NCBI GenBank assembly: GCA_000091205.1 | Contig: AP006492.2 | From: Cyanidioschyzon merolae | Taxonomy: Eukaryota | Length of the DNA stretch: 64,000 bases | Strand: one strand, 5' to 3' | Shown here: one piece after another, positions 1 to 64,000 of the stretch | How the letters are laid out: the number at the start of each line of letters is the position of its first letter | Position numbering within the stretch: the stretch's first letter is position 1 | The notes under the pieces: generated by a model | Told to the model about the DNA's origin: nothing | Databases searched by the model: none | Seen by the model: only the letters and a program-made list of their open reading frames with translations | Made by a program: the position numbers and the translations under genes

Positions 1-3000
1 GCGGAAGAGGTCCCGCGCGGTTACCAGGCCTTCTGTGCCGGCAAAAATGCGTTCCGTACAGCGTCGCAGTTGCAAGTCTCGCAGAATACGAACCATGGCG
101 CTCGCAAAGCTAGCCGGTACCTCGTAACAGATACCGAGGATCTCTAGGAGCTCCTCATCTTGCATCTCGGGCAGATGAATGAGAACAAAACGAGAGCGAA
201 ATGCCGGAGAGAGCATTTTGCGTCCACCATAGCGGCTACCACTGGGATTCTGGGTAGCAAACAGAGCAAACTGCGAATGCGCTTGTACCACTTGACCAGT
301 TTCCGGAATGACGAGTTCACGATTTTCGTCCAAGAGTCGGTTGATGGACTCGAGAACGTCACCGGGAGCCAGGTTGAGCTCATCGAGAAGCACCCAGTGT
401 CCGTGACGAGCAGCGCGCACCAAAGGACCCTCGACAAACCGTAGACACCCATCAGGTCCTACCAAATACCGACCCAGGTATTCGCTCACATCCGTGTGCT
501 CGTGTTGATTGAGTCGAATAAGTTCGTGACCGGTACGCTCGGCCAGGTGCTTGACCAAGGCGGTCTTACCGACCGCAGTTGCACCCTCGATGAGCACTGG
601 CGTCTTCTGGAGTCCATCGACCAGTGCCCGGGCGATATCTGACAGCGCTTTCACCATCGTTCGTGTACAGACGAACGTCGGGCTGCAACCTCGGGTACTG
701 GCAGTGCTCAACGTCGCCGAGACACCTTTGGTGAGCAGCTGCTTGCAAGCAGCACCTGACGCAGCGGTAACGGAGTGTTCTCCCGGTACGCGGATCTCTC
801 GTCGAGACTCGCTGGCGGGTACCTGAGCCTCACCATTCGTAGCTTGACTGGAGGCAGGCGAGGCACCTGGCTGTACCAGGGTGAGCCACTGGCCTCCGAC
901 ATCGACCACTGGACGCTTTCGTGGTATCGCCGGTAACAGTTTCGTCACTGGCGTGAGCAGATGACGCTCGGGTGTTGCCAAGTCAGCAGCCAGGAGCTCG
1001 TACGCGAGATGCAGCACACGTTGGCGGCTTGTCTCCGCGAGAAAAGTGCTGAAACCAAGACAAGCGCCTTCGTAGAGAGCCCTGCGAGCATCTAAACCGC
1101 ACTGAGTGAGGTGCAGCGCCAGTCGCAGCATCCGACTGAGCGTTCGCAGCGGAAAACGGGGAGCAGTCCCGTCACCAGCGCTGGACAAACTCGAACGAGC
1201 CAGTCCGCGCACTCGTTGATAAAAAAGCACTACACGCTTCGTCAAAGAATGTTCGGTATCGACCCGAGCTTGACTCGGATGCAGACGCTTCGTAAAGAGG
1301 TGCTCCACCAGGCGATGCAGGTCCTCGTCTGGAAGCTCATCGTTCAACCGAATAGTCGTGAAACGTCTCTGGAGGCTCGCGGGTAACGCTTTCCGGCCAA
1401 TGTTGGTCTCCGGGTTCATACAGGCTACGAGTCGGAAAGCTGGATGTCGGTTGATGCTACTACTAGCCGACAACACAGCGACTTGGTTGCGGTGCCTGGG
1501 CGGCAACGATGCCGTTGGCGAGTGTGCTGTGCTTTCCCATATCGAGTCGAGTACGCCAGTAAGGCGTTCCAGACAAGCCGCCGGAGCTAAGTTCAGTTCG
1601 TCGAGGAGCAACAGGTCGCCACGACGAAGCGCTAGCGCCAACAAGCCTTCTCGAAAAGCGAAGCGCAAAGGCGGCTCTGCCTCCGCTGTTGGTGTCTCGC
1701 GGACGAGCACGTCGCTCTCGTCATCGTCCATTTCGTTGTCCAGGGCGGTAGCAACAGCGTCAGAACAATCGCTTCGGCTCTGCAAGTGCTGTCGTTTGTC
1801 CAGCCAGCGTACTTTGCGAGCACCAGATGTATCAATAGAACCGGAAGCCGGCTCGCTCGTGGACGTCACAAGAGTGCGGTGTCGCTTTCGCAACCGTGAG
1901 CGCTTTTCCAACGCTGTGGACCCGTAGGCATCCTCCATTTGCGAAACGAGTCGCTGTACCTGATCCCAGTGCGCCCGCTGCTGGTGACCTTCGAGGCGGC
2001 CACTGCTCGCCACTCTGGTAAAGAGGCTGCGGGCGAGTCGAACTAGGCGACTCGCGTCACGACGACGGGCCATTAGACGAAGCTGCAGGATCAAGTCCTG
2101 GTTACGATGCGTGGAGAAGGTTGTGCTGAATGCAACCTCCAGCTCATACGCCAAGTCTTGCAGGAGTTTGCGCGTATCGATCGGTTGATAGCCACCAAAC
2201 AGTTCCGTGAGGTCGCTCTGCTGCGACATATTGAGCACGACGAGTCGTCGTCCCAGACTTTTCGCCAGCTCCTGTACCATAAACGTTTTCCCGACACCTG
2301 TTTCGCCAATCAAGAGGACTGGCTCATCGTGATCGAGTGCTCTGTAGAGTTGACCTAGCGCCGTGCAGCTGGTCTCGGTGGGCGCTACGGCCATGCGTTC
2401 CAGCAGTTGCGGCAGAGGTGACTGCTTCCACGCTAGCGACCACCATATGCGTGCCTCATGGGCAGAGAGACTCCACTGGCTAGCCAGTGCTGTGAGCAGA
2501 GCATCCTCCACGTGCTTGTCTTCGGCAGCAGCCGGCGGCAACAGCGGTGCCAGAACATCCAGCGCATGGATGAGCGCAACCTCAGGAGTCAACGGTTCGG
2601 TGAGCGCCTCTTGGGTGCGCGCTAAACGAGTAGCCAAACGAACTGCTTCGTTCAGTCCCGGAAGCGGGAGATTGTCGGCGAGTTTCCGACAGCACGCCGC
2701 GGTGCAGTCTACGCTAGCGAGGACGCGATCGATCCACGGGGTGCAAGTTGGGAATCGTTCCCCGAGCAGTTGGTGACGCTCCGCTCTCGCATACGGTGGC
2801 AAGTCGATAACGAGCCAGCCGATCCACGAGGAAGACGTCTCGTCCGTGGTAGTAAGCGATGCTGATGTTCCAGTGCGAATCGCGAACAGCCGAAAGTCCT
2901 GATGCAATTGCAAGGCGAAATTTCGCCCTGGAAGTTCGAATACTGCACCAGGGCGTATCGAAGCGAGCTGCTGCACAACACTCGTGGCAAGGCGTCGGTT

Positions 3001-4398
3001 GGTAGCGCTCGAGCTGCCGAGGCCCTCGAGGACAAGCCAGTGTCCCTGGGCCAGGGCTTCACCCACAGGACCCAGTCGCCACTGGAAACGACCAGGGCCG
3101 CAGGGCGCAATGACTGCGATTGCATCCAGAAAAGCGTCTTCCTCGAAACCCAGCCGATCCCAGTAGAAGGCGGTGATGGGGCGCTTCAGCTCCTTCGCCA
3201 GAAAGTGCAGCAGAGCACGCTTGCCGGTTGCAGGCTCGCCTTGGAGTAGCACCGGGGCGCCATACACCACAGCAAGGTGTAGCAGATTGAGCGCTCGGTG
3301 ACGACTTGGGACGACGATGTAGCGCTGGTGACGCTGGAGCGCCCGCGAGTCGAGTACCGGATCCGCAGTATCTGTATCTGAGCTCGGGTGGCTCTCGTTG
3401 CGTCCCGTTGACGCCCCGTCTGGCCAGCAGGGTACTGGTCGAGAGCACTGGGCACTCATTCGGGTCCGTGCGTTCAGTAATGCAGACTGGGCACCGCCTC
3501 CATGGCAGGTAATGCCATTCACGGGAGGTATTGCGTGCTGCCCAGCGTTCAAGAGCGTCGCCGCAGCCTCGGGTCTCGAGCTGCCTTCACTCGCTGGGCC
3601 TGGGCACGGTGCACCCACAGGCCAGCGGGCTGCAGTTGTCGCTTGGGGTCCATCATGACGAGACAATCTCGTACCAGCCACTAATTCTCGCCAAGTTGCG
3701 AGCAGCGCATGCCGTGCTGCCTCTATATAATCGATTTCGTGCCAGAACATGGCAAGCACCGCATCATGCTGTCGTCCGTGTACGGGGCAGTGTGTACCAG
3801 CGGGACGGAAGCGAGCTGTGCAGCTGCTGCGAACGCCAAACGTCAAGCTCAGTGCCAAACAAGCCATTGTCGATCGAGCGTCCGGTGCGTTCTCGTGCCA
3901 GTCGGCAAAGCAGGGTCTGAGATCTACGCTTCGCTGAAGAACTGCCTGGCCACCGGCACTGTAGGCTAGCAACGCGACTTGCCGACTCGTGGCTCGCCAG
4001 CCTCTCGGTAAGAGAGCAGTGAGTGTTGCCACACCGCCGGTTACGGCGACGAGCCGCACAGCGGCACCGCTGTGCCCACAACTCGTGAGGTACGCAACAA
4101 GCTGCGGAAGGTCTCGGGGATCAAGTGCCCCCAGCAGGCTGTACACTCGATCAAACAGCGCTTCATCCAGAGCACTCACATTCGGACGGCGTTGGAGCTC
4201 GACGCTCTCCGCGTAGGCAGGCGCTGGGTACGAGTACGCCGCCGTTGCCCCCCGCAGGTCGACACTCGTTGCCGTAGCAGCCGCGGAGGGTGTCTCCGGC
4301 ACCACGTACGACTCCCAGAACGCCTGATCATCGAGTTGCTCCAGTGCGATCAGATCGTTGAGTGTTGCTGGAGACAACAGACCTACACCGCTCTCCAT
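1..4398 (-). CDS. MDN1: Midasin (MDN1/Rea1-type AAA+ ATPase), N-terminal ~1466 codons; the gene continues past the window start (3' part missing)
   Basis: Hand translation of the reverse strand gives one uninterrupted frame from a Met at 4398 down to position 1. A stop lies just upstream at ~4531-4533. Motifs seen: GEPATGKRALLHF (~3222), LLIGETGVGKTFMVQELAKSLGRRLVVLNMSQQSDLTELFGGYQPID (~2340-2170), DELNLAPAACLERL (~1600), PVLIEGATAVGKTALVKHLAERTGHELIRLNQ (600-500), HWVLLDELNLAPGDVLESINRLLDENRELVIPE (~400-300), QFALFATQNPSGSRYGGRKML (~270-200). This is the tandem-AAA arrangement of midasin. It is absent from the ORF track because no stop falls inside the window. Confidence 0.85.
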   Translation of the reverse strand, partial: MESGVGLLSPATLNDLIALEQLDDQAFWESYVVPETPSAAATATSVDLRGATAAYSYPAPAYAESVELQRRPNVSALDEALFDRVYSLLGALDPRDLPQLVAYLTSCGHSGAAVRLVAVTGGVATLTALLPRGWRATSRQVALLAYSAGGQAVLQRSVDLRPCFADWHENAPDARSTMACLALSLTFGVRSSCTARFRPAGTHCPVHGRQHDAVLAMFWHEIDYIEAARHALLATWRELVAGTRLSRHDGPQATTAARWPVGAPCPGPASEGSSRPEAAATLLNAGQHAIPPVNGITCHGGGAQSALLNARTRMSAQCSRPVPCWPDGASTGRNESHPSSDTDTADPVLDSRALQRHQRYIVVPSRHRALNLLHLAVVYGAPVLLQGEPATGKRALLHFLAKELKRPITAFYWDRLGFEEDAFLDAIAVIAPCGPGRFQWRLGPVGEALAQGHWLVLEGLGSSSATNRRLATSVVQQLASIRPGAVFELPGRNFALQLHQDFRLFAIRTGTSASLTTTDETSSSWIGWLVIDLPPYARAERHQLLGERFPTCTPWIDRVLASVDCTAACCRKLADNLPLPGLNEAVRLATRLARTQEALTEPLTPEVALIHALDVLAPLLPPAAAEDKHVEDALLTALASQWSLSAHEARIWWSLAWKQSPLPQLLERMAVAPTETSCTALGQLYRALDHDEPVLLIGETGVGKTFMVQELAKSLGRRLVVLNMSQQSDLTELFGGYQPIDTRKLLQDLAYELEVAFSTTFSTHRNQDLILQLRLMARRRDASRLVRLARSLFTRVASSGRLEGHQQRAHWDQVQRLVSQMEDAYGSTALEKRSRLRKRHRTLVTSTSEPASGSIDTSGARKVRWLDKRQHLQSRSDCSDAVATALDNEMDDDESDVLVRETPTAEAEPPLRFAFREGLLALALRRGDLLLLDELNLAPAACLERLTGVLDSIWESTAHSPTASLPPRHRNQVAVLSASSSINRHPAFRLVACMNPETNIGRKALPASLQRRFTTIRLNDELPDEDLHRLVEHLFTKRLHPSQARVDTEHSLTKRVVLFYQRVRGLARSSLSSAGDGTAPRFPLRTLSRMLRLALHLTQCGLDARRALYEGACLGFSTFLAETSRQRVLHLAYELLAADLATPERHLLTPVTKLLPAIPRKRPVVDVGGQWLTLVQPGASPASSQATNGEAQVPASESRREIRVPGEHSVTAASGAACKQLLTKGVSATLSTASTRGCSPTFVCTRTMVKALSDIARALVDGLQKTPVLIEGATAVGKTALVKHLAERTGHELIRLNQHEHTDVSEYLGRYLVGPDGCLRFVEGPLVRAARHGHWVLLDELNLAPGDVLESINRLLDENRELVIPETGQVVQAHSQFALFATQNPSGSRYGGRKMLSPAFRSRFVLIHLPEMQDEELLEILGICYEVPASFASAMVRILRDLQLRRCTERIFAGTEGLVTARDLFR

Positions 4399-4826
4399 GG
4401 ATACCTGGAGCTCTCGAGTCACCTCAGAGAGAGCGCGCTCAAGTCGGAGGCAGCTACCCAGTGCGTACGAAGGGTTGCGTCGGCGTCCGCGTTGCGCCAC
4501 CGCAGCGTCGTGACGACGACGGCGGCCTAAGGACTACCTCGACCCGCATGCCCAGAGCGAAGAGGTTTACCTGTTGAGTGTTTCCGGGGCTGGAGCAAAC
4601 ACCACAGGTCGATCAACTTTTGGCTTGGTCGCTGTTTAGCTTCGTGCTTGCGTGATTATAAAGGCTTCATCTTTGGCTTTGGCTTTGGCTTTGGCTACGA
4701 ACTTATGCGCGCCGCTGGACAGGTTCATAGGAAACAGGTGCTTAGAAACTGAAAGTTTCCTCGTTGACTGTTTCATTAGCTTAGCATCGTAGAGCGCTTA
4801 ACTTTCATCACCACATCAGGGTATCA

Positions 4827-6446
4827 TTGAAACCCGAGGCGAAACGTTTACAAGCGGTCAGCGTTTTTATACCGTTCCGTACTGCTTTCTTGATGCAACT
4901 GGTCTCCGGGCAGGAACGGTGCTGTTCGATTCGCGCCTGGGGCACAGCGTGCATATCAAGCCAGCCCCGCTTCGGCAGTGGGTTGCAGCGGCTTGCATTC
5001 CTGACACAAGTCGCTGTGCAGCGATTCTCTGGGGAACGGCGAACGTTCAGCAGGCACTCTTGGAGACGAAAAAGCCGCAGTGCCTTGGCGAGCAATGTCC
5101 GCTGCTCCCTGAAAGTTCTCGTTATTGGTAGTGGCGGTCGTGAACATGCACTCTGCGATAAAATAGCAGAGTCACCGCACTTGAAGTCGCTGTATGCAGC
5201 ACCTGGCAACCCGGGTATGGAGCGCGTTGCTCACTGCGTGTCCGACTTGGACGCTGCAGATATTTCCGCAATTTGCGGCTTCGTACAGGAGAAATCGATT
5301 GATTTAGTCGTGATCGGGCCCGAAGCACCGCTTGTTTCGGGCCTGGTGGACGCTTTGGGTGCCCTCAAGGTTCGCGCATTCGGACCGAGCCAGGCGGCTG
5401 CTCGTCTCGAGGGCAGTAAAGCGTTCTCTAAAGCTTTCATGAAGCGTCACGGCATTCCGACGGCTGATTATGATCGCTGTGGATCTTTGGAAGAGGCCAC
5501 GACAGTGCTAGGCCGCCGCGAACGCTTTCCAGTGGTCATCAAGGCCGACGGCCTCGCCGCAGGCAAGGGTGTGTTTATCGCATCGAACAGAGGAGAGGCG
5601 GAGGACGCCCTCCGTGTGCTCTTTGTCGAGCAGAGACTGGGTGAGGCAGGCCGCACGGTGGTAATAGAAGATTACCTGATCGGGGAAGAGGCGAGTTTCT
5701 TTGCGCTGGTGAACGGAGAGCAAGTCGTGCCGCTTTTGCCTGCACAAGACCACAAAGCAGCCTACGATGGCGACCGAGGTCCGAACACCGGAGGTATGGG
5801 GGCCTATGCCCCAGCACCCGTCGTGACGCCGCAACTCGCGGAGCGTATTCTCGCGCAGGTCGTGCGACCCACGGCCGCTGGAATGGTGGCTGAAGGCACC
5901 CCCTACCGCGGGCTGCTCTACTGCGGTCTCATGATTGAGTCAGGGGATGCGTTTAGGGTCCTCGAATACAACGTTCGCTTCGGTGATCCGGAATGCCAGG
6001 TGCTCTGCATGCTATTGGAGTCGGATCTGTTGCCTGTCCTGTTCGAAACGGCGTCGTTTACGAGCAGCGAGTTGCCTGCTCAGTCCCTGCAATGGGCTGC
6101 AGACGCTGCCGCGCTCACTGTGGTCCTTGCATCGCCCGGGTACCCGGGCCCGTATCGAAGCGGTGACGTCATCCGCGGTCTCGAAGAGGCCGAAACGCTG
6201 CCCGGGGTCAAGATCTTTCATGCGGGTACTAGCCGCGATGCTCGCGGTCAGCTCGTGGCGAAAGGGGGTCGTGTCCTCAATGTCACAGCCCATGCTGCGA
6301 CCTTGCGTGAAGCACAGCAGCGAGCCTACGAGGCGATTGCGAGAATCGATTGGCCGGATGCATTTTATCGCCGGGATATTGGCTGGCGAGCGCTGGAACG
6401 AGAGCAAAGACAAAAACCTCCTCCAAACGTGTCGAGCGCTCGGTGA
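4827..6446 (+). CDS. purD: Phosphoribosylamine--glycine ligase (GAR synthetase), monofunctional, with a ~95-aa Ser/Arg/Ala-rich N-terminal extension (putative organelle transit peptide)
   Basis: The 539-aa ORF has a catalytic core starting at KVLVIGSGGREHALCDKIAESPHLKSLYAAPGNPGM. The ATP-grasp region (VVIKADGLAAGKGVFIA) and C-terminal domain are colinear with bacterial and plant PurD. No fused PurM or PurN domain is present. Confidence 0.9.
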   Translation: MKPEAKRLQAVSVFIPFRTAFLMQLVSGQERCCSIRAWGTACISSQPRFGSGLQRLAFLTQVAVQRFSGERRTFSRHSWRRKSRSALASNVRCSLKVLVIGSGGREHALCDKIAESPHLKSLYAAPGNPGMERVAHCVSDLDAADISAICGFVQEKSIDLVVIGPEAPLVSGLVDALGALKVRAFGPSQAAARLEGSKAFSKAFMKRHGIPTADYDRCGSLEEATTVLGRRERFPVVIKADGLAAGKGVFIASNRGEAEDALRVLFVEQRLGEAGRTVVIEDYLIGEEASFFALVNGEQVVPLLPAQDHKAAYDGDRGPNTGGMGAYAPAPVVTPQLAERILAQVVRPTAAGMVAEGTPYRGLLYCGLMIESGDAFRVLEYNVRFGDPECQVLCMLLESDLLPVLFETASFTSSELPAQSLQWAADAAALTVVLASPGYPGPYRSGDVIRGLEEAETLPGVKIFHAGTSRDARGQLVAKGGRVLNVTAHAATLREAQQRAYEAIARIDWPDAFYRRDIGWRALEREQRQKPPPNVSSAR

Positions 6447-8902
6447 ATGAGCGCTACAGGCTATCGAAGGATGCGTATTTGCATTCGGGTAGCCAGATGC
6501 GTAAACAAGAATCCTTCAGTGCGAACGCGTTTCCTAGTGGCAGACGCTTGCCGCGAGGCGAACGATTGGTACCTCCTGATTATGTTGCCGGTCACAGGTT
6601 GCAAGTTCGCTGACATCGCTTTCAAGAAGAACGCCAAGCAACCGGTGCTGTAGACGAGTGCGATGTCGAAAAGAGCAGGTCGCGCGCGATCTTATGGTCG
6701 TCTCGTGCCAGGGCTGGGTCCTGCCGATGGTGACCCGCACGTTATGCTCCAGACCATTCTATCGGAACGGTATCGACGAGCGATGACGATACGCAGCGCT
6801 CGCCATGTCGAAGTTGTGCATCAGCTTTCGATTTTCGGTACGCATTTGGGTCCGTACCACGGCATCCATATGTTGAAACGGTCGTACACGGGCGCATGTA
6901 TGCGTCCAAATCGCGGTTGAAGCGCAGATACCGGTCTGGAAAACGGCGATGGTGCTGGATCCAGGAGAATGAATCAGCATACGAAATGGTGACGTACACG
7001 ATGACCTAGTCGAAAGTGTCTGGATCGGAACGGAAGCACGGAGCGGTCCACCTAAACTGCTGCCAACATGACTGTGATGGTACGTTATCGAGCGCTTCGT
7101 GCAGGAGCTTACTCCATCGTGATCGACCCGTCGCCGGGTTGTGCTGCGTTTCAGTGTCCCCGATACTATGCAGCTAGCCCGTTCAGAGCCTGGGTGTCGA
7201 GGCTTCGTTTCTCGGACGACGCTATAGATAGCCAAGCAGCGACCGTTTCTAGCCGCGTAAGGCGATAGTCGTGTCACTTGGTCGCTGCGAATATGAAAGT
7301 GGAACAAAGCATTGTCCGCTCTGCTCCTGCCTTGCGCTTTTTCCGACCTAGTTTTTCGATGTGCTTCCTTGACACTCGAAGTGCCGCAGTTCGCGCTTAC
7401 GGATCCATACCTGGTGCTAGGCGTTTCGGTCGTCGCCTCGGAGTGGATCAGTGGACTCGTTGTACCCGGATATCGTTACGTCAGCGGAATCCAAATGATT
7501 CGCAAAGTCATCGAACAACAGATCGTAAAATAATCGATACGATCGTCCGATTGAAACATAAAAGCCGCCACTGGTCTTTTTTCCTATGTAAAACATGCGC
7601 AACTCACGCATTTCTCGAATGTTGGATGTTTGGGGACCGTAAGAACTCGTGGACACTGCAATCCGCGGTGCTGGATTGACGACATCAACAACTGCACATC
7701 GTTTCTTGATGACGTGTTCACTGGTGCGTGCCGAATCCGCCTGAACGCTCATGGAAAACTATCGATTCCATTCGGATGACAAATCCCTCGTTTTTTGCGG
7801 CCAGGACGGAACGGTAGTCGACGGAAGCACGATACCTGTCAACGGATTTGCTGCTGGAGGCTCCTGCGACTTTTGCTCGCATGGGAAATGGCCTTGCACG
7901 CGGACTCCAGTCATGGGGCCACTCGCATTCCGTGAAGCGTGCAGCACTGCTCTGCTCGAAGGAAGCGTCGACGGATCACAGATTTCTGGAACACAGCTCC
8001 AGCTTGAATTCTCGCCTGCGGTACTTGTTCTATCGTGAAAAACACCGCGCTTCACCAGTTCTGTGTCGAATCGAACAGCGAATGTTTCCGCGTGCACCGA
8101 GCAGCTTGCCAGCCGAGAGGAGAGCGGGGACGGAGCCCCTGGCTCTGAAAAGGTACGGCATCGGACGCGGAAGCAGACGCGTTCTTTGAGGTGCGGCTTC
8201 GGTGCCGTTCAAAAGCATGTACTGAGCGATGAAGCGAGCGTTCATGTGCCCAAAGCGCGACCCACCGGAGAACAATGCGGTGCAGTGGACCCACGGGAAC
8301 ATCTGACGATAGGCAAGCCTCAGGGTTGCGAAGGGCGCACCGAACCTGCCCAGGAAAGCGGCTGCAAATGGCGAACAAAGCGTAGATCGCAACACCCGCC
8401 AGCGCCTGACATGCGTAGACGATAGCCAGAAGCGAAGACACTGGGACTCGAACGCTATCATCAATATTCTTCGACGGCTGACCATAGGAAAAAAGTAGGG
8501 AAGAGAGAGACCGTCATCTTTCAAGACGGGGATAGGAGAGAGGAAACGGAAGCAGTGGCATAGAAAGCCCGTAAATGGTGGTATTGGTGATCGTGGGAGG
8601 AAATCTATACTTTAGCGAGTACGTTCGTGTCAGGTTCTTGGCTCCTTCGTATTCTGGCATGGCATATGTGTGTGTTGTGGATATGTGTATCGCGCACCGA
8701 AAACTAAACCGGGGGGTACGCCAAGGCCTGTGAGCGCGCGCGAGTCTCGTGTACACGCGCACCGCCTGGCGAGCCTACCTGGCACTGACGGCGTTTTGGG
8801 GCGAACACGAGCGCTCCGGGACTTGCGACGCGCTCTGGGAACGGCAGAGGTACCGACTTGACAAGGTCACGGTTGCAGGAACGGTGCATGCTCTAGACGA
8901 AA

Positions 8903-9529
8903 ATGCTGAGCCTCAAACTGTCGTTGGTCGCCGTGGCGCCGCTCTGCTGCGCTCGGTTTCGGAGTCTGGTACCTGCTCGGAAACTGGAAACCTCTTTGGA
9001 GCAACCCGTGCGTAAACGAACCAGGAGTGGAGGATCGGTACGGGATGTGCCTGAGCCGGCCTTGCCCACGAACGAAGCGGTTCCAGCGGCTATTCGAGAA
9101 CTGATTCGCGCAAGCGCTGCCTGCTCGTTTTGGGAAGAAACCCACATCGATGCGCTGCACGACAAGGGTCTCGTTATTAACGGACTTGTTTTCAACAGCC
9201 GTGCGCTGCTGCTGCTGCCACACTATGTGCTTTCGGTACCTGCTGTGAACCGTGTGAGTGACGTGAGCCGGGACGCACTTTGTTTTCTCGAACTGCTCAG
9301 ACCGATGCCTGGAACGCTCATTCTGGGCTGCGATGAGGCGAACGCACCCGCCGCCCGAAACCTACTTCCAGCTGATTCAATGGAATATTTGGAGAAGCAT
9401 CTTGGCGTATCCTTCGAGAGTACGACAGTCGCTCGAGCTTGTGCAACATTTAATTTTTTGAACGAGGAGCGGCGCACTCCGGCTGCCCTGGTGATCTTGG
9501 GAAGCAAACCCAGCGCTTCTGTGAAATAA
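8903..9529 (+). CDS. Mth938-domain protein (NDUFAF3/AAMDC family), with ~65-aa N-terminal presequence
   Basis: A 208-aa ORF. The segment IDALHDKGLVINGLVFNSRALLLLP...TLILGCDEANAP...YLEKHLGVSFESTTVARACATFNFLNEERRTPAALVILG matches the remembered Mth938/DUF498 pattern (I.GYG..ING..lLlP / llilGtG / T..AcrTyN.L..EgR.VaAal). Confidence 0.5.
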   Translation: MLSLKLSLVAVAPLCCARFRSLVPARKLETSLEQPVRKRTRSGGSVRDVPEPALPTNEAVPAAIRELIRASAACSFWEETHIDALHDKGLVINGLVFNSRALLLLPHYVLSVPAVNRVSDVSRDALCFLELLRPMPGTLILGCDEANAPAARNLLPADSMEYLEKHLGVSFESTTVARACATFNFLNEERRTPAALVILGSKPSASVK

Positions 9530-11421
9530 ATGTTACTGATGAGACGACTTGGCTGTTCAATGCGAAGCGAAGGTATGAGAGTATCTAGCGAGTCGCGAGC
9601 ATATCGCGAGTTAGAATGGAACGACTTGCTGGCGAGAACATCGCTGACAGCTTGCCCGAACCTGCTAGGGCCAGCAGCATTTATTCCATGTCAGCGGGAA
9701 ATCGATTCACGAAGTCGTAGTTAAGAAGGAAACGCTACTGTGGTTCACGAGTATTCCCGAAAAATTTCTCCCGGTGTATGTCTACGGCGCTCCGGTCTTG
9801 GCAAAATGCTGAACTGAACCGTCCCTGTGCCATGGCCGAAGCGAGAACCCAATGACCTCTCTCCTGATCACTGCTTCTTTTCATCGAAAGTCTTCAGTGT
9901 TTCTTCGAACTGCTCACACCTAGTACTGAAATATTTCCGCAAAATCTCGCCAGATGCAAAGCCGCTGGACATTGCAGAAGCACCAGACATTGCCGGATAT
10001 TGATCAGGGCGTTCAAGTCTCGGTGTAGAAAAGTGCTTTCGTGCTGCGTCGCTGGTGAAATCCCATCTCAGCAATCCGTTCACATGTGATTGCCTCGCCG
10101 TCTGTCCTTCTGTTAGCGTACCGTACAGCATGCAGAGCATCTGGCTCTGTTTCACGCTCTTGTTCTCTAACTGATTCAGCATACAAGCGTGCTTGTGATG
10201 AATGTACGTCGTCTCGTAGTCATAGACGGAGATCGTACAATATCGATTCCTGTGGTCTTTGAACGCTTCGGCAGCGGGCGCGAGCGTGCAGTATTCACGC
10301 TCTACAGCACGTGCAGCAATCTAGGTTTCCTTAAACCGACGCGGTATGTTGGCAAGTTTTGCGTCCAACGAAGTGAATATGTTGGGAAATGTGCACCTGA
10401 TGTACCCGTACACGCGGAAGCGCTGGCGAGCCCAGCCCGATCGCATGCACCCCCACCCGTGCCCGAAACCGTCCATATGAGCCATTTGGACGCTCATGTA
10501 AGCTATGAATGAAGCGCCCAGAGCGTTTCCCCTGTTCGATACAGGGTAGGGAACGTCGCGATGGGTCCTGGCACCATCATTCGACCGGTGGTTGTACCTC
10601 GTGGCCTCCATCACGTCCAATTCCCAATGAAACCGAATCCAGGAAAATCAGATTGTATGGTACGTTCAGAACCGAGCAGCAGTTGTTGCACAAAGGAGTT
10701 ATCGAAAAATACCACAGCGTTGTGTGCAACAGGCATGCCCTGCGTCATGAACGCCCACGAGCAGGTGCTCGGGGAATTGCCCCAAGGCATGGGAAGGTAA
10801 TCAAGGCGTAGTCGACCATAGACGTGTGATCAATGGAACGAAACCCTCAAGCTACTGAATTGTAAATGTTTACTCATCCACAGACGTCTCCCAGTCTTTT
10901 TTGACCAGCTTCCTGCCATCGGTTGTAGTTTATCCTTGCACTTTTCGACATTGAGACGCTACCTCACGAAGTGAGACCGCCTCGGCTCCTGAAATCTCGT
11001 CCTCTCTACCAAACATCTCCTGATAATCATAGCAGCGTTGAAATCTTCGTTCACGAACTCGATGCGTACATGGACGCTGTTTGAACGCGCCAATACAAGG
11101 ATTCCTGGAACGATTGCCCTCTATGGCACTATGGTCTCGTTATCGTCCTGTGGGGCAAACATTTTTCTCGTCAGCATCCTCATTTCTTCCTTTTCTCCTT
11201 CATCATCAGCTAGTCTCCGCTCGATGGTCGGGCAAGATGAGGATTTTTCCGTCTTTTCTGGCAGCTCAGGGCAATGAGGGCACTCCAGAATCCCCGAATT
11301 TTATATGCACACCAATCCCTTAGATGCTGCATTTCTTAAAATGAACGTATATGGAACGCTTCTGGAATGAGCCGCGAAAAGCATTTGATGACACGCAGCA
11401 AGAAGGCGGAACACAATCAAG

Positions 11422-12843
11422 TTGAAAGACGACAACCAGCACGCACACACAGCGCATGGCGCTGCAGCAGCGCTTCATTCATATCCTCTACAATTTGAGA
11501 GGATAGGGACACACTGTATCGCGACGCTCGCATCGGCACAGACGGTACGCGCACACACGCGCGTATCAAGCGGACACGCCCGCTTCGCTTGGCTTATGCC
11601 GCGCATGTGCAGCGAGTCGGGGGCATTGTTTCGCGCACCAACGGCTTTCGCGACGCCGTGTGCTCTGAATAGTGTTCAGCGCCCAAGTAGACAGCTTCGC
11701 TCGAAGGTAACTGACGACTCCAACTGGCCTCCTCAGAAGGCTTGGGTATCGGCGCACCGCTTGCCACGGTTCTCGTGGCGCAGGCGTTTCGAGCGACCCT
11801 TGGCAGGAACACAGAGTCCGCGTACACTCCATAATTCACTTGAATTGACAGCCTGCATGCACGGTGAGGCATCAGCGCCCGATCGGAAAGGTGCAACGAT
11901 GTCAGCGGTGGGTTTCATCGGCCTGGGCATCATGGGAAGCGGTATGGCGCGCAACCTGTTTCGGGCCGGTCACAGTCTCTACGTCTGGAATAGGACGCGG
12001 AGTGCGGCGGAAGCGTTTGCGAAAGAGCTTGTAAACGAGCAGTGCGGGGAAAGCAAGGGATATTCTTCTGGAAATGCGCAGGTGCACGTGGCGGACTCAC
12101 CGAGATCCGTTGCAGGTGCCTGCAACGTGATATACTCGATGCTGTCTACGCCGGAAGCCGCGCTTTCCGTTCATCTCGACGCTGAACGAGGGACGGTGCA
12201 GGAGCTCGGCCCCCAGAAGATGCTGATAGAATGTTCAACGCTAGATGTGAGTACCATGGAACGACTGAGCGAGGCGGTGCATCAACGAGGGGCACTCTTT
12301 TTGGAGGCGCCTGTTAGCGGCTCCAAAGTGCCAGCACAAACTGGAACCCTTATCTTTCTATGCAGCGGTGACCGGGCAGCCTACGATCGCGTTGCATCCA
12401 GCGGTCTCGATGTCATGGGCAAAGCTTCCTTCTTCCTCGGTGAGCGGTGCGGAGTGGGCACCAAGATGAAAATTGTGGTGAATATGATCATGGGTTCGAT
12501 GATGGTGGCACTCGCTGAGGGTGCTAGCCTCGCCGAGTCGTGCGGGCTCTCGACGGAGACCCTGAACGAGATCCTCGGACTTGGTGCCATGAACAGCCCG
12601 CTCTTTAGCATGAAGCTGCCAAACATGATTTCCAGCCAATACGAAGCGCATTTCCCTCTGAAGCACCAACAGAAAGACCTCCGATTTGCGATTTCCCTCG
12701 GTGACGAAATGGAGCAGTGGCTGCCGCTCTCAGCCATTGCGAACGAAGTCTTCAAAGCGGCACAAGCGAGTGGCTTTGGAGATTACGATTTCTCCGCGGT
12801 TGTCGAGGCTTTGCGGAACAAGAAACGACGCCCATCAAACTGA
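11422..12843 (+). CDS. NAD(P)-dependent beta-hydroxyacid dehydrogenase (3-hydroxyisobutyrate dehydrogenase / glyoxylate-succinic semialdehyde reductase family). The catalytic domain starts near 11893 (MSAVGFIGLG), and the upstream part of the ORF may be a targeting peptide or non-coding.
   Basis: Rossmann motif GFIGLGIMGSGMARNL, LEAPVSGSKVPAQTGTL, catalytic-lysine region GVGTKMKIVVNMIMGSMM, C-terminal 6PGDH-like helical domain. Confidence 0.8.
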   Translation: MKDDNQHAHTAHGAAAALHSYPLQFERIGTHCIATLASAQTVRAHTRVSSGHARFAWLMPRMCSESGALFRAPTAFATPCALNSVQRPSRQLRSKVTDDSNWPPQKAWVSAHRLPRFSWRRRFERPLAGTQSPRTLHNSLELTACMHGEASAPDRKGATMSAVGFIGLGIMGSGMARNLFRAGHSLYVWNRTRSAAEAFAKELVNEQCGESKGYSSGNAQVHVADSPRSVAGACNVIYSMLSTPEAALSVHLDAERGTVQELGPQKMLIECSTLDVSTMERLSEAVHQRGALFLEAPVSGSKVPAQTGTLIFLCSGDRAAYDRVASSGLDVMGKASFFLGERCGVGTKMKIVVNMIMGSMMVALAEGASLAESCGLSTETLNEILGLGAMNSPLFSMKLPNMISSQYEAHFPLKHQQKDLRFAISLGDEMEQWLPLSAIANEVFKAAQASGFGDYDFSAVVEALRNKKRRPSN

Positions 12844-12908
12844 CGAGGACACATTTATGCTACGTAACGCTGTTCTCGGATACCAAGGCCCTTCCATTGA
12901 GAGCGACC

Positions 12909-14489
12909 CTATTTAGCTCCTTGCATCCAGCTGACAAAATTTGCAAATTCGCGCAGATGGTGCTTTTCCAGCAGTTCGGGTGTGAGGCGCAAATACGTAA
13001 AGCCGCAGAGCGTCTTTCTCGTCTCCGCCTTGCGGCCAAAAGGTAAGGATATGCCCCAGGAGGATGGTTTCGCTTGAGCGACGATCTGCTTGTACGCTTT
13101 GCGATCGTAACGCGGGAGCGCATTCTCAGCCGCGAGCGCAACGCCGTGCTTCTGGGCAGCGATGCGGACGCGATTGACGAGGCCCTCGGGACTGCATTTT
13201 CCCTCACGCTGCTCGCTATCGCGCATCTCGTAGCAGGTGAAATTCCAGATGATGCCATGTTTGCGCAGCAGTGCTGCAATCCCATCGTACATGGTCCAGG
13301 GGTCATCGGCGGTGTGATAATAGCCAGCCGTCATCTCGGCCGCGTGGCTTGGCGTTTTGAACCACCAATGGATACCGGCGACTTTGATCCCCAGGCGGAC
13401 GCGCCGATCTGCAATGTACGAATGGAAGCATTTGTTGGCAACGACTAAAACACGCTCACCATGTTCCAGTAGCTTGCTTCCGTACCACTTGAGAAAGAAG
13501 CGGCCAGCCGGTGTGGCATACAATGAGCGGAAAAACTCCGACTGATCCGGAGTGTCGCAATACGATCCGGCGGTATCGCGTGGTGGGATGCATTTGCGAA
13601 TCTCATCCTCGGAAAACTTCTGGTTTGCGAGCGCTTTCTCCAGATCTTTCATCAGAAAAGTATCATAACACTGGAACTCGCCGATTCCGGGGAATTTCCA
13701 CTTCCCGTCAGTGAGCGGATACGATGGATAACGTAGTTCGCTGGCGGGACCCATGCCAATGTGCACCTCGTGAATCACTGTACCGAAAAATTCGTCTCCA
13801 AAGTCTTTCACGAAAGCATTCATAAACTCCTCGTAACATTGAAGCGGGGAGCGCATCTCCACTTGTGCGCTGGCCGCTGGTGCTTCGGTTTCAGCCGAAG
13901 CCTGTGCGTCCGTCGCTGGTGAAGACGCATCTTGCCCAGATGCGGCCTGCTGCTCCGAGTTCGCAGCGGCGCTCTGTACTGGGAAAAGCGGTTCCTCGTC
14001 GGCCCCACACGATATGTACTCCTCGCTCATGTAGCCGTGCCGATCCATGTACAAGATCACTTTATTCTCTTTCTCTTTTAGTTCACGGGCACGTGCCAGC
14101 ACCCATTCGGGTAACCCGTAGGTAACGGAGTCGCCGACGTTCCCGCCGCACTTGTGAAAGCCCAGCACCACTTGACACTTGACGCCCAGTCGCTGGCACA
14201 TGGAAAACAGCGCTCGATAGCGATCCTCGCACCAGGTGTACTTCCGCGGCTCCTGTTCACAAAGACCCCACCAGAGATCCACCATGAACCCGGCGCACTT
14301 ACTGGCGCCAGCCACGTGCGGGATCGTCTGCTCGACTAGACGGCGACAATCGTTCTCATCCATGGTCGGGAACTCCAACGGAAGCATCACGTAGATGGGC
14401 ACGCTGTCGACAACGCGACTGAAAGATCGAAGGATGTTCCAGGTTCTTTGCATCTTTGGCGTTGTTTGGAAGCAGCTGTGTGTATGCAA
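12909..14489 (-). CDS. Beta-amylase (glycoside hydrolase family 14)
   Basis: The 526-aa ORF carries the GH14 signatures VYVMLPL, HKCGGNVGDSVTYGLPEWV and GMGPASELRYPSYP. It contains an Ala/Ser/Gln-rich low-complexity insertion. Confidence 0.9.
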   Translation of the reverse strand: MHTHSCFQTTPKMQRTWNILRSFSRVVDSVPIYVMLPLEFPTMDENDCRRLVEQTIPHVAGASKCAGFMVDLWWGLCEQEPRKYTWCEDRYRALFSMCQRLGVKCQVVLGFHKCGGNVGDSVTYGLPEWVLARARELKEKENKVILYMDRHGYMSEEYISCGADEEPLFPVQSAAANSEQQAASGQDASSPATDAQASAETEAPAASAQVEMRSPLQCYEEFMNAFVKDFGDEFFGTVIHEVHIGMGPASELRYPSYPLTDGKWKFPGIGEFQCYDTFLMKDLEKALANQKFSEDEIRKCIPPRDTAGSYCDTPDQSEFFRSLYATPAGRFFLKWYGSKLLEHGERVLVVANKCFHSYIADRRVRLGIKVAGIHWWFKTPSHAAEMTAGYYHTADDPWTMYDGIAALLRKHGIIWNFTCYEMRDSEQREGKCSPEGLVNRVRIAAQKHGVALAAENALPRYDRKAYKQIVAQAKPSSWGISLPFGRKAETRKTLCGFTYLRLTPELLEKHHLREFANFVSWMQGAK

Positions 14490-14670
14490 GCGCTACGCGA
14501 CTAGAGGAGTGAGCGCGTGCTCCGCAACAACAGCAACAGCAGCAGCAGCAGTAGCAGGCAATGTTGAACGCTCGCCATGGCGCACCTGGCACGGCGCATC
14601 GAATGTGTGGTGTGCTGCGCTCGAGTTCGTGTCGCCATAGATTTTTTTCTTTTTTTCATGGAGAGGACGT

Positions 14671-14696
14671 TTACTTAGGCCAGCGTTCTCCGAGTG
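14671..14696 (+). promoter_or_regulatory. 26-nt motif TTACTTAGGCCAGCGTTCTCCGAGTG about 180 bp upstream of the beta-amylase start codon (gene on the minus strand); second copy at 49700-49725
   Basis: 24/26 identity with 49700-49725 (TTACTTAGGCCAGCGTTTTCCGATTG). Both copies have the same orientation, both are flanked by T-runs on the plus strand, and both lie in the 5' flank of a minus-strand gene. Confidence 0.4.
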
Positions 14697-16424
14697 TGCG
14701 CATTTTTCTTTTCTTACTTTTTCTTGTGTTTTTTTTCAGTGCGAGGTGAGTGTCGCCATGGACGGCGTGCAGCAGCGATCTGGCGCAGGCTGGCGCATAA
14801 CGTTTCAGAGAGCATACGCTGCACGACTGTGGTGTTTGTACAGAACGAACGACCTATGTCAGAAGGAAACCGGCACTGTACGAATCGATGAGTTCATTTG
14901 TTGGTTGAGCGCGTGAGCAACAGCAATAGCAGCAGCTGCGGCGGCTGCGGCGGGGGCGAGAATGCGCCAGTGATCATGACGGGTACCCGGCTACGCAACA
15001 GAGCGAGAAGAATCAAGAGTGAGTTCACGAGGTATTCTATGTTTGTGTAGACGGTGCGAGAACAGTCGCAGGTATACCACAGAGTACGAGTCGACAAGAA
15101 GCAAACAGGTTGACTACGAGGCACTCGTTGAGGTCGTGGAGGCGGCACGCATAAACCCTGGTATCGCCCGGGGTATAATCGTAGTTTTGGTGTACAGCGG
15201 CGTGCAGCATCCCGCGTCCAAGTTCGAAACCGCAGCCACTGAGAACGAGATTCTGCCGAACCGCTCTACTGTGCTTGTTTCTAGACAGGTATACGTCGCC
15301 AGACGGTATGGTCCCGGAGCTCCCGTTCGAGGCGTCACAGCGATATCTGCCTGGTTTATTCCGACGGATGCTGTGGGGAAAACGTCCGTATCTACGGATC
15401 ATCATGAAGGTAACGCGGGTGTCCGGCCTGGGATCGTCTCTGTGGCTGCATTCGTGCATGCATTGATGCATGGACGCATAACGCCACAGTGCTGCGGACG
15501 TTGTGGCAACGTCACGGCACGCAACAAACGCAGGCTAGGAGTACTGCGGAGGTTCATACGTCGTCGAACAGCCACATTGCCTCGCTAGATAGGTCGATAT
15601 GACACCATCCTCTGGTCGAGGTAGGTGTCACACGGATGCAGCGAGCGCGCACTAGAACGATTGGAGTGCAGCTGCCGTGCTATGATCGATGCTGGTGCGA
15701 GCGCGCCTCGAGCTTCTGCAACCATGTCTGAGCGGATACAAAACTAGGTATGGATGCACAGGTGATGGGCGTCGCTGGCGCTGCTGTGCGGCGCGAGAGG
15801 CGGGTGCTGTTTGAGTGCGTCGGGGGCGAATCCAGATGTCAATTCACAGTAAGCAGCAATGCCGGATAGCTCGCACGCCATCGACAATGTTCACACTCTA
15901 TGTCTGTGAATGCGTCTCCCGTGTCCGGTTTAGAGGGCTCAAGCCTCGACACGACGCTCACCGGGCATGTAGGATGCTCTCCTGAATCGCTGCTAGAACT
16001 GAAACTGGTTCTGTAGCGGGCGCTGGTGCGCCAGCACTGTCTGACGGCACCGGTGCCTCGAAACAGAACCATCCGCAACGTCCAACAGCGAAGCAAACTC
16101 GTGTGTAATTTGCCTCGCTCTTGGTTTGCACCGGGAGCATCGATTTTCATGCGAGCATAGGCTAGGCTCGCCGGAGAGCGACACCGTCACTCTTTGCAAA
16201 TCGCGCATCTATAGGGGATACAGCATCGTCCATTGTGGAAAAGGGCGATCATGAGATCCGCGACTTGAAGTGCGTCCTGTGCCAAATGTTCGGAACGCGC
16301 TACCCTGTGAACGCAGCTGACGCGCCGGTGTCTCGATGTTGATGGTCACTTTAGGGCATGCCTTGTGATGACACCGCATGCGTGAAGCACCGAGAGAATG
16401 CTAGTGTGCGAGCATACAAGCCGC

Positions 16425-17027
16425 CTAGTCTTCGCGCTCGGTAGGTCCGGTTTCGGGGAGCGTCCCTCGGAAGGGATTTTCCTGTTTCCGGTACGTGTCA
16501 TAGACAGCAATCCCCGCAGGGTGGCGCGACTCGAACTCTTCGATGAACATTTCCAGCCCGCTAACCGGAGCCAAAGCACCTACAACACCACGAGGTATCC
16601 GATGACGAGCCGGCGGCGGCGGCGGCGCCCGTACACTTCGAGGAGGAGCCATACCGCGCTCCGTCGCTAGGGAGCAAGTCAGTGACTCTGCAGCGGTTCG
16701 ACGCACACTCGTGATGCGCAGGATCTGTTCGTCTAAGCGGAGCTGGTGCTGGACTTGCGGTAGCGCCTGCGGAAAAAGAAAAGCTCCGCACTCTACAAAG
16801 CTAGCAGCAACGTGCTTCTCCCGCGTCGGGCCTCGAAGTTTCTGGGGTAAGGGCCTTGCCGCCGCCTCGTACAGTCCAGCGGGTGTGAACGCCGACGGCA
16901 GTGCACGCAAGCGAGTCACAATGCCGCCCGCATCCATAAAACGAAGCACAATCCTTTTCAGTAGCTCATGAAGCTCTCCTCGCCCCAGACGTGAATCAAT
17001 CAACATAAGCGTTTCATAGTACGGCAT
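16425..17027 (-). CDS. Mitochondrial ribosomal protein S6-like
   Basis: The N-terminus MPYYETLMLID...ELHELLKRIVLRFMDAGGIVTRLRALPSAFTP parallels animal MRPS6 (MPRYELALIL...[28 protein letters not shown]). The C-terminal extension is Pro-rich. Confidence 0.5.
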   Translation of the reverse strand: MPYYETLMLIDSRLGRGELHELLKRIVLRFMDAGGIVTRLRALPSAFTPAGLYEAAARPLPQKLRGPTREKHVAASFVECGAFLFPQALPQVQHQLRLDEQILRITSVRRTAAESLTCSLATERGMAPPRSVRAPPPPPARHRIPRGVVGALAPVSGLEMFIEEFESRHPAGIAVYDTYRKQENPFRGTLPETGPTERED

Positions 17028-17334
17028 GGAGGAGGTGTGTCACCGAGTTCGCAGCACCAATTCGCGACTTGATGCTTCTGTTACGACGACGCCACGACGC
17101 GTTTCAACTGCTTGCCGCTGTAAGTGCTGCTGTGGAAATGCTCTGGGTAACCAGAATATAGACCCCGGAGCCTCTTCAGAAGCGTTCCGCTGAACGCAGC
17201 GAGCACACCCCTGCAGTACAGTGTAGTGCAGCGGCACAGACGGGAGAGCGATACCGCGCAGGGCGCCTGGCGGTACGTGGCGCGCCTCTGCGTACTGTAG
17301 GCACCGGTGCAGCGTTCGCTGCTCCAGGTCGAAC

Positions 17335-19959
17335 ATGGACCCGCTCTGCAGCGAATGGAACGGGAATAATAGCATGGATTTTCTGAAAAACTTGACCAAG
17401 GAGCAGTCGGTTGTGGTCCGGGCGCCATTGGAGCGCTCTCTACTCATTGCTGCGAGCCCAGGAGCCGGCAAGACGCATACGCTCTTGAGTCGGTTGGCGT
17501 TTCTTCTCTTGAGCGGAAAGCTGGAACCTGGGGAATTTGTTTTCTTCACTTTCAGCCGTGCTGGAATCGAAGAGGCTAGGAGTCGCCTTGAGAAGCACGC
17601 AGCTATCGAACCGCTCGTTAGAAGTGCACGAACGACGTTTCAGCAGGCGTTCCAGACGCTGCACAGCTTCGGTAGGCGGCTCGTGGAAAGCACCGCGGCA
17701 CCCGTTCTCGAGCGTACCTGCCAACGGCGAACGTTCATGAACGTCATATCGCAAACGCAAAAGCGGGCGATACTGCGCGAGGCAATAGAGCGTTATCGCC
17801 AAAGGCTCCAGACGAACTGGGATCGACTTCCGTCCTGCACCCAGCCCCTGTTTCATCAACTTGAGCTCAGCGCACTGGAGAGCGACGATGCCGGCGCCGA
17901 AATGGCGAAAGGTGCCAAGTCATCGGACGACCGTCTGGTAAAAGAGATTTCCGTTCAAATCGCTGAACGCAAAGCGAGGTTCATCTCGCCACCGACATTG
18001 GAACAAGTCGATAGCGCTGCGTTCCAGTGGCCTCTGCTCGACTTTGTGTACGCCCTGTACGAGTGCTGGTTGCAGCATCTGAACTGCATCGATTTCGACG
18101 ATATGATCGTTATGGCTGTACGCATCCTGGAGACGCAAGCAAATCCGCCGCATCTATTCCCGCGAGGCCTGCGCCTCATCCTCATTGATGAATTTCAGGA
18201 CACGAGCGCGAGCCAGTTGCGTCTGGTGCGTGCGCTCGCCAAACGCTACGCTTGCACTGTCTGTGCTGCTGGCGACGACGACCAGTGCATCTACGAGTGG
18301 CGACAAGCCCGGCCTCAGTTTATGACAGAATTTACGCGCTTTTTCCCCGATGCAGCAGTCATGTTCCTGCGGGAGAGCATTCGCTGTCCCGTGAATATCG
18401 CCTGTTGCGCAAATGCGTTGATCCAGCACAATACGCGTCGGCTCTGCAAGAGCATTGAACCGCTACCCGGATACGAGCAACTGCGGGTACGGATTATTCT
18501 GGGGCGTTGCGTTGAAGATGAGGTTGCGTATCTTGGACAGGAGCTTGTAAGATTGCACACGGAAAACGGGGTTGCCTGGAAGGATATGGCAGTGTTATGC
18601 CGCGTTGCACAGCCACTGGAGACGCTCCGCAAGTTGCTCCGCGAGCGCGACATCCCCTATGCTGGTGCCGAGCAGTCCAAGACAGTAGCTCGTAATCCGC
18701 AAAATGAGTACGGCATTCGCATGCCCGCGAGCAACCTCGATCATGCCTGGCGAGAAACGCTCATTCTGGCCAGTCCTTTGGTTAGTATGATCACGCTTCT
18801 GGTGAACGAGTACGATTTGCATTCGCTCGATGACGCCTGCAAGGCCTATGCGCCTTCTATGCATGCGCTCACCAGGACGTGCGTAATCGATGAGGCTCGC
18901 AAGCGCCGCAACATGCCGTTGATGCGGGTTGTGCAGTACATGGTCGAGAACGCCCAGGAATTCTTCGAGGGCGTCCCTGATCGCAATACGATGCCCATCA
19001 ACGTATCGCAGAACGCCAAAGCGAACTTTGTGCAAGCATCTGTCGCGCCTGGCAGGCTCGCGCCGGGTTTCAAACGTGTGTCGGAACCTGCACCCGATGC
19101 ATATCGTCCAAAACTCAGTCAGGGTCAGTGGAAAGCGTGCCGCGTGCTTCTCGCGGCATACGAGCGGCTGCTCGTCATTGCACGGGATCTGGGTCCCGAA
19201 ATCCGACTCGAGCGCATGCTGGAGGTCGCTCTGGAATTGCTGCCTGCTTCCGCTCCACAACATGGATGGAGCATTACGAACGATACGCGTCGCCTTCTTC
19301 GGCATCTTGCTCATCATGTCGATGAAGAAGCCCGTACCCGATGGGAATGGGCTTCAGGAGCTGCAGCGCTCCCGTCTCCGTCTCCATCTGCTGGGCCTGA
19401 TGCCGGTATATCCAACAATTACGGGACGGACGAGGAGCAACGGTGTTCGTTGCAGCCTGCCGCCGACTCGAGCAGCAAGCTACTCTACGGTGCACTCGCA
19501 AGGCGAAGACGGTGCACGCCCTTGGCACGGAACGAGTTGGGCATTCGATCGAGTGCCAGTCATCACGAAAAGGACTCGTGGCGCAAGCCTCTGCGTCAGC
19601 TACTGCTCTGTCTGCAGGATGCATGGCAGGAAGGCACTCGTGCATTCGCCCATGCTCGTCGCAAAGTGCCGCTAGATGCAGTCGCTGTATCTACGATACA
19701 CAACGCCAAAGGCAGAGAGTGGCCTTTTGTATTCATTTTGCGTGCGGTCCAGGGATCGTGCCCGTTGCTCTACCCGGAAGTCGATCTGGAGGAAGAGCGA
19801 CGCGTGTTCTACGTCGGGTTGACGCGGGCCCGCCAACAGTGCACGATCCTCGCGAGCGAACCGCAGACAGGCAAGCAGCAAGATCCGCAGCAGCAGCCAT
19901 CTATATTCCTCGATGAGCTCTCTGCGCCTCACTGCGAGCGGATACAATGGCGTCCAGTT

Positions 19960-19995
<36 letters not shown>

Positions 19996-20088
19996 GCCCG
20001 AAAAAGAGCAACTCCCGCCGGGCACGCGTCAGCGAAACGAGAACGGATCGCGGGTGCCTCGATACCTTCAGCACCAAAGAAGCCCTGA
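17335..20088 (+). CDS. UvrD/Rep/Srs2-type superfamily-1 DNA helicase (917 aa) with C-terminal poly-Gln tract
   Basis: Walker A LIAASPGAGKTHTLLSRLAFLL; motif II LILIDEFQDTSASQ (the DEFQDT form is characteristic of UvrD-like helicases); TIHNAKGREWPFVFI; VFYVGLTRARQQ. The (CAG)12 tract at 19958-19993 encodes Q11. Confidence 0.85.
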
Positions 20089-20343
20089 ACCGAACAGTTG
20101 CTTCCTCGAGCGGTGCACGCAGCACACCTAGCATTGCTGCGGCTGAAATGTACTCGTTCGACATCACCGAATATGCCATCAGAATGCATGCACTGTGTAG
20201 ACGCATCTTTTTGGGATCATGTGCGTATCTCGGGGATCGTGATTGCCACCCAGGGAACGCGTAGAGCAGCCCCAAATAGCTTCGGAAATCAACGAGCAAT
20301 GCAGATGCGCTCAAACCTGAATCCGGTCAGTGATGCGGAAAGA

Positions 20344-21735
20344 TCAAGCTCTCACCAAGTCCAAGAGAAATTGTGCCAGCGGAATCTTGGATTCCTCCGT
20401 GATCAGGTGTGCCCCGGTGAGCTCAATTGCAGGGATACCGAGCGCTTCTGCGAACGCTCGACACGCACGAGGTCGAGTAAGCGGATCATCACGGCCATAG
20501 AGGAGCATCGCTTTCTCTGGAATCCGCACGCGCAGTCGCTCCAAGTCCGCTCGCGTCAGTCGATAGACTTGAACTGCATGCAACTGGCCCAATGAACCAT
20601 ATGCGTTCAGCGGGTCAGCGTTTCTCCCTGAGGAATGCCGAACGTCGGCGATCTCATCCCAGGCTCTAAAACGCTCGAGTGATTCGGCAGTGTAGTTGAA
20701 GAGGTACCATTCGTGCCGGCGAATCGGGCGCGAGTACCGCTTCTTGGGCAAAGCGGATGCCGTCGCAGTCGCAGTTTCCGCACTGCGTCGAATGTGGTGC
20801 AACTCTCCAGCGCTTGGATCGGTCCGTGGAGCATGAAGCAGCGAGCGCTGCGCTGCAGGTTCAAGCGGACTCGCCAGAAACGCGTCACTGAAATGAAGAC
20901 TCAAATCGATAGCCGCACGCTGGGTCAGCAGCCTTAGGCGCTTACGTTCATTCTGCAGCGCCGTCGTGGAGATCGTTGCCGCTCGGATCCACCATAGCCA
21001 GTAGCGAACTGAGGCTCGCACTGCCCGTGCGCTTGGCGGAAACCAGTCCCGAAACCTTCCCTGATGCATGGACAAGAACATGATACCAGACACTTCGAGA
21101 GGCGGGCTTGTCAAAAGCAGATGGCACAAGATCGCGCTCCCGAGCGAGTGCCCTACCAGAAACAGTCGAATGGACGTATTTGCATGAGTCGAATCCAAGG
21201 CCTTCGTGGCTCCAAGCACCTGCTCGAGAACATAGCGCGCATCGTCTGCCAGCGCCTGAGCCGTCCATAACGAAAGGTTCGCTTTTCTCTCTCGAGCACG
21301 CACACAGCGACATATAGGTGCTGGTGGCGGGTACAACTCCGAACCACCAGTGCCGCGATTATCTATCAAGCAAACGAGAGTGCGCCCAACGGAAGTACGG
21401 TTCCCGTTACAGCGCTCAGAGAGCAGCTCGACAAGCGAGAGCCACATGGTATGCGACGCGCCCACGCCTGGCACGAAAGCTACCACACTAGTGGCCGGCG
21501 GTTTTCCGGAATCGACCGCACACTCCGACCAGTTACCGATTTTCACTATGCAAGCGGAGAGGCGGTACGGATCTGGCGGTACGCGCTCCTGGGGCAAACT
21601 CTGCAAACACGTGTCGTTCGAAGCGCCAGAAGCACAAGCTCCGCGTCCTATTTGCCGTCGATAAAATCGGACACAAGCCGGTCCTTGCAAATTATCTATC
21701 CATTTTCCGAGACGTTTCGCTTCCAAATATTCCAT
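20344..21735 (-). CDS. Alpha/beta-hydrolase fold protein (463 aa) with a large lid insertion
   Basis: Nucleophile elbow FLVGHSLGSAIL (G-H-S-L-G), N-terminal VAFVPGVGASHTMW oxyanion-hole region, C-terminal LLYGRDDPLT acid/His region. Confidence 0.7.
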   Translation of the reverse strand: MEYLEAKRLGKWIDNLQGPACVRFYRRQIGRGACASGASNDTCLQSLPQERVPPDPYRLSACIVKIGNWSECAVDSGKPPATSVVAFVPGVGASHTMWLSLVELLSERCNGNRTSVGRTLVCLIDNRGTGGSELYPPPAPICRCVRARERKANLSLWTAQALADDARYVLEQVLGATKALDSTHANTSIRLFLVGHSLGSAILCHLLLTSPPLEVSGIMFLSMHQGRFRDWFPPSARAVRASVRYWLWWIRAATISTTALQNERKRLRLLTQRAAIDLSLHFSDAFLASPLEPAAQRSLLHAPRTDPSAGELHHIRRSAETATATASALPKKRYSRPIRRHEWYLFNYTAESLERFRAWDEIADVRHSSGRNADPLNAYGSLGQLHAVQVYRLTRADLERLRVRIPEKAMLLYGRDDPLTRPRACRAFAEALGIPAIELTGAHLITEESKIPLAQFLLDLVRA

Positions 21736-23440
21736 TTACGGGACAGAATAACCAAGCATTCTGGCTCAGCTTGGGACAAAGTCGGAGCCCAGCGCGTAGC
21801 GACGTGCGCGACCTCAGCGATGCACCTGGCGATCTCGGTGGTTAGCGTCTTTCTACTCAGATTCCTTTCAGGTTTGCTGCGGTGTATCGTACGAGGTCGA
21901 GGTCACGACGAAATGTATTGTATAGATTGTAGGTGAATTGCCTGTAGGATATATGCTTGCCTGAAGCGTGAAAAGAGAACTGCATTCCGGCCTCAGGTAA
22001 GTGATACCATTGTACTCAGATGGTTGAGGAACACGGAAAGAAAGACGTGGATGCGCTTTGAGCCATTAACCGATACGCTTAAAGACTGCAGGCGTTCAAT
22101 GGTAGAAAACGACGCCTTAATGACCTTAGGGGAAGCAAAATTGACGATGATAGTCGCTACGGGCGTCCTTGTGTCTCAACAGCTTGCTCATGTCGTGGTG
22201 ATCATACTGGGATCCAGGCGCCAAAAAGAGAAGAGTTCTGGTACACGCACGACCATTTTCTTCCCAAGTCGGAACGATAATGTTACTGCGACGTCGCGAT
22301 CGATATAAAGCACAGGGTCGTGGATTCCTTTTTGTTTTTCAATCTACGGCACTTGCTTCCCACGAAACCGTCGAGGTACATAGGGGTATTCGCGGAGCAG
22401 GGCGCTCGTTGGCCGTACGATCGAATTCGAAGAGACCGAGGACACCGTCCTCTAATCTATCTGCAGTGGATTCATTCCACGGCGTCAGTTTCTCTCGCAG
22501 GGAAGGCGCATACAATCGCACCCGCTTTGTCGTACTATTGAAGACTTTTCCCTGTCGTCTGGTGACGTTTTCTGTTCGAAAATGTGGTATTTCACCATTC
22601 ATCTTGCGTTTCGGCTTTTGCGGATTCTGCCGGGGTAGGGCTGCTTTTCATTCCTCTGTACGCTCCGAGATTCAACTCCGTCAAAGGAATGTTTTCCATC
22701 TTGATGCGTAGTGGACGCTCCCCTGGCCGAATTGCTCAAGCGTTCAGCACACGGTGACACACGCGGGCACCGCGACACATTTCGTCTTTTTTCAGTAGTC
22801 CTTCTACGTCCGGGGCCGTCCTCATCTAAGGGCATAAAGCAGTGTGTCCAACTAAAGTATTAAAAAATCCAAGGGATGAGCTACGGTGCACACTTCAGAA
22901 CGTCGAGATGGAGACGAGGCAGCGGATCGCCTCGGTGACAGCACAGATCAGAGAGCTGACAGCGCAGCAAATCGCACAGGCAGCACCAGTTCGATGCCTC
23001 CATGAATTGCCCAGATCAACCAGAGGCAATAAATCCATGGAGTTTTAGTACCGAGACTTGGAGGCCTCCACAAGTATCCGACGGTGTGCGGTGCTAAAGA
23101 AAAGACACGCAGAGCTGACAAGCGGAATTTTCGTAGGGCAGCCTCTCAGGCTCGAGGGATACGAGGCCGAAGCTGAACCCCGTCGCAGAAGGCGGGTCTA
23201 AAAATGCTTGGAGATGCCTCCAAGAAGGTGTATACATAAGCGCTACTGTCGTGCGACTTTTTTCTTTGCTTTATCAGTCGTGTGTAGAAGGCAGTCGGGT
23301 CGCTGCATCTCGCCGGTGTCTCGCGCGATTGCTCGCGGCTTTCTGTGGCACGGACGGGCGCTGTGGCGGGCCGCGGAATCCCCAATGGAAATTTGAATTT
23401 TTCCTTCGATTTCTCCTGGAACGTGCTGCTTCCAGAGATC

Positions 23441-24109
23441 ATGAAGCGCGTAAAGTGTGTTCTTATTGGTGATGGGGGTGTAGGGAAGACTTCGCTTGCG
23501 ACTAGGTTCGCGCTGGGCGAGTTTCCGGACTCGTACCTGCCGACTACCTTTGACTCGCACACTGCGGTGCGTCGGCTTGGCACCGGTGCGCTGGTGGAGA
23601 TCAACATCTGGGACTGCGCTGGTCAAAAAGAGTTCGACGAAGTGCGACAATACGTTTATCATCCCGGTTTGGATGTGTTTATTTTATGCTTTTCCCTTGT
23701 GGACCGTCGCACGTTCGAGCACTGCGCGCAGCGATGGCTCGCTGAGATGCGCGACTTTGACCCAGAGGTGCCGTTCGTCTTGATCGGAACCAAAGCGGAT
23801 CTCCGAGATCAATCTGTTTTGCAGGGCTCTTCGGCGATCGCTCGCATTGTGCTGACTGAAGAAGGTGTTCGTTTTGCACGACGAATAGGTGCCGCTGCGT
23901 ACGTGGAAGTCTCTTCTCGCACGGGAACGAACGTCGAGCGCGCATTCCGCGCTGCCGCCAAAGCAGCGCTCTCTACGAGTCATGAGGAATCCTTTGGCGA
24001 CAGCGATGAGCCTTTGGCGAGTGCAAACGGCAAGTTGCAAGGTAAACGAGAGCGAAATGAGGCTGCCGCCTCCGATCAAGGTGGCTGTTGCGGGTGCTGC
24101 GTGCAGTGA
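23441..24109 (+). CDS. Rho-family small GTPase (Rac/Rho-like) with C-terminal CCGCCVQ prenylation-type tail
   Basis: MKRVKCVLIGDGGVGKTS (P-loop), TTFDSHT (switch I), WDCAGQKEFD (switch II), VFILCFSL, LIGTKADLRDQ, and a Rho-insert-length segment before the last helix. The ORF-track start at 23345 adds 32 poorly conserved residues, so the Met at 23441 is preferred. Confidence 0.85.
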   Translation: MKRVKCVLIGDGGVGKTSLATRFALGEFPDSYLPTTFDSHTAVRRLGTGALVEINIWDCAGQKEFDEVRQYVYHPGLDVFILCFSLVDRRTFEHCAQRWLAEMRDFDPEVPFVLIGTKADLRDQSVLQGSSAIARIVLTEEGVRFARRIGAAAYVEVSSRTGTNVERAFRAAAKAALSTSHEESFGDSDEPLASANGKLQGKRERNEAAASDQGGCCGCCVQ

Positions 24110-25204
24110 GCTTATCAGGTTTCGGGTGTCTCTGTGGAGACTCGAAAGCCGGAAAGCCGAGAATCGGTGTGCTCCTCCTAAAAATGGCGAGTATCGATAG
24201 AGCGAGCGCTCGAGCGACTCGTGCTGGAGGCTCTGGCTCCTCCGATAGCGCGGGCGAGATGGATGCGACCCCTCCCGACACATCCATCTCGCCCGGTGTC
24301 ATGAGACAGCTTCGCTTTAGAGACGCGCTGCAGCGCAGCCAGGCCGGTACGTTTGATCGGTGACGGCTGCAGGACGGCCGCTGCACTGCGGTTCATGTTG
24401 TCGTGGCAGAAGCTCAAATGCGGAAGAGCGGCCTTGGGCTCCAGTTGCCTGGATCATTGGATTTGACGCGGTTTTATTCAGTGCATCGGGCATTCTGCCG
24501 TTCTGAGCACAAGCGCGAGCTCTCAGGACAGCAGAAGCGCATTGGATCCAAAAACTTGCGACCTTTTGGTCCAGCAGCACCCGAGGAAGAGTGAAGCGAC
24601 TTGTACGGGGTCGAAGCCACAATGACGGCTCCATGTCTGGAGGCAGCGTCCGCAGCATGTTACGTTTCACGGAAAAACGCGTGGAATTCGGAGGTCGTGG
24701 ACATGCGTATGTGCGCTGTCTAGCGTGCGTTTCTGAGGCACTCGCAAAGCCGTCACATGCGCTTCGAGCGTTCATTACGCGACAACACCCGCACTGCACG
24801 CGATACGGCGACACGATACCGTGCCAGTGCTGCGCGAAAGAGTACTAGCATCGCAACGAGCTCGTGGACGCTCATGCGGCGCCCAATCGCTGATCTGTTC
24901 TCGAAACCAGGCAGGCAGCTTTGTAGGTACCCTTGGAGAGGCACTTGGTATTCAAGACATTCGAATCGGTGTGGAGATTTCACGGGGCTGCTGCCTCCGT
25001 CCAGGATCTGGGCAAGGCTTTCGAAAAAGCACCACGCCGGGTTCCAAAATCAAACTTCAACGCTGACGCTCGTGAACATCCGGCATATTGGATACAAACG
25101 AGATCTGCGCGACATGACGTGCGTACACACCGATGCGCTGGTCGCTAACGCTCGTGAACATCGAGCACAGCGGATGCACACGAGACTTGCGTAGGATCAC
25201 GATC

Positions 25205-25205
<1 letters not shown>

Positions 25206-25239
<34 letters not shown>

Positions 25240-25253
25240 CACACACACACACC
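25206..25253. repeat. Compound microsatellite (CAGA)8(CA)6 in the Rho-GTPase / NhaD intergenic region
   Basis: cagacagacagacagacagacagacagacacacacacacac, read directly from the sequence. Confidence 0.95.
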
Positions 25254-26138
25254 GGGGCGCTGAATCGCATCGCCGTGACTGCCCCGTGTACCCTGAAGCG
25301 ACAAGGAGCAGATACCGTACGTGGGGCCCCAGAGGGCCCGCAGCCACGCGAACGAGGTGCCTTCGTACAAGTCCGCGGCTTGGCAGCGAGCGGCAGCCCG
25401 CAGCGTACTAGATTGGAGTGCACGTCTACATTCGCATACCAGTCCGTCGTAGCGACCAGTGGTAAAGTGCGCTTCGTCCGAACCGCTCGAAAGCGATCTC
25501 TGCATCCAAATCAATACGACCTCAGCCGAACAAGAAACCCTGATGCGAGGCACCGCGTCGATCGAACCATTGTACAAATTAGTGCGAGACCAGCACGCTA
25601 CCTCTATCCAGCTGCTGCCTCGCATCGCTTCATCACGCGCCGGTACCTGTGTATCCGTACCCTAAACGCCACAAGCAGCCAAAAGCTGCCTTGTACCGCT
25701 TCATTACGCTCATGTGAGCCTGGATACCTACCTACCTACCACAGTTACCCGGTCACCGCCTTGAATCCCTGCTTTCGCCTCGTCTGGGTCAGGTGCTGTT
25801 GCCCGTTCTGGCAAGAGGCCAGCCCGTTACCAATTATCTGTTCCATATAAACACACAGCCGCTGTCTAGATCACACCAACGACACATTGGTTACCGCCGA
25901 TCACCTCACCAACGGATGGAACGAAAAGCCTCAAGTCAGCACTGCAGCGCTCTCCCGCTGATCCTAGGCGCTGTAGCGTTTCGGGCGGATGCTGGCGCGG
26001 CACCCTCGAAGGTCACACCGAGGCAAATCGTTGTGCTCTTTCAGATAAAGTGTATCCGGTTGTTCATTCTGGGCTGCTTGTCAGTTTTCTGTTCGGTTCT
26101 AGGATCATTACCTGTATCTTGGAACTCGTTGTTGTCTC

Positions 26139-27935
26139 TTGACGCCGTCGAACACCGGAAACCTCTCTGTTATGTTCATGTTTGCAGGACACACGCTCTT
26201 GGCGTGCCGTCGACGCTGCACCTCGTTCTCCGCTGGGTGTGCGGTCAGGCTGCATCGGAGCAGCGCCTCGAGCACCCTCGGACTGCGTGCGAAAAACCTG
26301 CAAGCATCGAAAGCAACCTTGCTCTGGTGTCGACAAGAGCGAGTCCCAGCAAACGAGCAGGACGCAAGTGGGCAAACGGTGGGCCCCTCGCTCCGCAACG
26401 ACGATGCTCCGGAGACGAACGGTCCGGTTGGAGCGTCGCCCGCAACGCTCCCCGAAGCGAATACCGACGCTTCAGCTACCGATGCAGACGTCGAAACCAC
26501 TGGATCCGACGGACGCGCCAACGTTCGACGAGACCGAAGTCGCCTTGCGGCCTTGGTAACCTCATTCGGTATCATGGCAGCGCTCATCCGCGTCGAATGG
26601 GTCGAACACAACACCATCGAAGCGCTTTGGATCGTGTTCTGCACCGGGTACGCAGGTATCATCCTAGAGGACATACTTGAGTTCCATAAAGCGGGTGCAG
26701 CGCTTCTCATGGCTGTGGCTTCATGGACCGCACTGGCGCTGGCTGCACCCGGAGATAGCGCCCGATACGTGAACTCCGTAGAGGTCACGACAGCGATCCG
26801 AGAGTGTATGGCTGATGTGGCACCGCTTTTGTTCTTTCTGCTGGGAGCCATGTCCATCGTTGAAATCGTGGATGGACATCGCGGATTCCGGACGGTAACC
26901 GACTCCATTCGGACTCGGAATCCAGTCACGTTGTTGTGGATCATCAGCCTCATTACTTTTTTCATGAGCGCCATTTTAGATAATCTCACGACGACCATCG
27001 TGATGGTGTCGATTCTACGGCAGCTAGTACCGCCCAGTGCACGACGTTTGGTTGGCGCCGCAGTCGTCGTAGCAGCGAACTGCGGAGGCGTCGCAACGCC
27101 ACTGGGCGACGTTACAACGACGATGCTCTGGATCGGTGGGCAGATCACCACAGTGGCGACAATCAGGGATCTGCTGGTACCGTCTTTTGCATCGTTGCTT
27201 GTGTCGGTACTCGTGTTTAGTCCGATGGTAGCGCAGGCAGCGGCGAAAGACGCTATCGATCCTGTCGGCGGTGGTTCGCTGGCAGGAGCTGTGGCTCCTC
27301 GCGGGAGACTGATCTTTTTCAGTGGCGTCGCCTCTCTGCTGTTCGTGCCGATCTTCAAGGCAGGAACTGGTCTGCCACCGTATATGGGCATGTTGCTTGG
27401 CTTGGGCTTTATGTGGTTGCTGACGGATGTTTTGCACGCGGGCGAGCCTGGACGTTTGGAGCTGCGAGCATCGCGGGCACTCGCGCGCATCGATCAGAGC
27501 AGTATCCTGTTTTTCCTGGGAATCCTGATGAGTGTCGGAGCCCTGGAATCCGGCGGAGCACTGCGAATGCTGGCACAATGGTTAGATAGCCATCTTGCTG
27601 TTCGGGAGCTCATTCCAACAGTGATTGGTCTGGCGAGCAGCGTGATTGACAACGTACCGCTGGTCGCTGCCACCATGGGCATGTACGAACTGAGTCAGCA
27701 TCCGCCGGACTCTGAGCTGTGGCAGCTTATCGCGTACTGTGCTGGAACTGGTGGCAGCATTTTGATTATCGGTTCTGCAGCAGGCGTGGCGTACATGGGC
27801 ATGGAGAAGGTTGGATTCTTCTGGTATCTACGAAACGCCTCACTGGCAGCGCTCGCGGGTTATTTTGCGGGTATCCTGGTTTACATCTCTCTTCACGGCG
27901 ACGTTTTGCAGCGATTATTCCATCAGGTTTTCTGA
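26139..27935 (+). CDS. NhaD-type Na+/H+ antiporter (ArsB/NhaD permease superfamily) with ~130-aa N-terminal extension
   Basis: FFMSAILDNLTTTIVMVSILRQLVP and VVVAANCGGVATPLGDVTTTMLWIGGQITT match the two signature repeats of plant and bacterial NhaD. The protein is hydrophobic with multiple membrane spans throughout. Confidence 0.85.
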   Translation: MTPSNTGNLSVMFMFAGHTLLACRRRCTSFSAGCAVRLHRSSASSTLGLRAKNLQASKATLLWCRQERVPANEQDASGQTVGPSLRNDDAPETNGPVGASPATLPEANTDASATDADVETTGSDGRANVRRDRSRLAALVTSFGIMAALIRVEWVEHNTIEALWIVFCTGYAGIILEDILEFHKAGAALLMAVASWTALALAAPGDSARYVNSVEVTTAIRECMADVAPLLFFLLGAMSIVEIVDGHRGFRTVTDSIRTRNPVTLLWIISLITFFMSAILDNLTTTIVMVSILRQLVPPSARRLVGAAVVVAANCGGVATPLGDVTTTMLWIGGQITTVATIRDLLVPSFASLLVSVLVFSPMVAQAAAKDAIDPVGGGSLAGAVAPRGRLIFFSGVASLLFVPIFKAGTGLPPYMGMLLGLGFMWLLTDVLHAGEPGRLELRASRALARIDQSSILFFLGILMSVGALESGGALRMLAQWLDSHLAVRELIPTVIGLASSVIDNVPLVAATMGMYELSQHPPDSELWQLIAYCAGTGGSILIIGSAAGVAYMGMEKVGFFWYLRNASLAALAGYFAGILVYISLHGDVLQRLFHQVF

Positions 27936-30021
27936 GAAGCGTCGAGCTCCTGCGGTATCGACACGAATGCTGCAGTCCGGCATCGATGGCATGGCGTCGT
28001 GAATGTTCTTCCAGCACGCGCTTCTTTGCGTGCCGTTCGTCATGCTGTTGCTGACAGCATATCTAGGGGCATATGCTTGCGTCTAGCCGGCACATGGTAC
28101 CGCAAGGCGCCGTGGTTATCCGTATATGCTTCGTCGCTATGCTGCCTTGCTCGCTTCCATGACCTGTAGAGACGACTGGTGACCGACGCCCCATATCTAT
28201 CGAACGACGCGTCTGGACGGTCTAAGGAAGCAGTGCTAAAGCGCGCAAAAGCGGCGTAAATGTTCGGGAGCGATGTTGTGCATGTGGAAGTTTGGGGATT
28301 CTGGTGTATATCCAGCATACGCTGCAGTGGAGCGCGCATATTTGTGGGTCTTTCGGGAACCGCATGCACGTCTCGCGGCCTCAGTTCGAGATCAGTACTG
28401 GTTAGCGAAACAGATCCCAGGTGACTGCATGGATTCGACTCTCCTTGTTCGCGTCCATTGGTTTTGTTAGCGCTGCGGCCATGGTAACGCCTCTCGTGAC
28501 AGCAAGCATTGGACGCACCTAGCTCCTGACGCGTGGAGCTCGAGTTCGTAGCGAAACCCGTACGCAGGTGTTTGATATCCGACGTCACGCGCCCGGGATA
28601 TGTCGAATGACGTCGCCTCAAGTACCCGTTTACGGAACGAGTCTGTATCTAAGGAAACAAGTCCCGAAATAGAGCCATCGAAAGCGTCGTGCGTTTGCTC
28701 TGAGCCGCACAACCTCTCGCCGAAGTGAATCACGACACGACCGTCTGGGCCATGCGCAGTTTCGCTATTAACTCGAGTTTCTAGCGCATACCTGTCGCTG
28801 AACACGCAAAACTGTCGCTCGGTGACCAGAGTCGGTCCGCCGGCGCTCAGCACAAAAACCTGTTTCGAATGCATTCAAGACTGCGACGTATCCGCCCAAG
28901 TGTCGAGGATAAGTCACCGGCACCTGAAGCAGAAGCCCGCTATGTACCAAATCTCGCTTTCGTGTGATACGTGAAGCACTGGAAGCTCTAGTTTGTCGTG
29001 TTCGCTGAGCGTCCATTACCAGAAGCATGCATGAGTATACCGTCGCGAGTCATTCATCCCTGGGAAATCTGTCCGAATACGTGCGTGGCCAAGAGGCACG
29101 AGACACCACAAGGGGCCAATAGTTTGTCAATGCTATCTGTGTGCAACCGTAGCAAATAGGCGCGCTTCTCCTTGGGGTTCGCATGGCACCCAGCCTTGAC
29201 GGAGTATCCGCCCTGCTTGACAAGGCGCTGTCGCTAACGATATCGCTTGCTTTTCGCCATGGCGCGGAACCAGACTAGCTAGGTTGGTGAAGGTATTCAT
29301 GAAGGCCCTTGCAACCAGCATGGAGTGCGCCTATCCCTCAGCGGGAGCGATGTCTGTGCATACCGTACAGCAACGCAGCAATCCGCTTGCAGTGTGCGCA
29401 AGGCACCGCCAGTTTGCGCCGCCCAAAGTGAGTCGTGTTCCTGAATCTCGCGCAGAGTGCAAGCATGACGCTATGGATAGCGTGTCAAGCCCCTAGGCTA
29501 GCACGTCTTGAAGCGGCGCGTTCTGACCTGCGCTTCTTCGGCAGACAATCCGACGTTACTTGTAGACGCTGTTTGTCAGACGAGATGCCCGCACGCGATC
29601 CGCGAGACACGGTCGATGCCCGTGCGCTCCAGGCTACCGAGACTGGACGCTATCGCTAGTTGATCTGCGGTCTTCAGGCGAGGTTCACAGCGATAAACTG
29701 AGACTGTAAACGAAAGACTCTTGGCGGCAGCAACAGACGCTAGCTCCGGTTCTAAAGTGTCCAGTGGATGATCGGAAAGACCCGCTCATACCCTAGCTCG
29801 TCCAAGCGTGCCCCAGGGAAAAAGAGGCTTCTTTTGATGCACGGATACTGAACGAGGACGTCTGTTCACTGCTTACCAAGAATCACCCGCAATTCTGGAG
29901 CATTCTGAGTCGACACATCGATCGGACGCTGCCAAGTCATCGGCAGGGTTGTCCGGCTCTGCAGGAATGCACGAGCTGCGATCGCGTACGCTGTGGATCA
30001 GCGTGAACGGGCGCTCTGGCC

Positions 30022-31272
30022 TTGGGTATCACAGGTTGGCTCGCAATGAACGGTTTTATTTCTGGAAGTTTTTGGCAGCAACATCAGTCGCTTTATTCTG
30101 ACACAAAGAATACCTATCATGCGGAGGTATTGACCTGTCGCCAACGGAAAGAAAGGCGCCTTCCTAAAGCGGCGTCGAGGGGGCTCGGTCGCACACCCGC
30201 GCGACACCTCGGGCGTGCAGCTCGAAACAGTGCTGGGCCGTTTACTCGTTCTACGACGTTGTACCGAAGAGAATGCTTCGGTTTGGCAATGTCTGGAACC
30301 GTGGATGCGATCTGCAGTGACACCCTAACAGGGCGCGGGGCCTATCGCCAGGAGCCGCGGTTCACTGCCTTGGAGACGAATGCTTCGATTCTCGAGGTCG
30401 GTACAGCGCGAATTTTTATCGACCCGCACTTGGTTGGCCCGCTGGTGTTTTTTGACCCCCGTTTCTTTGCCCAGTACAAAACCAAGCTGCATATATCTGA
30501 TACTCGACAAGTATCGGAGATGCGAAAGCGCATCCGAGAGCAGTTCGGCCCGATATCGCTGGTGGTGCTCAGCCAGGCGCTCGCGGATCACGCGCATGAA
30601 CCAAGCCTACGGTATCTGGATCGCGAGCTTCCTGTTGTGGCTCCAAATAGTGCGCGACCTTTGCTCACGAAACTAGGCTTCGAGAATGTTCAGTACCTGC
30701 GGCCCGGAAACAGTTTTCGAATGGACTGCGGCAGCGAGCGGTCCCCGAGCGACGAGTACGTCGACATACAAGCGGTGAAGGGCTCGGTTGTTGGACCTCC
30801 GTGGCAAGAGCCGGAGAACGGCTATATTTTCCGGTTGTATCGAGTGCTGGCGCCCAATGAAGCGCATGTTTGTGTCTTTCGCATGTTTTACGAGCCGCAC
30901 GGGAATTTCGATGCGTCGGCATTGCGCACAGCGTTGGCGAGTACGCAGGACCCCGACGGTCGCCTCGTCGACGTGGTGCTAACCCCGCCCATACGTGTTC
31001 TGTTTGCCGGAGTTTACGAGCTGCTCCGAGGGGCCCCCAGTGCCGTCGAGTTGGTGCAGCTTCTCCGACCACAAATGGTGATTCCAATACGGAACTGGGA
31101 AGGTCACCAGTCTGGTTTGCTCTCGGGGCTCCTGCGCGGCACCGGAAGCCTTCAAGAATTTCGAGAAAGCGTCGCGCAGATAGCAAGACGCTTGCAGTTG
31201 GACACGCAGCTGGTTCGCATTGGCGAGCCTGGGGAAGCGTTCACCTTACCCTTGCGCCCGCTTTCTTCGTAA
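30022..31272 (+). CDS. Hypothetical protein (416 aa), possibly a metallo-beta-lactamase-fold hydrolase, with N-terminal Arg/Ser-rich extension
   Basis: A long ORF with protein-like composition. VVLSQALADHAHEP resembles the HxHxDH region of the MBL fold. Family assignment is not secure. Confidence 0.4.
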   Translation: MGITGWLAMNGFISGSFWQQHQSLYSDTKNTYHAEVLTCRQRKERRLPKAASRGLGRTPARHLGRAARNSAGPFTRSTTLYRRECFGLAMSGTVDAICSDTLTGRGAYRQEPRFTALETNASILEVGTARIFIDPHLVGPLVFFDPRFFAQYKTKLHISDTRQVSEMRKRIREQFGPISLVVLSQALADHAHEPSLRYLDRELPVVAPNSARPLLTKLGFENVQYLRPGNSFRMDCGSERSPSDEYVDIQAVKGSVVGPPWQEPENGYIFRLYRVLAPNEAHVCVFRMFYEPHGNFDASALRTALASTQDPDGRLVDVVLTPPIRVLFAGVYELLRGAPSAVELVQLLRPQMVIPIRNWEGHQSGLLSGLLRGTGSLQEFRESVAQIARRLQLDTQLVRIGEPGEAFTLPLRPLSS

Positions 31273-31729
31273 CCATGAGGACGCTGTGCTGTCTCTTGTA
31301 TAGGTGGAAGCAGTACCGTACGGATTTGAATGGATCCTCGACTGGACGAATGCTCATTCCCTGCCGAGGCCGGCTGTGGCTGACGGACGTTCGTGACGTG
31401 TTTCGACACCAGCCCTCTACCTGGAATGCTTTCTGTACATCGGAGAGAACTTTTGGCGCTAGTTGTCTCGCAAGAAACCAAAAAATATTTACTGTTGGCT
31501 TGGGTCCACCTCTTCACAACTACCGATCTGGACATCGTTCCGAAGAAGAACTCGTTTCTGTGTGTGGACCTGGAGCACCTCCGAGCAGCGGTCCCGGGCC
31601 AACCAACGGTGCGTGTGACCGCACCCTGCGTCCTTGTCATGGGCCAGCGCAATCACACCGGGAAACGAGTGCTCCGTCTCTGGGCACCGATCGAGCCCGA
31701 CTGTCCAGCGGTGCGTGGATGAAGCGTCC

Positions 31730-32197
31730 TCACTTGTGCTTACGAACCTTTTCCCGCAGAACGCTCTCATTCGCACCCGTCAAGTCATCGATCTTCTTTC
31801 CTCCTTTATAAAATATGAACGTCGGCATCGCTGCAACCCCGCAACGCTGGGCAAGATCCGGAAGCTTGTCCACGTCCACTTTGATGAACTCGACTGTACC
31901 CGCGTACTCCTCCTGGAGTCGTTCTAAGACCGGGGCGATGAACCGGCAAGGACCACACCAGACAGCATAAAAGTCAACCACAACAAGCTTTTCAGTTCCT
32001 GCTAGAATTTGATCGAACTCTTCAACCGACTGAACCTCTTTCACCATGCTGTCAAACGTCTGCCTATGAGAAAAAACGCTCTGGAAGAATTGTAGACATG
32101 GTGCGCGCGCGCGTGTGGCGACGCTGTCGCCGCTGTTGTGGCCTGTGCATGAGGCGGCGAGGCGCGGCAGCAGCGCTGGCGACTCGGGCGGCGACAT
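31730..32197 (-). CDS. Thioredoxin (h/m-type) with 50-aa N-terminal extension; the mature protein likely starts at the Met at 32047
   Basis: VVVDFYAVWCGPCRFIAPVLERL (WCGPC active site), MPTFIFYKGGKKIDDLTGAN. Confidence 0.85.
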   Translation of the reverse strand: MSPPESPALLPRLAASCTGHNSGDSVATRARAPCLQFFQSVFSHRQTFDSMVKEVQSVEEFDQILAGTEKLVVVDFYAVWCGPCRFIAPVLERLQEEYAGTVEFIKVDVDKLPDLAQRCGVAAMPTFIFYKGGKKIDDLTGANESVLREKVRKHK

Positions 32198-32236
32198 GCT
32201 GCTGCTGCTGCTGCTGCTGCTGCGCGCGCGCGCGCC
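32196..32236. repeat. Microsatellite (CTG)9 followed by (GC)7, just upstream of the thioredoxin start codon
   Basis: ctgctgctgctgctgctgctgctgcgcgcgcgcgcgccc, read directly. Confidence 0.95.
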
Positions 32237-32982
32237 CGGCGCTGGACGCGTCGCACTCGCGTCGATGCAGGTGCGCTGCGCTATACAGAGGTTGGCGCGC
32301 TGCGAGGCTTCAGCAGCAGGGCGTTACGACTGCCAGCGTGCGAGGCCAGCCACGATATCCATGAGATAAAACGCTTGCGTCAAGTGTTGAACAAGTCGCA
32401 AGACGCCTGGGCGAACATAGTTCGTCTTCATTGTCAATTCCGTATCCTCAGCATACGCTCCTTCCCAGTAAATGACGTTCTCTGTTGCGATCCGCGGAGC
32501 GTTCCGCAGCGCAGCACTGAATCCATGAGACATATGCTACGAATATATCCTAGGAATAAACGCTGGTATTCGTACGACCCACTTTTCACTTGATCCTGCA
32601 ATACCATAGCACAGCATCCAGCTGTAACGCATCCAGCATCTTTCCAGCCTGTCCGAGCACACGCACGACTGGATCCGTGGGGAGAGCGCGCCTCGGATCA
32701 GCGCGCCGCTGCATCTGACGAGCGCCGTGCCCGCCCGGAGAGCGCACGACCTCGAAGCACAGGTCGCAGCGCAATGATCGACCTTCGCATCGATGTGCAC
32801 CTATGCACATCCAAGCCGCTTCCAGTGCAAGCGCCGCGACCTGTGCTATTCTCAGGTATCATTGATCAAGCGTGCAGAGCAGACGCGTGAGCGCCTTGGC
32901 GCAGCAGCAAGTCGCCCAGCGCCTCGCTGCAGGATGATGCGTGCTGGTGCGTGCTGGTGCGTCGCCACGCGCGCACACCCCG

Positions 32983-33128
32983 AGCGCCGCCAGAGAGATT
33001 GCCTCGATGACGCAGATGCCGAGCGCGCTGGACGTTATCGCTGGACGATCAACGAAGCGCCGCCAGAGAGATTGCCTCGATGACGCAGATGCCGAGCGCG
33101 CTGGACGTTATCGCTGGACGATCAACGA
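32983..33128. repeat. Perfect 73-bp tandem duplication in the thioredoxin/fibrillin intergenic region, immediately upstream of the fibrillin start (33146)
   Basis: agcgccgccagagagattgcctcgatgacgcagatgccgagcgcgctggacgttatcgctggacgatcaacga occurs twice back to back (32983-33055 and 33056-33128). A shorter gcgtgctggt x2 lies at 32938-32957. Confidence 0.9.
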
Positions 33129-33145
33129 GTTGGAAGCAGGAGTAA

Positions 33146-33808
33146 ATGGCTTTTGTTCCGAACTTGTGGGTCCATCGACGTTCTGCAAGGACCCGAGCGC
33201 CAAAGCGAGCTCTCTGTTTACGTGCATCTTCCGTTGAAGAGCGCCCAGCTGCGACGCCGACGCTGCTGCTGGCTTTGCTCGCGGGGAACCGGCTCGGTGC
33301 TTCGTACCGGGCGTCGCGTCGCATCGCAATTCAAAACATTGCTGGACTTTTGGAGTCTACAGCTCTAGAAAAGCGTGAAGGCATTCGTTTTCCTCGCGAC
33401 CTTGGACGTCTCGAAGGTGTTTGGCGACTGTGTTACACCTCCGGCCGTTTGCCAGTGGGTTGCGTCAACAGCTACCAGGTTATCCGCGGCGCTTCGCGAC
33501 AGCTTGCGAACATTGTCGACCTGGCGCTGCCTCTGGCACCGCCGCGGACGGTTTTTCGTCTGTGCATCGAACACACCTTCGACGTTGTGGGTGAACACCG
33601 CATCCGTCTGCGCCAGACTGCCGTGCGGACGGGGATCACCGGTGAGGACGCCGCACCTGACGTGCACTGGCTGCGCTTCCCGCCCGTGCCCATACCCGGC
33701 GTCATGGCCGAGCCCGTTGGATACCTCGATACCATCTACACGGATGAGGATGGTTTGCGAATCAGTCGCGGTGACGGTGGTGAACTTCGTATTTTTGTGA
33801 AGGTGTAG
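33146..33808 (+). CDS. PAP/fibrillin-domain (plastid lipid-associated) protein
   Basis: LLALLAGNRLGASYRASRRIAIQNIAGLLESTALEKREGIRFPRDLGRLEGVWRLCYTSG matches the fibrillin lipocalin-like core (G.W.L.YTS). The C-terminal YLDTIYTDEDGLRISRGDGGELRIFVKV is the typical fibrillin ending. Confidence 0.7.
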   Translation: MAFVPNLWVHRRSARTRAPKRALCLRASSVEERPAATPTLLLALLAGNRLGASYRASRRIAIQNIAGLLESTALEKREGIRFPRDLGRLEGVWRLCYTSGRLPVGCVNSYQVIRGASRQLANIVDLALPLAPPRTVFRLCIEHTFDVVGEHRIRLRQTAVRTGITGEDAAPDVHWLRFPPVPIPGVMAEPVGYLDTIYTDEDGLRISRGDGGELRIFVKV

Positions 33809-34659
33809 TTCTGGGTGCTACGTGTGAATGGGGGCCAGCGTTCGCGTCTCACCGTGTCGACGCCCGGATTCGAGCAACACGAAAGCGAGATCATGCACAG
33901 AGGCGTTCGTGAAAGCGCAGCAGATAGGTATCCGCTCGAGACGGCGCTTCCGGCTGGTGCGTCGCTCCGAAAGCGTCCAGACACACGCCTGAAGTGCGTC
34001 GCACAAAGCGTTCCTGTCAAGCGCGACCTCGTTTCCGGGTAGAGCCATGCATCCGGACAGACGCCTACGATGAGCTCGCAAAGGCTGCCTGCGCTCCCGA
34101 GTGCACTGGGCAGCGCCCGGTTCCCTGCTGGCTCTGACGCTGTTCGACAGAGAGGACACGCCGTGGGATGCGGTGACGTCGCTGTTCCTGTTGTCGTCGT
34201 CGTCGTCGGATGGCGTCGCTGGCATATTTACAGCCCGTTTGGGTCGGCAGCGCTTCGTCAGGAGCGGTTGCGTCCACTGGAATTCGTGCTTGTATGGCGA
34301 GTCAAGCACTCGCATAGCACGACGAGCCTGCGCGAGCCAGCGACCATGACCACGAGCCCGAAATCTGGTGCAGGGGATCCACACTCGCCGTCCCAAGGAT
34401 ATCCCGGTGCTCGTGAACGCAGCATCTCGAACAGGGCGGCGATCCACGTATGTGCTGACGGACTGGTTGCGCTCGAGCGTCGCACCAGACTTGCGGGCGA
34501 TGTGCGCGGCACCCATACCGCCTTCTAGCCGTGGGTATCTGAGCACGCGAGCACGCTTTGGGAAAACGCAAGCGAACCGTTTAGCGGGCCTGGCTGGGCG
34601 TCGAATCGCCATTCACGGGATCCTGTGAAACGTCACAAGTCATGACGTTACCGTTACCC

Positions 34660-36453
34660 TTAGTACGAGCGAGCGAAAATCGCCATGTGCGTCGCCGGGC
34701 GGCCGCTGTAGAAGCATTTCTTCCCGCGTGCTTCATCCTGAGAATCGAGCGGATAGCAGCGTATCGTCATCTTACAGTCCTGTTTGATAATGGCTTCATT
34801 GGTGGCGTCATCGTGCCACGGGACCAGAAAGAAGCCCGTTATATGCTGCTCGTCGTTGCTCTCGTTTCCATACGCTGCTGCATCTTGGTTTGAAGGCGTA
34901 AGGAAGCGTTTCATTTCGTCGTAGCTTTCTACCCGACGCGTGTGCTCCCGCAGAAATCCCTTTGCATTGTTGAATAGCCGCTCTTGGAATGCATCTAAAC
35001 GCGCGATGACGGATTTCGTCCAATGGTTATCAAAAGCGAGTTTCTCTTTCGAACGAAGACAACGGTCAACCAGCACGATCTGTTCCGCTTGCAGATCTCT
35101 CATGCCTACTTCAATACGCAGAGGTACCCCGCGACGTTCCCATTCAAAGTATTTCGCACCGGGGCGTATATGATCCCGTGCATCGACGTGGACGCGGACA
35201 CCAGCGCGTTCCAGTGCATCCTGCATTTCCTGGCAGCGTTGGCGAACGAGGCTCTGCTCCGTGGCGTCCTTGGACTGGATGGGAACAATCACCACTTGAA
35301 CAGGGGCCACTCGTGGCGGCAACACTAGACCATGGTCATCGCTATGGGTCATGATGAGCGCCCCGATGACACGCGTGGAAAGCCCCCAGGATGTGGCCCA
35401 GACGAGCTCGCGAACACCAGAATCGGCGCTCTGGTACTCGACATCGAAAGCGCGGGCAAAATTCTGCCCCAGAAAGTGAGACGTCCCCGACTGCAACGCC
35501 CATCCGTTCTGCATGATCGCCTCGAGGGTGAAGGTTTCCTCGGCACCTGCAAACCTTTCCGAGGAACTCTTTGTGCCGACGATCACCGGGATCGCTAACC
35601 ATTCCTCGAGAAACTTCTGGTACACGGTGAGCATTTCACGAGCCTTTGCTTCCGCCTCAGCGCTGGTAGCATGCGCTGTGTGCCCCTCCTGCCAGAAGAA
35701 CTCTAGGGTTCGGAGGAAAGGGCGCGTTCGCAATTCCCAGCGCACGACATTGCACCACTGGTTCACCATGAGCGGCAGGTCTCGGTACGACTGGATCCAC
35801 CTTCCGAACATGTGCCAGACGATCGTCTCGCTCGTCGGTCGCACGACAAGCGGCTCTTCGAGTCGAGCCTGCGGGTCTGGTTCGAGTGCTCCCGGAGCGC
35901 CGTCGGGCGCTGCTCGCAGTCGATGATGCGTCACCACAGCACACTCCTTTGCGAAGCCCTGAACATGCTCGGCCTCGCGACATAGGAACGACTGGGGAAT
36001 CAAAAGCGGAAAACTAACGTTTTGAGCTCCTGTTTGTCGAATTCTCCGATCCAGCTCCTCGCGAATAAGCTCCCAAATCGCCCAGCCGTGTGGTCGGAAC
36101 ACTAGGGACCCCTTGACCGGCGAGCTATCTGCTAGCTGCGCGGCTGCAATCACGTCCAAGTACCACTGAGCGTAGCTTACGGCCCGTGGGGTAATAGAGC
36201 CCTGCTCAGAGGAGCGAGCAGGCGGCTGCCCGGCGGCGATGACCCCCGGTTGCCTTCGTGACGCCGACGCGTATACCCGCCCCGCGTGCGCACTCCGAAA
36301 CCTGTAGCTGGGTGCAGGTCTCCCGCAAGCACGCCGCTCGTGGATAGCGCGACCACCTGAGCAAGCGAAGCGTCGCTTCAGACACCAGTTTACGGACGGC
36401 GAAGTGAATGCCACGCGATCCACGCTTTCCATTCGCAGCCTCAGGCGAAGCAT
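34660..36453 (-). CDS. Prolyl-tRNA synthetase (class II, eukaryote/archaeal type) with ~90-aa N-terminal presequence
   Basis: The 597-aa ORF: YAQWYLDVIAAAQLADSSPVKGSLVFRPHGWAIWELIREELDRRIRQTGAQNVSFPLLIP..., a class II core, an anticodon-binding domain and the C-terminal zinc-binding-type domain ending ...FYSGRPATHMAIFARSY. Confidence 0.9.
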   Translation of the reverse strand: MLRLRLRMESVDRVAFTSPSVNWCLKRRFACSGGRAIHERRACGRPAPSYRFRSAHAGRVYASASRRQPGVIAAGQPPARSSEQGSITPRAVSYAQWYLDVIAAAQLADSSPVKGSLVFRPHGWAIWELIREELDRRIRQTGAQNVSFPLLIPQSFLCREAEHVQGFAKECAVVTHHRLRAAPDGAPGALEPDPQARLEEPLVVRPTSETIVWHMFGRWIQSYRDLPLMVNQWCNVVRWELRTRPFLRTLEFFWQEGHTAHATSAEAEAKAREMLTVYQKFLEEWLAIPVIVGTKSSSERFAGAEETFTLEAIMQNGWALQSGTSHFLGQNFARAFDVEYQSADSGVRELVWATSWGLSTRVIGALIMTHSDDHGLVLPPRVAPVQVVIVPIQSKDATEQSLVRQRCQEMQDALERAGVRVHVDARDHIRPGAKYFEWERRGVPLRIEVGMRDLQAEQIVLVDRCLRSKEKLAFDNHWTKSVIARLDAFQERLFNNAKGFLREHTRRVESYDEMKRFLTPSNQDAAAYGNESNDEQHITGFFLVPWHDDATNEAIIKQDCKMTIRCYPLDSQDEARGKKCFYSGRPATHMAIFARSY

Positions 36454-36517
36454 CAGCGAAAACGCAGAAAACTGGTGTGTGCTGCTCGCCCGGGTGTAGC
36501 GTTCGCTGCCAGCGGCA

Positions 36518-38533
36518 GTGCGCTGCGGCCTCGACGATGTCGCCTGGGCGCGCGCGCGCGCCTCCTCCCCAGATCAAGACTCAGAGGCGGCGCTTCCGGG
36601 GATGCAACTCGTGCAGGGATTCTCTCGACAACGAGACGTGTCGTTTGTTCGAGTCTCACTCGGTTATTGGCGAGGAATGGTACAGCACGGACGACCACTG
36701 AAGCAAGTTCAATCACCACCGCCGCCTGACTATGTCATTGCCCAGTCAGTGGAGCCGCAGCCGATTCTCGAGGTGGCCAAAGCCGCCGGACTCGCTCCTA
36801 GTGAACTGGACCTCTATGGTCAATTCAAGGCAAAAGTTCGGTTGAACGTGCTTGAGCGGCTACGAGACGCGCCAACTGGTAGACTCGTCGTCGTGACAGG
36901 CATAACGCCGACCTCGCTGGGTGAGGGCAAGTCGACCACCACGGTGGGTCTATCGCAGGCGCTGGGAGCGCACCTGAACCAGCGGGTGTTTACGTGTTTA
37001 CGGCAACCTAGTCAGGGACCAACGTTTGGGATCAAAGGCGGTGCAGCTGGTGGCGGGTACGCCCAGGTCATACCCATGGAAGAGTTCAATCTGCACTTGA
37101 CCGGAGACTTGCATGCGATAACGGCAGCGAACAACCTGCTGGCGGCGGCGATCGATGCGCGCGTCTTCCACGAGTCTACCCAGTCGGACGAGGCACTTTA
37201 CCGACGACTGACAGCGAAAGGATTTTCCCCGATCATGTTAAAACGTTTACAGAAGCTTGGTATCGAGAAAACGGATCCAAAATCGCTGACGCCAGAGGAG
37301 CAGCGGCGCTTTGCGCGCCTCGATATCGACCCCGAGACAATCGCAATTCGGCGGGTACTCGATACAAACGATCGCTTTCTCCGCAGCGTTCGCATTGGTC
37401 TGGCACCCACCGAGCGTGGATACGAGCGACTCACCGGATTCGATATTACGGTTGCTAGTGAGATCATGGCGATTCTGGCACTTGCAACGTCACTGGCGGA
37501 CATGCGCGAACGCTTTGGGCGCATCGTCGTCGGGCACCAGCGCGGCACCGGTTTGCCGATCACCGCCGATGACCTCGGCATCACTGGTGCACTGACTGCG
37601 CTCATGAAGGACGCCATTATGCCGAACTTGATGCAGACGCTGGAAGCGACGCCGGTCTTTGTGCACGCTGGTCCATTCGCGAATATCGCACACGGCAATT
37701 CAAGCGTATTAGCAGACCAGATCGCATTGAAGCTCGTCGGAGCGGATGGATACGTGATCACTGAGGCTGGATTCGGTGCGGATATCGGTTTCGAGAAGTT
37801 TATGCATATCAAGTATCGAGCGGCCGGGACGGCGCCCAGGGTTGCGGTTCTGGTGGTAACGCTGCGGGCGCTCGCGATGCATGGGGCTGGCGCTGGCGTA
37901 CGCGCCGGTGCCGAGTCCAACATGGTGCGTCACATCGAGAACATCCGCAAGTTCGGTGTGCGTTGCGTGGTCGCATTGAACCGTTTCAAGGATGACACCG
38001 ATGCAGAGCTGGCGACAGTGATAGACGTTGCTCGACGTGCGGGCGCCTGTGATGCTGTGGTTGCGTCGCATTTCGAGCACGGCGGCAAGGGTGCTGTTGC
38101 GCTCGCAGAGGCCGTGGTGCGGGCTTGCACGGCGAGCACAGACGCGCAGCACGACGTGCCGCGCCTCCTCTATTCCCTGGACATGCCCCTAGAAGAGAAA
38201 GTGCGCATCATTGCCTGCGAGGTGTATCGAGCGGCGCGGGTCGAATGGACTGCAGAAGCGCGTAGAAAGTTAGAAAAACTGGAACAGCTTGGGTACGAGA
38301 AGCTCCCGGTCTGTATGGCCAAGACGCAGTACTCGTTTTCGGATGATCCTGAGAAGAAAGGCGCACCAGAGGGTTTCGTACTTCCCATACGAGATATTCG
38401 CTTGAGCGCTGGTGCGGGATTCGTCTATCCGTTGGTTGGCGAGATCCAGACGATTCCCGGGCTGCCGACCAGGCCCGCGTTCTACGATATCGATGTAGAT
38501 GTGGAGACGGGGCAAATTCTGGGCCTTTCGTAG
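36518..38533 (+). CDS. Formate--tetrahydrofolate ligase (monofunctional FTHFS) with N-terminal extension
   Basis: [26 protein letters not shown] (P-loop signature of FTHFS), [28 protein letters not shown], and full-length colinearity (671 aa). Confidence 0.9.
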
Positions 38534-39041
38534 AGTTTGCTCGCAGACGCTGTGTCCAGGCTGCAGCGATATGATTCGCGATGCGGACACGGCACTGCCC
38601 AGGAGCGGTTTTATGCGTCGAAGCGGATCGAGTCCGTTTGGGTGCCAGAAGCGCACGTCTCGGAACGACACCTGGAGCAGCAGACCGGCGTGCTCGCAGA
38701 CTCGCACCAGGGCCACTGTGAAGCCGTGTCGACGCGCTCGTTCGGCTCTGGACGAGCGCGCCCGAGCTGGAGCAGTTCATGAGCAGATCCAACCAGTCAG
38801 AGGGACTGGCTTGTGTTCCGAATCGCTATGCGAGCGGACACGGAAACGCATGGAGAAACAGGCGGTCCAGCGCATAACGAGCGAACTGCACTGAACCAAG
38901 ACGCATGTCAGGCGGAAGGTATCTAGGAAGGGAAACCCTATAAATGTACGTTGCGTTTACACGAAAACTTTGTACAAACACAAAAAAGACCTTACACTAT
39001 TCAGCGATCGCTCGCACGAGCGCTGCACCCCGGCGGGATGC

Positions 39042-39575
39042 TCACGCCTCGGTCACCTCAATATTCATTTTCTCGTCCTCGTCCTTCTTCAGCTTATTGA
39101 TGACGATGTTGAGCACCCCGTCCTTATGCGTGGCCTTGATGCTGTTACGGTCGACATTCTTCGGCAGCTTGAGCGAACGCTCGAACGCACCAAAGGCCCG
39201 CTCCGTACGCAGGTACACAACACGCCCGCCTTCGTCTTTCTCCTCAGCGCGATTCTCCTCGCGCTTCTCGCCGCGAATGGTCAAGAGGTCCCCGTGCAGC
39301 TCCACCTTCACCTGATCGCGAGGCACACCCGCGAGCTCCGCATTGATCTCGTACGCCTCGGGGGTCTCCTTGAAGTCCACCCGCGGCGTTATCATCGCCA
39401 TGACGTTCTGCGGCCTCGCGACCACACCGTTGGCCTTGGCCGGTTTCTGGTCATCGTACTGCTGTTGCTGTTGCTGTTGCTGAAGAGCAGCTTGACGACG
39501 CCGCGAGACGCGCGGGAACCCGAAAAACCAGTCGTCCATAAGGTCCTCAAACGGATCAAAGAAGTAGTAGCTCAT
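39042..39575 (-). CDS. Small heat-shock protein (alpha-crystallin/Hsp20 domain), cytosolic type
   Basis: The alpha-crystallin domain VDFKETPEAYEINAELAGVPRDQVKVELHGDLLTIRGEK...GAFERSLKLPKNVDRNSIKATHKDGVLNIVINK. A poly-Gln stretch derives from a CAG/CAA repeat. The ORF-track start at 39680 adds 35 aa, so the Met at 39575 (MSYYFFDPFEDL) is preferred. Confidence 0.85.
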   Translation of the reverse strand: MSYYFFDPFEDLMDDWFFGFPRVSRRRQAALQQQQQQQQYDDQKPAKANGVVARPQNVMAMITPRVDFKETPEAYEINAELAGVPRDQVKVELHGDLLTIRGEKREENRAEEKDEGGRVVYLRTERAFGAFERSLKLPKNVDRNSIKATHKDGVLNIVINKLKKDEDEKMNIEVTEA

Positions 39576-39920
39576 GGCTCGCTCACGTTTGTTCGTATTG
39601 CTTCGCACCGTTTTTCCGCGCTTGTATCTCACTTGCCTGGTTTCGCACACTGGTCTGTGTTCACGATGGAGAAACACCAAAGCGTAACAAAGCCATGAAT
39701 CGACGATCAGGCGTGCTGCTCTTATAGCTTACGTGGCGGATTCGCAGCGATTCGCGAGATTTCCCGAATCGCCGATCTCGCGCGAGATCCTCGGCGAAGA
39801 TTCGCGGCGCATCATCGAACGGATCGCAGATGCTGAAATACCGCGCGCAGCGAAATTTTTCCAACACTAGATTTCCATTTGTGTTCTAGCCGTGGAAACC
39901 TGTGAGAGAACCAGGGATTC
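39576..39920. promoter_or_regulatory. Bidirectional promoter shared by the two sHSP genes; contains heat-shock-element-like inverted pentamers
   Basis: tTTCccGAAt at 39760-39769 and cGAAgaTTCg at 39795-39804 are each two-unit nGAAnnTTCn elements, and further GAA/TTC-rich sequence lies at 39850-39900. The region lies between two divergent start codons 345 bp apart. Confidence 0.5.
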
Positions 39921-40640
39921 ATGCAATACGTATTGCGCTCACTGCAAGGAAACCTGAAAATGTTGGGTCAAGCAAGTGCAAAGCTGAACTTTGTCGTGCC
40001 GTTCACTGGCTCGTCTGTTGTGCTGCGGCGTCCGTTGATGACCCCAGTGGGCGGGCGCTCGCCGTATGCACCAGCGCTCGCTCGCAGTGTTGCGAAGCGT
40101 TCGCTGAGCAGCGCACGAACGAGCCTCATGCAAGCGAATGCGAACAGTCGCGAACGTGATAACGAGCGGACGCTGGTTCGCGGACGACGGGACTGGGGCT
40201 GGCCGTTCAGCATCATGCGCCGCGATCCCTTCTTCATGTCGCCGCTGATGGACTTGGATCGTTTCTGGTCGGACTTTGACGCGCTCGCGCAGCGCAGTAA
40301 TGCGTACTTGCCGGCCCTGGATATCACGGAAACGAATGATGCGTTTGTGGTTAGTTGCGAGCTCGCCGGAGTACCCAGAGAGAATGTCAAGATCGCCCTC
40401 GATGGTGATATTCTTACTGTTCAGGGCGAGAAGAAATGGGAGCACGAGGAGAAGGACGCCAAGATGCATCGCATGGAACGCTCGTATGGTTCCTTCTCGC
40501 GGAGTGTGCGGCTGCCTACGGACGTCGTAGACGCAGAAAATATCAAGGCGCAGCACAAGGACGGCGTCCTGCGTATCACGATTCCGAAGAAAGTGAAGCA
40601 ACAAGAAAACGTGAAGGAGATTCCGATTGAGGTGTCGTGA
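39921..40640 (+). CDS. Small heat-shock protein (alpha-crystallin/Hsp20 domain) with ~75-aa Arg/Ser-rich presequence (organelle-targeted type)
   Basis: PALDITETNDAFVVSCELAGVPRENVKIALDGDILTVQGEKK...GSFSRSVRLPTDVVDAENIKAQHKDGVLRITIPK. It is divergently oriented to the sHSP at 39042-39575. Confidence 0.85.
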   Translation: MQYVLRSLQGNLKMLGQASAKLNFVVPFTGSSVVLRRPLMTPVGGRSPYAPALARSVAKRSLSSARTSLMQANANSRERDNERTLVRGRRDWGWPFSIMRRDPFFMSPLMDLDRFWSDFDALAQRSNAYLPALDITETNDAFVVSCELAGVPRENVKIALDGDILTVQGEKKWEHEEKDAKMHRMERSYGSFSRSVRLPTDVVDAENIKAQHKDGVLRITIPKKVKQQENVKEIPIEVS

Positions 40641-41210
40641 TCCGCAGTGGCAGTCTCGCTAACGCATGAAACCGTGATGCGTAGGCGCTTTTAAGGGATG
40701 TACATAGGGGCTTTCGATTTCGTTGTAAAGAGTGACGAATGCGCAGTTCATGAGCATCTGCACCATTGTCCGGTACTGAACAAGTTTGCAAACGCGTCGT
40801 GACCGTTGAACGAATAGGTCGCTTCTGCTGGCGCGGATTCCCTGCGATCCGCAGAGTCGTCGTGCCGCAGCAGCTGCCGCGTGCGCGGCTCGACTGCCTG
40901 TCTGCGCTGTTGGCAACCGCTCGGTCTAGTCCGGTACGAGCGTCGTCTTCAGAGCCGGGAGCACGGCATCTCGACCGCAGCGTGTGCCGCTGTTTTCACG
41001 CATCCCGCGAACCTTCCCAAGACGATCGAGGCTGGTCTGGAGGCAAGGCCTTTGCGAAACGCCAGATCGGGATCCGCTCCAATGCTGAAGCCGACCCTCG
41101 CCCCGCTACCCGCGCCAGTGACCCCCCGGGCAAGCGGCAGTCAGCGAGGCAGCGCACTCCGCAGTGCGTTTTGCATACGGCACGCACGATGCCGAACCTG
41201 GTCGATTTCC

Positions 41211-42545
41211 TCAACTGAGTCGTATTTCGTAGTCGCTCGCTCTGGTGATGTAGCGGACCCAGGGGTAGGAGGTGTAGCCCTCGCGGCTCCAAACCTTCAG
41301 ATACCGCACTTGCATGCCACTGATCGTAAAATATGGAATCTCGAACTGGATCTGAATGGGTCTTCTCACCACTGAGTTTCTACTGGCAGCATTGGCAACC
41401 GAGGGCAAGCGAAAATAGCCTTGCAAGCTGTTCTCGCGTTGGCCAGGAAACTGTTTCATCCGCCAGTGCAGTGCATCCTTCTCGGGAGCGTACTTGACAC
41501 GACCCGAGCTCACCTGAAATTTTGGTGAATCAGCATCCTCCGGGACCGGTACCCAGATGGAAACGTCGTTCGCGGTGAGTCCCGCCTTGAAAAGCGAGCG
41601 AGCCCGAACCAAATAATCGATTCGATGGGAAGCCATATCCATTGCGGCATCCGCTGAGAAGAGCGGCCGCAGCGTCGGATTCGCCACCCGGTAACTCATG
41701 AGCTCGAACTCGCCATCCGGAGGAATGAAGGAGATGACGCGCTCCGTTTCAAACCTGGGTAATTTGACACATTGATGAAACTTGACATCTTCCAGCTCGA
41801 TGGCGCCGGTGTTCGGCGGCGTGGTGCCAGCGCTGCCGCTCGCACCGCTGCCGCGCTGCTCGATCTGGATGCTTTCGTTGAGCCCGAGGTTCAGCTCCGG
41901 CATTCCGGAAAGAAAGCATTTCACAACGATGCTGCCATGGATGCCTGCCCGCAAGACGTTACCTTGGGGTCCAATAACCATATTGACGGTCTCAATGACA
42001 TCGAGGAAGACCTCGTTCCGGTTATGATGGATGCCCTCAGAGCGCCAGCTCACCGCATTCGTCAACGCCATGGGTGGCTTGGGCTGTTCCATGACATGAT
42101 AGTCTTGGACGACGTATTCCTGGAGAATTTTCGGTTCAGTGGTCTGAGGGTAGCCAAAGTCCGCCATCTCATCGAGGAGCTCGTACACGATAACGAAGTT
42201 GTCGCGAATCGACTCTTCGACAACCTTGCCAAAGTACTCTCCAAAAACACGAATCATACTCGTTAAGAACGCGACGAGTGTCCCGCTGAAGCTGTACGGT
42301 GAAACGTCAACCGCGATAAAGTAGAGATCGTTGTGTTTCACTGTCGCAAAGTAGTATGCCCCGTTCTTCACGGGCACTAGCGGTGGGGTGCCCGCGGCGT
42401 CCCCGCTGCCGTTCGTCCACGCGTTGCGCTCGAGTCCGAGGCGGAAAGCCTCCGCTGCTTCCTGAAGGTCAACTTCGCCCCGAAAGTCGCGGGCTATTAG
42501 CAATCGACCTCGCGAGTCAAGAATTAGTACTGCAGTGACCGGCAT
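41211..42545 (-). CDS. Adaptor-protein complex mu subunit (clathrin adaptor medium chain). The ORF extends to 42623 but the Met at 42545 (MPVTAVLILD) is the likely start.
   Basis: The N-terminal longin-like domain MPVTAVLILDSRGRLLIARDFRGEV...YYFATVKHNDLYFIAVDV is followed by the C-terminal mu-homology domain (470 aa). Which AP complex it belongs to cannot be decided by eye. Confidence 0.85.
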   Translation of the reverse strand: MPVTAVLILDSRGRLLIARDFRGEVDLQEAAEAFRLGLERNAWTNGSGDAAGTPPLVPVKNGAYYFATVKHNDLYFIAVDVSPYSFSGTLVAFLTSMIRVFGEYFGKVVEESIRDNFVIVYELLDEMADFGYPQTTEPKILQEYVVQDYHVMEQPKPPMALTNAVSWRSEGIHHNRNEVFLDVIETVNMVIGPQGNVLRAGIHGSIVVKCFLSGMPELNLGLNESIQIEQRGSGASGSAGTTPPNTGAIELEDVKFHQCVKLPRFETERVISFIPPDGEFELMSYRVANPTLRPLFSADAAMDMASHRIDYLVRARSLFKAGLTANDVSIWVPVPEDADSPKFQVSSGRVKYAPEKDALHWRMKQFPGQRENSLQGYFRLPSVANAASRNSVVRRPIQIQFEIPYFTISGMQVRYLKVWSREGYTSYPWVRYITRASDYEIRLS

Positions 42546-42619
42546 GATCGTCTTTGGAAACGGCCGTCGGTGACCTACAGTCACGTAGCCAGACACGGGT
42601 TCGCGTGCACACTGGTGGG

Positions 42620-43972
42620 TCACCGAAGCGCCAACGCGTTTCGATGCTGCTCGCGAGGTCCGAACCGAGCGACAGCGTGGACGCTGGAAATGCGATACGT
42701 GGTGCTAAAACAGATCACTTGGGTAACCTGCCTGACCCGGGTGACTTTGGAAGACACCCGCCCGCACGATCTGTCCCGAATAGCACAGACTAGCGTCACC
42801 GACTGGCTTCGTGAGGCGTCCGGCGCGCAGTTGCCGGCGCACCGCTCGTGCCTGGAGAAGCGCGCTGCTGGTGCGGGCACGCGTACCGGTCTGAGGGCTG
42901 CTGTCGAGGTGTTCCATATGGCCTGCTCGCGAGATGAGAGAAAAAATAATGAGGTGCGAAGCGAGCTCATGCGGGGCGAATCCTGCAACCCCGCGAAATC
43001 TGGCGGATAAGGGCACGTCATCCGTTCAGGACTGAGGTGCTTGTTTTGGAACGCTGACCTTTCTAGAGAGCGAGCTACACGAGTATTCACGAATTGCAGC
43101 GCGGGTGTTCGCTCATTCTTTTCCGACTCGGTCAATATCCATAGGAAACCTTTATAACTTTCCGTGTGCACTGGTATGAGAACGTTTAGGCTGCGTGCGC
43201 CTGCTGCGACGGAGTCACACGACATCGAGTCATAGACAACGGCCGCGCCCGAGTCTTTACGAGCAACCCGGTGTATGCGTGCTTGGATAGCGACTTTACT
43301 GTAAATGGCTGAGCACGGGCGTTGGTCCTTACCGCACGGCGACGCGCACGAACGCGTCAGCGTGAACGGTCTGAGCATCTGCTCGTGCACTAGCAAGGTT
43401 TGCGTACGGTAACTTGTAGAGCGTGCTAGGCATATGCTTGCCGCCACGTACGGCAACCGCTTTGCACGATGTAGCGCATGGAGAACGTATCGTGCCGAGG
43501 AAAGCGTGCCGTTGTTCATACACTGGGCGGTGGATCTCGTGGCAGGAACGAGCTTGGGTTCTCGTGCCATGCTATTCCTGGGGTTTTTACGAATGGGACG
43601 ACGGAAATTCGTCGGGTCGGTTTCTGGAAGCCGCAGGTGTCTAGCTTCGCTTTGCGAGGAGCGCGCTCCGAGACAGGCCGACGCGAAAACCCCCTGCTGC
43701 CATTCGTGATTGGACAACCGCCGCGGGGGTATTTTGAGCGTCCGTTGATTTGCTAGAAAGCGGTGCCATGGCTTTGGTGCCCAGTCGCTGGCCGATATGT
43801 CGTGTCGCTGTCGAGGGTTTCGCCGCCTCAGTGCCGGTGCGACTATTTGGCGCTGCCCGAGCCCGGCGAGTGGTGGTCGCCTGACGACTGCGCGCACCGC
43901 GTTTTGCTTTGGAGGTCTTCTCGAGCTCGCTTCCAAAGCTGGACGCATCCGACTCTGAAGAGAACGATTCAC
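42620..43972 (-). CDS. Hypothetical ORF (450 aa), Arg/Ser-rich, no recognisable domain; possibly partly spurious
   Basis: At ~3% stop-codon frequency an open frame of this length is unlikely by chance. The composition is not globular-protein-like, and the frame overlaps the ORF at 43641-44543 on the same strand. Confidence 0.2.
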   Translation of the reverse strand: MNRSLQSRMRPALEASSRRPPKQNAVRAVVRRPPLAGLGQRQIVAPALRRRNPRQRHDISASDWAPKPWHRFLANQRTLKIPPRRLSNHEWQQGVFASACLGARSSQSEARHLRLPETDPTNFRRPIRKNPRNSMAREPKLVPATRSTAQCMNNGTLSSARYVLHALHRAKRLPYVAASICLARSTSYRTQTLLVHEQMLRPFTLTRSCASPCGKDQRPCSAIYSKVAIQARIHRVARKDSGAAVVYDSMSCDSVAAGARSLNVLIPVHTESYKGFLWILTESEKNERTPALQFVNTRVARSLERSAFQNKHLSPERMTCPYPPDFAGLQDSPRMSSLRTSLFFLSSREQAIWNTSTAALRPVRVPAPAARFSRHERCAGNCAPDASRSQSVTLVCAIRDRSCGRVSSKVTRVRQVTQVICFSTTYRISSVHAVARFGPREQHRNALALR

Positions 43973-44543
43973 TGGATGAGTCCGTATAGACTGTATCCGT
44001 TTGATCGATCTCGTCGACTTGGTCTACTTCATCCACTTCGTCAAGCTCAGCTTCCTCTAACTCTGACTCGGACAGTTCCTTGTACGCCTTTCGACGATGC
44101 CCAGTGAGACGCGCCGAGGCCCGCCCGCGAGACTTGCGCGTCGACGGGGGCGACCTGGACTTGTTGTCAACGGACGTTCCGGCCTCCTTGCCCGATGAGG
44201 CGCGTCTCGTGGCGCGCTTCGGTCTTTCTACTGAAGATTGACCGGACGGGCGGCATGGAGAAGCACCAGGATTGCGTGCATCTTCGTCTGACGCGTCCTC
44301 GCTGAAAACCGTTGCAGTCGTGATACTATGGTAAGGCGGCGAAGGCGCTGGGGCCGCCTCCGCCTCCGCCTCCGCCTCCCCTGTTGGCTGTTCAACGGTG
44401 GTGCTCGGTGGACTCGATTCGAAATCAGAGTCTCCATCCTCGTTGTGACAAGAATCAGCCGCAGTGCTGCTAGAACGCATGAAAACTAAAGAAACGTATG
44501 AGCGGTAACTCGAGAATACCAGCGAAAGCTCACGAATACGCAA
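43641..44543 (-). CDS. Hypothetical acidic Ser-rich protein (300 aa), likely intrinsically disordered
   Basis: Acidic tracts (ELEEAELDEVDEVDQVDEIDQTD), Ser/Thr-rich tracts and basic patches. Coding status is inferred from ORF length only. Confidence 0.3.
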   Translation of the reverse strand: MRIRELSLVFSSYRSYVSLVFMRSSSTAADSCHNEDGDSDFESSPPSTTVEQPTGEAEAEAEAAPAPSPPYHSITTATVFSEDASDEDARNPGASPCRPSGQSSVERPKRATRRASSGKEAGTSVDNKSRSPPSTRKSRGRASARLTGHRRKAYKELSESELEEAELDEVDEVDQVDEIDQTDTVYTDSSSESFSSESDASSFGSELEKTSKAKRGARSRQATTTRRARAAPNSRTGTEAAKPSTATRHIGQRLGTKAMAPLSSKSTDAQNTPAAVVQSRMAAGGFRVGLSRSALLAKRS

Positions 44544-45405
44544 CCAAGAACAGTATCCGCTGCTCCGAGCGGCGCTGGAGGTACCTCCCGCGTACGCCGG
44601 GCCGCTGCTGGCTGGCGCGCGTCCCCGAACGCTACCGCAGCGGGGCGTGATGCTGCTGCCTTCGTGCTGGCCGCTGCTGCAGCGCGGACGCTTGATTGAT
44701 GGAAATCCCGCGGCCGCTGCGTCGACGCAGCGCGGGACTCGATTCGTTCAGCGCTCGCGCGCGCTCGAAGCGCGCGAAGCGCCGATCCCGCCATTCGCTG
44801 GTACGGGGGCGTGAAGGCCTCGAAAGGCGTTTTGGAATAATATGGAAGAAACGGACACTAATGTGCACGCTGCACGGCTCCAAACTGGGTACGCAACATA
44901 GATCCGCCTGCGGGTGTCATTCAACGGTCAAAAGGGACAGGCATTGGTACCCGAGCGTGCGTGCGGACGCTGCGCCTCGGCGTACGCGGGAGGTACTTCC
45001 AGCGCCTGCTCTCGCGTGCCTGTGTCAGATGCATGGAGCGCACTGGCCTGCTCGCTACGCTCCTGCCTTGCGGCTTGTTTCCGAACTCGTTTTCGTTGTA
45101 TATTCTGGACATTCGAAGTACATCCAAGAGAGTGTGTGAATTCATCGGAGGGTAGGTTCGCGAATATTGGTCGTGTTTTGGGGACCAGGTCCGCAGATGC
45201 TGTGCAACCGCAAATCCGTACGGCAGCGAAATAAAGATGATTCGATGCGGCCGCGAACGAGGCGCGGTACACTTTCGTATTTGATGAACCGATGCAAATG
45301 CCCGAGACTGCAAGCTCCAGCTTTCCTTGCGTAGAGGATGCTCGAAATACGCATTCTTCACGCGTTCGATTTTGCTGTTTGAAAGCAACTCGTGGGCGTT
45401 GCTAT

Positions 45406-45930
45406 TTAGACTCCCGGATGGAGGAGCATGAGTAGTCGACGTTGGCGCACGACGACTTGTTCACAAGTTGATGCCGGATGCTCACTGAAGTTGTCATTTT
45501 CAATAATCGATTCCGTTGGAGAGAGAAATCCAACTTGATTTGAGGCCATCGATGAATCTGTATTCGACAGTAGCATGACATCTCTCATGGCATATGCCCC
45601 GAGAGGCTCCCGTCTCTTCTGTTTGCGACAAAAAGGGTATTGGAATCGGATGTGAGTTATCGTAGCGATCGCTTCCAGTGGAACGTGTGTTACTGCGTTG
45701 CCCGAATCGAGTGCAGACGGATCGAAGGTTCGCGAGGCCTTCTCAAGCGTCGATTTTGCTTCCGGCACTTGTTTCACCACGGATAGTATCGTGCTCCACA
45801 AATCCGTCACCGAATGGAACAGCATGGGCCCTTGCGCGTGCAGCAGACAAAGCCCTCGTCGACGGCATCGCCACGAAGAATCACCCGATCTGTGGGGCGT
45901 CGCCCCTGGTCCGGAAACGGAGGCGTGCAT
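45406..45930 (-). CDS. Member (diverged copy) of a small repeated ORF family also present at 56626-56862 and 62051-62380
   Basis: The C-terminal block LFHSVTDLWSTILSVVKQVPEAKSTLEKASRTFDPSAL aligns with LFRSIEYLWNAMLPIMKQVTDGKSRLENKSRNFEPSTL through conservative substitutions (I/V, M/I, D/E, T/A). The start region MHASVSGPGA shares the cgATGCACcCCTCCGTTTCCG context. Confidence 0.3.
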   Translation of the reverse strand: MHASVSGPGATPHRSGDSSWRCRRRGLCLLHAQGPMLFHSVTDLWSTILSVVKQVPEAKSTLEKASRTFDPSALDSGNAVTHVPLEAIATITHIRFQYPFCRKQKRREPLGAYAMRDVMLLSNTDSSMASNQVGFLSPTESIIENDNFSEHPASTCEQVVVRQRRLLMLLHPGV

Positions 45931-46553
45931 CGAGGCGAGCCTGCTGTGCCCGTCATGGATATGTACAGCGTGATAGGGAAAACGTTCATGTTTTACTGGG
46001 CGGTGCCCAAATGAAGAGATGTTTTGGACGCATGGGAGTCATCGACAGTGGTCAAGTGTCACTGCTGCGAAGCGTGCATCAAGGCTGTATACCTAAAAGA
46101 TGGAAATGGCTAGCGAAGCATAGATCGCTGCTCCCGCCTGTGCATGGAAATCGTAGACAGCAGCAGGTAGCCGCGACATATCGGGATGCGCACGCTACCG
46201 TCATCGTCCTCCGACTGCGAACACCGGAACTGGAGTGACGGGATAGACCTGTGTATTTAAGGCAAATCATGAGGGCAAGGAAGAGGAGGCAGTCGCAGAA
46301 ACAGCCCATAAATTCGGTTTTGATATTCATCGTACATGAGCAAAGCTTCAGCATGAGTGCACCCGAGTTCGAGAACCTGCTCTATGTTTTCTGACATGGG
46401 CGCATGGAATTGCTCGCTGTCTGCATGGTTTACTGGATGCGGTGCCCTGCGTTGTCATCGGTTTTGGCAGACACGACTCTTGAACAAGCGTGCGGACTGG
46501 ACGCGCTCCTTCCGAGGCGTTCCTGAACAAGTGAGCTTCACAGCTTTCATGAC

Positions 46554-47240
46554 TTGTGGCGTGTCGTCCTCTTGAGGCTTCGCTCGGGGTACTCGTCGAA
46601 CGCCTTTGCAGCGTGTCCTGCTGCGCGCGCCGGGGTTAGTGTCCGAGGACCAGCTCTCGCACGCGAACACCGAGCGTACGGCCGAACTCTTCTAAGAATC
46701 GTTTCAGCCATGGATAACGAAACCTTTTCTGACTTGGACGATGACAGGCCGCTTGATGAAGTTTTGAAAAACTCGACTCGTACCGAGTCTGGGACTCCTC
46801 CAAGGAAACCGATTCGGAAGAGTAAGAAGAATCGTTCGGTACCCGCTTCCGCGAGTATCCCGCTGCGACCCGGGAGTCTCAAACAGGATCCCAGCTTGGC
46901 TGGCACGGAAGCTCTCGAGCAAGAACCAGCGAGTGTCTCGAAGAACGCTGAGAGCGGCGCAGGCGAAAACGGCGCTTCCGATAAAGCAGTTCGAGCGAGC
47001 AACTCGCCGGCAAAGAAGTATGCTCTTCCCGGACAGAGACGAGACCCGCCGCCAGAGAACGACCCTCTGCGCATTTTCTACACCACCATGAGGGAAGAGA
47101 AATTGCGAAAGTATGGCCGTTCATCTGTGCTTGCGGATGAATGGCTCATGGTACATGGCTTGCTGGATGAAGAGACGGCCCGCAGCGTTCTCGATGCACG
47201 ACGCAAGCGCCAGATGGAAGTTTTGCGTCAAACGCCATGA
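46554..47240 (+). CDS. Hypothetical protein; the likely start is the Met at 46703 (MDNETFSDLDDD). It has a Lys/Ser-rich middle and a conserved-looking C-terminal block DPLRIFYTTMREEKLRKYGRSSVLADEWLMVHGLL.
   Basis: ORF with protein-like C-terminal segment; no family recognised by eye. Confidence 0.35.
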   Translation: MWRVVLLRLRSGYSSNAFAACPAARAGVSVRGPALAREHRAYGRTLLRIVSAMDNETFSDLDDDRPLDEVLKNSTRTESGTPPRKPIRKSKKNRSVPASASIPLRPGSLKQDPSLAGTEALEQEPASVSKNAESGAGENGASDKAVRASNSPAKKYALPGQRRDPPPENDPLRIFYTTMREEKLRKYGRSSVLADEWLMVHGLLDEETARSVLDARRKRQMEVLRQTP

Positions 47241-48148
47241 ATCCGTAATGGTATGGATGAAGTGGTTTCTCGCATTTTTCACGAGGTGCCAGAGCTGACG
47301 CCAGTCGACGTTAACCAACATGAATAGGCACCAGTGGTTACCCAGCAGCACCATCACGTACTAGTCGGCGCTAACCGACATGGATATGCACAAGTCGCTG
47401 CCAAGGAGCATCAGGAATCGAATGCATCCCGACTGCGAGTATGCAGACCCGCCGAATAAAGCCTCATTTGAAATCCTCCTCTGCAAAGCAGATCCAATTG
47501 CATGCCACTCGGTACTTAGATCAAAGCGGTGGATCTTCAAGGCACGCAGTCAAGAACGCAGGATCATGAATCCCGCTGTCTGCTTTCATGAGCGATCGTA
47601 TCGAAAGCCTCGGCTCTGTTGAGAGATGCGGCACATTCTGGGATCGGCGTGACGCTGGGTATCGCATCTCGAAAGGACGCTTTCACTGCGTTTTACAATG
47701 ATACCTCACGCTGACGCCGCTCGCCTTGGCTGTGCTTGTACACCGTGCGTCCTGGTGCCGAGCCAGCCTCCGTACCCACCGCACAGTAAAGTACCAGTTC
47801 ACGATGCACGTAACCTCTGTGACGAGCGGATGTTGACGGAGCGCGGTCGTTTTCCTGACCGCCTCGCACTTTCAATCGAAGTAAAATATTTATGTGACCG
47901 GGGAGAAAACCTATCTCATATATTGAGAGCGCTGTGCGCAGCAGGCGACACGGTGCCAGCGATGCCGCGTCGCTGATTCAGATGCGGCTACGGACTCGCG
48001 CATGGCTGGTAAGAGCTCGCCCCAGACACAGGGACCGGTGCTCGCACGTATGGTATCGAACGGGCATCTGGGGTCTCGTTCGCCGCTGCAGTTGTCACTC
48101 GCAGCGTCCGCGCTCGTAAGCTCCTTTGGTGTTATGACGGAATGGGAT

Positions 48149-49624
48149 TTAGTGCTTCCCAGATTTCTGAGCGCCGGTAAACCTCGCCCAGAGCGCCCAC
48201 TGCTGACTACCCCAAAACGTATTTCCCCAGCGCAGCAGGTAGGTGGCTACGCCCTCAACAAAACGAGGCGAATTTCCGAGGATTTTCGGGAAGATGTGGA
48301 TTTCGATTCCATTCACTAACTGGTAACGAGTACTCGAACTCAGTCCCAAGAACAAACCGTACATGATAGAGGTAAAGAGGACGTTACTCTTGGGGTTCTG
48401 CGGAACAAACTCGGGATCCAGCATTTGACGTACCGACAGGAGTACGTTGGTGACGGAAACCCCGATCGCCGCGCAAGCAGTACCCGTAACGAACAACTGC
48501 GTGGCTTTGAACAGATAGCATGCAATGCGCTGCTGCAATGTATATGGACGATCTACTTGGAAGATATTCGAAGGCATTCCGTTTGTATAATTGGAGACGA
48601 TGCGACCAACTGACCCAAAAGGACTTGAAGTTGCCATGGCGGGATTCAGTTTCACCGAAGGTGCCGGGAAGTAGACAAGCGCAAAGTCTGCCAGCAGTGC
48701 CATGAGCACGTTCGCAAAGACAAAGTCGAGTTCATCGAAGAAGCGATCCCGACGTACCTCGTACTCGGCACTTAGTTTCCCGCAAAGGCCTAGACCTTCT
48801 TCTATCAAAATTTTGGTGAGGAAGAGGTTATCTGCGAGGAATCGCTCACGCATCCCGCGCGATGTTCGGTTCATCAGGAAACGCGACACCGGATTGGATG
48901 CGGCGTAGATGTAGTTCTTAATCACAGCAGCCGAGATGATGCCCTTCTGGAACGCTTCACGGACATCATTTGGGATGTCGTTCCAGGTAAAGGAACGCGA
49001 CTCCATGAACCGAGTCAAGTCACCTGCAGCGCTCAGCGGACGCGATGGTTCGAAGCTGCCCTCGTCGCCGCCGCCGCCGCCGCCACCACCACCACCACCA
49101 CCGCCACCGCCACCGCCACCGCTCTTGCCTCCGGTGCCGCCAAAGTCGCTCCCCTCGTAACGAGGCTCGCTGGGTGTTCCGGGTGCTCCAGCGCGCGCCT
49201 CATAGCCGGTTTCGTCCTCTAGTGACTGGCCCCCGTTTACTGGCACGGTATTCAAGTCCGTAATTCGTGCGTGTGCAGTGCCTCCAGCATCGACTGATAA
49301 TACTAAACTTCGTAGCGGGCGCCGCGCTGGCACTCCCACGGACCTGTGTGCACGGACGGGCACTCTTGGTGGCGATCGCAATGACGTCGCGCCCCGGCGG
49401 AGCGCTCGCCGGCAACCCGTCCAGACATTCGTGCAACCCCACGAAGAAGATACCACAAAAGCCATGATGCCGCGGGTGCAAGGTTGAATTATTCGAGTTT
49501 CGTCCAGCGGGCTGCCGACTTCGTCGCCGGTCCTCTCGAACAGCACTAAAAATGACGTTCGATGATGGGCGCGGAGCGTATCGGCCGATCGCCGGCCGCG
49601 GCGAACGCCGTCCAACTGGTACAC
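48149..49624 (-). CDS. RETICULATA-related (DUF3411) family protein, plastid-envelope type, with an 18-residue poly-Gly tract
   Basis: RFLADNLFLTKILIEEGLGLCGKLSAEYEVRRDRFFDELDFVFANVLMALLADFALVYFPAPS parallels the DUF3411 core remembered from plant RER proteins (R.LADPSFLYKLLLEQ...NRKDRIKQEWDLALINVL...). C-terminal hydrophobic helices are present. The poly-Gly tract comes from the (GGC/GGT)n repeat at 49062-49135. Confidence 0.6.
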   Translation of the reverse strand: MYQLDGVRRGRRSADTLRAHHRTSFLVLFERTGDEVGSPLDETRIIQPCTRGIMAFVVSSSWGCTNVWTGCRRALRRGATSLRSPPRVPVRAHRSVGVPARRPLRSLVLSVDAGGTAHARITDLNTVPVNGGQSLEDETGYEARAGAPGTPSEPRYEGSDFGGTGGKSGGGGGGGGGGGGGGGGGGDEGSFEPSRPLSAAGDLTRFMESRSFTWNDIPNDVREAFQKGIISAAVIKNYIYAASNPVSRFLMNRTSRGMRERFLADNLFLTKILIEEGLGLCGKLSAEYEVRRDRFFDELDFVFANVLMALLADFALVYFPAPSVKLNPAMATSSPFGSVGRIVSNYTNGMPSNIFQVDRPYTLQQRIACYLFKATQLFVTGTACAAIGVSVTNVLLSVRQMLDPEFVPQNPKSNVLFTSIMYGLFLGLSSSTRYQLVNGIEIHIFPKILGNSPRFVEGVATYLLRWGNTFWGSQQWALWARFTGAQKSGKH

Positions 49625-49699
49625 CGCGCTGCATACGTGGCGTAATGCCGGCGGCGAGCGGCGCGTTGTAGGCAGGATTGTTTTTCCCTGACAAACCGA

Positions 49700-49725
49700 T
49701 TACTTAGGCCAGCGTTTTCCGATTG
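49700..49725 (+). promoter_or_regulatory. Second copy of the 26-nt motif, about 80 bp upstream of the RETICULATA-related gene start codon (49624, minus strand)
   Basis: See 14671-14696. Confidence 0.4.
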
Positions 49726-51535
49726 GACGCCTCCTCTGTCTTTTTCTTCAGCTCACGGTGAAGCATCCGTCAAACCCATCGCTTCCGAGTTCCATCACCC
49801 ATATTTCTTCTCGGACATACCGGTCGTTTCTCATGTTCTATCGTGTGTGCCTAGTACCTGCGGTTCTGTATCCGCCTTTGGACCTTAATAGCTGGGGCAG
49901 ATAGCTCATAGAGACACAAAGGCTTTTCTATACCACAAAGGACGTCGGTTCGAGGCGTGCTTCATCCGACCTAGAATCGGGTCTCGTCGTCAGTTTGTGC
50001 CTGGACAGTCTGCAGATGCAGGTTTGCCTTTACTGTACGACACGTTAGAGACACATTTGGCTGTTAGGATATATCCTGGGAGCCGGCCCGTTCCCTCGTG
50101 ATCTTTCATGAAATGCATTGTCGTTTCGCGACACGGGCTCGTGTTTGGCATGTGCGAGTGGGTAGGCCCAGAAAGCGCACCGGGCCGGTGTGCGCATCCG
50201 ATTCAATGGACAGCGCGCACCAGTGCGATGAGGGCGCGCGACCGTCTGGCGAGGCGTGCAGATCCCGCTTCCGACACCCGGTATCGCATTGAAACTGCGA
50301 GCACTGCGCTGTCGATACTTGATGGAGGCACTTTATTCGGTACGAGCTCACACAAGGGTGTGCGTTTCACATTCGATTGGCGGGGTGCGCTTCATTGGCG
50401 AGTCGAATGCAGCCCGAGCGCGGTGAAAATGGTCTCACTGCTCGGGGGACGTTCTATGAGCAGAAACGCGATGCTTCGAATAGCAGCTGCCGGACTGGTG
50501 TTCTGCTGGTGAATTGCGCCAGCAATTTGGGAACCTCGAGATCAGTACAACAGCAGGTGTGATGCTGAGCAGGTGCGCCTCACTTGCCTCTGCGATATCT
50601 ACGGACGAAGGATGCATGGTTTCATGATCGGCATGCCGCCGAGCTGGCATCGTTCGGTCGGTTCGAGGCAACATGCTAGGCGTTCTGGCGCCCCGCATCG
50701 AATCCTGCTGTGCAATGCCGGCCTGCTTTCTTTGAGCTGCATGTTTAACTTCCGTCTCAGAAGCGAAGATTGCGCCGATTACGCGAGATCGATATGCAAT
50801 GAGAGTACCTGGAAACGCGTCCCGTGCGAAACGCTGTCGAGCATGGCAGCGGCTTCCATGTACCAGATCAGCGCTTTCCGGTCCATGAACATAGAGGGAA
50901 CCTTTTTTTCCTGGTATGCCGAACTCGCCAGTGCGGGCGTTCGGCCGGCGCCCTGCTGTTCGTTCGTTTACCGTATCCGCGAGCGCCAAGCCTCGCTTGC
51001 ACCGATGCCTCGGACCGGAGTGTTCTGTGCATGCTGCCAAATTGTAGAAACGCCGAATTCATCTTTGAAACAACGGCCTCTGTCCTTTGCGGTTCGAGTA
51101 TGTCTGCAGAGGCATGTATCTGCCTAGGATACATGTGCTCTTCCTCGCGAGCGCGCTACCAACCACCCGCCCCGAAAAACATCGACTCAAGACACCTGCG
51201 CGTGATTGTTTGCTGCGGCATTTTGCTTCCACGGCAGAGCAGGTCATCCGTTGCATAAAGATATTCGCGGGTCATTTATGCATGACTAGAGCGCGGCAAC
51301 CTTTGACTCGGTCATTACCAGACAGCACAGACGCAGGCCGTTCAGATGTGTGCAGCCGCTCAGCGCTCCCAAATCGATTACCCTAAACGGATTCTACCAA
51401 CTGCTCGAGTACTCCCAGGTATCGACGTACAACCTGCTGTTCCTGTGCAAACCTATGGGTACGCCAACAGCTCGAGAAAGGTCTCCCCATGGGGTGTCAA
51501 GGCCGGAACGAATGCGCCACGCGAGGCATTGCTTT

Positions 51536-51570
<35 letters not shown>

Positions 51571-51571
51571 C
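51536..51571. repeat. Microsatellite (CACG)8
   Basis: cacgcacgcacgcacgcacgcacgcacgcacc, read directly. Confidence 0.95.
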
Positions 51572-51877
51572 CGGCACGCAAGGATGCGCGGACAGCGCGC
51601 CGCCATTGCCGCCGGATCGCCCGCGCCTTCGCGCAGCGCGCCGCCGGCCCGCGCGATGGCAGCCACCGCAGCGGCCGCTTGTAGTCGGACGCAGCTCTAG
51701 CTACACGCGCTACCACTGTGCCATCGGACGAGCGACTTGTCTTGTGCGCGCCTGTGTAGAGTACACGCGCTGTTTAGGAGTCTAAAGGTACGTTTGTGTC
51801 ACCTTGCAAGGGTCCCAGTAGACTTGGTCTTTGAGGAAGAAAAGCGCAGTTGACGCTGACTCAAAACCAGGACTCTG

Positions 51878-52966
51878 ATGTCAGCGTTTGCTGTGCCTGC
51901 GGCGCACCCTGCGAGGAGGCAGCGCCCGGCGCTAGGACTTGATCGGCCGCTCGTTCCGCGATGGAGTTCGAAACGGCAGGTGCTTTTTCATCGGGGTCGG
52001 CCACTCGTGACCTTTCGGAAACATTTACTAAGTGCGACAGAGAGAGTGTGTCTTAGTGAACAGAGGACGCCTGGCGTTGTCGGGCAACCGGCGCCCGAGA
52101 CTTCCTGGATGCAACGTGCCGCACGGGCGCTCTTGCTAGGTCTGGCGACGGTTAACATATGGACGCCACTTCTGCGTGGATTCAGCCTCGGTGCCGGGCT
52201 GCAGGTACTGCTGGGAGCGCCAGCAGTGAGCGCGGCGAAAACACCGCATGCACGCTACTCGCGCAAAACGCTGAGCGAGAAACTCGCGCAGGTGCCAGTC
52301 TTCGCGGTGACGAATGAGTCTGGGCAACCCTTTTTAGCTGCAATGGAACGTGGACTGCAAGTGGGACTTATTTTCTTCGACCCAGATGATGCGATAAAAA
52401 TGCTCGAGGACCTGAAACGGAGCTCCGGCAAAGAGGCAGAGGATGCACGTATTTTCATTATGGGTCTGGATCGTGCCTTCGAAATGGTGAAGAGCAAACC
52501 GCAGCCGAGCGGGCTTCGCGGACCCCGTGGCGATGAGCTGAAAATGGTCTTCCGTTTCTACCCCAATCAACAACAGCTCGAGTATGCGCGAACTGTGGCG
52601 AAGAAGACAAAACAACCCACTGTACGGGGCGTGCCGTGCTTCGTGGCAAAAGGTCTAACGCTCCGGAAAGGGAAAGAATTCGTGATTCCCATTTTTCTGG
52701 ACAAAAGGGATCTCGATGAGGCATGGAATCGACTGCGTCAGGAGCTTGCAGAGCTTCCCAAGCAGCCAGAGATAGAGGTAGGCGACCTCATCGAGGTGAT
52801 CCTGCGCTTAGAGGAGGCTGCGAAGAATCCTAAGAGTCTGAATGAGACGGAATTACAGGATCTGCGACGAGTGGCGTTCTTTCCCTCGTCAAAAAGTGTC
52901 GAATTCATGAAGAGGGAGTCCGCGAAGCAATTCAAGGGCACTGCTCGAATGCATTCGAGGCCATAA
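51878..52966 (+). CDS. Tic22-like protein (plastid intermembrane-space translocon component) with N-terminal presequence
   Basis: Two Tic22 repeats: LAQVPVFAVTNESGQPFLAAMERGLQVGLIFFDPDDAIKMLEDL and GVPCFVAKGLTLRKGKEFVIPIFLDKRDLDEAWNRL. Confidence 0.65.
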   Translation: MSAFAVPAAHPARRQRPALGLDRPLVPRWSSKRQVLFHRGRPLVTFRKHLLSATERVCLSEQRTPGVVGQPAPETSWMQRAARALLLGLATVNIWTPLLRGFSLGAGLQVLLGAPAVSAAKTPHARYSRKTLSEKLAQVPVFAVTNESGQPFLAAMERGLQVGLIFFDPDDAIKMLEDLKRSSGKEAEDARIFIMGLDRAFEMVKSKPQPSGLRGPRGDELKMVFRFYPNQQQLEYARTVAKKTKQPTVRGVPCFVAKGLTLRKGKEFVIPIFLDKRDLDEAWNRLRQELAELPKQPEIEVGDLIEVILRLEEAAKNPKSLNETELQDLRRVAFFPSSKSVEFMKRESAKQFKGTARMHSRP

Positions 52967-53799
52967 ACTTCGGTTCTATATCAAGCATCTGTTTAGGGTT
53001 CCTGGTGTTCGGACGAACTGCCGATGTACGGCGTTTCGTTTCAGGCACGTACGCTAGGCATCCGAGCACGGATACCGGATGCCGTCGGGACGATCGCTGA
53101 CGCCGTGGTCGTGCGGGGCTGGCCGAGTCGCAGACGCTCCGAGCCGCCGTCTCGAATATCGCATGGCGGATGCGTCGCTTGCGATCGCAGCTGCGGCTTG
53201 CGTCCCTGCGCATCTGCACCACCGTGGAGCGTTCAGCAACATGGACGCCACATGATGCGCTTCCGGCGTCGAGAGTGCGAGCTGCACTCATGCCGAGCCC
53301 CAGAATTCCACTCAGTTCCCTATGGGGACTTTGGTGCGCACGAGCGAGCACCCTGCGAGTACCATTTCCAGCGGGCGCGCATGTTCGCAGCGGGTGCGGT
53401 GCTGCCGTCTTGGCCCCCAACCCGTGCAGCGCTGCGCTGTATGGGGCGTGGTAGGCACGCACAGCAGGCTCGGTGCTCGGAGGATCGCTTGAACGAACCG
53501 TTATCCCCAAATGGGCAAGTCGAGGTCATGGCTGGTTGTACCTGGAGTCATGGGGCGACATCACGGATTCATTCCTCGATACTGGTAAAAATCGCGCACC
53601 CGGTGATCCCTGGTCAGGTTCGAAATGATGGCGCCCCATGTGAAAAAACAGGCACGGCACGGCACGGCACGGCACGGCAAAGGCGCCAGCAACGCTGGCC
53701 GCGCATCAGGCTGGCGAATCGCCATCGCATTGCACGGATCGGCGCCGCTTCACCAACCACTTTATATATTGCTCATCGCGATACCATTACATCTGAGCA

Positions 53800-53893
53800 T
53801 CGTCATATGCGTAAGCATGCGCAGGTTCGAATCCTGCCGTCTGCATCTCCTATCGCAGACGTGGCCGAGCGGTCCAAGGCGTGACGTTCAGGT
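53800..53893 (+). tRNA. Circularly permuted tRNA-Leu(CAG) gene. The 3' half (positions 38/39-73; 53800-53845) precedes the 5' half (positions 1-38; 53855-53893), separated by the 9-nt linker tctcctatc.
   Basis: - 3' half: anticodon stem 3' strand CGTCA (53801-05), long variable arm TATGCGTAAGCATGC, T-stem GCAGG / loop TTCGAAT / CCTGC, acceptor 3' strand CGTCTGC (53838-44), discriminator A.
- 5' half: acceptor GCAGACG (53855-61), which is the perfect complement of CGTCTGC; then TG, D-arm GCC-GAGCGGTCCAA-GGC, G, anticodon stem TGACG (the complement of CGTCA), loop TTCAGGT with anticodon CAG.
- Flanks: a TATA-like ttatatatt at 53762-53770 upstream and a T7 run at 53898-53904 downstream. Confidence 0.8.
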
Positions 53894-54104
53894 GAGCTTT
53901 TTTTCTCGTCAGTTGTTCAATGCACCGGTTCATAGTTAATGAATTGCGCTTGTGAGTTACTCGCGCTTTCTACGGTTTTTATTATCGGTTTTGCGGCGTA
54001 GAATCTCATCAAGCGACACAAAACTCCAAGCAGAGGCGTCGTACCGAGGATAGCGACGACGCGACTCCTGGTGCGGGTTCAGGGGCGAACCTGCTGCGCG
54101 CGCC

Positions 54105-54842
54105 ATGACGAGTCCCGATCCAGCCTGGCACTGGTCAGGGAAACGTCCTACGGGGAGCGTGCTGGTAGTCCCGAACGCGCTTGCGGCCGCCTATGTTCCC
54201 CAGATGGTCTGCGATCTGCTCATAGAGAACCTCGCACTGCCGCACTTGGGCTCCGTCCAAGTGCCCCAGGTGCTTCCGTTTGCGGGTCGCGGGAGGTATA
54301 GCCACACTGATTTTCACTTTCTGAGCCCTGTCGATATGTATGCGTGCCAGGATCTGGCTGTCGTGCAGCATAGGTCTCCGATCGCACGAGGGCGCTCACG
54401 AGAACACGCGTTCCTCCTGTGGAACACCTTCGGCAGATATAGTCGACTTGTGCTGGTTCTGAACAGCATCAGTGCCGTTGCACGTGAATCAGATCGTGCC
54501 CTTAGCGCGCCGCTCGGAAGCGTTTGGTATCTGGCCAATGCACCAGGGCGTGCTTGGGTGGAAGCGCATGCTCCCGAATGGATCGCGCTCAACGAAACGG
54601 ATGTGCTACCAGCGTATTGGCCTCTAGCTCGAGCGAGAGGCTGGATTGCAGCGCTGTTTGAGGCCGCCGCCGCCACGGTTCCTCTCGTCGTCCCGCACGT
54701 GTTCGTGCACGCCGGAGATAACCGTCATGTGGCGGCTAGGCTCGTGGAATCGCTCGCTCGCTGCATGTCTTGGTCATTGGAGGAATGCAAGGAACCGCCG
54801 AGCTGGGCGATCGGTTTCGATGCGAACGGTAACGGAACCTAG
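54105..54842 (+). CDS. Proteasome assembly chaperone 2 (PAC2/PSMG2)-like protein
   Basis: GSVLVVPNALAAAYVPQMVCDLLIENLALPHLGSVQVPQVLPFAG parallels human PSMG2 FTLLMPAVSVGNVGQLAMDLIISTLNMSKIGYFYTDCLVPMVG. Downstream SRLVLVLNSIS and VHAGDNRHVAARLVESL also have PAC2 counterparts. Confidence 0.45.
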   Translation: MTSPDPAWHWSGKRPTGSVLVVPNALAAAYVPQMVCDLLIENLALPHLGSVQVPQVLPFAGRGRYSHTDFHFLSPVDMYACQDLAVVQHRSPIARGRSREHAFLLWNTFGRYSRLVLVLNSISAVARESDRALSAPLGSVWYLANAPGRAWVEAHAPEWIALNETDVLPAYWPLARARGWIAALFEAAAATVPLVVPHVFVHAGDNRHVAARLVESLARCMSWSLEECKEPPSWAIGFDANGNGT

Positions 54843-56289
54843 CAACCTGACTGCGAGCTACTTGGCACTCGTATATGCTGGTAGAGATGCATTTGCAGGG
54901 ACCAATGCCGGCTTCAGATACCGGGGGAATCAGGTGCCTCCAGGCACGCTATAGCGCCCCCGGATGAACTCTGTCGATGCTTTGGATTGGACGTTTCCGG
55001 AAGCGGGACCCGCACCCCGGCCGAGCAGGCCATAGAGGTGACTCGCGTCTGCACACGGCGACAGGTAGCCTTGTATTGAGAAATGTAGTGTTTATCGGAA
55101 CAGGTCTACTGCCTCAAATGCTGCCAGTTTACTGGTATTGTTCTGGGCAGTTTCCTGGTGAAACAACCGCCAGGCATGACGTGAGCGGAGCGCCCATCGC
55201 TTCTGCTGGTAAACGCGTGACTTGGTTGATCGTAATGCCCGATGCGACGACAAGTGGTGGCTAGGCGAAGATTTCGGAAGCGACAGCAGCTCGCTCGCAA
55301 CTCGCCACGATATCGAGCCACGGACAACGCGGCGCCTGCTGGCAGCGCTTTGTGATACGCCAGATCATTCGCACTCGGAATGCGCTCGAAAAGTGCTGGC
55401 CTCACGGAACGATTCTTCCTGTGCACACGTGCATTTGCTTGATGCGACTCCGTTGCTGGAATGGCGGCTTGATGAGCGATTCCAAGGAAAACTGTGTATG
55501 TGACCGGAGGGCGCGCACGCTGGCAAACACGTCCCGGTGCCGTGAGAAGGGCAGCGAGCGCATGACATGAACGCCGCGGCTCTACACGGAACCTGTTAGG
55601 TGCTTCTGTCTGGTAGCTTGGAAATGTAGACGATGCTAAAGAGCGGCTCCACGTTGGCGTACGGCTGACTGCGATGTATCTCGATGAGGCGTTCCTGGTA
55701 GGGGTACTTTCAAGAATGGTGGTTTCTATCTCGATCATTGTACCCAGCGGTTCCCCGCTGTCGTATCGCTAAAGTCGATGCAGCTGTCGGAAGCCTCTCT
55801 GGGGTATTTACTTTCGAGAATAGCGGATTTCTAGGCGGGCAAAACTTCGTATTGCGAGATGGCTCTCCGAATGGCGCGGCTGCATGTAGTTCACCAGGGC
55901 ACCTCTGCGACACCGGGACCACACATCTCGCGGTTTATCTTCGAAGAGGCTCGGCGTTTCTAAATGCAGCATCTGCATCGCCGCAAGATGGGTCTCTCTT
56001 CCGCTGGCCACACGTGCCGCCTGGATATCCATGACAAGGATGCGATCTGCGTCTAGATCTGAGCCTTAGAGCGTTCGGCCTGCACGCGATCTTGGTCAGT
56101 GTCCTTCATGGCGCTGTTGTGTGCAACAGCGCTGCGGAAATGGACTCGTGCGAGACTAAAATGGAACAGGTCCTCTAAATCGGACATATACAATAAAGTT
56201 GGGGTTTTCTTCCCATTATGATGAATAACAGGTTTTGCGGGCTTGTTCAGTGACGAGTTCATCCCGTCGTCTCTATCTCTCGCTCTCAT

Positions 56290-56532
56290 TTATGGCTCTA
56301 AATACGCCTGGCCGTCCGGTACCTCTAGCTCCGCTGTCACCAGTCGTTGGATGTTGATGGCAGCGTCCAAGGCCCGTTTTCGCTGGTCCAGGACTTTTTC
56401 AACGTATTTCATGCACAAGTGGTTCTTGCGAGCTCCGCCTTGCTGTCCATTGTCATCTTCGTCGTATGCAGACTCAATGCGTCCTTCGCAGCGGTGACAC
56501 TCGACTATGGTCGATGATTCGCATGTGTCCAC
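56290..56532 (-). CDS. Small ORF (80 aa) in inverted-repeat arm 1; paralogous N-terminus to ORF 62375-62566
   Basis: IVECHRCEGRIESAYDEDDNGQQG versus VECHRCERRAESECKENDHGKRS in the other arm; sequences diverge after about 25 codons. Confidence 0.2.
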   Translation of the reverse strand: MDTCESSTIVECHRCEGRIESAYDEDDNGQQGGARKNHLCMKYVEKVLDQRKRALDAAINIQRLVTAELEVPDGQAYLEP

Positions 56533-56625
56533 CCGGGATCCTCGCTAGAGCGCCGTCCTGTTGCGCGTGAACGTTTTCTCCATCAACCTGTACGTGCCCG
56601 TGACGGACGTAGAGGACTCTGTTCG

Positions 56626-56862
56626 ATGCACCCCTCCGTTTCCGCGTCAGGAGCAGTACCCGGCGATCACGGGCTTCTCCTGGACGATGCCCTTAGCGAT
56701 TATTCTACCAGCTGCATACGCAAGCGCACGCTGTTCCGTTCCATAGAGTATTTGTGGAACGCAATGTTGCCCATCATGAAACAAGTAACGGACGGGAAAT
56801 CCCGGCTGGAGAACAAATCGAGAAACTTCGAGCCCTCTACGCTCCCTCCGCCCAAGCAGTAA
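56626..56862 (+). CDS. Small ORF (78 aa) in inverted-repeat arm 1; member of the repeated ORF family (copies at 62051-62380 and 45406-45930)
   Basis: About 93% nucleotide identity to the arm-2 copy. The substitutions between copies (D/G, A/T, D/E, R/H) keep the frame open. Confidence 0.3.
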   Translation: MHPSVSASGAVPGDHGLLLDDALSDYSTSCIRKRTLFRSIEYLWNAMLPIMKQVTDGKSRLENKSRNFEPSTLPPPKQ

Positions 56863-57808
56863 CGCGCTTTCCACTGGAAATGTTCGCCGCAATGACCAAA
56901 TTCCCAGCCCAGGACTCTTTTCCGAACAAGCAGAACAACCAACAGCCTCTGGGACTATATGACGTGAATTGCACTAAGCTGCTGGGGAACGCGCTTTCGT
57001 CGATATTCACAGAGAAACAAGCACCTGTATTTCGATAGGAGTTGATTCTCTCGCGTCGGAATATCAGTGTACTTTCGGTATCATCTTCTGAGCGATTTTT
57101 CCAGAATACATCGCGTTTTTCCTCGTCAATCAAGCGACGCGCATCGCTGGCTCTCTAAGCGTTGCCTTGAAACACGCAAGCACCGCAGTTGCTTCGACTC
57201 GTGTCCGTTTGCACGCTATCCACACATCAACTACTTTACCAATCCCTGTCCGATTGCGTCATAAATCGCCTTGATTTCAAGGACGTCACGAATTCCAGCA
57301 ACAAAGCGCCCGGTGATCCACTTTGTGACCTCGACCCTGAGTATGCCCAGCCTTTACGAGTGCATCCGTGTGTGCACTGTTTTCCGTACTTCGACGAACT
57401 ACGCTGCACGCCTAGGCAAACGTTGTAAACCAATCACAACACCGGAGTACAGTAAGCGGCCCAGTGTTCCACGAGAACCAGACACACACACACACACTGA
57501 GATCGACGCTCGACCACGGCAGCCGCAGGCACCCGCCCGTCGAGCAGTTCCGTTCAGAGGAGAGGAAAGCGCGCGCGTGATGTCCATTTTGGGATGCCAT
57601 CAACTGTGGCGCGCCAATCGTCTGTTGTTGCGGGTGCGCGAGTCCCAGCGCCGACGGCCTGCGCGCGCCCCCTCGGTGGTACATTGCGCGCAGGTCGCTG
57701 GACGGCGGCGACGCTGCCACCCGCGTACCGATCCTGAGCGATGCAGCGGCCGGTGCGCTGGGGCGCGGGCTGGTGCCGATAGCGTCCCCAGCGAGATAAA
57801 CAGGCGCA

Positions 57809-58861
57809 GTGCCCCGGAACCGAGGGACAAGTCCGCAGCAGACGAGAGAGAGCGCTCGTTGGTGCTCCTCAGAGCGCCATGGTATGAGTGGGCGGGTTCG
57901 AAGGCACAGCTTGGTGGTGGGCGAGCGCGGACCGGAGGGAATCGATGCAGCTACCAGCGCTTCTGAGGGCAACACATCTGCAACCTTGCACGGTTCGGCG
58001 GCAACCGAAGAGAACGACGCTTTAGCTCTAAAGTGCATTGAGGTGCTTCTTGCGCGCGAGCACCTGTTTACGTATCCTGCTGACTATGAGCCGCCTCTGG
58101 TAGACTCGGAGCAGTACCGTAGACGCTGTTTGCAGGTTCAGCGCTCGGTCAGTTTCGTGCGGCGTTTGCGCATTTCGGAGGAAGTGGCGGGCCTTTCGGT
58201 TGCATTCTACGACCGCATACATAGTGAGGTGCTCCCAGCAACTTTGGAAACCAGTATCACCGACGAGGTATGGGGAGCAGCGTCGCTTGCGCTCGCTTGC
58301 GAGGCCCGCGAGCTACCGGCCGCGCTCGTCGTTATTCTGCTCGCTGGCGACGATCGAGCGAAATCGCTTCGTATCTGGGAAGCAAAGCAGCGCCTACGAG
58401 CGCATCTAAACTGGCGTATTGAAATGGTCACGCCATACCAGTACATTCGAGCCATTCCGAGAGCTCCCACGCACGTGCGAATACTCGCGAGTGGTATCGT
58501 GACCCTAGCGTTGACGGATGTGCAGCTCATCAGACAGCTTCCGTCGCGCATTGCCGCAGCGGCTGTTGCAGTAGCTTTTATCATCTTCGACGAATTGCAT
58601 GAAGCGGTTGAGCGAAGCATGGAGGAGCAGCTGCGTGTGCATGCGCTCGAACGCTTCACGCCATTGAGGACGAGCCCGCGCTCGCCTGGCCAGCGCGAGA
58701 CGGTCGCCACGACGCCCGCCGGGTCGTGTCCCCTGATGAATCCCCAGACGCTTGACCTGGAGCTCATGCGTAGACTTTTGCGCATATTTTTCTTCAGTGA
58801 GGCTCCGGACATTGCGGGTGGAGTTTTCTCACTCAGTTCTTTGTCAGAGACCAGTACATGA
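57809..58861 (+). CDS. Cyclin-like protein (divergent cyclin box)
   Basis: LALKCIEVLLAREHLFTYPADYEP...YRRRCLQVQRSVSFVRRLRISEEVAGLSVAFYDRIHSEV...EVWGAASLALACEARELP follows the cyclin N-domain pattern (helix 1, YxDRF-like AFYDRI, AASLxLAxK-like GAASLALACE). Confidence 0.5.
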   Translation: MPRNRGTSPQQTRESARWCSSERHGMSGRVRRHSLVVGERGPEGIDAATSASEGNTSATLHGSAATEENDALALKCIEVLLAREHLFTYPADYEPPLVDSEQYRRRCLQVQRSVSFVRRLRISEEVAGLSVAFYDRIHSEVLPATLETSITDEVWGAASLALACEARELPAALVVILLAGDDRAKSLRIWEAKQRLRAHLNWRIEMVTPYQYIRAIPRAPTHVRILASGIVTLALTDVQLIRQLPSRIAAAAVAVAFIIFDELHEAVERSMEEQLRVHALERFTPLRTSPRSPGQRETVATTPAGSCPLMNPQTLDLELMRRLLRIFFFSEAPDIAGGVFSLSSLSETST

Positions 58862-59918
58862 ACCGCTGGTACTTGTCTGAGATCGTAGCTCGGGAAGGAT
58901 TCTCCATTGCCAACATGGCGAATAGCCATAAAAGTGCTCTAGGATGTTGTGGAAATCACGTAAGAAGCACCAGATTCCCGACTGATGCGCACATAGACGC
59001 GGAAGCGTACATGGGCTGTCTTGTCTGTCCCTCGAGCGGGAACCTTCGCCGCAGCGCCCTGCGGGATTCGTCGGTTGCGTCGCCTGGATGCGCAGCGAGA
59101 ACATGGCTCATGGGCGGGCGCGCTGCTCACATCAAAAGTAGAACGGTTTGAATGCAGGTGCATTTCATTGAAGCTGCAGCCGGATCGGCATTTCGGCAAC
59201 GGAGGACGCCAGGATCGAGTCCGCTGCGCACCAGCTCCAGCGGCTGCCGCACCCCTTGTTCACTGATGTGCATCACGCGGATTGCCTGCTACGGACTGTG
59301 CGCTTCGATACCCGAATTCGAGGTCATTTCATTCAGCGACAGACAGGAAGTTCGACCAGGTGACCCGGGATCGGCTTCGACCTTGAGCGATGGGCAGAGC
59401 TCGACTGCATTGCTGGCGCTGCGATGTCGTCGGCGGGTGCAAAGTCGGTCCTCGTGCCACTCGAGCTGAGCAGTCGGATCGTCGCAGGCGACGTCTGCGT
59501 CGAACGCCGCGAAACAAAAGCGACGGGTTCGTCTCCCCTGGGCAGTGCCAGGTTCCCGGTCCTCGAAGCGCTCTCAGAAGCGTCTGTGCGCGGACGATAT
59601 ACGCGGCGCACGGTCGTCGGCGGAGCGTATCATGCGCAGCGGTGACTGCGCTCACGCTTCAAGAGTGCTCCGGTTGCGAGCGCTCGAGCCCGTACCATGA
59701 ACACTTTAACGACAGACAGCGGCTTGGCACCGGTTGCGGTACGCAACGTCGGCAGCGGATGTCGAGCGTCCGACTCCAGTCGGTCAGGATTCGAATGCCA
59801 GCCGCCAACCCGTGAAACTGGCATCGCCCTTTCGCAAAGTCCAGGATTCACTTCACTGTTTTTACGATAGCGACGGAATATGGGCAAGAGAGTCGAATGG
59901 CGACAGAGCGCTCTACAT

Positions 59919-61373
59919 CTAGCCCGCTAGCGGTGGATAGGAGTGCTGAACAACGCCCAGCAATGCCTCGCCATTGTAGTGCAGAACGTTTTGACTGTAA
60001 GCGCATGGTGGGATGAAAATGATCCGACGCTCCTCGTCAAGCGCAAGACCAGCTCGATGTCGCTGTATCAGGTATTCGATAAAGTTCTGGTATCCGTCCC
60101 TATCCTCCTCGCGTTCCGGTTCGAAGTAGAACACTGCTGCATCAGGAAGCACGAACTCATTCAGATGGTTGAGGTTGAAACGCCGCTCGACGACGACGAC
60201 TGGCGGGATGCTCTCCTCGTCGGTGAGGGGTCCCCCGATTTGGTGCGCAACCAAGCGACACACGAATCGACCAGTCTTCTGGAGCCGGCACGTCCACTTG
60301 GGTACGTATCGCACAATCGGATACATGAAACGCCATCGACTGTCCTCGGAGACCAGGGGCTCTCGATTGGACGCCTGCGCTTCTTGGCTCAGGTGATAGT
60401 CCAACAAGAGTCGCCAAAGATATGCGTCGGTTTCGAGTGCTCGCCAATTCTCCAAGCACAGTTTTCGCCACAAATTTTCGTCCGAAGCAAATTTGCACCA
60501 TTTTTTGCATACGCCCCGCACGCGCCCTAGTTGAGGACCATTCATGTAGGTGAAGATTCGACGCAAAGTATCATCTGGTAGATCGGATATAGTCGTCGGT
60601 CTATTTCCGAGAACATACGACTTGGTCTCACGGGACGCCTTTTGGTACCTGCTCGACGCTGCCGCGCTTGACGACAGCGCGCTCAACGACAAGGGTGCGC
60701 GAACTAGGGTTACGCGCGCGGAGCCCCGCGAAGCCTCCTCGGCGCCGTCGGCTTCTGGCACTGCTGAACCACTCCCCAAGCCGCTGCTACCTTCCTCAAC
60801 CATAAAGTCTTCCGCGGCGTCCATGGCTTCGATTTCAAGGTGTGCAGCGGAGGCAGCGGCAGGTGAGAGCATCCCGTTGCCGGACGCGCTTCCCGCGCTT
60901 GCAAACCAAAGCGGCTCCCGCAGGTTGTTACCGCCCGTCCAGCTATCCTGCACGCTAGCGGCCTGCGTCTGTATCAAAAACGTTCTTAGAAAGTCGCGTA
61001 TGAAGGATGCTGAACCGTCCATGAGCGCAGGCTTCGTCTCTACGTAGAGGATCAACTGGCGGAGCACTTTGAGCAAGTAAGGAACCGAGTCGGGTCTTTC
61101 GAGGGCACTTTCCGCGCCCTCAAAAGCGTTCTGGTTACCCTCAATATCCCTTTCTTCTTTAGCACAAAGGCTGAGCGGCTTCTTCACAGAGTCCGTCACG
61201 CAAGCAGGTTTCATGCTTTCAAACAGGACTTGGTTCAAAGCGTGTTCGCGAACGTTCGCACACGAACGGTTACCTGCTGCCCTGGTACGCTGCAATCGCG
61301 TGCACGAGCGTCGCGGCCGCGAATTGCGTTCCGCAGGCAGGCGCCATCTCGAGGCGCAATCCTCGATCCACAA
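59919..61373 (-). CDS. F-box domain protein (484 aa)
   Basis: The F-box ISDLPDDTLRRIFTYMNGPQLGRVRGVCKKWCKFASDENLWRKLC sits in mid-protein. The N- and C-terminal regions have no recognisable fold by eye. Confidence 0.65.
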   Translation of the reverse strand: MWIEDCASRWRLPAERNSRPRRSCTRLQRTRAAGNRSCANVREHALNQVLFESMKPACVTDSVKKPLSLCAKEERDIEGNQNAFEGAESALERPDSVPYLLKVLRQLILYVETKPALMDGSASFIRDFLRTFLIQTQAASVQDSWTGGNNLREPLWFASAGSASGNGMLSPAAASAAHLEIEAMDAAEDFMVEEGSSGLGSGSAVPEADGAEEASRGSARVTLVRAPLSLSALSSSAAASSRYQKASRETKSYVLGNRPTTISDLPDDTLRRIFTYMNGPQLGRVRGVCKKWCKFASDENLWRKLCLENWRALETDAYLWRLLLDYHLSQEAQASNREPLVSEDSRWRFMYPIVRYVPKWTCRLQKTGRFVCRLVAHQIGGPLTDEESIPPVVVVERRFNLNHLNEFVLPDAAVFYFEPEREEDRDGYQNFIEYLIQRHRAGLALDEERRIIFIPPCAYSQNVLHYNGEALLGVVQHSYPPLAG

Positions 61374-62050
61374 GCGACATCCTGGGCAAGTAACGGTGAA
61401 CGAAAAACATGGATCTTTACATTCGATGCACGCTTTGGAGTCGTGATTAGAAGTAATACCTCGATAGTTGAAGTAGACGAATGGGGTGTTTAGGATTTGT
61501 AAGGAGGTTTAGGAATGTCGGTCGTCTATATGGAGTTGCCGCTTCGATTCCTTGCCGCTGCGTGTCGAGGCGTCATCGGATGCAAGATGATTTGCGACGA
61601 TTTTGGACAAGCGCTTACAAGACAAGTACCCGGATGATCCAGCTTCTATGTACGGCGCCTCCGTGCTTCCCTTGTTGCTCTTGGTGTCGCATGAGCGAAT
61701 CACGCTTTATTTGATGGATCGATCTTTCTCTTTTGACGCGAATCGAGGACGTAGCGCTTCGCGCCACAGGATTGAAGAGGGAAAACTCCGTGTCTTTTGG
61801 ACGACATGATCATAAACTCGTGCCGAAAGTTCACTGAATGTTTCATGTGGACGAAGAAACGATTGCGTGCGAAAAGCATGTGGCTCTCTCTTTGCTGGCG
61901 TCGACAAAACGGCAATTCCTTGAGCAGAATCGTGGAATTCACGGGACAGGCCCCTCTCCGAATACCGTCTCATCTGTTGCATGGAAAACGGCCTTGGACT
62001 CGGAATTCAGTGACCAAAATGATCGCTTCTGGTAGAGCGTGCGTTACCGC

Positions 62051-62380
62051 TTAGGGGAAAGGGAGTATAGAGGGACCGAAATTTCTCGACTTGGTCTCCG
62101 TACTGGATTTCCCGTCCGTTACTTGTTTCATGATGGGCAACATTGCGTTCCACAAGTACTCTATGGAATGGAACAGCGTGCGCTTGCGTATACAGCTGGT
62201 AGAATACTCGCTAAGGGTATCGCCCAGCAGAAGCCCGTGATCGCCGGGTACTGCTCCTGACGCGGAAACGGAGGGGTGCATCGAACAGAGTCCTCTACGT
62301 CCGTCACGGGCACGTACAGGTTGATGGAGAAAACGTTCACGCGCAACAGGACGGCGCTCTAGCGAGGATCTCGGGTGCAC
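62051..62380 (-). CDS. Small ORF in inverted-repeat arm 2 (paralog of 56626-56862)
   Basis: ...MHPSVSASGAVPGDHGLLLGDTLSEYSTSCIRKRTLFHSIEYLWNAMLPIMKQVTDGKS..., the same frame as the arm-1 copy. Confidence 0.3.
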   Translation of the reverse strand: MHPRSSLERRPVARERFLHQPVRARDGRRGLCSMHPSVSASGAVPGDHGLLLGDTLSEYSTSCIRKRTLFHSIEYLWNAMLPIMKQVTDGKSSTETKSRNFGPSILPFP

Positions 62381-62566
62381 GTGTGGAAATCAGTGACCAA
62401 CGTCGAGTGTCACCGTTGCGAAAGACGCGCAGAGTCTGAATGCAAAGAAAATGACCACGGCAAGCGAAGCATCGATTGCAACTTCGATCTGTGTTTAGAT
62501 GGCGTAGAAAACGGCCGGGAGCGGGGCAACCCGGAAATCAACGCTGTCATCAACATCCTTCAATAA
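62375..62566 (+). CDS. Small ORF (63 aa) in inverted-repeat arm 2; paralogous N-terminus to 56290-56532
   Basis: Shared VECHRCE-R-ES block; weak evidence of coding. Confidence 0.15.
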   Translation: MHVWKSVTNVECHRCERRAESECKENDHGKRSIDCNFDLCLDGVENGRERGNPEINAVINILQ

Positions 62567-62722
62567 CGGACAACGGTACTGGAGCGACACGAGAGACCAG
62601 CGCTTTCAAAGCCTGGGACGAGGAAGCTGTCCCAGGAAACGCCCTCAAGGGCCACGATTGCTAACACTGACTCAAACTTTGGCTTGTACGCGCGTGTTCG
62701 CAGCGTGCACCCAATCCATTTT

Positions 62723-63355
62723 TAGCATTCAACGAGCGTATCGTACACCAGGAAGGGTATGCATGGGTTTATTTTTTTTCATAACGGCCGTATCTATCAC
62801 ACTGACCGTGACCGTCGCCGGGAAAATGTGTTCTGAGCTCGATTCCTTTCGGTAACGTAGGCATCATCGGCAATTCGGAATTAGCATTCAACGAGCGTAT
62901 CATACACCAGGAAGGGTATGCATGGGTTCATTTTTGTCAGAACGGCCGTATCTATCACACTGACCGTGACCGTCGCCGGGAAAATGCGTTCTGAGCTCGA
63001 TTCCTTTCGGTAACGTAGGCATCATCGGCAATTCGGAATTAGCATTCAACGAGCGTATCATACACCAGGAAGGGTATGCATGGGTTCATTTTTGTCAGAA
63101 CGGCCGTATCTATCACACTGACCGTGACCGTCGCCGGGAAAATGCGTTCTGAGCTCGATTCCTTTCGGTAACGTAGGCATCATCGGCCATTCGGAATTAG
63201 CATTCAACGAGCGTATCGTACACCAGGAAGGGTATGCATGGGTTCATTTTTTTCAGAACGGCCGTATCTATCACATTGACCGTGACCGTCGCCGGGAAAA
63301 TGCGTTCTGGGCTCGAGTGCATTGGGTAACGTACGCACCATTGGCAATTCGGAAC
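62723..63355. repeat. Tandem array of four copies of a 158-bp unit (minisatellite/satellite-like)
   Basis: The unit starting ttagcattcaacgagcgtatcatacaccaggaagggtatgcatgggttcatttttgtcagaacggccgtatctatcacactgaccgtgaccgtcgccgggaaaatgcgttctgagctcgattcctttcggtaacgtaggcatcatcggcaattcggaa recurs at 62723, 62881, 63039 and 63197 with a few substitutions. The last copy degenerates near 63300. Confidence 0.9.
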
Positions 63356-64000
63356 GCTCAGCTGAGAGATCCTTTCGTGAAGCACAAATACACCGTATTC
63401 CCGGGGATGCGTTTGCCCTGCAGGACGAGCGGATATGTGCTTACTTCAGAAAAACCGGCGGTGTGGCTTCCGCAGTGTGTGCGCGTGTGTGGCTGCAGCT
63501 CTTACGACAGCCGAACGGAAGCACGGCGCGCGCTCCCGTGTGCAGGCGCGAATCAAGCCCAGTGCACATAGCTCAGACGCAGGTACTTGTCAGTATGGCC
63601 CTGGGCTCAAGGTCACTGTTTAGCAGAGGTCACGGCAGCTTACGCAACGGACGCCAGCTTTGGCGAGTGCGCCGGGCACCAACCATTGCTCTACATCCAA
63701 GTGCGTATACTCTGTTCTATGGAATAGTGGACGACAATGATCGTTCACCATTTACGCAGTAGAGGCTTTCGCTGTGCGTATATGGGGCACGCTGGACTTG
63801 CTGGATCGCTGAACCGTACCCATACCAGTGCCGTGGTCCATGCGAGAATCCCCTGCCCTGTGACTTTACCACAGATTTTTTTCATCGAAAGTCGCTAGCG
63901 TTTCAGCACAGTGCATGTACCGAGTCCTCAACGAGGATCTCGAACGTTCGCTCGATACAAAGCCGTTCGACGCCCCGCATGCACGAGATATCTCCATATG

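Follow-up and report, generated by a model that had tools for sequence, protein, structure and literature searches.

A 26-nt sequence shared by two gene-upstream regions of Cyanidioschyzon merolae belongs to the 3' tail of a non-LTR retrotransposon family

Introduction

Pairs of a LINE and a SINE that have a common 3' tail are known, e.g., UnaL2 and UnaSINE1 of the eel, and CR1-type LINEs together with their SINEs. LINE insertions of the L1 and R2 type have an A-rich 3' end in common, are truncated at the 5' end to a variable extent, are flanked by target-site duplications of variable length, and carry the open reading frame (ORF) for the reverse transcriptase (RT) upstream of the 3' untranslated region (UTR). 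The mechanism of target-primed reverse transcription goes back to Luan et al. 1993, as cited in PMC3627910. In C. merolae, 26 class I elements related to RT have been counted, all of which are closest to non-LTR retrotransposons (Nozaki et al. 2007, PMC1955436).

The sequence considered here is 26 nt long and occurs twice in a 64-kb window of chromosome 10 of C. merolae 10D, the window being the whole stretch of 64,000 nt that was analysed; one copy lies beside a gene for beta-amylase (copy A) and the other beside a RETICULATA-like gene (copy B). An earlier note had offered three options for this sequence, i.e., a cis-regulatory site, a motif shared by 5' UTRs, or a very short dispersed element of which the 26 nt would form the core. 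The dispersed element comes closest, with the correction that it is a multi-kb retrotransposon and by no means very short, and the cis-regulatory and 5'-UTR options are unsupported. According to our analysis, the two 26-nt matches are almost certainly homologous pieces of one C. merolae non-LTR (LINE-type) retrotransposon family, which were left by two separate truncated insertions.

Results

On the plus strand of the window, the 26-mer TTACTTAGGCCAGCGTTYTCCGAKTG is present in two copies that are 24/26 identical, with two differences, and lie in the same orientation (Table 1). A search of the whole 64-kb window allowing up to three mismatches returned these two matches only, at 14671 and 49700, and 100 dinucleotide-preserving shuffles gave no match to the 26-mer. 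Direct reading of the sequence agrees with the earlier note with respect to the position, identity and orientation of the copies, the improbability of such a match by chance in the window, the T/C-rich tract that follows each copy on the plus strand, and the location of each copy upstream of a minus-strand gene. The distances of -180 and -80 from the ATG that were given there need revision, however: the motif lies ~218–243 nt upstream of the beta-amylase ATG (14453) and ~235–260 nt upstream of the first in-frame ATG of the RETICULATA-like gene (49465), and the value of -80 corresponds to a GTG at 49624, which only opens the ORF. Nor is the likeness limited to 26 nt. Copies A and B can be aligned with each other over ~50 nt at 76% identity (family D14), and each of them aligns to the family consensus much further than that.

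Scanning of the whole window with Rfam at gathering thresholds and with ARAGORN gave no match. A sub-motif, GGCCAGCGTT, is found also at 33833 (plus strand) and 53691 (minus strand), but shows no extension past 10 nt and was judged a chance occurrence.

At both loci, the element and the gene are co-oriented, and the poly(A) end is located ~190 nt upstream of the beta-amylase ATG in copy A and ~215 nt upstream of the first in-frame ATG of the RETICULATA-like gene in copy B. Beyond the RETICULATA-like gene, a Tic22-like product is encoded that is identical to BAM80241 of C. merolae 10D, and ~530 nt of the ~2.1-kb gene-free interval that separates these two genes are accounted for by copy B. Many metagenome contigs from JGI and ENA encode this beta-amylase as well, with an upstream region that is 99% identical to that of the window; a comparison of strains as a measure of constraint at locus A was set aside, the sequences being too close to inform.

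Table 1 Features of the two loci in the 64-kb window
Feature	Position	Strand	Basis
Beta-amylase gene	12909..14453	-	PF01373; product identical to BAM80224/XP_005534831 (C. merolae 10D)
Target-site duplication of copy A, poly(A) side	14629..14641	.	GTGTCGCCATAGA
Copy A, 5'-truncated retroelement 3' tail, 108 nt	14642..14749	-	blastn and anchored alignment
26-nt motif, copy A	14671..14696	-	sense-strand reading CACTCGGAGAACGCTGGCCTAAGTAA
Target-site duplication of copy A, 5'-truncation side	14750..14762	.	GTGTCGCCATGGA
RETICULATA-like gene	48149..49465	-	PF11891, E = 4.5e-50; 438-aa product from first in-frame ATG
Copy B, 5'-truncated LINE fragment, ~530 nt	49681..50211	-	alignment to LINE-type family copies
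26-nt motif, copy B	49700..49725	-	sequence match
C-terminal remnant of the RT ORF in copy B, ~50 codons	50067..50210	-	tblastn, 55% over 51 aa, E = 4e-6

The family was delineated by searching metagenomes with a 19-nt core of the motif, TTAGGCCAGCGTTNTCCGA, followed by dereplication according to flanking sequence; copy numbers and contexts are accordingly those of Yellowstone-type metagenome relatives that are ~99% identical to strain 10D. The core was found in 108 metagenome stretches, which correspond to ~40 distinct Cyanidioschyzon loci, or ~30 per genome-equivalent (31 core stretches in assembly Ga0078972 and 28 in Ga0080006). Two further core matches have unrelated flanks and lie on non-Cyanidioschyzon contigs; with 18 specified bases, approximately as many would be expected by chance. 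When the loci are aligned by their core, the motif assumes the same position inside a longer repeat at every Cyanidioschyzon locus.

Read in the plus orientation of the window, the family copies start with poly-T, followed by TTTTTTTCATTGACAAAACGTTTACTTAGGCCAGCGTTCTCCGATTATGCGCATTTTTCTTTTCTTACTTTTTTGTGTGTTTTTTCAGTGCGCGGTGAGGTATCCATCAAC; the sense strand of the element is therefore the minus strand of the window, and poly(A) forms the end of the element. The 3' UTR of the family, in sense orientation, closes with ...ATGCGCATAATCGGAGAACGCTGGCCTAAGTAAACGTTTTGTCAATG(A)n, and the copies end in ...GTCAATG(A)6-9 in the alignment of all copies. The 5' breakpoints vary, with lengths that include ~50, 75, 85, 100, 130, 220, 240, 290 and 530 nt, as well as >4 kb. 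Target-site duplications of 9–20 bp, in otherwise unique sequence, are present at no fewer than 18 loci, with ATCGCACAGGAAC, ATCGCCGCCTGCC, ATCGATCCTGCGGT, ATACAGCATGCAGTG and TCGAAAGAGTATC as examples, and in many of them the poly(A) is immediately followed by ATCG, suggestive of a preference for certain target sites. Neither long terminal repeats nor terminal inverted repeats were found in the anatomy of the family.

Copy A is 87–90% identical to other family members over 14650–14750 (blastn). Its poly(A) or A-rich end (~14642–14660) appears as poly-T on the plus strand and reads CCATGAAAAAAAGAAAAAAAT on the sense strand, and the T/C-rich tract at 14700–14738 is the antisense of the A-rich 3' UTR of the element; a reading of TTACTTAG/G with this polypyrimidine tract as a splice site, or as a signal for trans-splicing, was rejected on the same ground. 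The flanking duplications match at 12 of 13 positions at a spacing of 121, and the insert, consisting of tail and poly(A), is therefore bounded at 14642 and 14749. Written as a single sequence, the duplicated site is GTGTCGCCAT(A/G)GA.

Copy B comprises the 3' UTR and the end of the RT ORF, and aligns with LINE-type copies of the family at 73–78% identity (~75%) over its entire extent, with a degenerate poly(A) at ~49681–49687. No target-site duplication was recognisable around copy B on inspection of its flanks, which is consistent with a greater age. The longest exact runs in the alignments of copy B measure 19–29 nt and are located outside the motif, and the run at the motif itself is 17 nt, compared with a mean longest run of ~19 nt when the match/mismatch string of the alignment is permuted; no special constraint is therefore needed for the motif in this copy. 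That the two window copies appear to share only 26 nt is explained on the one hand by copy A, which is short and half of which is low-complexity, A-rich sequence, and on the other hand by copy B, which is decayed and has a deletion in the A-rich block.

The coding capacity of the family is seen in the long copies. Three of these (L076, L111 and L046) contain ORF fragments with an RT domain (Pfam RVT_1, E = 1.7e-17 and 1.7e-5) that is split by a frameshift, as well as an LLFADD motif and a C-terminal Cys-rich motif, and the RT ORF ends ~380 nt before the poly(A). All sampled long copies are frameshifted. With a frameshift-corrected RT as query, 203 RT homologues were retrieved; the family RT is 82% identical to the 10D proteins annotated as "retroelement, alive", P0022 (chromosome 10) and P0023 (chromosome 11), and 30–38% identical to RTs of Galdieria, a brown alga, fungi and plants, some of which possess an APE endonuclease domain. 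With Pfam, the three-frame translations of two long copies, both of which are degenerate, gave no match to an endonuclease domain, and tblastn with the APE regions of the distant homologues matched only from ~residue 335 onward in sampled copies that are all degenerate.

In addition to the long copies, the family includes a short unit of ~285 nt whose 5' start, (N)CCTCGAGCCGACGCC, is the same in seven or more independent insertions flanked by duplications. The unit is colinear with the 3' end of the LINE throughout, except for a divergent central block of ~90 nt. In the loci that carry it, a head of the tRNA, 5S or 7SL type was detected neither by Rfam (E ≤ 1) nor, with respect to tRNA, by ARAGORN.

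The similarity of the 26-mer among copies could in part reflect recognition of the tail by the element's own RT, as in the "stringent" LINE 3'-tail signal, and we regard this as possible, while leaning against it. Within the tail, conservation is highest in the ~60 nt that precede the poly(A), with a consensus frequency of ~0.9 as compared with 0.74–0.84 further upstream; similarity at the 3' end is, however, also expected from short young copies that contribute there only. The tail is common to the RT-bearing copies and to the short unit with its seven or more independent insertions, and the segment CGCTGGCC.AAGTAAACG is retained in copies that were not selected by the search pattern. Matches selected with the 19-nt core provide no measure of conservation inside that core itself. 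Around the motif, a hairpin AGAACG/CGUUUU is predicted with a required G-U pair that is available on the sense strand only. This hairpin is weak (-4 kcal/mol) and not better than those of shuffled sequences (z = +0.5 to +1.4), however, and the copies are too alike for informative covariation. Recognition by the RT would explain conservation inside active elements, as well as the presence of the segment in the ~285-nt derivative, and is compatible with the retroelement explanation, for which it is no replacement.

That the motif is a cis-regulatory site, native or taken over from the transposon, through which the beta-amylase gene, the RETICULATA-like gene and other genes carrying it upstream are co-regulated is very improbable, despite the location of both window copies ~190–260 nt upstream of the first ATG and in the orientation of the gene. 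For the gene context of the family, ORFs of at least 250 aa were called on either side of each copy, a procedure that is crude but usable in a nearly intron-less genome, and both neighbours could be called at 22 loci. Eight of these are divergent (5'-5') intergenic regions and six are tandem with the element co-oriented, such that 14 of the 22 loci face the 5' end of a gene; the remaining eight comprise five convergent (3'-3') intergenic regions and three tandem arrangements with the element anti-oriented. The split of 14:8 is not significant, divergent regions are in addition larger targets, and the five loci in convergent regions speak against the regulatory reading. Distances from the family copies to the neighbouring ORFs range from ~0 to >3 kb. 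An orientation bias of 18:4, obtained when only the downstream ORF was considered, was an artefact of merging divergent with tandem arrangements and is gone in the two-neighbour analysis. The mapping of copies relative to genes that the earlier note had proposed, carried out on the metagenome relatives, thus reveals no consistent position or orientation among the 22 loci. The placement of family copies is not promoter-specific, and the shared orientation and similar gene distance of the two window copies are attributed to chance.

The sequence of the motif likewise argues against a regulatory role. No stand-alone occurrence exists in Cyanidioschyzon; all are inside the same retroelement tail, and the regulatory or UTR motif that had been suggested is in every case embedded in the same longer dispersed repeat. 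Copies found without requiring the core vary inside the motif, the three extra copies retrieved by blastn with the tail consensus having 1–3 substitutions inside the 26-mer. One position that differs between copies A and B (G/T) is polymorphic (G/A) at locus A among the metagenome strains. Positions flanking the core are conserved at 0.84–0.90 across copies, similar to the motif's own unascertained positions, and conservation of the motif above that of its flanks was not found among the family copies. In copy B, moreover, the run at the motif is shorter than the runs elsewhere, as random decay predicts. Judged from the sequence, nothing would call for exaptation at the beta-amylase or the RETICULATA-like gene. 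Both of the outcomes that the earlier note had named as speaking against its proposal, i.e., a longer repeat around the motif and an inconsistent placement of copies with respect to genes, were observed.

The core of a DNA-transposon MITE, or of some other very short repeat, can practically be dismissed as the identity of the motif: copy A does have a length of only 108 nt and a target-site duplication, but terminal inverted repeats are lacking, poly(A) is found at one end and a variable breakpoint at the other, the duplications vary from 9 to 20 bp, and the long copies encode RT and not transposase.

Discussion

The motif is a 3'-UTR segment, internal both to a multi-kb non-LTR retrotransposon and to the short form of ~285 nt derived from it. 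Both window copies are dead, 5'-truncated and independently inserted, and belong to a kind of family that is already known in C. merolae, i.e., that of the non-LTR retroelements of strain 10D, with which the family shares the organism, the non-LTR type and an RT of 82% identity.

Based on established knowledge of non-LTR elements, the copies would have originated by target-primed reverse transcription. The target would be nicked and the element RNA reverse-transcribed from its poly(A) end, and an early stop of synthesis would leave copies with a common 3' end, differing 5' ends and short flanking target-site duplications. The positions ~200 nt upstream of start codons may be accounted for by survival of insertions in the only DNA that a very compact genome can dispense with, and such positions fit an origin that requires no selection for function.

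The family agrees with LINE insertions of the L1 and R2 type in the common A-rich 3' end, the variable 5' truncation, the target-site duplications of variable length, and the RT ORF upstream of the 3' UTR. In contrast to these LINEs, an endonuclease domain was not detected in the sampled family copies, all of which are degenerate, and the duplications, which often start with ATCG, suggest a target preference unlike the TTTT/AA of L1.

The ~285-nt unit resembles the short partners of the known LINE/SINE pairs in combining a discrete 5' end with the 3' tail of a LINE, but differs from a classical SINE in that it is without a detectable head derived from tRNA, 5S or 7SL. The unit may therefore be a tail-only derivative rather than a classical SINE. 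A more specific proposal, which we consider unlikely, would see in the unit an apparently undescribed, tail-only and non-autonomous retroposon that starts at a fixed 5' end, lacks a recognisable head of the Pol III type and prefers targets beginning with ATCG. Its mobilising partner would be a LINE with an RT domain that is interrupted midway, after ...WID(W/C)GDAR, by a stop or frameshift common to all sampled RT copies and present also in the protein annotated as "alive"; this interruption may be a programmed frameshift or an inherited defect.

Co-regulation is a tempting explanation for a 24/26 match in two promoters, but a wrong one here, and the value of the present result is mainly corrective. 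With respect to annotation, an insertion is now flagged in the upstream region of the beta-amylase gene. The published count of 26 (PMC1955436) refers to RT-bearing elements only, whereas the window copies are tail fragments that are RT-less or nearly so, and the ~30 tail copies per genome-equivalent in the metagenome relatives, mostly <300 nt, are more numerous than that. This abundance of short tail fragments suggests that the retroelement footprint is somewhat above the RT-based count, which is a minor refinement. If the proposal of a tail-only retroposon mobilised by the LINE were true, a genome deemed almost transposon-free would harbour a young LINE/SINE-like pair with more copies than the published number of retroelements, and insertions ~200 nt upstream of genes such as that for beta-amylase might occasionally be co-opted.

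Putative tail-only units and the RT reading frame

Metagenome loci outside the window contain a discrete unit of ~285 nt that is colinear with the 3′ end of the C. merolae non-LTR retrotransposon family (LINE). At least seven independent insertions of this short unit (L040, L068, L106, L091, L118, L026 and L107) share an identical 5′ start base, (N)CCTCGAGCCGACGCC, and each is flanked by its own target-site duplication; tRNA and Rfam searches with the unit gave no match. The short unit appears to be a non-autonomous derivative, SINE-like and consisting of the tail alone.

A putative stem in the 3′ UTR reads GGTACGG...CCGTG in the short-unit consensus and GGTATAG...CTATG in that of the LINE, i.e., the differences appear to be compensatory. 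The region is absent from copy A, the truncated retroelement tail upstream of the beta-amylase gene in the window.

The N-terminal RT frame has the same endpoint in all sampled RT copies, ...VPWID(W/C)GDAR followed by a stop, after which the FADD half resumes in a different frame. The stop is shared by L076, L111 and P0022, a C. merolae 10D protein annotated as 'retroelement, alive', and represents either an inherited master-copy defect or a programmed frameshift.

Other repeats and the surroundings of copy A

The LINE copy in L111 is adjoined by a TnpB/Fanzor-like ORF (9202–10152 in that locus) with the motifs GVDPGNTN... and NRDFHAAINIRR, for which a Pfam search returned no match. This ORF gave 82 tblastn matches across the fetched loci, a number that fits CMe-1A, the Fanzor-bearing family of ~150 copies reported for C. 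merolae. Remnants in the window show 27–47% similarity to the ORF by tblastn.

A second dispersed repeat, of ~520–640 nt, is present in the window in three copies. Copies 1 and 2 form an inverted pair 5.2 kb apart with 81–84% identity, and copy 3 is ~65% identical; the repeat also matches the unrelated metagenome locus L090, and may be a member of the interspersed CMe-type elements (Bao & Jurka 2013). The window further holds two tandem repeats and, at five sites, microsatellites of the (CAGA)n/(CA)n kind or triplet runs of the CAG/CTG type.

No recognisable gene was found at 14763–16424, and the distance from copy A to the next convincing ORF is ~1.6 kb. Neither this ORF nor that at 15019–15588 has a Pfam match.

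Features of the window
Feature	Position	Strand	Remark
Copy A poly(A)/duplication junction	14639–14642		listed with ATCG-start duplications
ORF	15019–15588
Next convincing ORF after copy A	16425–17027	−	200 aa
TnpB/Fanzor-like remnant	10027–10647	−	tblastn with L111 ORF
TnpB/Fanzor-like remnant	10881–11120	−	tblastn with L111 ORF
TnpB/Fanzor-like remnant	22845–23177	+	tblastn with L111 ORF
Dispersed repeat, copy 1	56299–56887	−
Dispersed repeat, copy 2	61965–62625	+
Dispersed repeat, copy 3	45451–46259	+
Tandem repeat	62722–63354		158-bp period, 4 copies, 92–96% identical
Tandem duplication	32983–33128		73 nt, perfect
Triplet run/microsatellite	14521–14555		between beta-amylase ATG and copy A
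Triplet run/microsatellite	14911–14957
Triplet run/microsatellite	19950–19993
Triplet run/microsatellite	25210–25252
Triplet run/microsatellite	32197–32229

Possible target-site preference

Throughout the family, the poly(A) is very frequently followed at once by ATCG (or ATC) as the first bases of the target-site duplication, which suggests that the nicking step has a sequence preference, ...CGAT^ on the bottom strand. In this respect the C. merolae family would differ from L1, for which the preference is TTTT/AA.

Follow-up and report, generated by a model that had tools for sequence, protein, structure and literature searches.

The permuted tRNA-Leu(CAG) gene of Cyanidioschyzon merolae was reportedly first described by Soma and colleagues in Science in 2007. 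The nuclear genome of C. merolae contains only 43 tRNA genes, including 11 permuted ones, and these have been called a sufficient anticodon repertoire (PMC3978253; PMC3728597). In most of the permuted genes, the 3' half is preceded within 50 bp by a TATA-like sequence, and the 5' half is followed by a T-stretch (PMC3978253). The intervening regions are devoid of promoter or terminator signals (PMC3978253), and their published lengths range from 7 to 74 nt (PMC3978253; PMC3728597). Furthermore, C. merolae lacks recognizable TFIIIC A/B-box binding subunits (PMC3978253; PMC3728597). For the permuted class in this organism, RT-PCR and sequencing have revealed precursors, circular intermediates that retain the linker, and mature tRNAs ending in CCA (PMC3978253; PMC3728597). 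Northern blots and aminoacylation assays have been reported as well, and tRNAs of the class are aminoacylated (PMC3978253). Among the 11 genes tabulated by Soma (2014) is a Leu(CAG) gene of type II (37/38), with a 9-bp intervening sequence and no intron (PMC3978253, Table 1).

Permuted tRNA genes have also been described in green algae (Ostreococcus and Micromonas) and in the nucleomorph of Bigelowiella natans (Maruyama et al., 2010; PMC3978253). Like the C. merolae Leu(CAG) gene, these are mostly of type II (37/38). They have intervening sequences of 5-64 bp, over-represent class II tRNAs (Leu, Ser), and yield a detectable circular intermediate (PMC3978253). However, they belong to other lineages with other sets of tRNAs, and their Leu genes encode Leu(TAA) rather than Leu(CAG) (PMC3978253). 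In the archaeon Thermofilum pendens, the 3' half is likewise located upstream of the 5' half, and bulge-helix-bulge (BHB)-type processing has been proposed (Chan et al., 2011; PMC3218864). On the other hand, the T. pendens junction falls within the T loop (59/60), CCA is gene-encoded, the intervening sequence is only 1-7 nt, introns are present at 37/38, and a circular intermediate has not been demonstrated (PMC3978253).

Ordinary tRNA genes with an intron at 37/38 share with the permuted gene the positions of cleavage, the splicing endonuclease, and the ligase. The leader and trailer of the permuted gene can be regarded as an intron turned inside out: the order of the exons is reversed, and ligation circularizes the RNA, whereas in the ordinary gene it joins two linear exons. 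RNase P and tRNase Z then open an acceptor loop, rather than trimming free ends.

The locus analyzed here lies in a stretch of 64 kb (the window; G+C content of 56.6%), in which four ORFs translate to exact, full-length matches of C. merolae 10D proteins, all encoded on a single contig of 839,707 bp (locus tags CMJ...). It is almost certainly the published, and thus already known, nuclear permuted tRNA-Leu(CAG) gene of C. merolae 10D, as its organism, anticodon, junction, 9-nt linker, and lack of an intron all agree with the tabulated entry (PMC3978253). The upstream TATA-like box and downstream T-stretch are alike as well, and no difference was found in this comparison, which was made at the level of the table. 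The original prediction, which had been made from the bare sequence, had already recognized a permuted gene of the C. merolae type.

Organization of the tRNA-Leu(CAG) unit

The unit spans positions 53761-53904 and reads, on the plus strand, in the order TATA-like box, tRNA positions 38-73, 9-nt linker, tRNA positions 1-37, 5-nt trailer, and T7 run (Table 1). All of the parts that had been named beforehand were located: the T arm, the 3' acceptor strand with its discriminator, the linker, the fully complementary 5' acceptor strand, the D and anticodon arms, the CGTCA strand and long variable arm directly 5' of the T arm, and the two signals that bracket the unit. This arrangement has the features of the class of Soma et al. 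(2007). Both halves are on the plus strand with the 3' half placed 5' of the 5' half, a short linker joins the acceptor ends, and the rejoined halves give a canonical cloverleaf. There is also a TATA-like sequence within about 50 bp on the 5' side and a T-stretch on the 3' side, as is usual for the class (PMC3978253).

Table 1. Features of the permuted tRNA-Leu(CAG) unit and of the surrounding genes (positions are those of the window)
Feature	Position	Strand	Description	Basis
BAM80226.1			Probable helicase	Exact full-length match to window ORF
BAM80227.1			CYME_CMJ090C	Exact full-length match to window ORF
BAM80233.1			Proline--tRNA ligase	Exact full-length match to window ORF
BAM80241.1			Tic22-like; ends ~830 nt upstream of tRNA unit	Exact full-length match
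TATA-like box	53761-53770	+	TTTATATATT; 30-39 nt 5' of 3' half	Read directly
Leader segment of junction motif	53792-53799	+	5' limit inferred	Base-pair list, constrained fold
Leader, h' part	53792-53793	+	UC	
Leader, helix H part	53794-53797	+	UGAG	
Leader, bulge part	53798-53799	+	CA, first 2 nt of 3-nt bulge CA/U38	
3' half of tRNA-Leu(CAG)	53800-53845	+	tRNA positions 38-73, 46 nt	Sequence reading, ARAGORN, numbering check
3' anticodon-stem strand	53801-53805	+	CGTCA	
Variable arm	53806-53820	+	Stem ATGC/GCAT, loop GTAA	
T arm	53821-53837	+	GCAGG-TTCGAAT-CCTGC, perfect	
3' acceptor strand	53838-53844	+	CGTCTGC	
Discriminator	53845	+	A	
Linker (intervening sequence)	53846-53854	+	TCTCCTATC, 9 nt; joins A73 to G1	
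5' half of tRNA-Leu(CAG)	53855-53892	+	tRNA positions 1-37, 38 nt	Sequence reading, ARAGORN, constrained fold, numbering check
5' acceptor strand	53855-53861	+	GCAGACG; 7/7 complementary to 3' acceptor strand	
D arm	53864-53880	+	Preceded by U8 and G9	
Anticodon-stem strand and loop	53882-53893	+	TGACG and TTCAGGT	
Trailer	53893-53897	+	UGAGC; T53893 is its first nucleotide	
T7 run	53898-53904	+	Directly after trailer	
PAC2 family match	54105-54842		Next real gene downstream of tRNA unit	

The 3' half comprises U38, the 3' strand of the anticodon stem, the long variable arm, the T arm, the 3' acceptor strand, and discriminator A73. The 5' half comprises the 5' acceptor strand, the D arm, the 5' strand of the anticodon stem, and U32, U33, C34, A35, G36, and G37. 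When the 5' half is placed before the 3' half, the resulting 84 nt are called by ARAGORN as tRNA-Leu(cag), in agreement with the type II tRNA that had been predicted. The rejoined molecule is a class II tRNA with a single complete cloverleaf, in which the halves neither overlap nor leave a nucleotide missing. Watson-Crick pairs occupy 20 of 21 stem positions (the exception being G/A at 13:22), and all of the conserved positions checked are present (U8, A14, G15:C48, G18G19, A21, U33, G37, G53:C61, T54T55C56, A58, and A73).

The TATA-like box is presumed to be the upstream promoter element of RNA polymerase III, and the T7 run its terminator. Approximately 30 nt of spacer and leader separate the box from T53800. 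Direct reading of the 9-nt linker reveals neither a T run nor a TATA sequence, and the linker is thus without an internal promoter or terminator. The sequences TGCTCA (53770-53775) and TGAGCA (53794-53799) are perfect inverted repeats, which would permit the leader to fold into a hairpin, provided that transcription starts far enough upstream. The GCTC within the first of these repeats could alternatively pair with GAGC of the trailer (53894-53897); the relevance of either pairing depends on the transcription start.

The unit is overlapped by a 286-aa ORF (53024-53884, plus strand), for which neither a Pfam family nor an identical entry in the protein collection was found. In related metagenome contigs, prokaryote-style gene callers gave the corresponding ORF a length of either 251 or 301 aa. 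These inconsistent lengths, together with the lack of a family or an exact protein, indicate that the ORF, which lies in GC-rich DNA, is probably spurious.

Splice junction and proposed maturation

The junction was analyzed by enforcing the cloverleaf and leaving the ends free to fold. In the constrained fold, a 3-nt bulge, C53798-A53799-U53800, adjoins the anticodon stem (h), and beyond it is a 4-bp helix (H) between UGAG of the leader and U32-U33-C34-A35 (53887-53890). The opposite strand contains a second 3-nt bulge, G36-G37-U53893 (GG/U), and then either a 2-bp h' helix (GA at 53894-53895 with UC at 53792-53793) or, as the alternative, continuous pairing of these bases with the leader. When the constraint is removed, the minimum-free-energy fold favors a continuous 9-bp helix between the leader and the anticodon loop, and thermodynamics alone is therefore no proof of a BHB motif. 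As the strict form is weak on one side, with only 2 bp in h', and the minimum-free-energy helix is continuous, the BHB-like motif that the leader and trailer can form is probably of the relaxed or borderline strict kind. Modeled in this manner, the locus would have the BHB or relaxed-BHB element that is characteristic of permuted tRNA genes, with one weak side.

In the usual geometry of a BHB motif, each bulge is cleaved after its second nucleotide. Applied to the two bulges of the constrained fold, this rule would put one cut after G37 and the other before U38, which corresponds to a 37/38 junction. The original prediction had left the junction ambiguous between 37/38 and 38/39; its 37/38 option stands, and the ambiguity is considered resolved on the basis of the modeled BHB geometry and the published gene (PMC3978253). 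The 3' half would accordingly start at T53800 and the 5' half end at G53892. It had also been predicted that the 5' part ends after the loop TTCAGGT. The loop is indeed present, but its last nucleotide, T53893, is assigned here to the trailer.

A maturation pathway can be proposed from the literature on this class of genes. RNA polymerase III would initiate, with no involvement of TFIIIC, downstream of the TATA-like box, and would transcribe a single linear RNA composed of leader, 3' half, 9-nt linker, 5' half, and trailer, stopping at the T run. This precursor would fold into a cloverleaf whose acceptor stem is closed by the linker, with the leader and trailer pairing beside the anticodon stem to create the BHB-like motif. 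The tRNA-splicing endonuclease would then cleave behind G37 and in front of U38, leaving ends that the tRNA ligase would join into a 93-nt circular RNA. RNase P and tRNase Z would cut the 9-nt linker out of the acceptor loop, and addition of CCA would yield an ordinary 87-nt tRNA-Leu(CAG).

Variation among Cyanidioschyzon-like relatives

Relatives of the locus were sought by scanning metagenomes for the pattern GGTTCGAATCCTGC-N16-46-TGGCCGAGCGGTC and by looking up contigs with a gene for a close variant of the Tic22-like protein. Eight hot-spring metagenome contigs (L004, L009, L011, and L013-L017; from JGI, ENA, and Logan) have the same gene neighborhood, and their halves and linker are identical to those of the window. 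These contigs represent Cyanidioschyzon-like environmental variants; they are syntenic with the region, and share with it proteins that cluster together at 90% identity. Of the 12 loci found with the pattern, nine (L001-L003, L005-L008, L010, and L012) are no permuted genes. Instead, they are bacterial tandem pairs of colinear tRNA genes, in which the first tRNA is complete and the second has a D arm of the Leu/Ser type.

Alignment of the 6 distinct sequence versions has 51 variable columns among 1661, a divergence of approximately 3%. None of the variable columns falls in the halves, the linker, the junction-forming leader, or the TATA-like box. Near the unit, the variable columns are 53753, 53781, 53782, 53784, 53785, 53790, and 53901. 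The segment just 5' of the junction leader (53781-53790) therefore varies, and the leader itself is invariant. At 53901, a C in five of the contigs (L009 and L013-L016) changes the T7 run to TTTCTTT, and the presumed RNA polymerase III terminator is therefore not strictly conserved, although the tRNA is. The pentanucleotide GGCAC is repeated approximately six times at 53651-53680, about 120 nt upstream of the unit. The bin that contains this microsatellite (53650-53699) accounts for 10 of the 51 variable columns, and strains thus appear to differ in the length of the repeat.

The invariance of the gene suggests constraint, for which it is weak evidence because the relatives have diverged by only about 3%; by our estimate, some 3 changes would be expected in 93 nt, compared with 0 seen. 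Conservation as proof of function was set aside for the same reason, as the contigs are too closely related. The pattern of variation is also consistent with a transcription start near 53790-53793. It is rather doubtful that the substitutions at 53781-53790 could help to map this start, and that TTTCTTT would imply a termination by RNA polymerase III that tolerates or bypasses a broken T-stretch. If true, such a reading of the start site and terminator would refine a known system in a minor way, and would not amount to a new one.

Detection, rival explanations, and significance

It had been anticipated that a linear tRNA finder would miss this gene. ARAGORN identified no tRNA genes in the unrearranged 64-kb window, whether introns were allowed or not, and Rfam returned no matches at the gathering score. 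A relaxed Rfam search recovered the T arm alone, as an RF00005 fragment at 53817-53837 that scored 14.6 bits against a cut-off of 29 bits. Neither ARAGORN nor the linear RF00005 model thus describes a colinear tRNA gene at the locus. For a permutation-aware scan, of the kind that the original prediction had proposed as its check, each 150-nt segment of the window was duplicated in tandem and submitted to ARAGORN with introns allowed. The tRNA-Leu(CAG) locus was called in 7 consecutive overlapping segments, and there was one other call in the 64 kb. The latter, a "tRNA-Ala(tgc)" with a 64-nt intron in segment 51541-51690 (minus strand), was found at a single offset with a poor cloverleaf, and was rejected as an artefact. 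Its source is a repetitive, GCGCTGCGCG-like stretch of 77% GC located 5' of the Tic22-like gene.

In favor of a chance resemblance to parts of a tRNA in GC-rich DNA, such isolated false calls were seen both in the real window and in dinucleotide-preserving shuffles of it, 20 of which gave 0-1 isolated calls each (2 in total). Consecutive runs, however, never occurred in the shuffles, and when the exact geometry of the rejoining was slid along both strands of the window, the tRNA-Leu(CAG) locus was the sole recovery. These two controls refute chance, which is further opposed by the near-complete stem pairing, by the presence of every conserved position checked, and by the match to a published gene (PMC3978253); its probability is negligible.

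Of the two other rival explanations, the less improbable is that the locus is a dead relic, consisting of two truncated fragments left by the tandem duplication of an ordinary tRNA-Leu gene and expressing no functional tRNA. One of the published scenarios for the origin of permuted genes involves such a duplication with subsequent trimming (PMC3978253), and the arrangement by itself is how a relic of this kind would initially look. Yet the fragments sum to exactly one complete tRNA, the promoter-like and terminator-like signals flank the whole unit rather than each fragment, a splicing motif can form from the leader and trailer, and the sequence is invariant in the related contigs. In addition, expressed and aminoacylated tRNAs have been reported from the permuted genes of C. 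merolae, whose small tRNA gene set is described as sufficient in anticodons (PMC3978253; PMC3728597). A relic is therefore very unlikely. Less probable still is a split tRNA of the Nanoarchaeum equitans type, whose halves come from separate loci, each with its own promoter, and are joined in trans. Complete halves could in principle pair through their acceptor and anticodon stems, but only 9 nt lie between them, which leaves no space for a terminator or a second promoter, and the unit as a whole has one TATA-like box before it and one T run behind it. In C. merolae, the intervening regions contain no such signals, and split tRNAs have not been found (PMC3978253). The reading as a permuted gene, transcribed as one unit, is thus strongly preferred, and none of the observations contradicts it.

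The locus adds nothing new to biology, as the maturation of permuted tRNA genes through circular RNA was a notable discovery of 2007. It does serve as a positive control, in which a gene missed by both ARAGORN and Rfam was reconstructed correctly from raw sequence. The tandem-duplication approach with ARAGORN produced no robust false positives in 64 kb, and is applicable to genomes that have not yet been searched for permuted tRNA genes. The Cyanidioschyzon-like contigs, in turn, could serve for a population-level study of disrupted tRNA genes.

Follow-up and report, generated by a model that had tools for sequence, protein, structure and literature searches.

A four-unit 158-bp tandem array on chromosome 10 of Cyanidioschyzon merolae as a probable young, locus-specific minisatellite

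The tandem array described in this work lies in an intergenic region of chromosome 10 of the red alga Cyanidioschyzon merolae and consists of four head-to-tail units of about 158 bp. The array is real and confined to a single locus, the number of its copies is not the same in all assemblies, some of its units are chimeric, and it carries no coding, RNA, or constraint signal. We consider it likely that it is a young, locus-specific, non-coding minisatellite, which would have originated by tandem duplication and would have been kept variable by slippage or unequal recombination. The coordinates given below refer to the window, i.e., the whole 64-kb stretch of DNA that was analysed, unless another contig is named.

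Structure of the array and of the surrounding region

Tandem Repeats Finder placed the array at positions 62722–63354 (633 bp in total, 4 units), scoring it 1138 and reporting 4.0 copies at a period of 158 bp, with 96% matches and 0% indels; no other array in the 64-kb window combines a unit longer than 10 bp with more than 2.5 copies. The preliminary description had recognised a tandem repeat lacking spacers and not resembling a CRISPR, and this was confirmed both by Tandem Repeats Finder and by the spacings of the units, the genome being in addition a eukaryotic one. The position assigned to the array was also sound, except that its start falls at 62722 rather than at 62723. As regards the period, which had been given as exactly 158 bp throughout, the value holds for units 2–4 and fails for unit 1, the unit-to-unit spacings being 159, 158, and 158 bp. 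Indeed, unit 1 (62722–62880) is 159 bp long, with an extra T in its T-run, and shares 96.2% identity with unit 2 (62881–63038, 158 bp), which served as the reference copy for the comparisons. Unit 3 (63039–63196, 158 bp) departs from unit 2 by a single change, from A to C, near its 3′ end, and unit 4 (63197–63354, 158 bp) is 93% identical to unit 2; no strand is assigned to any of the units. When unit 2 was used as a BLAST query against the window, the four copies were retrieved with identities of 100, 99.4, 96.2, and 93.0%, a level of matching that is far above chance, and no other match was found in the 64 kb at E < 1.

The outer units are the most diverged of the array, and units 2 and 3 are near-identical. 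Since unit 4 differs by 7% from unit 2 and by 8% from unit 1, the earlier figure of less than 5% differences between copies is correct with respect to the consensus and does not extend to every pair of units. Eight of the differences of unit 4 are clustered in its last ~45 bp, and the sequence of this tail points to unit 4 as an old edge unit of the array. No fifth, degenerate partial unit, of the kind reported previously, is present; the two flanking stretches of 170 bp aligned to the units with scores of 7–8, versus 8.4 ± 1.3 for the shuffled null, so that the array comprises exactly four units, and what had been taken as the degenerate portion is the 3′ tail of unit 4. The literature that was searched contains no mention of a 158-bp repeat in C. 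merolae.

The exact protein matches of its ORFs identify the window as a part of chromosome 10 (839,707 bp) of C. merolae strain 10D, the matching 10D proteins being BAM80226, CMJ090C, BAM80233, BAM80236, BAM80241, CMJ085C, and BAM80243. The Pfam domains of the long ORFs are of eukaryotic or plastid-lineage type (beta-amylase, RETICULATA-like, AP-complex mu subunit, F-box/SPOC, FTHFS, and ProRS), and this content, together with the exact C. merolae protein matches, ruled out a viral or prokaryotic nature of the window. The genes of the window correspond approximately to the 66th to 87th proteins of the chromosome; judging from gene order and mean gene spacing, the array is probably located ~280 kb from the chromosome end, and its locus would thus be interstitial and not subtelomeric.

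The gene nearest to the array is an F-box/SPOC gene (59919–61214, minus strand; BAM80243.1, 431 aa), and the array is located 1.5–2.1 kb upstream of its start codon. On the opposite side, an environmental contig (L018) that reaches 5 kb past the right end of the window contains ~2.4 kb devoid of any credible gene, followed by RPL10/uL16, RPL15e, and MBF1. Hence, the array is surrounded by a gene-free interval of ~5 kb, bordered by the F-box/SPOC gene on one side and by ribosomal protein genes on the other. The inverted repeat that had been noticed near the array is genuine: its two arms (56294–56847 and 62060–62613; 554 nt, 81% complementary) bracket the F-box/SPOC gene and a cyclin-like gene (57884–58861, plus strand), and the array does lie just outside arm 2, beginning 109 bp beyond it. 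The idea that the array itself is a part of the inverted repeat was rejected, since the homology of the arms ends before these 109 bp and the region beyond arm 1 is unlike the unit.

Two other loci of the window can be mentioned here. Just beyond arm 1 lies an ORF of 210 aa starting with ATG (55106–55738, minus strand), which is predicted as a gene in many metagenome contigs; its sources are JGI/IMG and Logan only, with no NCBI accession, the C. merolae annotation appears to omit it, it has no Pfam match, and it probably does not represent a gene. The window also contains a gene for a small heat-shock protein of the hsp20 family (39921–40640, plus strand; BAM80236), which has no relation to the array; a 2026 thermomemory preprint deals with a small heat-shock protein gene locus of C. 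merolae, which may or may not be this one.

Distribution, copy number, and history of the units

The occurrence of the unit at other loci was explored with an exact 23-mer that is invariant in all the units observed, a probe that diverged copies would escape. In the JGI metagenome contigs it was found in four contigs only, all four collinear with the array locus, and it was found in no viral contig. A second, unit-derived 21-mer was absent from 185,579 prokaryotic genomes, and the array gave no match to phage records. On the basis of the exact 23-mer scan of environmental metagenome contigs, the unit can be regarded as restricted to a single locus; a foreign origin of the array was rejected, phage records, viral contigs, and prokaryotic genomes all lacking a match.

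The set of contigs used for the analysis of copy number included the four recovered by the 23-mer scan and others that were retrieved by exact matching of the F-box protein or of the protein of a neighbouring ORF. The array is carried by 13 environmental Cyanidioschyzon contigs, always between one and the same pair of left and right boundary sequences, and the identity of these contigs to the window is 97.4–100% in the non-coding segments and 95.6–100% in the end units. Ten contigs span the array on both sides, and two units were counted in eight of them (L001, L002, L006, L008, L015, L017, L018, and L021) and three in the remaining two (L004 and L016), the reference strain 10D having four; the comparison contigs are short-read metagenome assemblies, prone to collapse near-identical inner units, and these copy numbers are therefore lower bounds. 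Another contig (L003) has three units and stops 18 bp past the array, and L005 stops inside it. Copy-number variation between strains, which the preliminary description had held to be informative, was thus checked in short-read contigs, and the assemblies display two, three, or four copies. From these sequences, copy number appears to vary from two to four between natural populations.

The three-copy array of L016 is exactly what would remain of the reference array if one of its two near-identical inner units were removed, and it may represent a collapsed four-copy array. In L021, the first unit is chimeric, the head of reference unit 1 being joined to the tail of unit 3, and in L002 it is the last unit that is chimeric, with a head of the unit-1 type and the tail of unit 4. 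The junction of the L021 chimera falls within a shared stretch of 46 nt and the assembly was obtained with k = 141; the collapse of a 10D-like array cannot, therefore, explain the structure of L021, which argues that this allele is real. Moreover, in every environmental contig the last unit ends with the same divergent tail as unit 4, and the sharing of this tail by all haplotypes implies that the array is older than the split of these populations.

The comparison was extended to two sister lineages within the Cyanidiales, namely L019 (NCBI GCA_041825655.1), whose F-box orthologue is 75% identical, and L020, which groups with Cyanidiococcus yangmingshanensis and has an F-box orthologue of 69% identity. 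Gene order with respect to both lineages is kept on the cyclin/PAC2/Tic22/RETICULATA side of the F-box gene. A break in synteny is located in the intergenic region of the array, i.e., ~61400–64000 in the window versus 8900–10000 in L019 and 2026–3230 in L020, and on the array side of the F-box gene C. merolae has ribosomal protein genes and L019 a sulfite/nitrite reductase gene 1.1 kb away. Neither the unit nor the arms of the inverted repeat were detectable at the F-box locus of L019 and L020, where only coding DNA aligns.

According to the scenario that we favour, an intergenic segment of ~158 bp on chromosome 10 would have been duplicated in tandem, and the resulting array would have expanded and contracted by replication slippage and/or by unequal (sister-chromatid) exchange between misaligned units. 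The inner units would have been homogenised in the course of the same process, and the outermost sequence, that is, the tail of unit 4, would have remained diverged. Diverged edge units are, indeed, typical of tandem arrays, and chimeric units such as those of L021 and L002 are the product expected of unequal exchange or slippage between misaligned units. Both the mechanism, be it slippage or unequal exchange, and the neutrality of the array are what we infer from its organization and variation.

Other tandem duplications were observed in the window and in one of the sister genomes. At 32983–33128, a 73-bp sequence is present in two tandem copies, 100% identical, 18 bp upstream of an ORF (33146–33808), and this duplication is very young. 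At 25061–25251, two direct repeats of 69 nt (extending to 25211) lie immediately next to an (AGAC)11 microsatellite; they are spaced 82 bp from each other and share 72% identity. In L019, the annotated start of the RETICULATA-like gene (18225–19757) falls within a perfect tandem duplication (122 bp × 2.1; 18028–18279 of that sequence), and a second tandem duplication (66 bp × 2) is found at 20254–20385. The existence, nearby or in a sister genome, of duplications with units of 73, 82, 122, and 66 bp suggests that the process is commonplace in these genomes and that a length of 158 bp, which had been singled out at first, has no special standing among these other young duplications.

Alternative explanations and the search for a function

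A different explanation starts from the sequences that flank the array. According to it, the array would be a tandem-repeat region inside a mobile or dispersed element, possibly the 3.2-kb repeat present in 253 copies in C. merolae, and its origin would be tied to the biology of that element; in our opinion this is unlikely, even though the flanks do belong to dispersed segments. The left one is a copy of seg1, a dispersed non-coding repeat family of ~0.6–0.9 kb with four copies, 58–82% identical, in the 64-kb window. These copies, recognised by nucleotide similarity, are located at 7879–8472 and 45338–46263 (both on the plus strand), at 57148–56294 (minus strand, containing arm 1), and at 61691–62613 (plus strand, containing arm 2), the last one being the left flank of the array. 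Judging from their similarity, the arms of the inverted repeat noted at the outset are simply the two most similar seg1 copies. The seg1 copies are equally similar in all six frames and are separated by frame-breaking indels, which indicates that their homology is at the nucleotide level and not at the protein level. The right flank, seg2, extends on the plus strand from 63620 to 64000 (and to ~64770 in L018) and is homologous to the region 9580–10770 of the window. The array is therefore placed between seg1 and seg2, and a seg1…seg2 composite of ~2.9 kb with a centre of ~1 kb occurs twice, at 7879–10770 and at 61691–~64770, with order, orientation, and spacing alike. It has been reported that a 3.2-kb interspersed element, which is transcribed and has a truncated, WSV486-like ORF weakly similar to WSV486 of WSSV, is present in 253 copies in C. 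merolae (Nozaki 2007, PMC1955436), and this element is a candidate that may account for the identity of seg1/seg2.

However, the centres of the two composites are unrelated, the array being found in one of them and CMJ085C (8903–9529; DUF498, NDUFAF3-like), a bona fide gene, in the other. In addition, nothing homologous to the unit is present at the centres of the window's other three copies (z from −1.1 to +1.4 versus shuffles). The lack of a homologue in these centres, along with the presence of CMJ085C in one of them, indicates that the duplication is private to the seg1…seg2 copy that carries the array. A protein-level search with a seg1 ORF recovered only the two local arms and no wider family, so that membership of the 253-copy family is unproven. 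A derivation of the array from a decayed CMJ085C was also considered and rejected (tblastn best E = 0.9, no match). In any case, an explanation based on a dispersed element is about the context of the array, and it is compatible with the array being a minisatellite.

A more speculative extension of these observations, to which we attach very little weight, is that seg1…seg2 might be a cassette-like dispersed element with an exchangeable centre of ~1 kb, and that the array might mark a site at which sequences have been replaced repeatedly within a red-algal element not yet characterised. An exchangeable cassette would likewise be in keeping with the synteny lost, relative to the sister species, in the intergenic region of the array.

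As for the units themselves, each of them might be a small non-coding RNA gene, e.g., for a snoRNA specific to the lineage or for a Pol III transcript that terminates at the T-run, in which case the array would represent a tandem cluster of such genes. This possibility is brought to mind by the unusual tRNA gene structures that C. merolae is known to possess and by several short motifs: a T5–T8 run on the plus strand of each unit and, on the minus strand, a box C-like motif (ATGATGC) and a box D (CTGA) ~90 nt apart, as well as a B-box-like GCTCGATTCC, the minus-strand motifs having been picked out by eye and with no statistics. Short matches of this kind are, however, expected by chance, and the T-run varies freely among units and haplotypes both in its length and in the adjoining bases. 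The Rfam scan of the region 55000–64000 at E ≤ 10 gave nothing on the array, and ARAGORN predicted 0 tRNA genes in it. RNA structure was judged on folding energy, the sequence variation being too shallow for covariation; the folding energy of the unit equals that of shuffles in all eight registers and on both strands (16 combinations, z from −0.3 to +0.7) and is the same as that of the neighbouring intergenic DNA. Readings of the unit as a 5S rRNA, a tRNA, a permuted tRNA, or a snoRNA were rejected on account of the missing Rfam or ARAGORN match and of the missing fold signal. Considering also that the units are conserved no better than the non-coding flanks, that their number goes down to two, and that the unit is undetectable in the sister taxa, a cluster of RNA genes seems to us very improbable.

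A coding repeat or a micropeptide was rejected too. The length of 158 bp is not a multiple of three and stops occur in every frame of each unit; the ORFs of the minus strand are only 44–53 aa long per unit, and their start codon is not conserved, the ATG requiring a base that is found only in units 2 and 3 of 10D and in one contig. Pfam gave nothing above its cut-offs on the local ORFs, and a match to Tachystatin_A (19.3 bits versus a cut-off of 25, in a peptide with a single cysteine) was dismissed as due to chance. As far as constraint is concerned, the identity of the populations to the reference is 97.6–99.1% in the end units, 97.8–99.3% in the non-coding flanks, and 99.8% in the F-box coding sequence; no extra constraint on the units relative to the non-coding flanks is seen in this comparison, which has low power, the populations differing by only 1–2%. 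Overall, these sequence analyses suggest that the array has no detectable sequence-specific function.

The length of the unit is also what suggests a role in chromatin. The array might be a satellite of the centromere of chromosome 10, or a specialised chromatin domain, each unit phasing one (CENH3) nucleosome, and nucleosome-sized monomers are well known in centromeric satellites, such as the human alpha satellite (171 bp) and the Arabidopsis 178-bp repeat. The base composition and the unusually long gene-free interval (~5 kb) would be in agreement with this idea. Indeed, the array, with a GC content of 0.49, is the lowest 500-bp stretch at its end of the window, and among the 2-kb stretches of the window, whose overall GC content is 0.566, 61401–63400 ranks second from the bottom, with 0.507. 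Nevertheless, a comparable low-GC stretch at 9501–11500 (GC 0.501) is without any array, and the GC content of the gene-free interval as a whole is ~52–55%, its remainder outside the low-GC stretch ranging from 0.52 to 0.62. The centromeres of C. merolae, as they are summarised in 10.1101/096016 (citing Kanesaki 2015 and Maruyama 2008), consist of one region of 2–3 kb per chromosome, with a mean GC content of 48.4% and “no other apparent pattern”; CENH3 ChIP-chip work in this species is mentioned in PMC3744952. The array has only four units (633 bp), apparently two or three in wild relatives, the unit is confined to a single locus, and it is absent from the sister species. Furthermore, there is no ~10-bp WW periodicity above the controls: the power of the unit is 0.95 versus a shuffle mean of 0.58 ± 0.33, a level that is reached by 14% of the shuffles and by 24% of the neighbouring intergenic windows. 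The significance that had been attributed to a nucleosome-length unit is therefore not borne out, and neither is the reading of the array as a subtelomeric or centromere-proximal, satellite-like sequence, given the single locus of the unit, its interstitial position, and the published centromeres devoid of a repeat pattern. A centromeric or specialised chromatin role is, in our view, extremely unlikely.

Finally, that the array might consist of repeated regulatory sites (an enhancer, a promoter, or a boundary) for the F-box/SPOC gene 1.5 kb away or for a neighbour is hardly credible at all, because, although it is located upstream of the F-box gene and its units, inspected by eye, contain short palindromes and hexamers repeated in direct orientation (GACCGTGACCGT, AATTCGGAATT, and ATGCAT), these motifs do not exceed the chance level, the array is conserved no better than its flanks, its copy number varies twofold among close relatives with an identical F-box protein, and the sister species retain the F-box gene without any array.

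Significance and comparison with known systems

The array is of little consequence for biology at large. However limited its general interest, a length polymorphism of two to four copies can be sized by PCR and could be used to separate 10D from closely related hot-spring populations, and it could help to detect mitotic or meiotic unequal exchange in a lineage of little-known sexuality. The seg1…seg2 composites, with their non-homologous centres, and the synteny breakpoint are more intriguing than the array itself.

Three kinds of known sequences invite a comparison. The first is represented by the centromeric satellites, such as the alpha satellite and the Arabidopsis 178-bp repeat, which resemble the array in having head-to-tail monomers of approximately one nucleosome repeat; they differ from it in that they reach thousands of copies, are common to several chromosomes, and are bound by CENH3, whereas here four copies are found at one locus. 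The second is the 3.2-kb element of C. merolae: the segments flanking the array recur in the window, and the seg1…seg2 composite, with its ~2.9 kb, is close to 3.2 kb in length, but the 158-bp unit is not found in the other copies, and no WSV486-like ORF was identified here.

The third, and the one to which the preferred interpretation as a minisatellite refers, is that of minisatellite or VNTR loci. These are, like the array, made up of head-to-tail units (about 10–200 bp), non-coding, located at a single locus, and variable in copy number, and they likewise show variant units arranged in mosaics, with the edge units as the most diverged ones. The differences are that the copies are here very few (2–4), that the unit is among the longest in the usual range, that the variation was observed in short-read assemblies, and that the host genome is almost repeat-free. 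The impression of a repeat-poor genome conveyed by the preliminary description is, on this last point, in agreement with the published transposon content of C. merolae, which is 0.7% (PMC1955436). The array is, in conclusion, a further example of a type of sequence that is well known, and its sole unusual aspect is the repeat-poor genome in which it resides.
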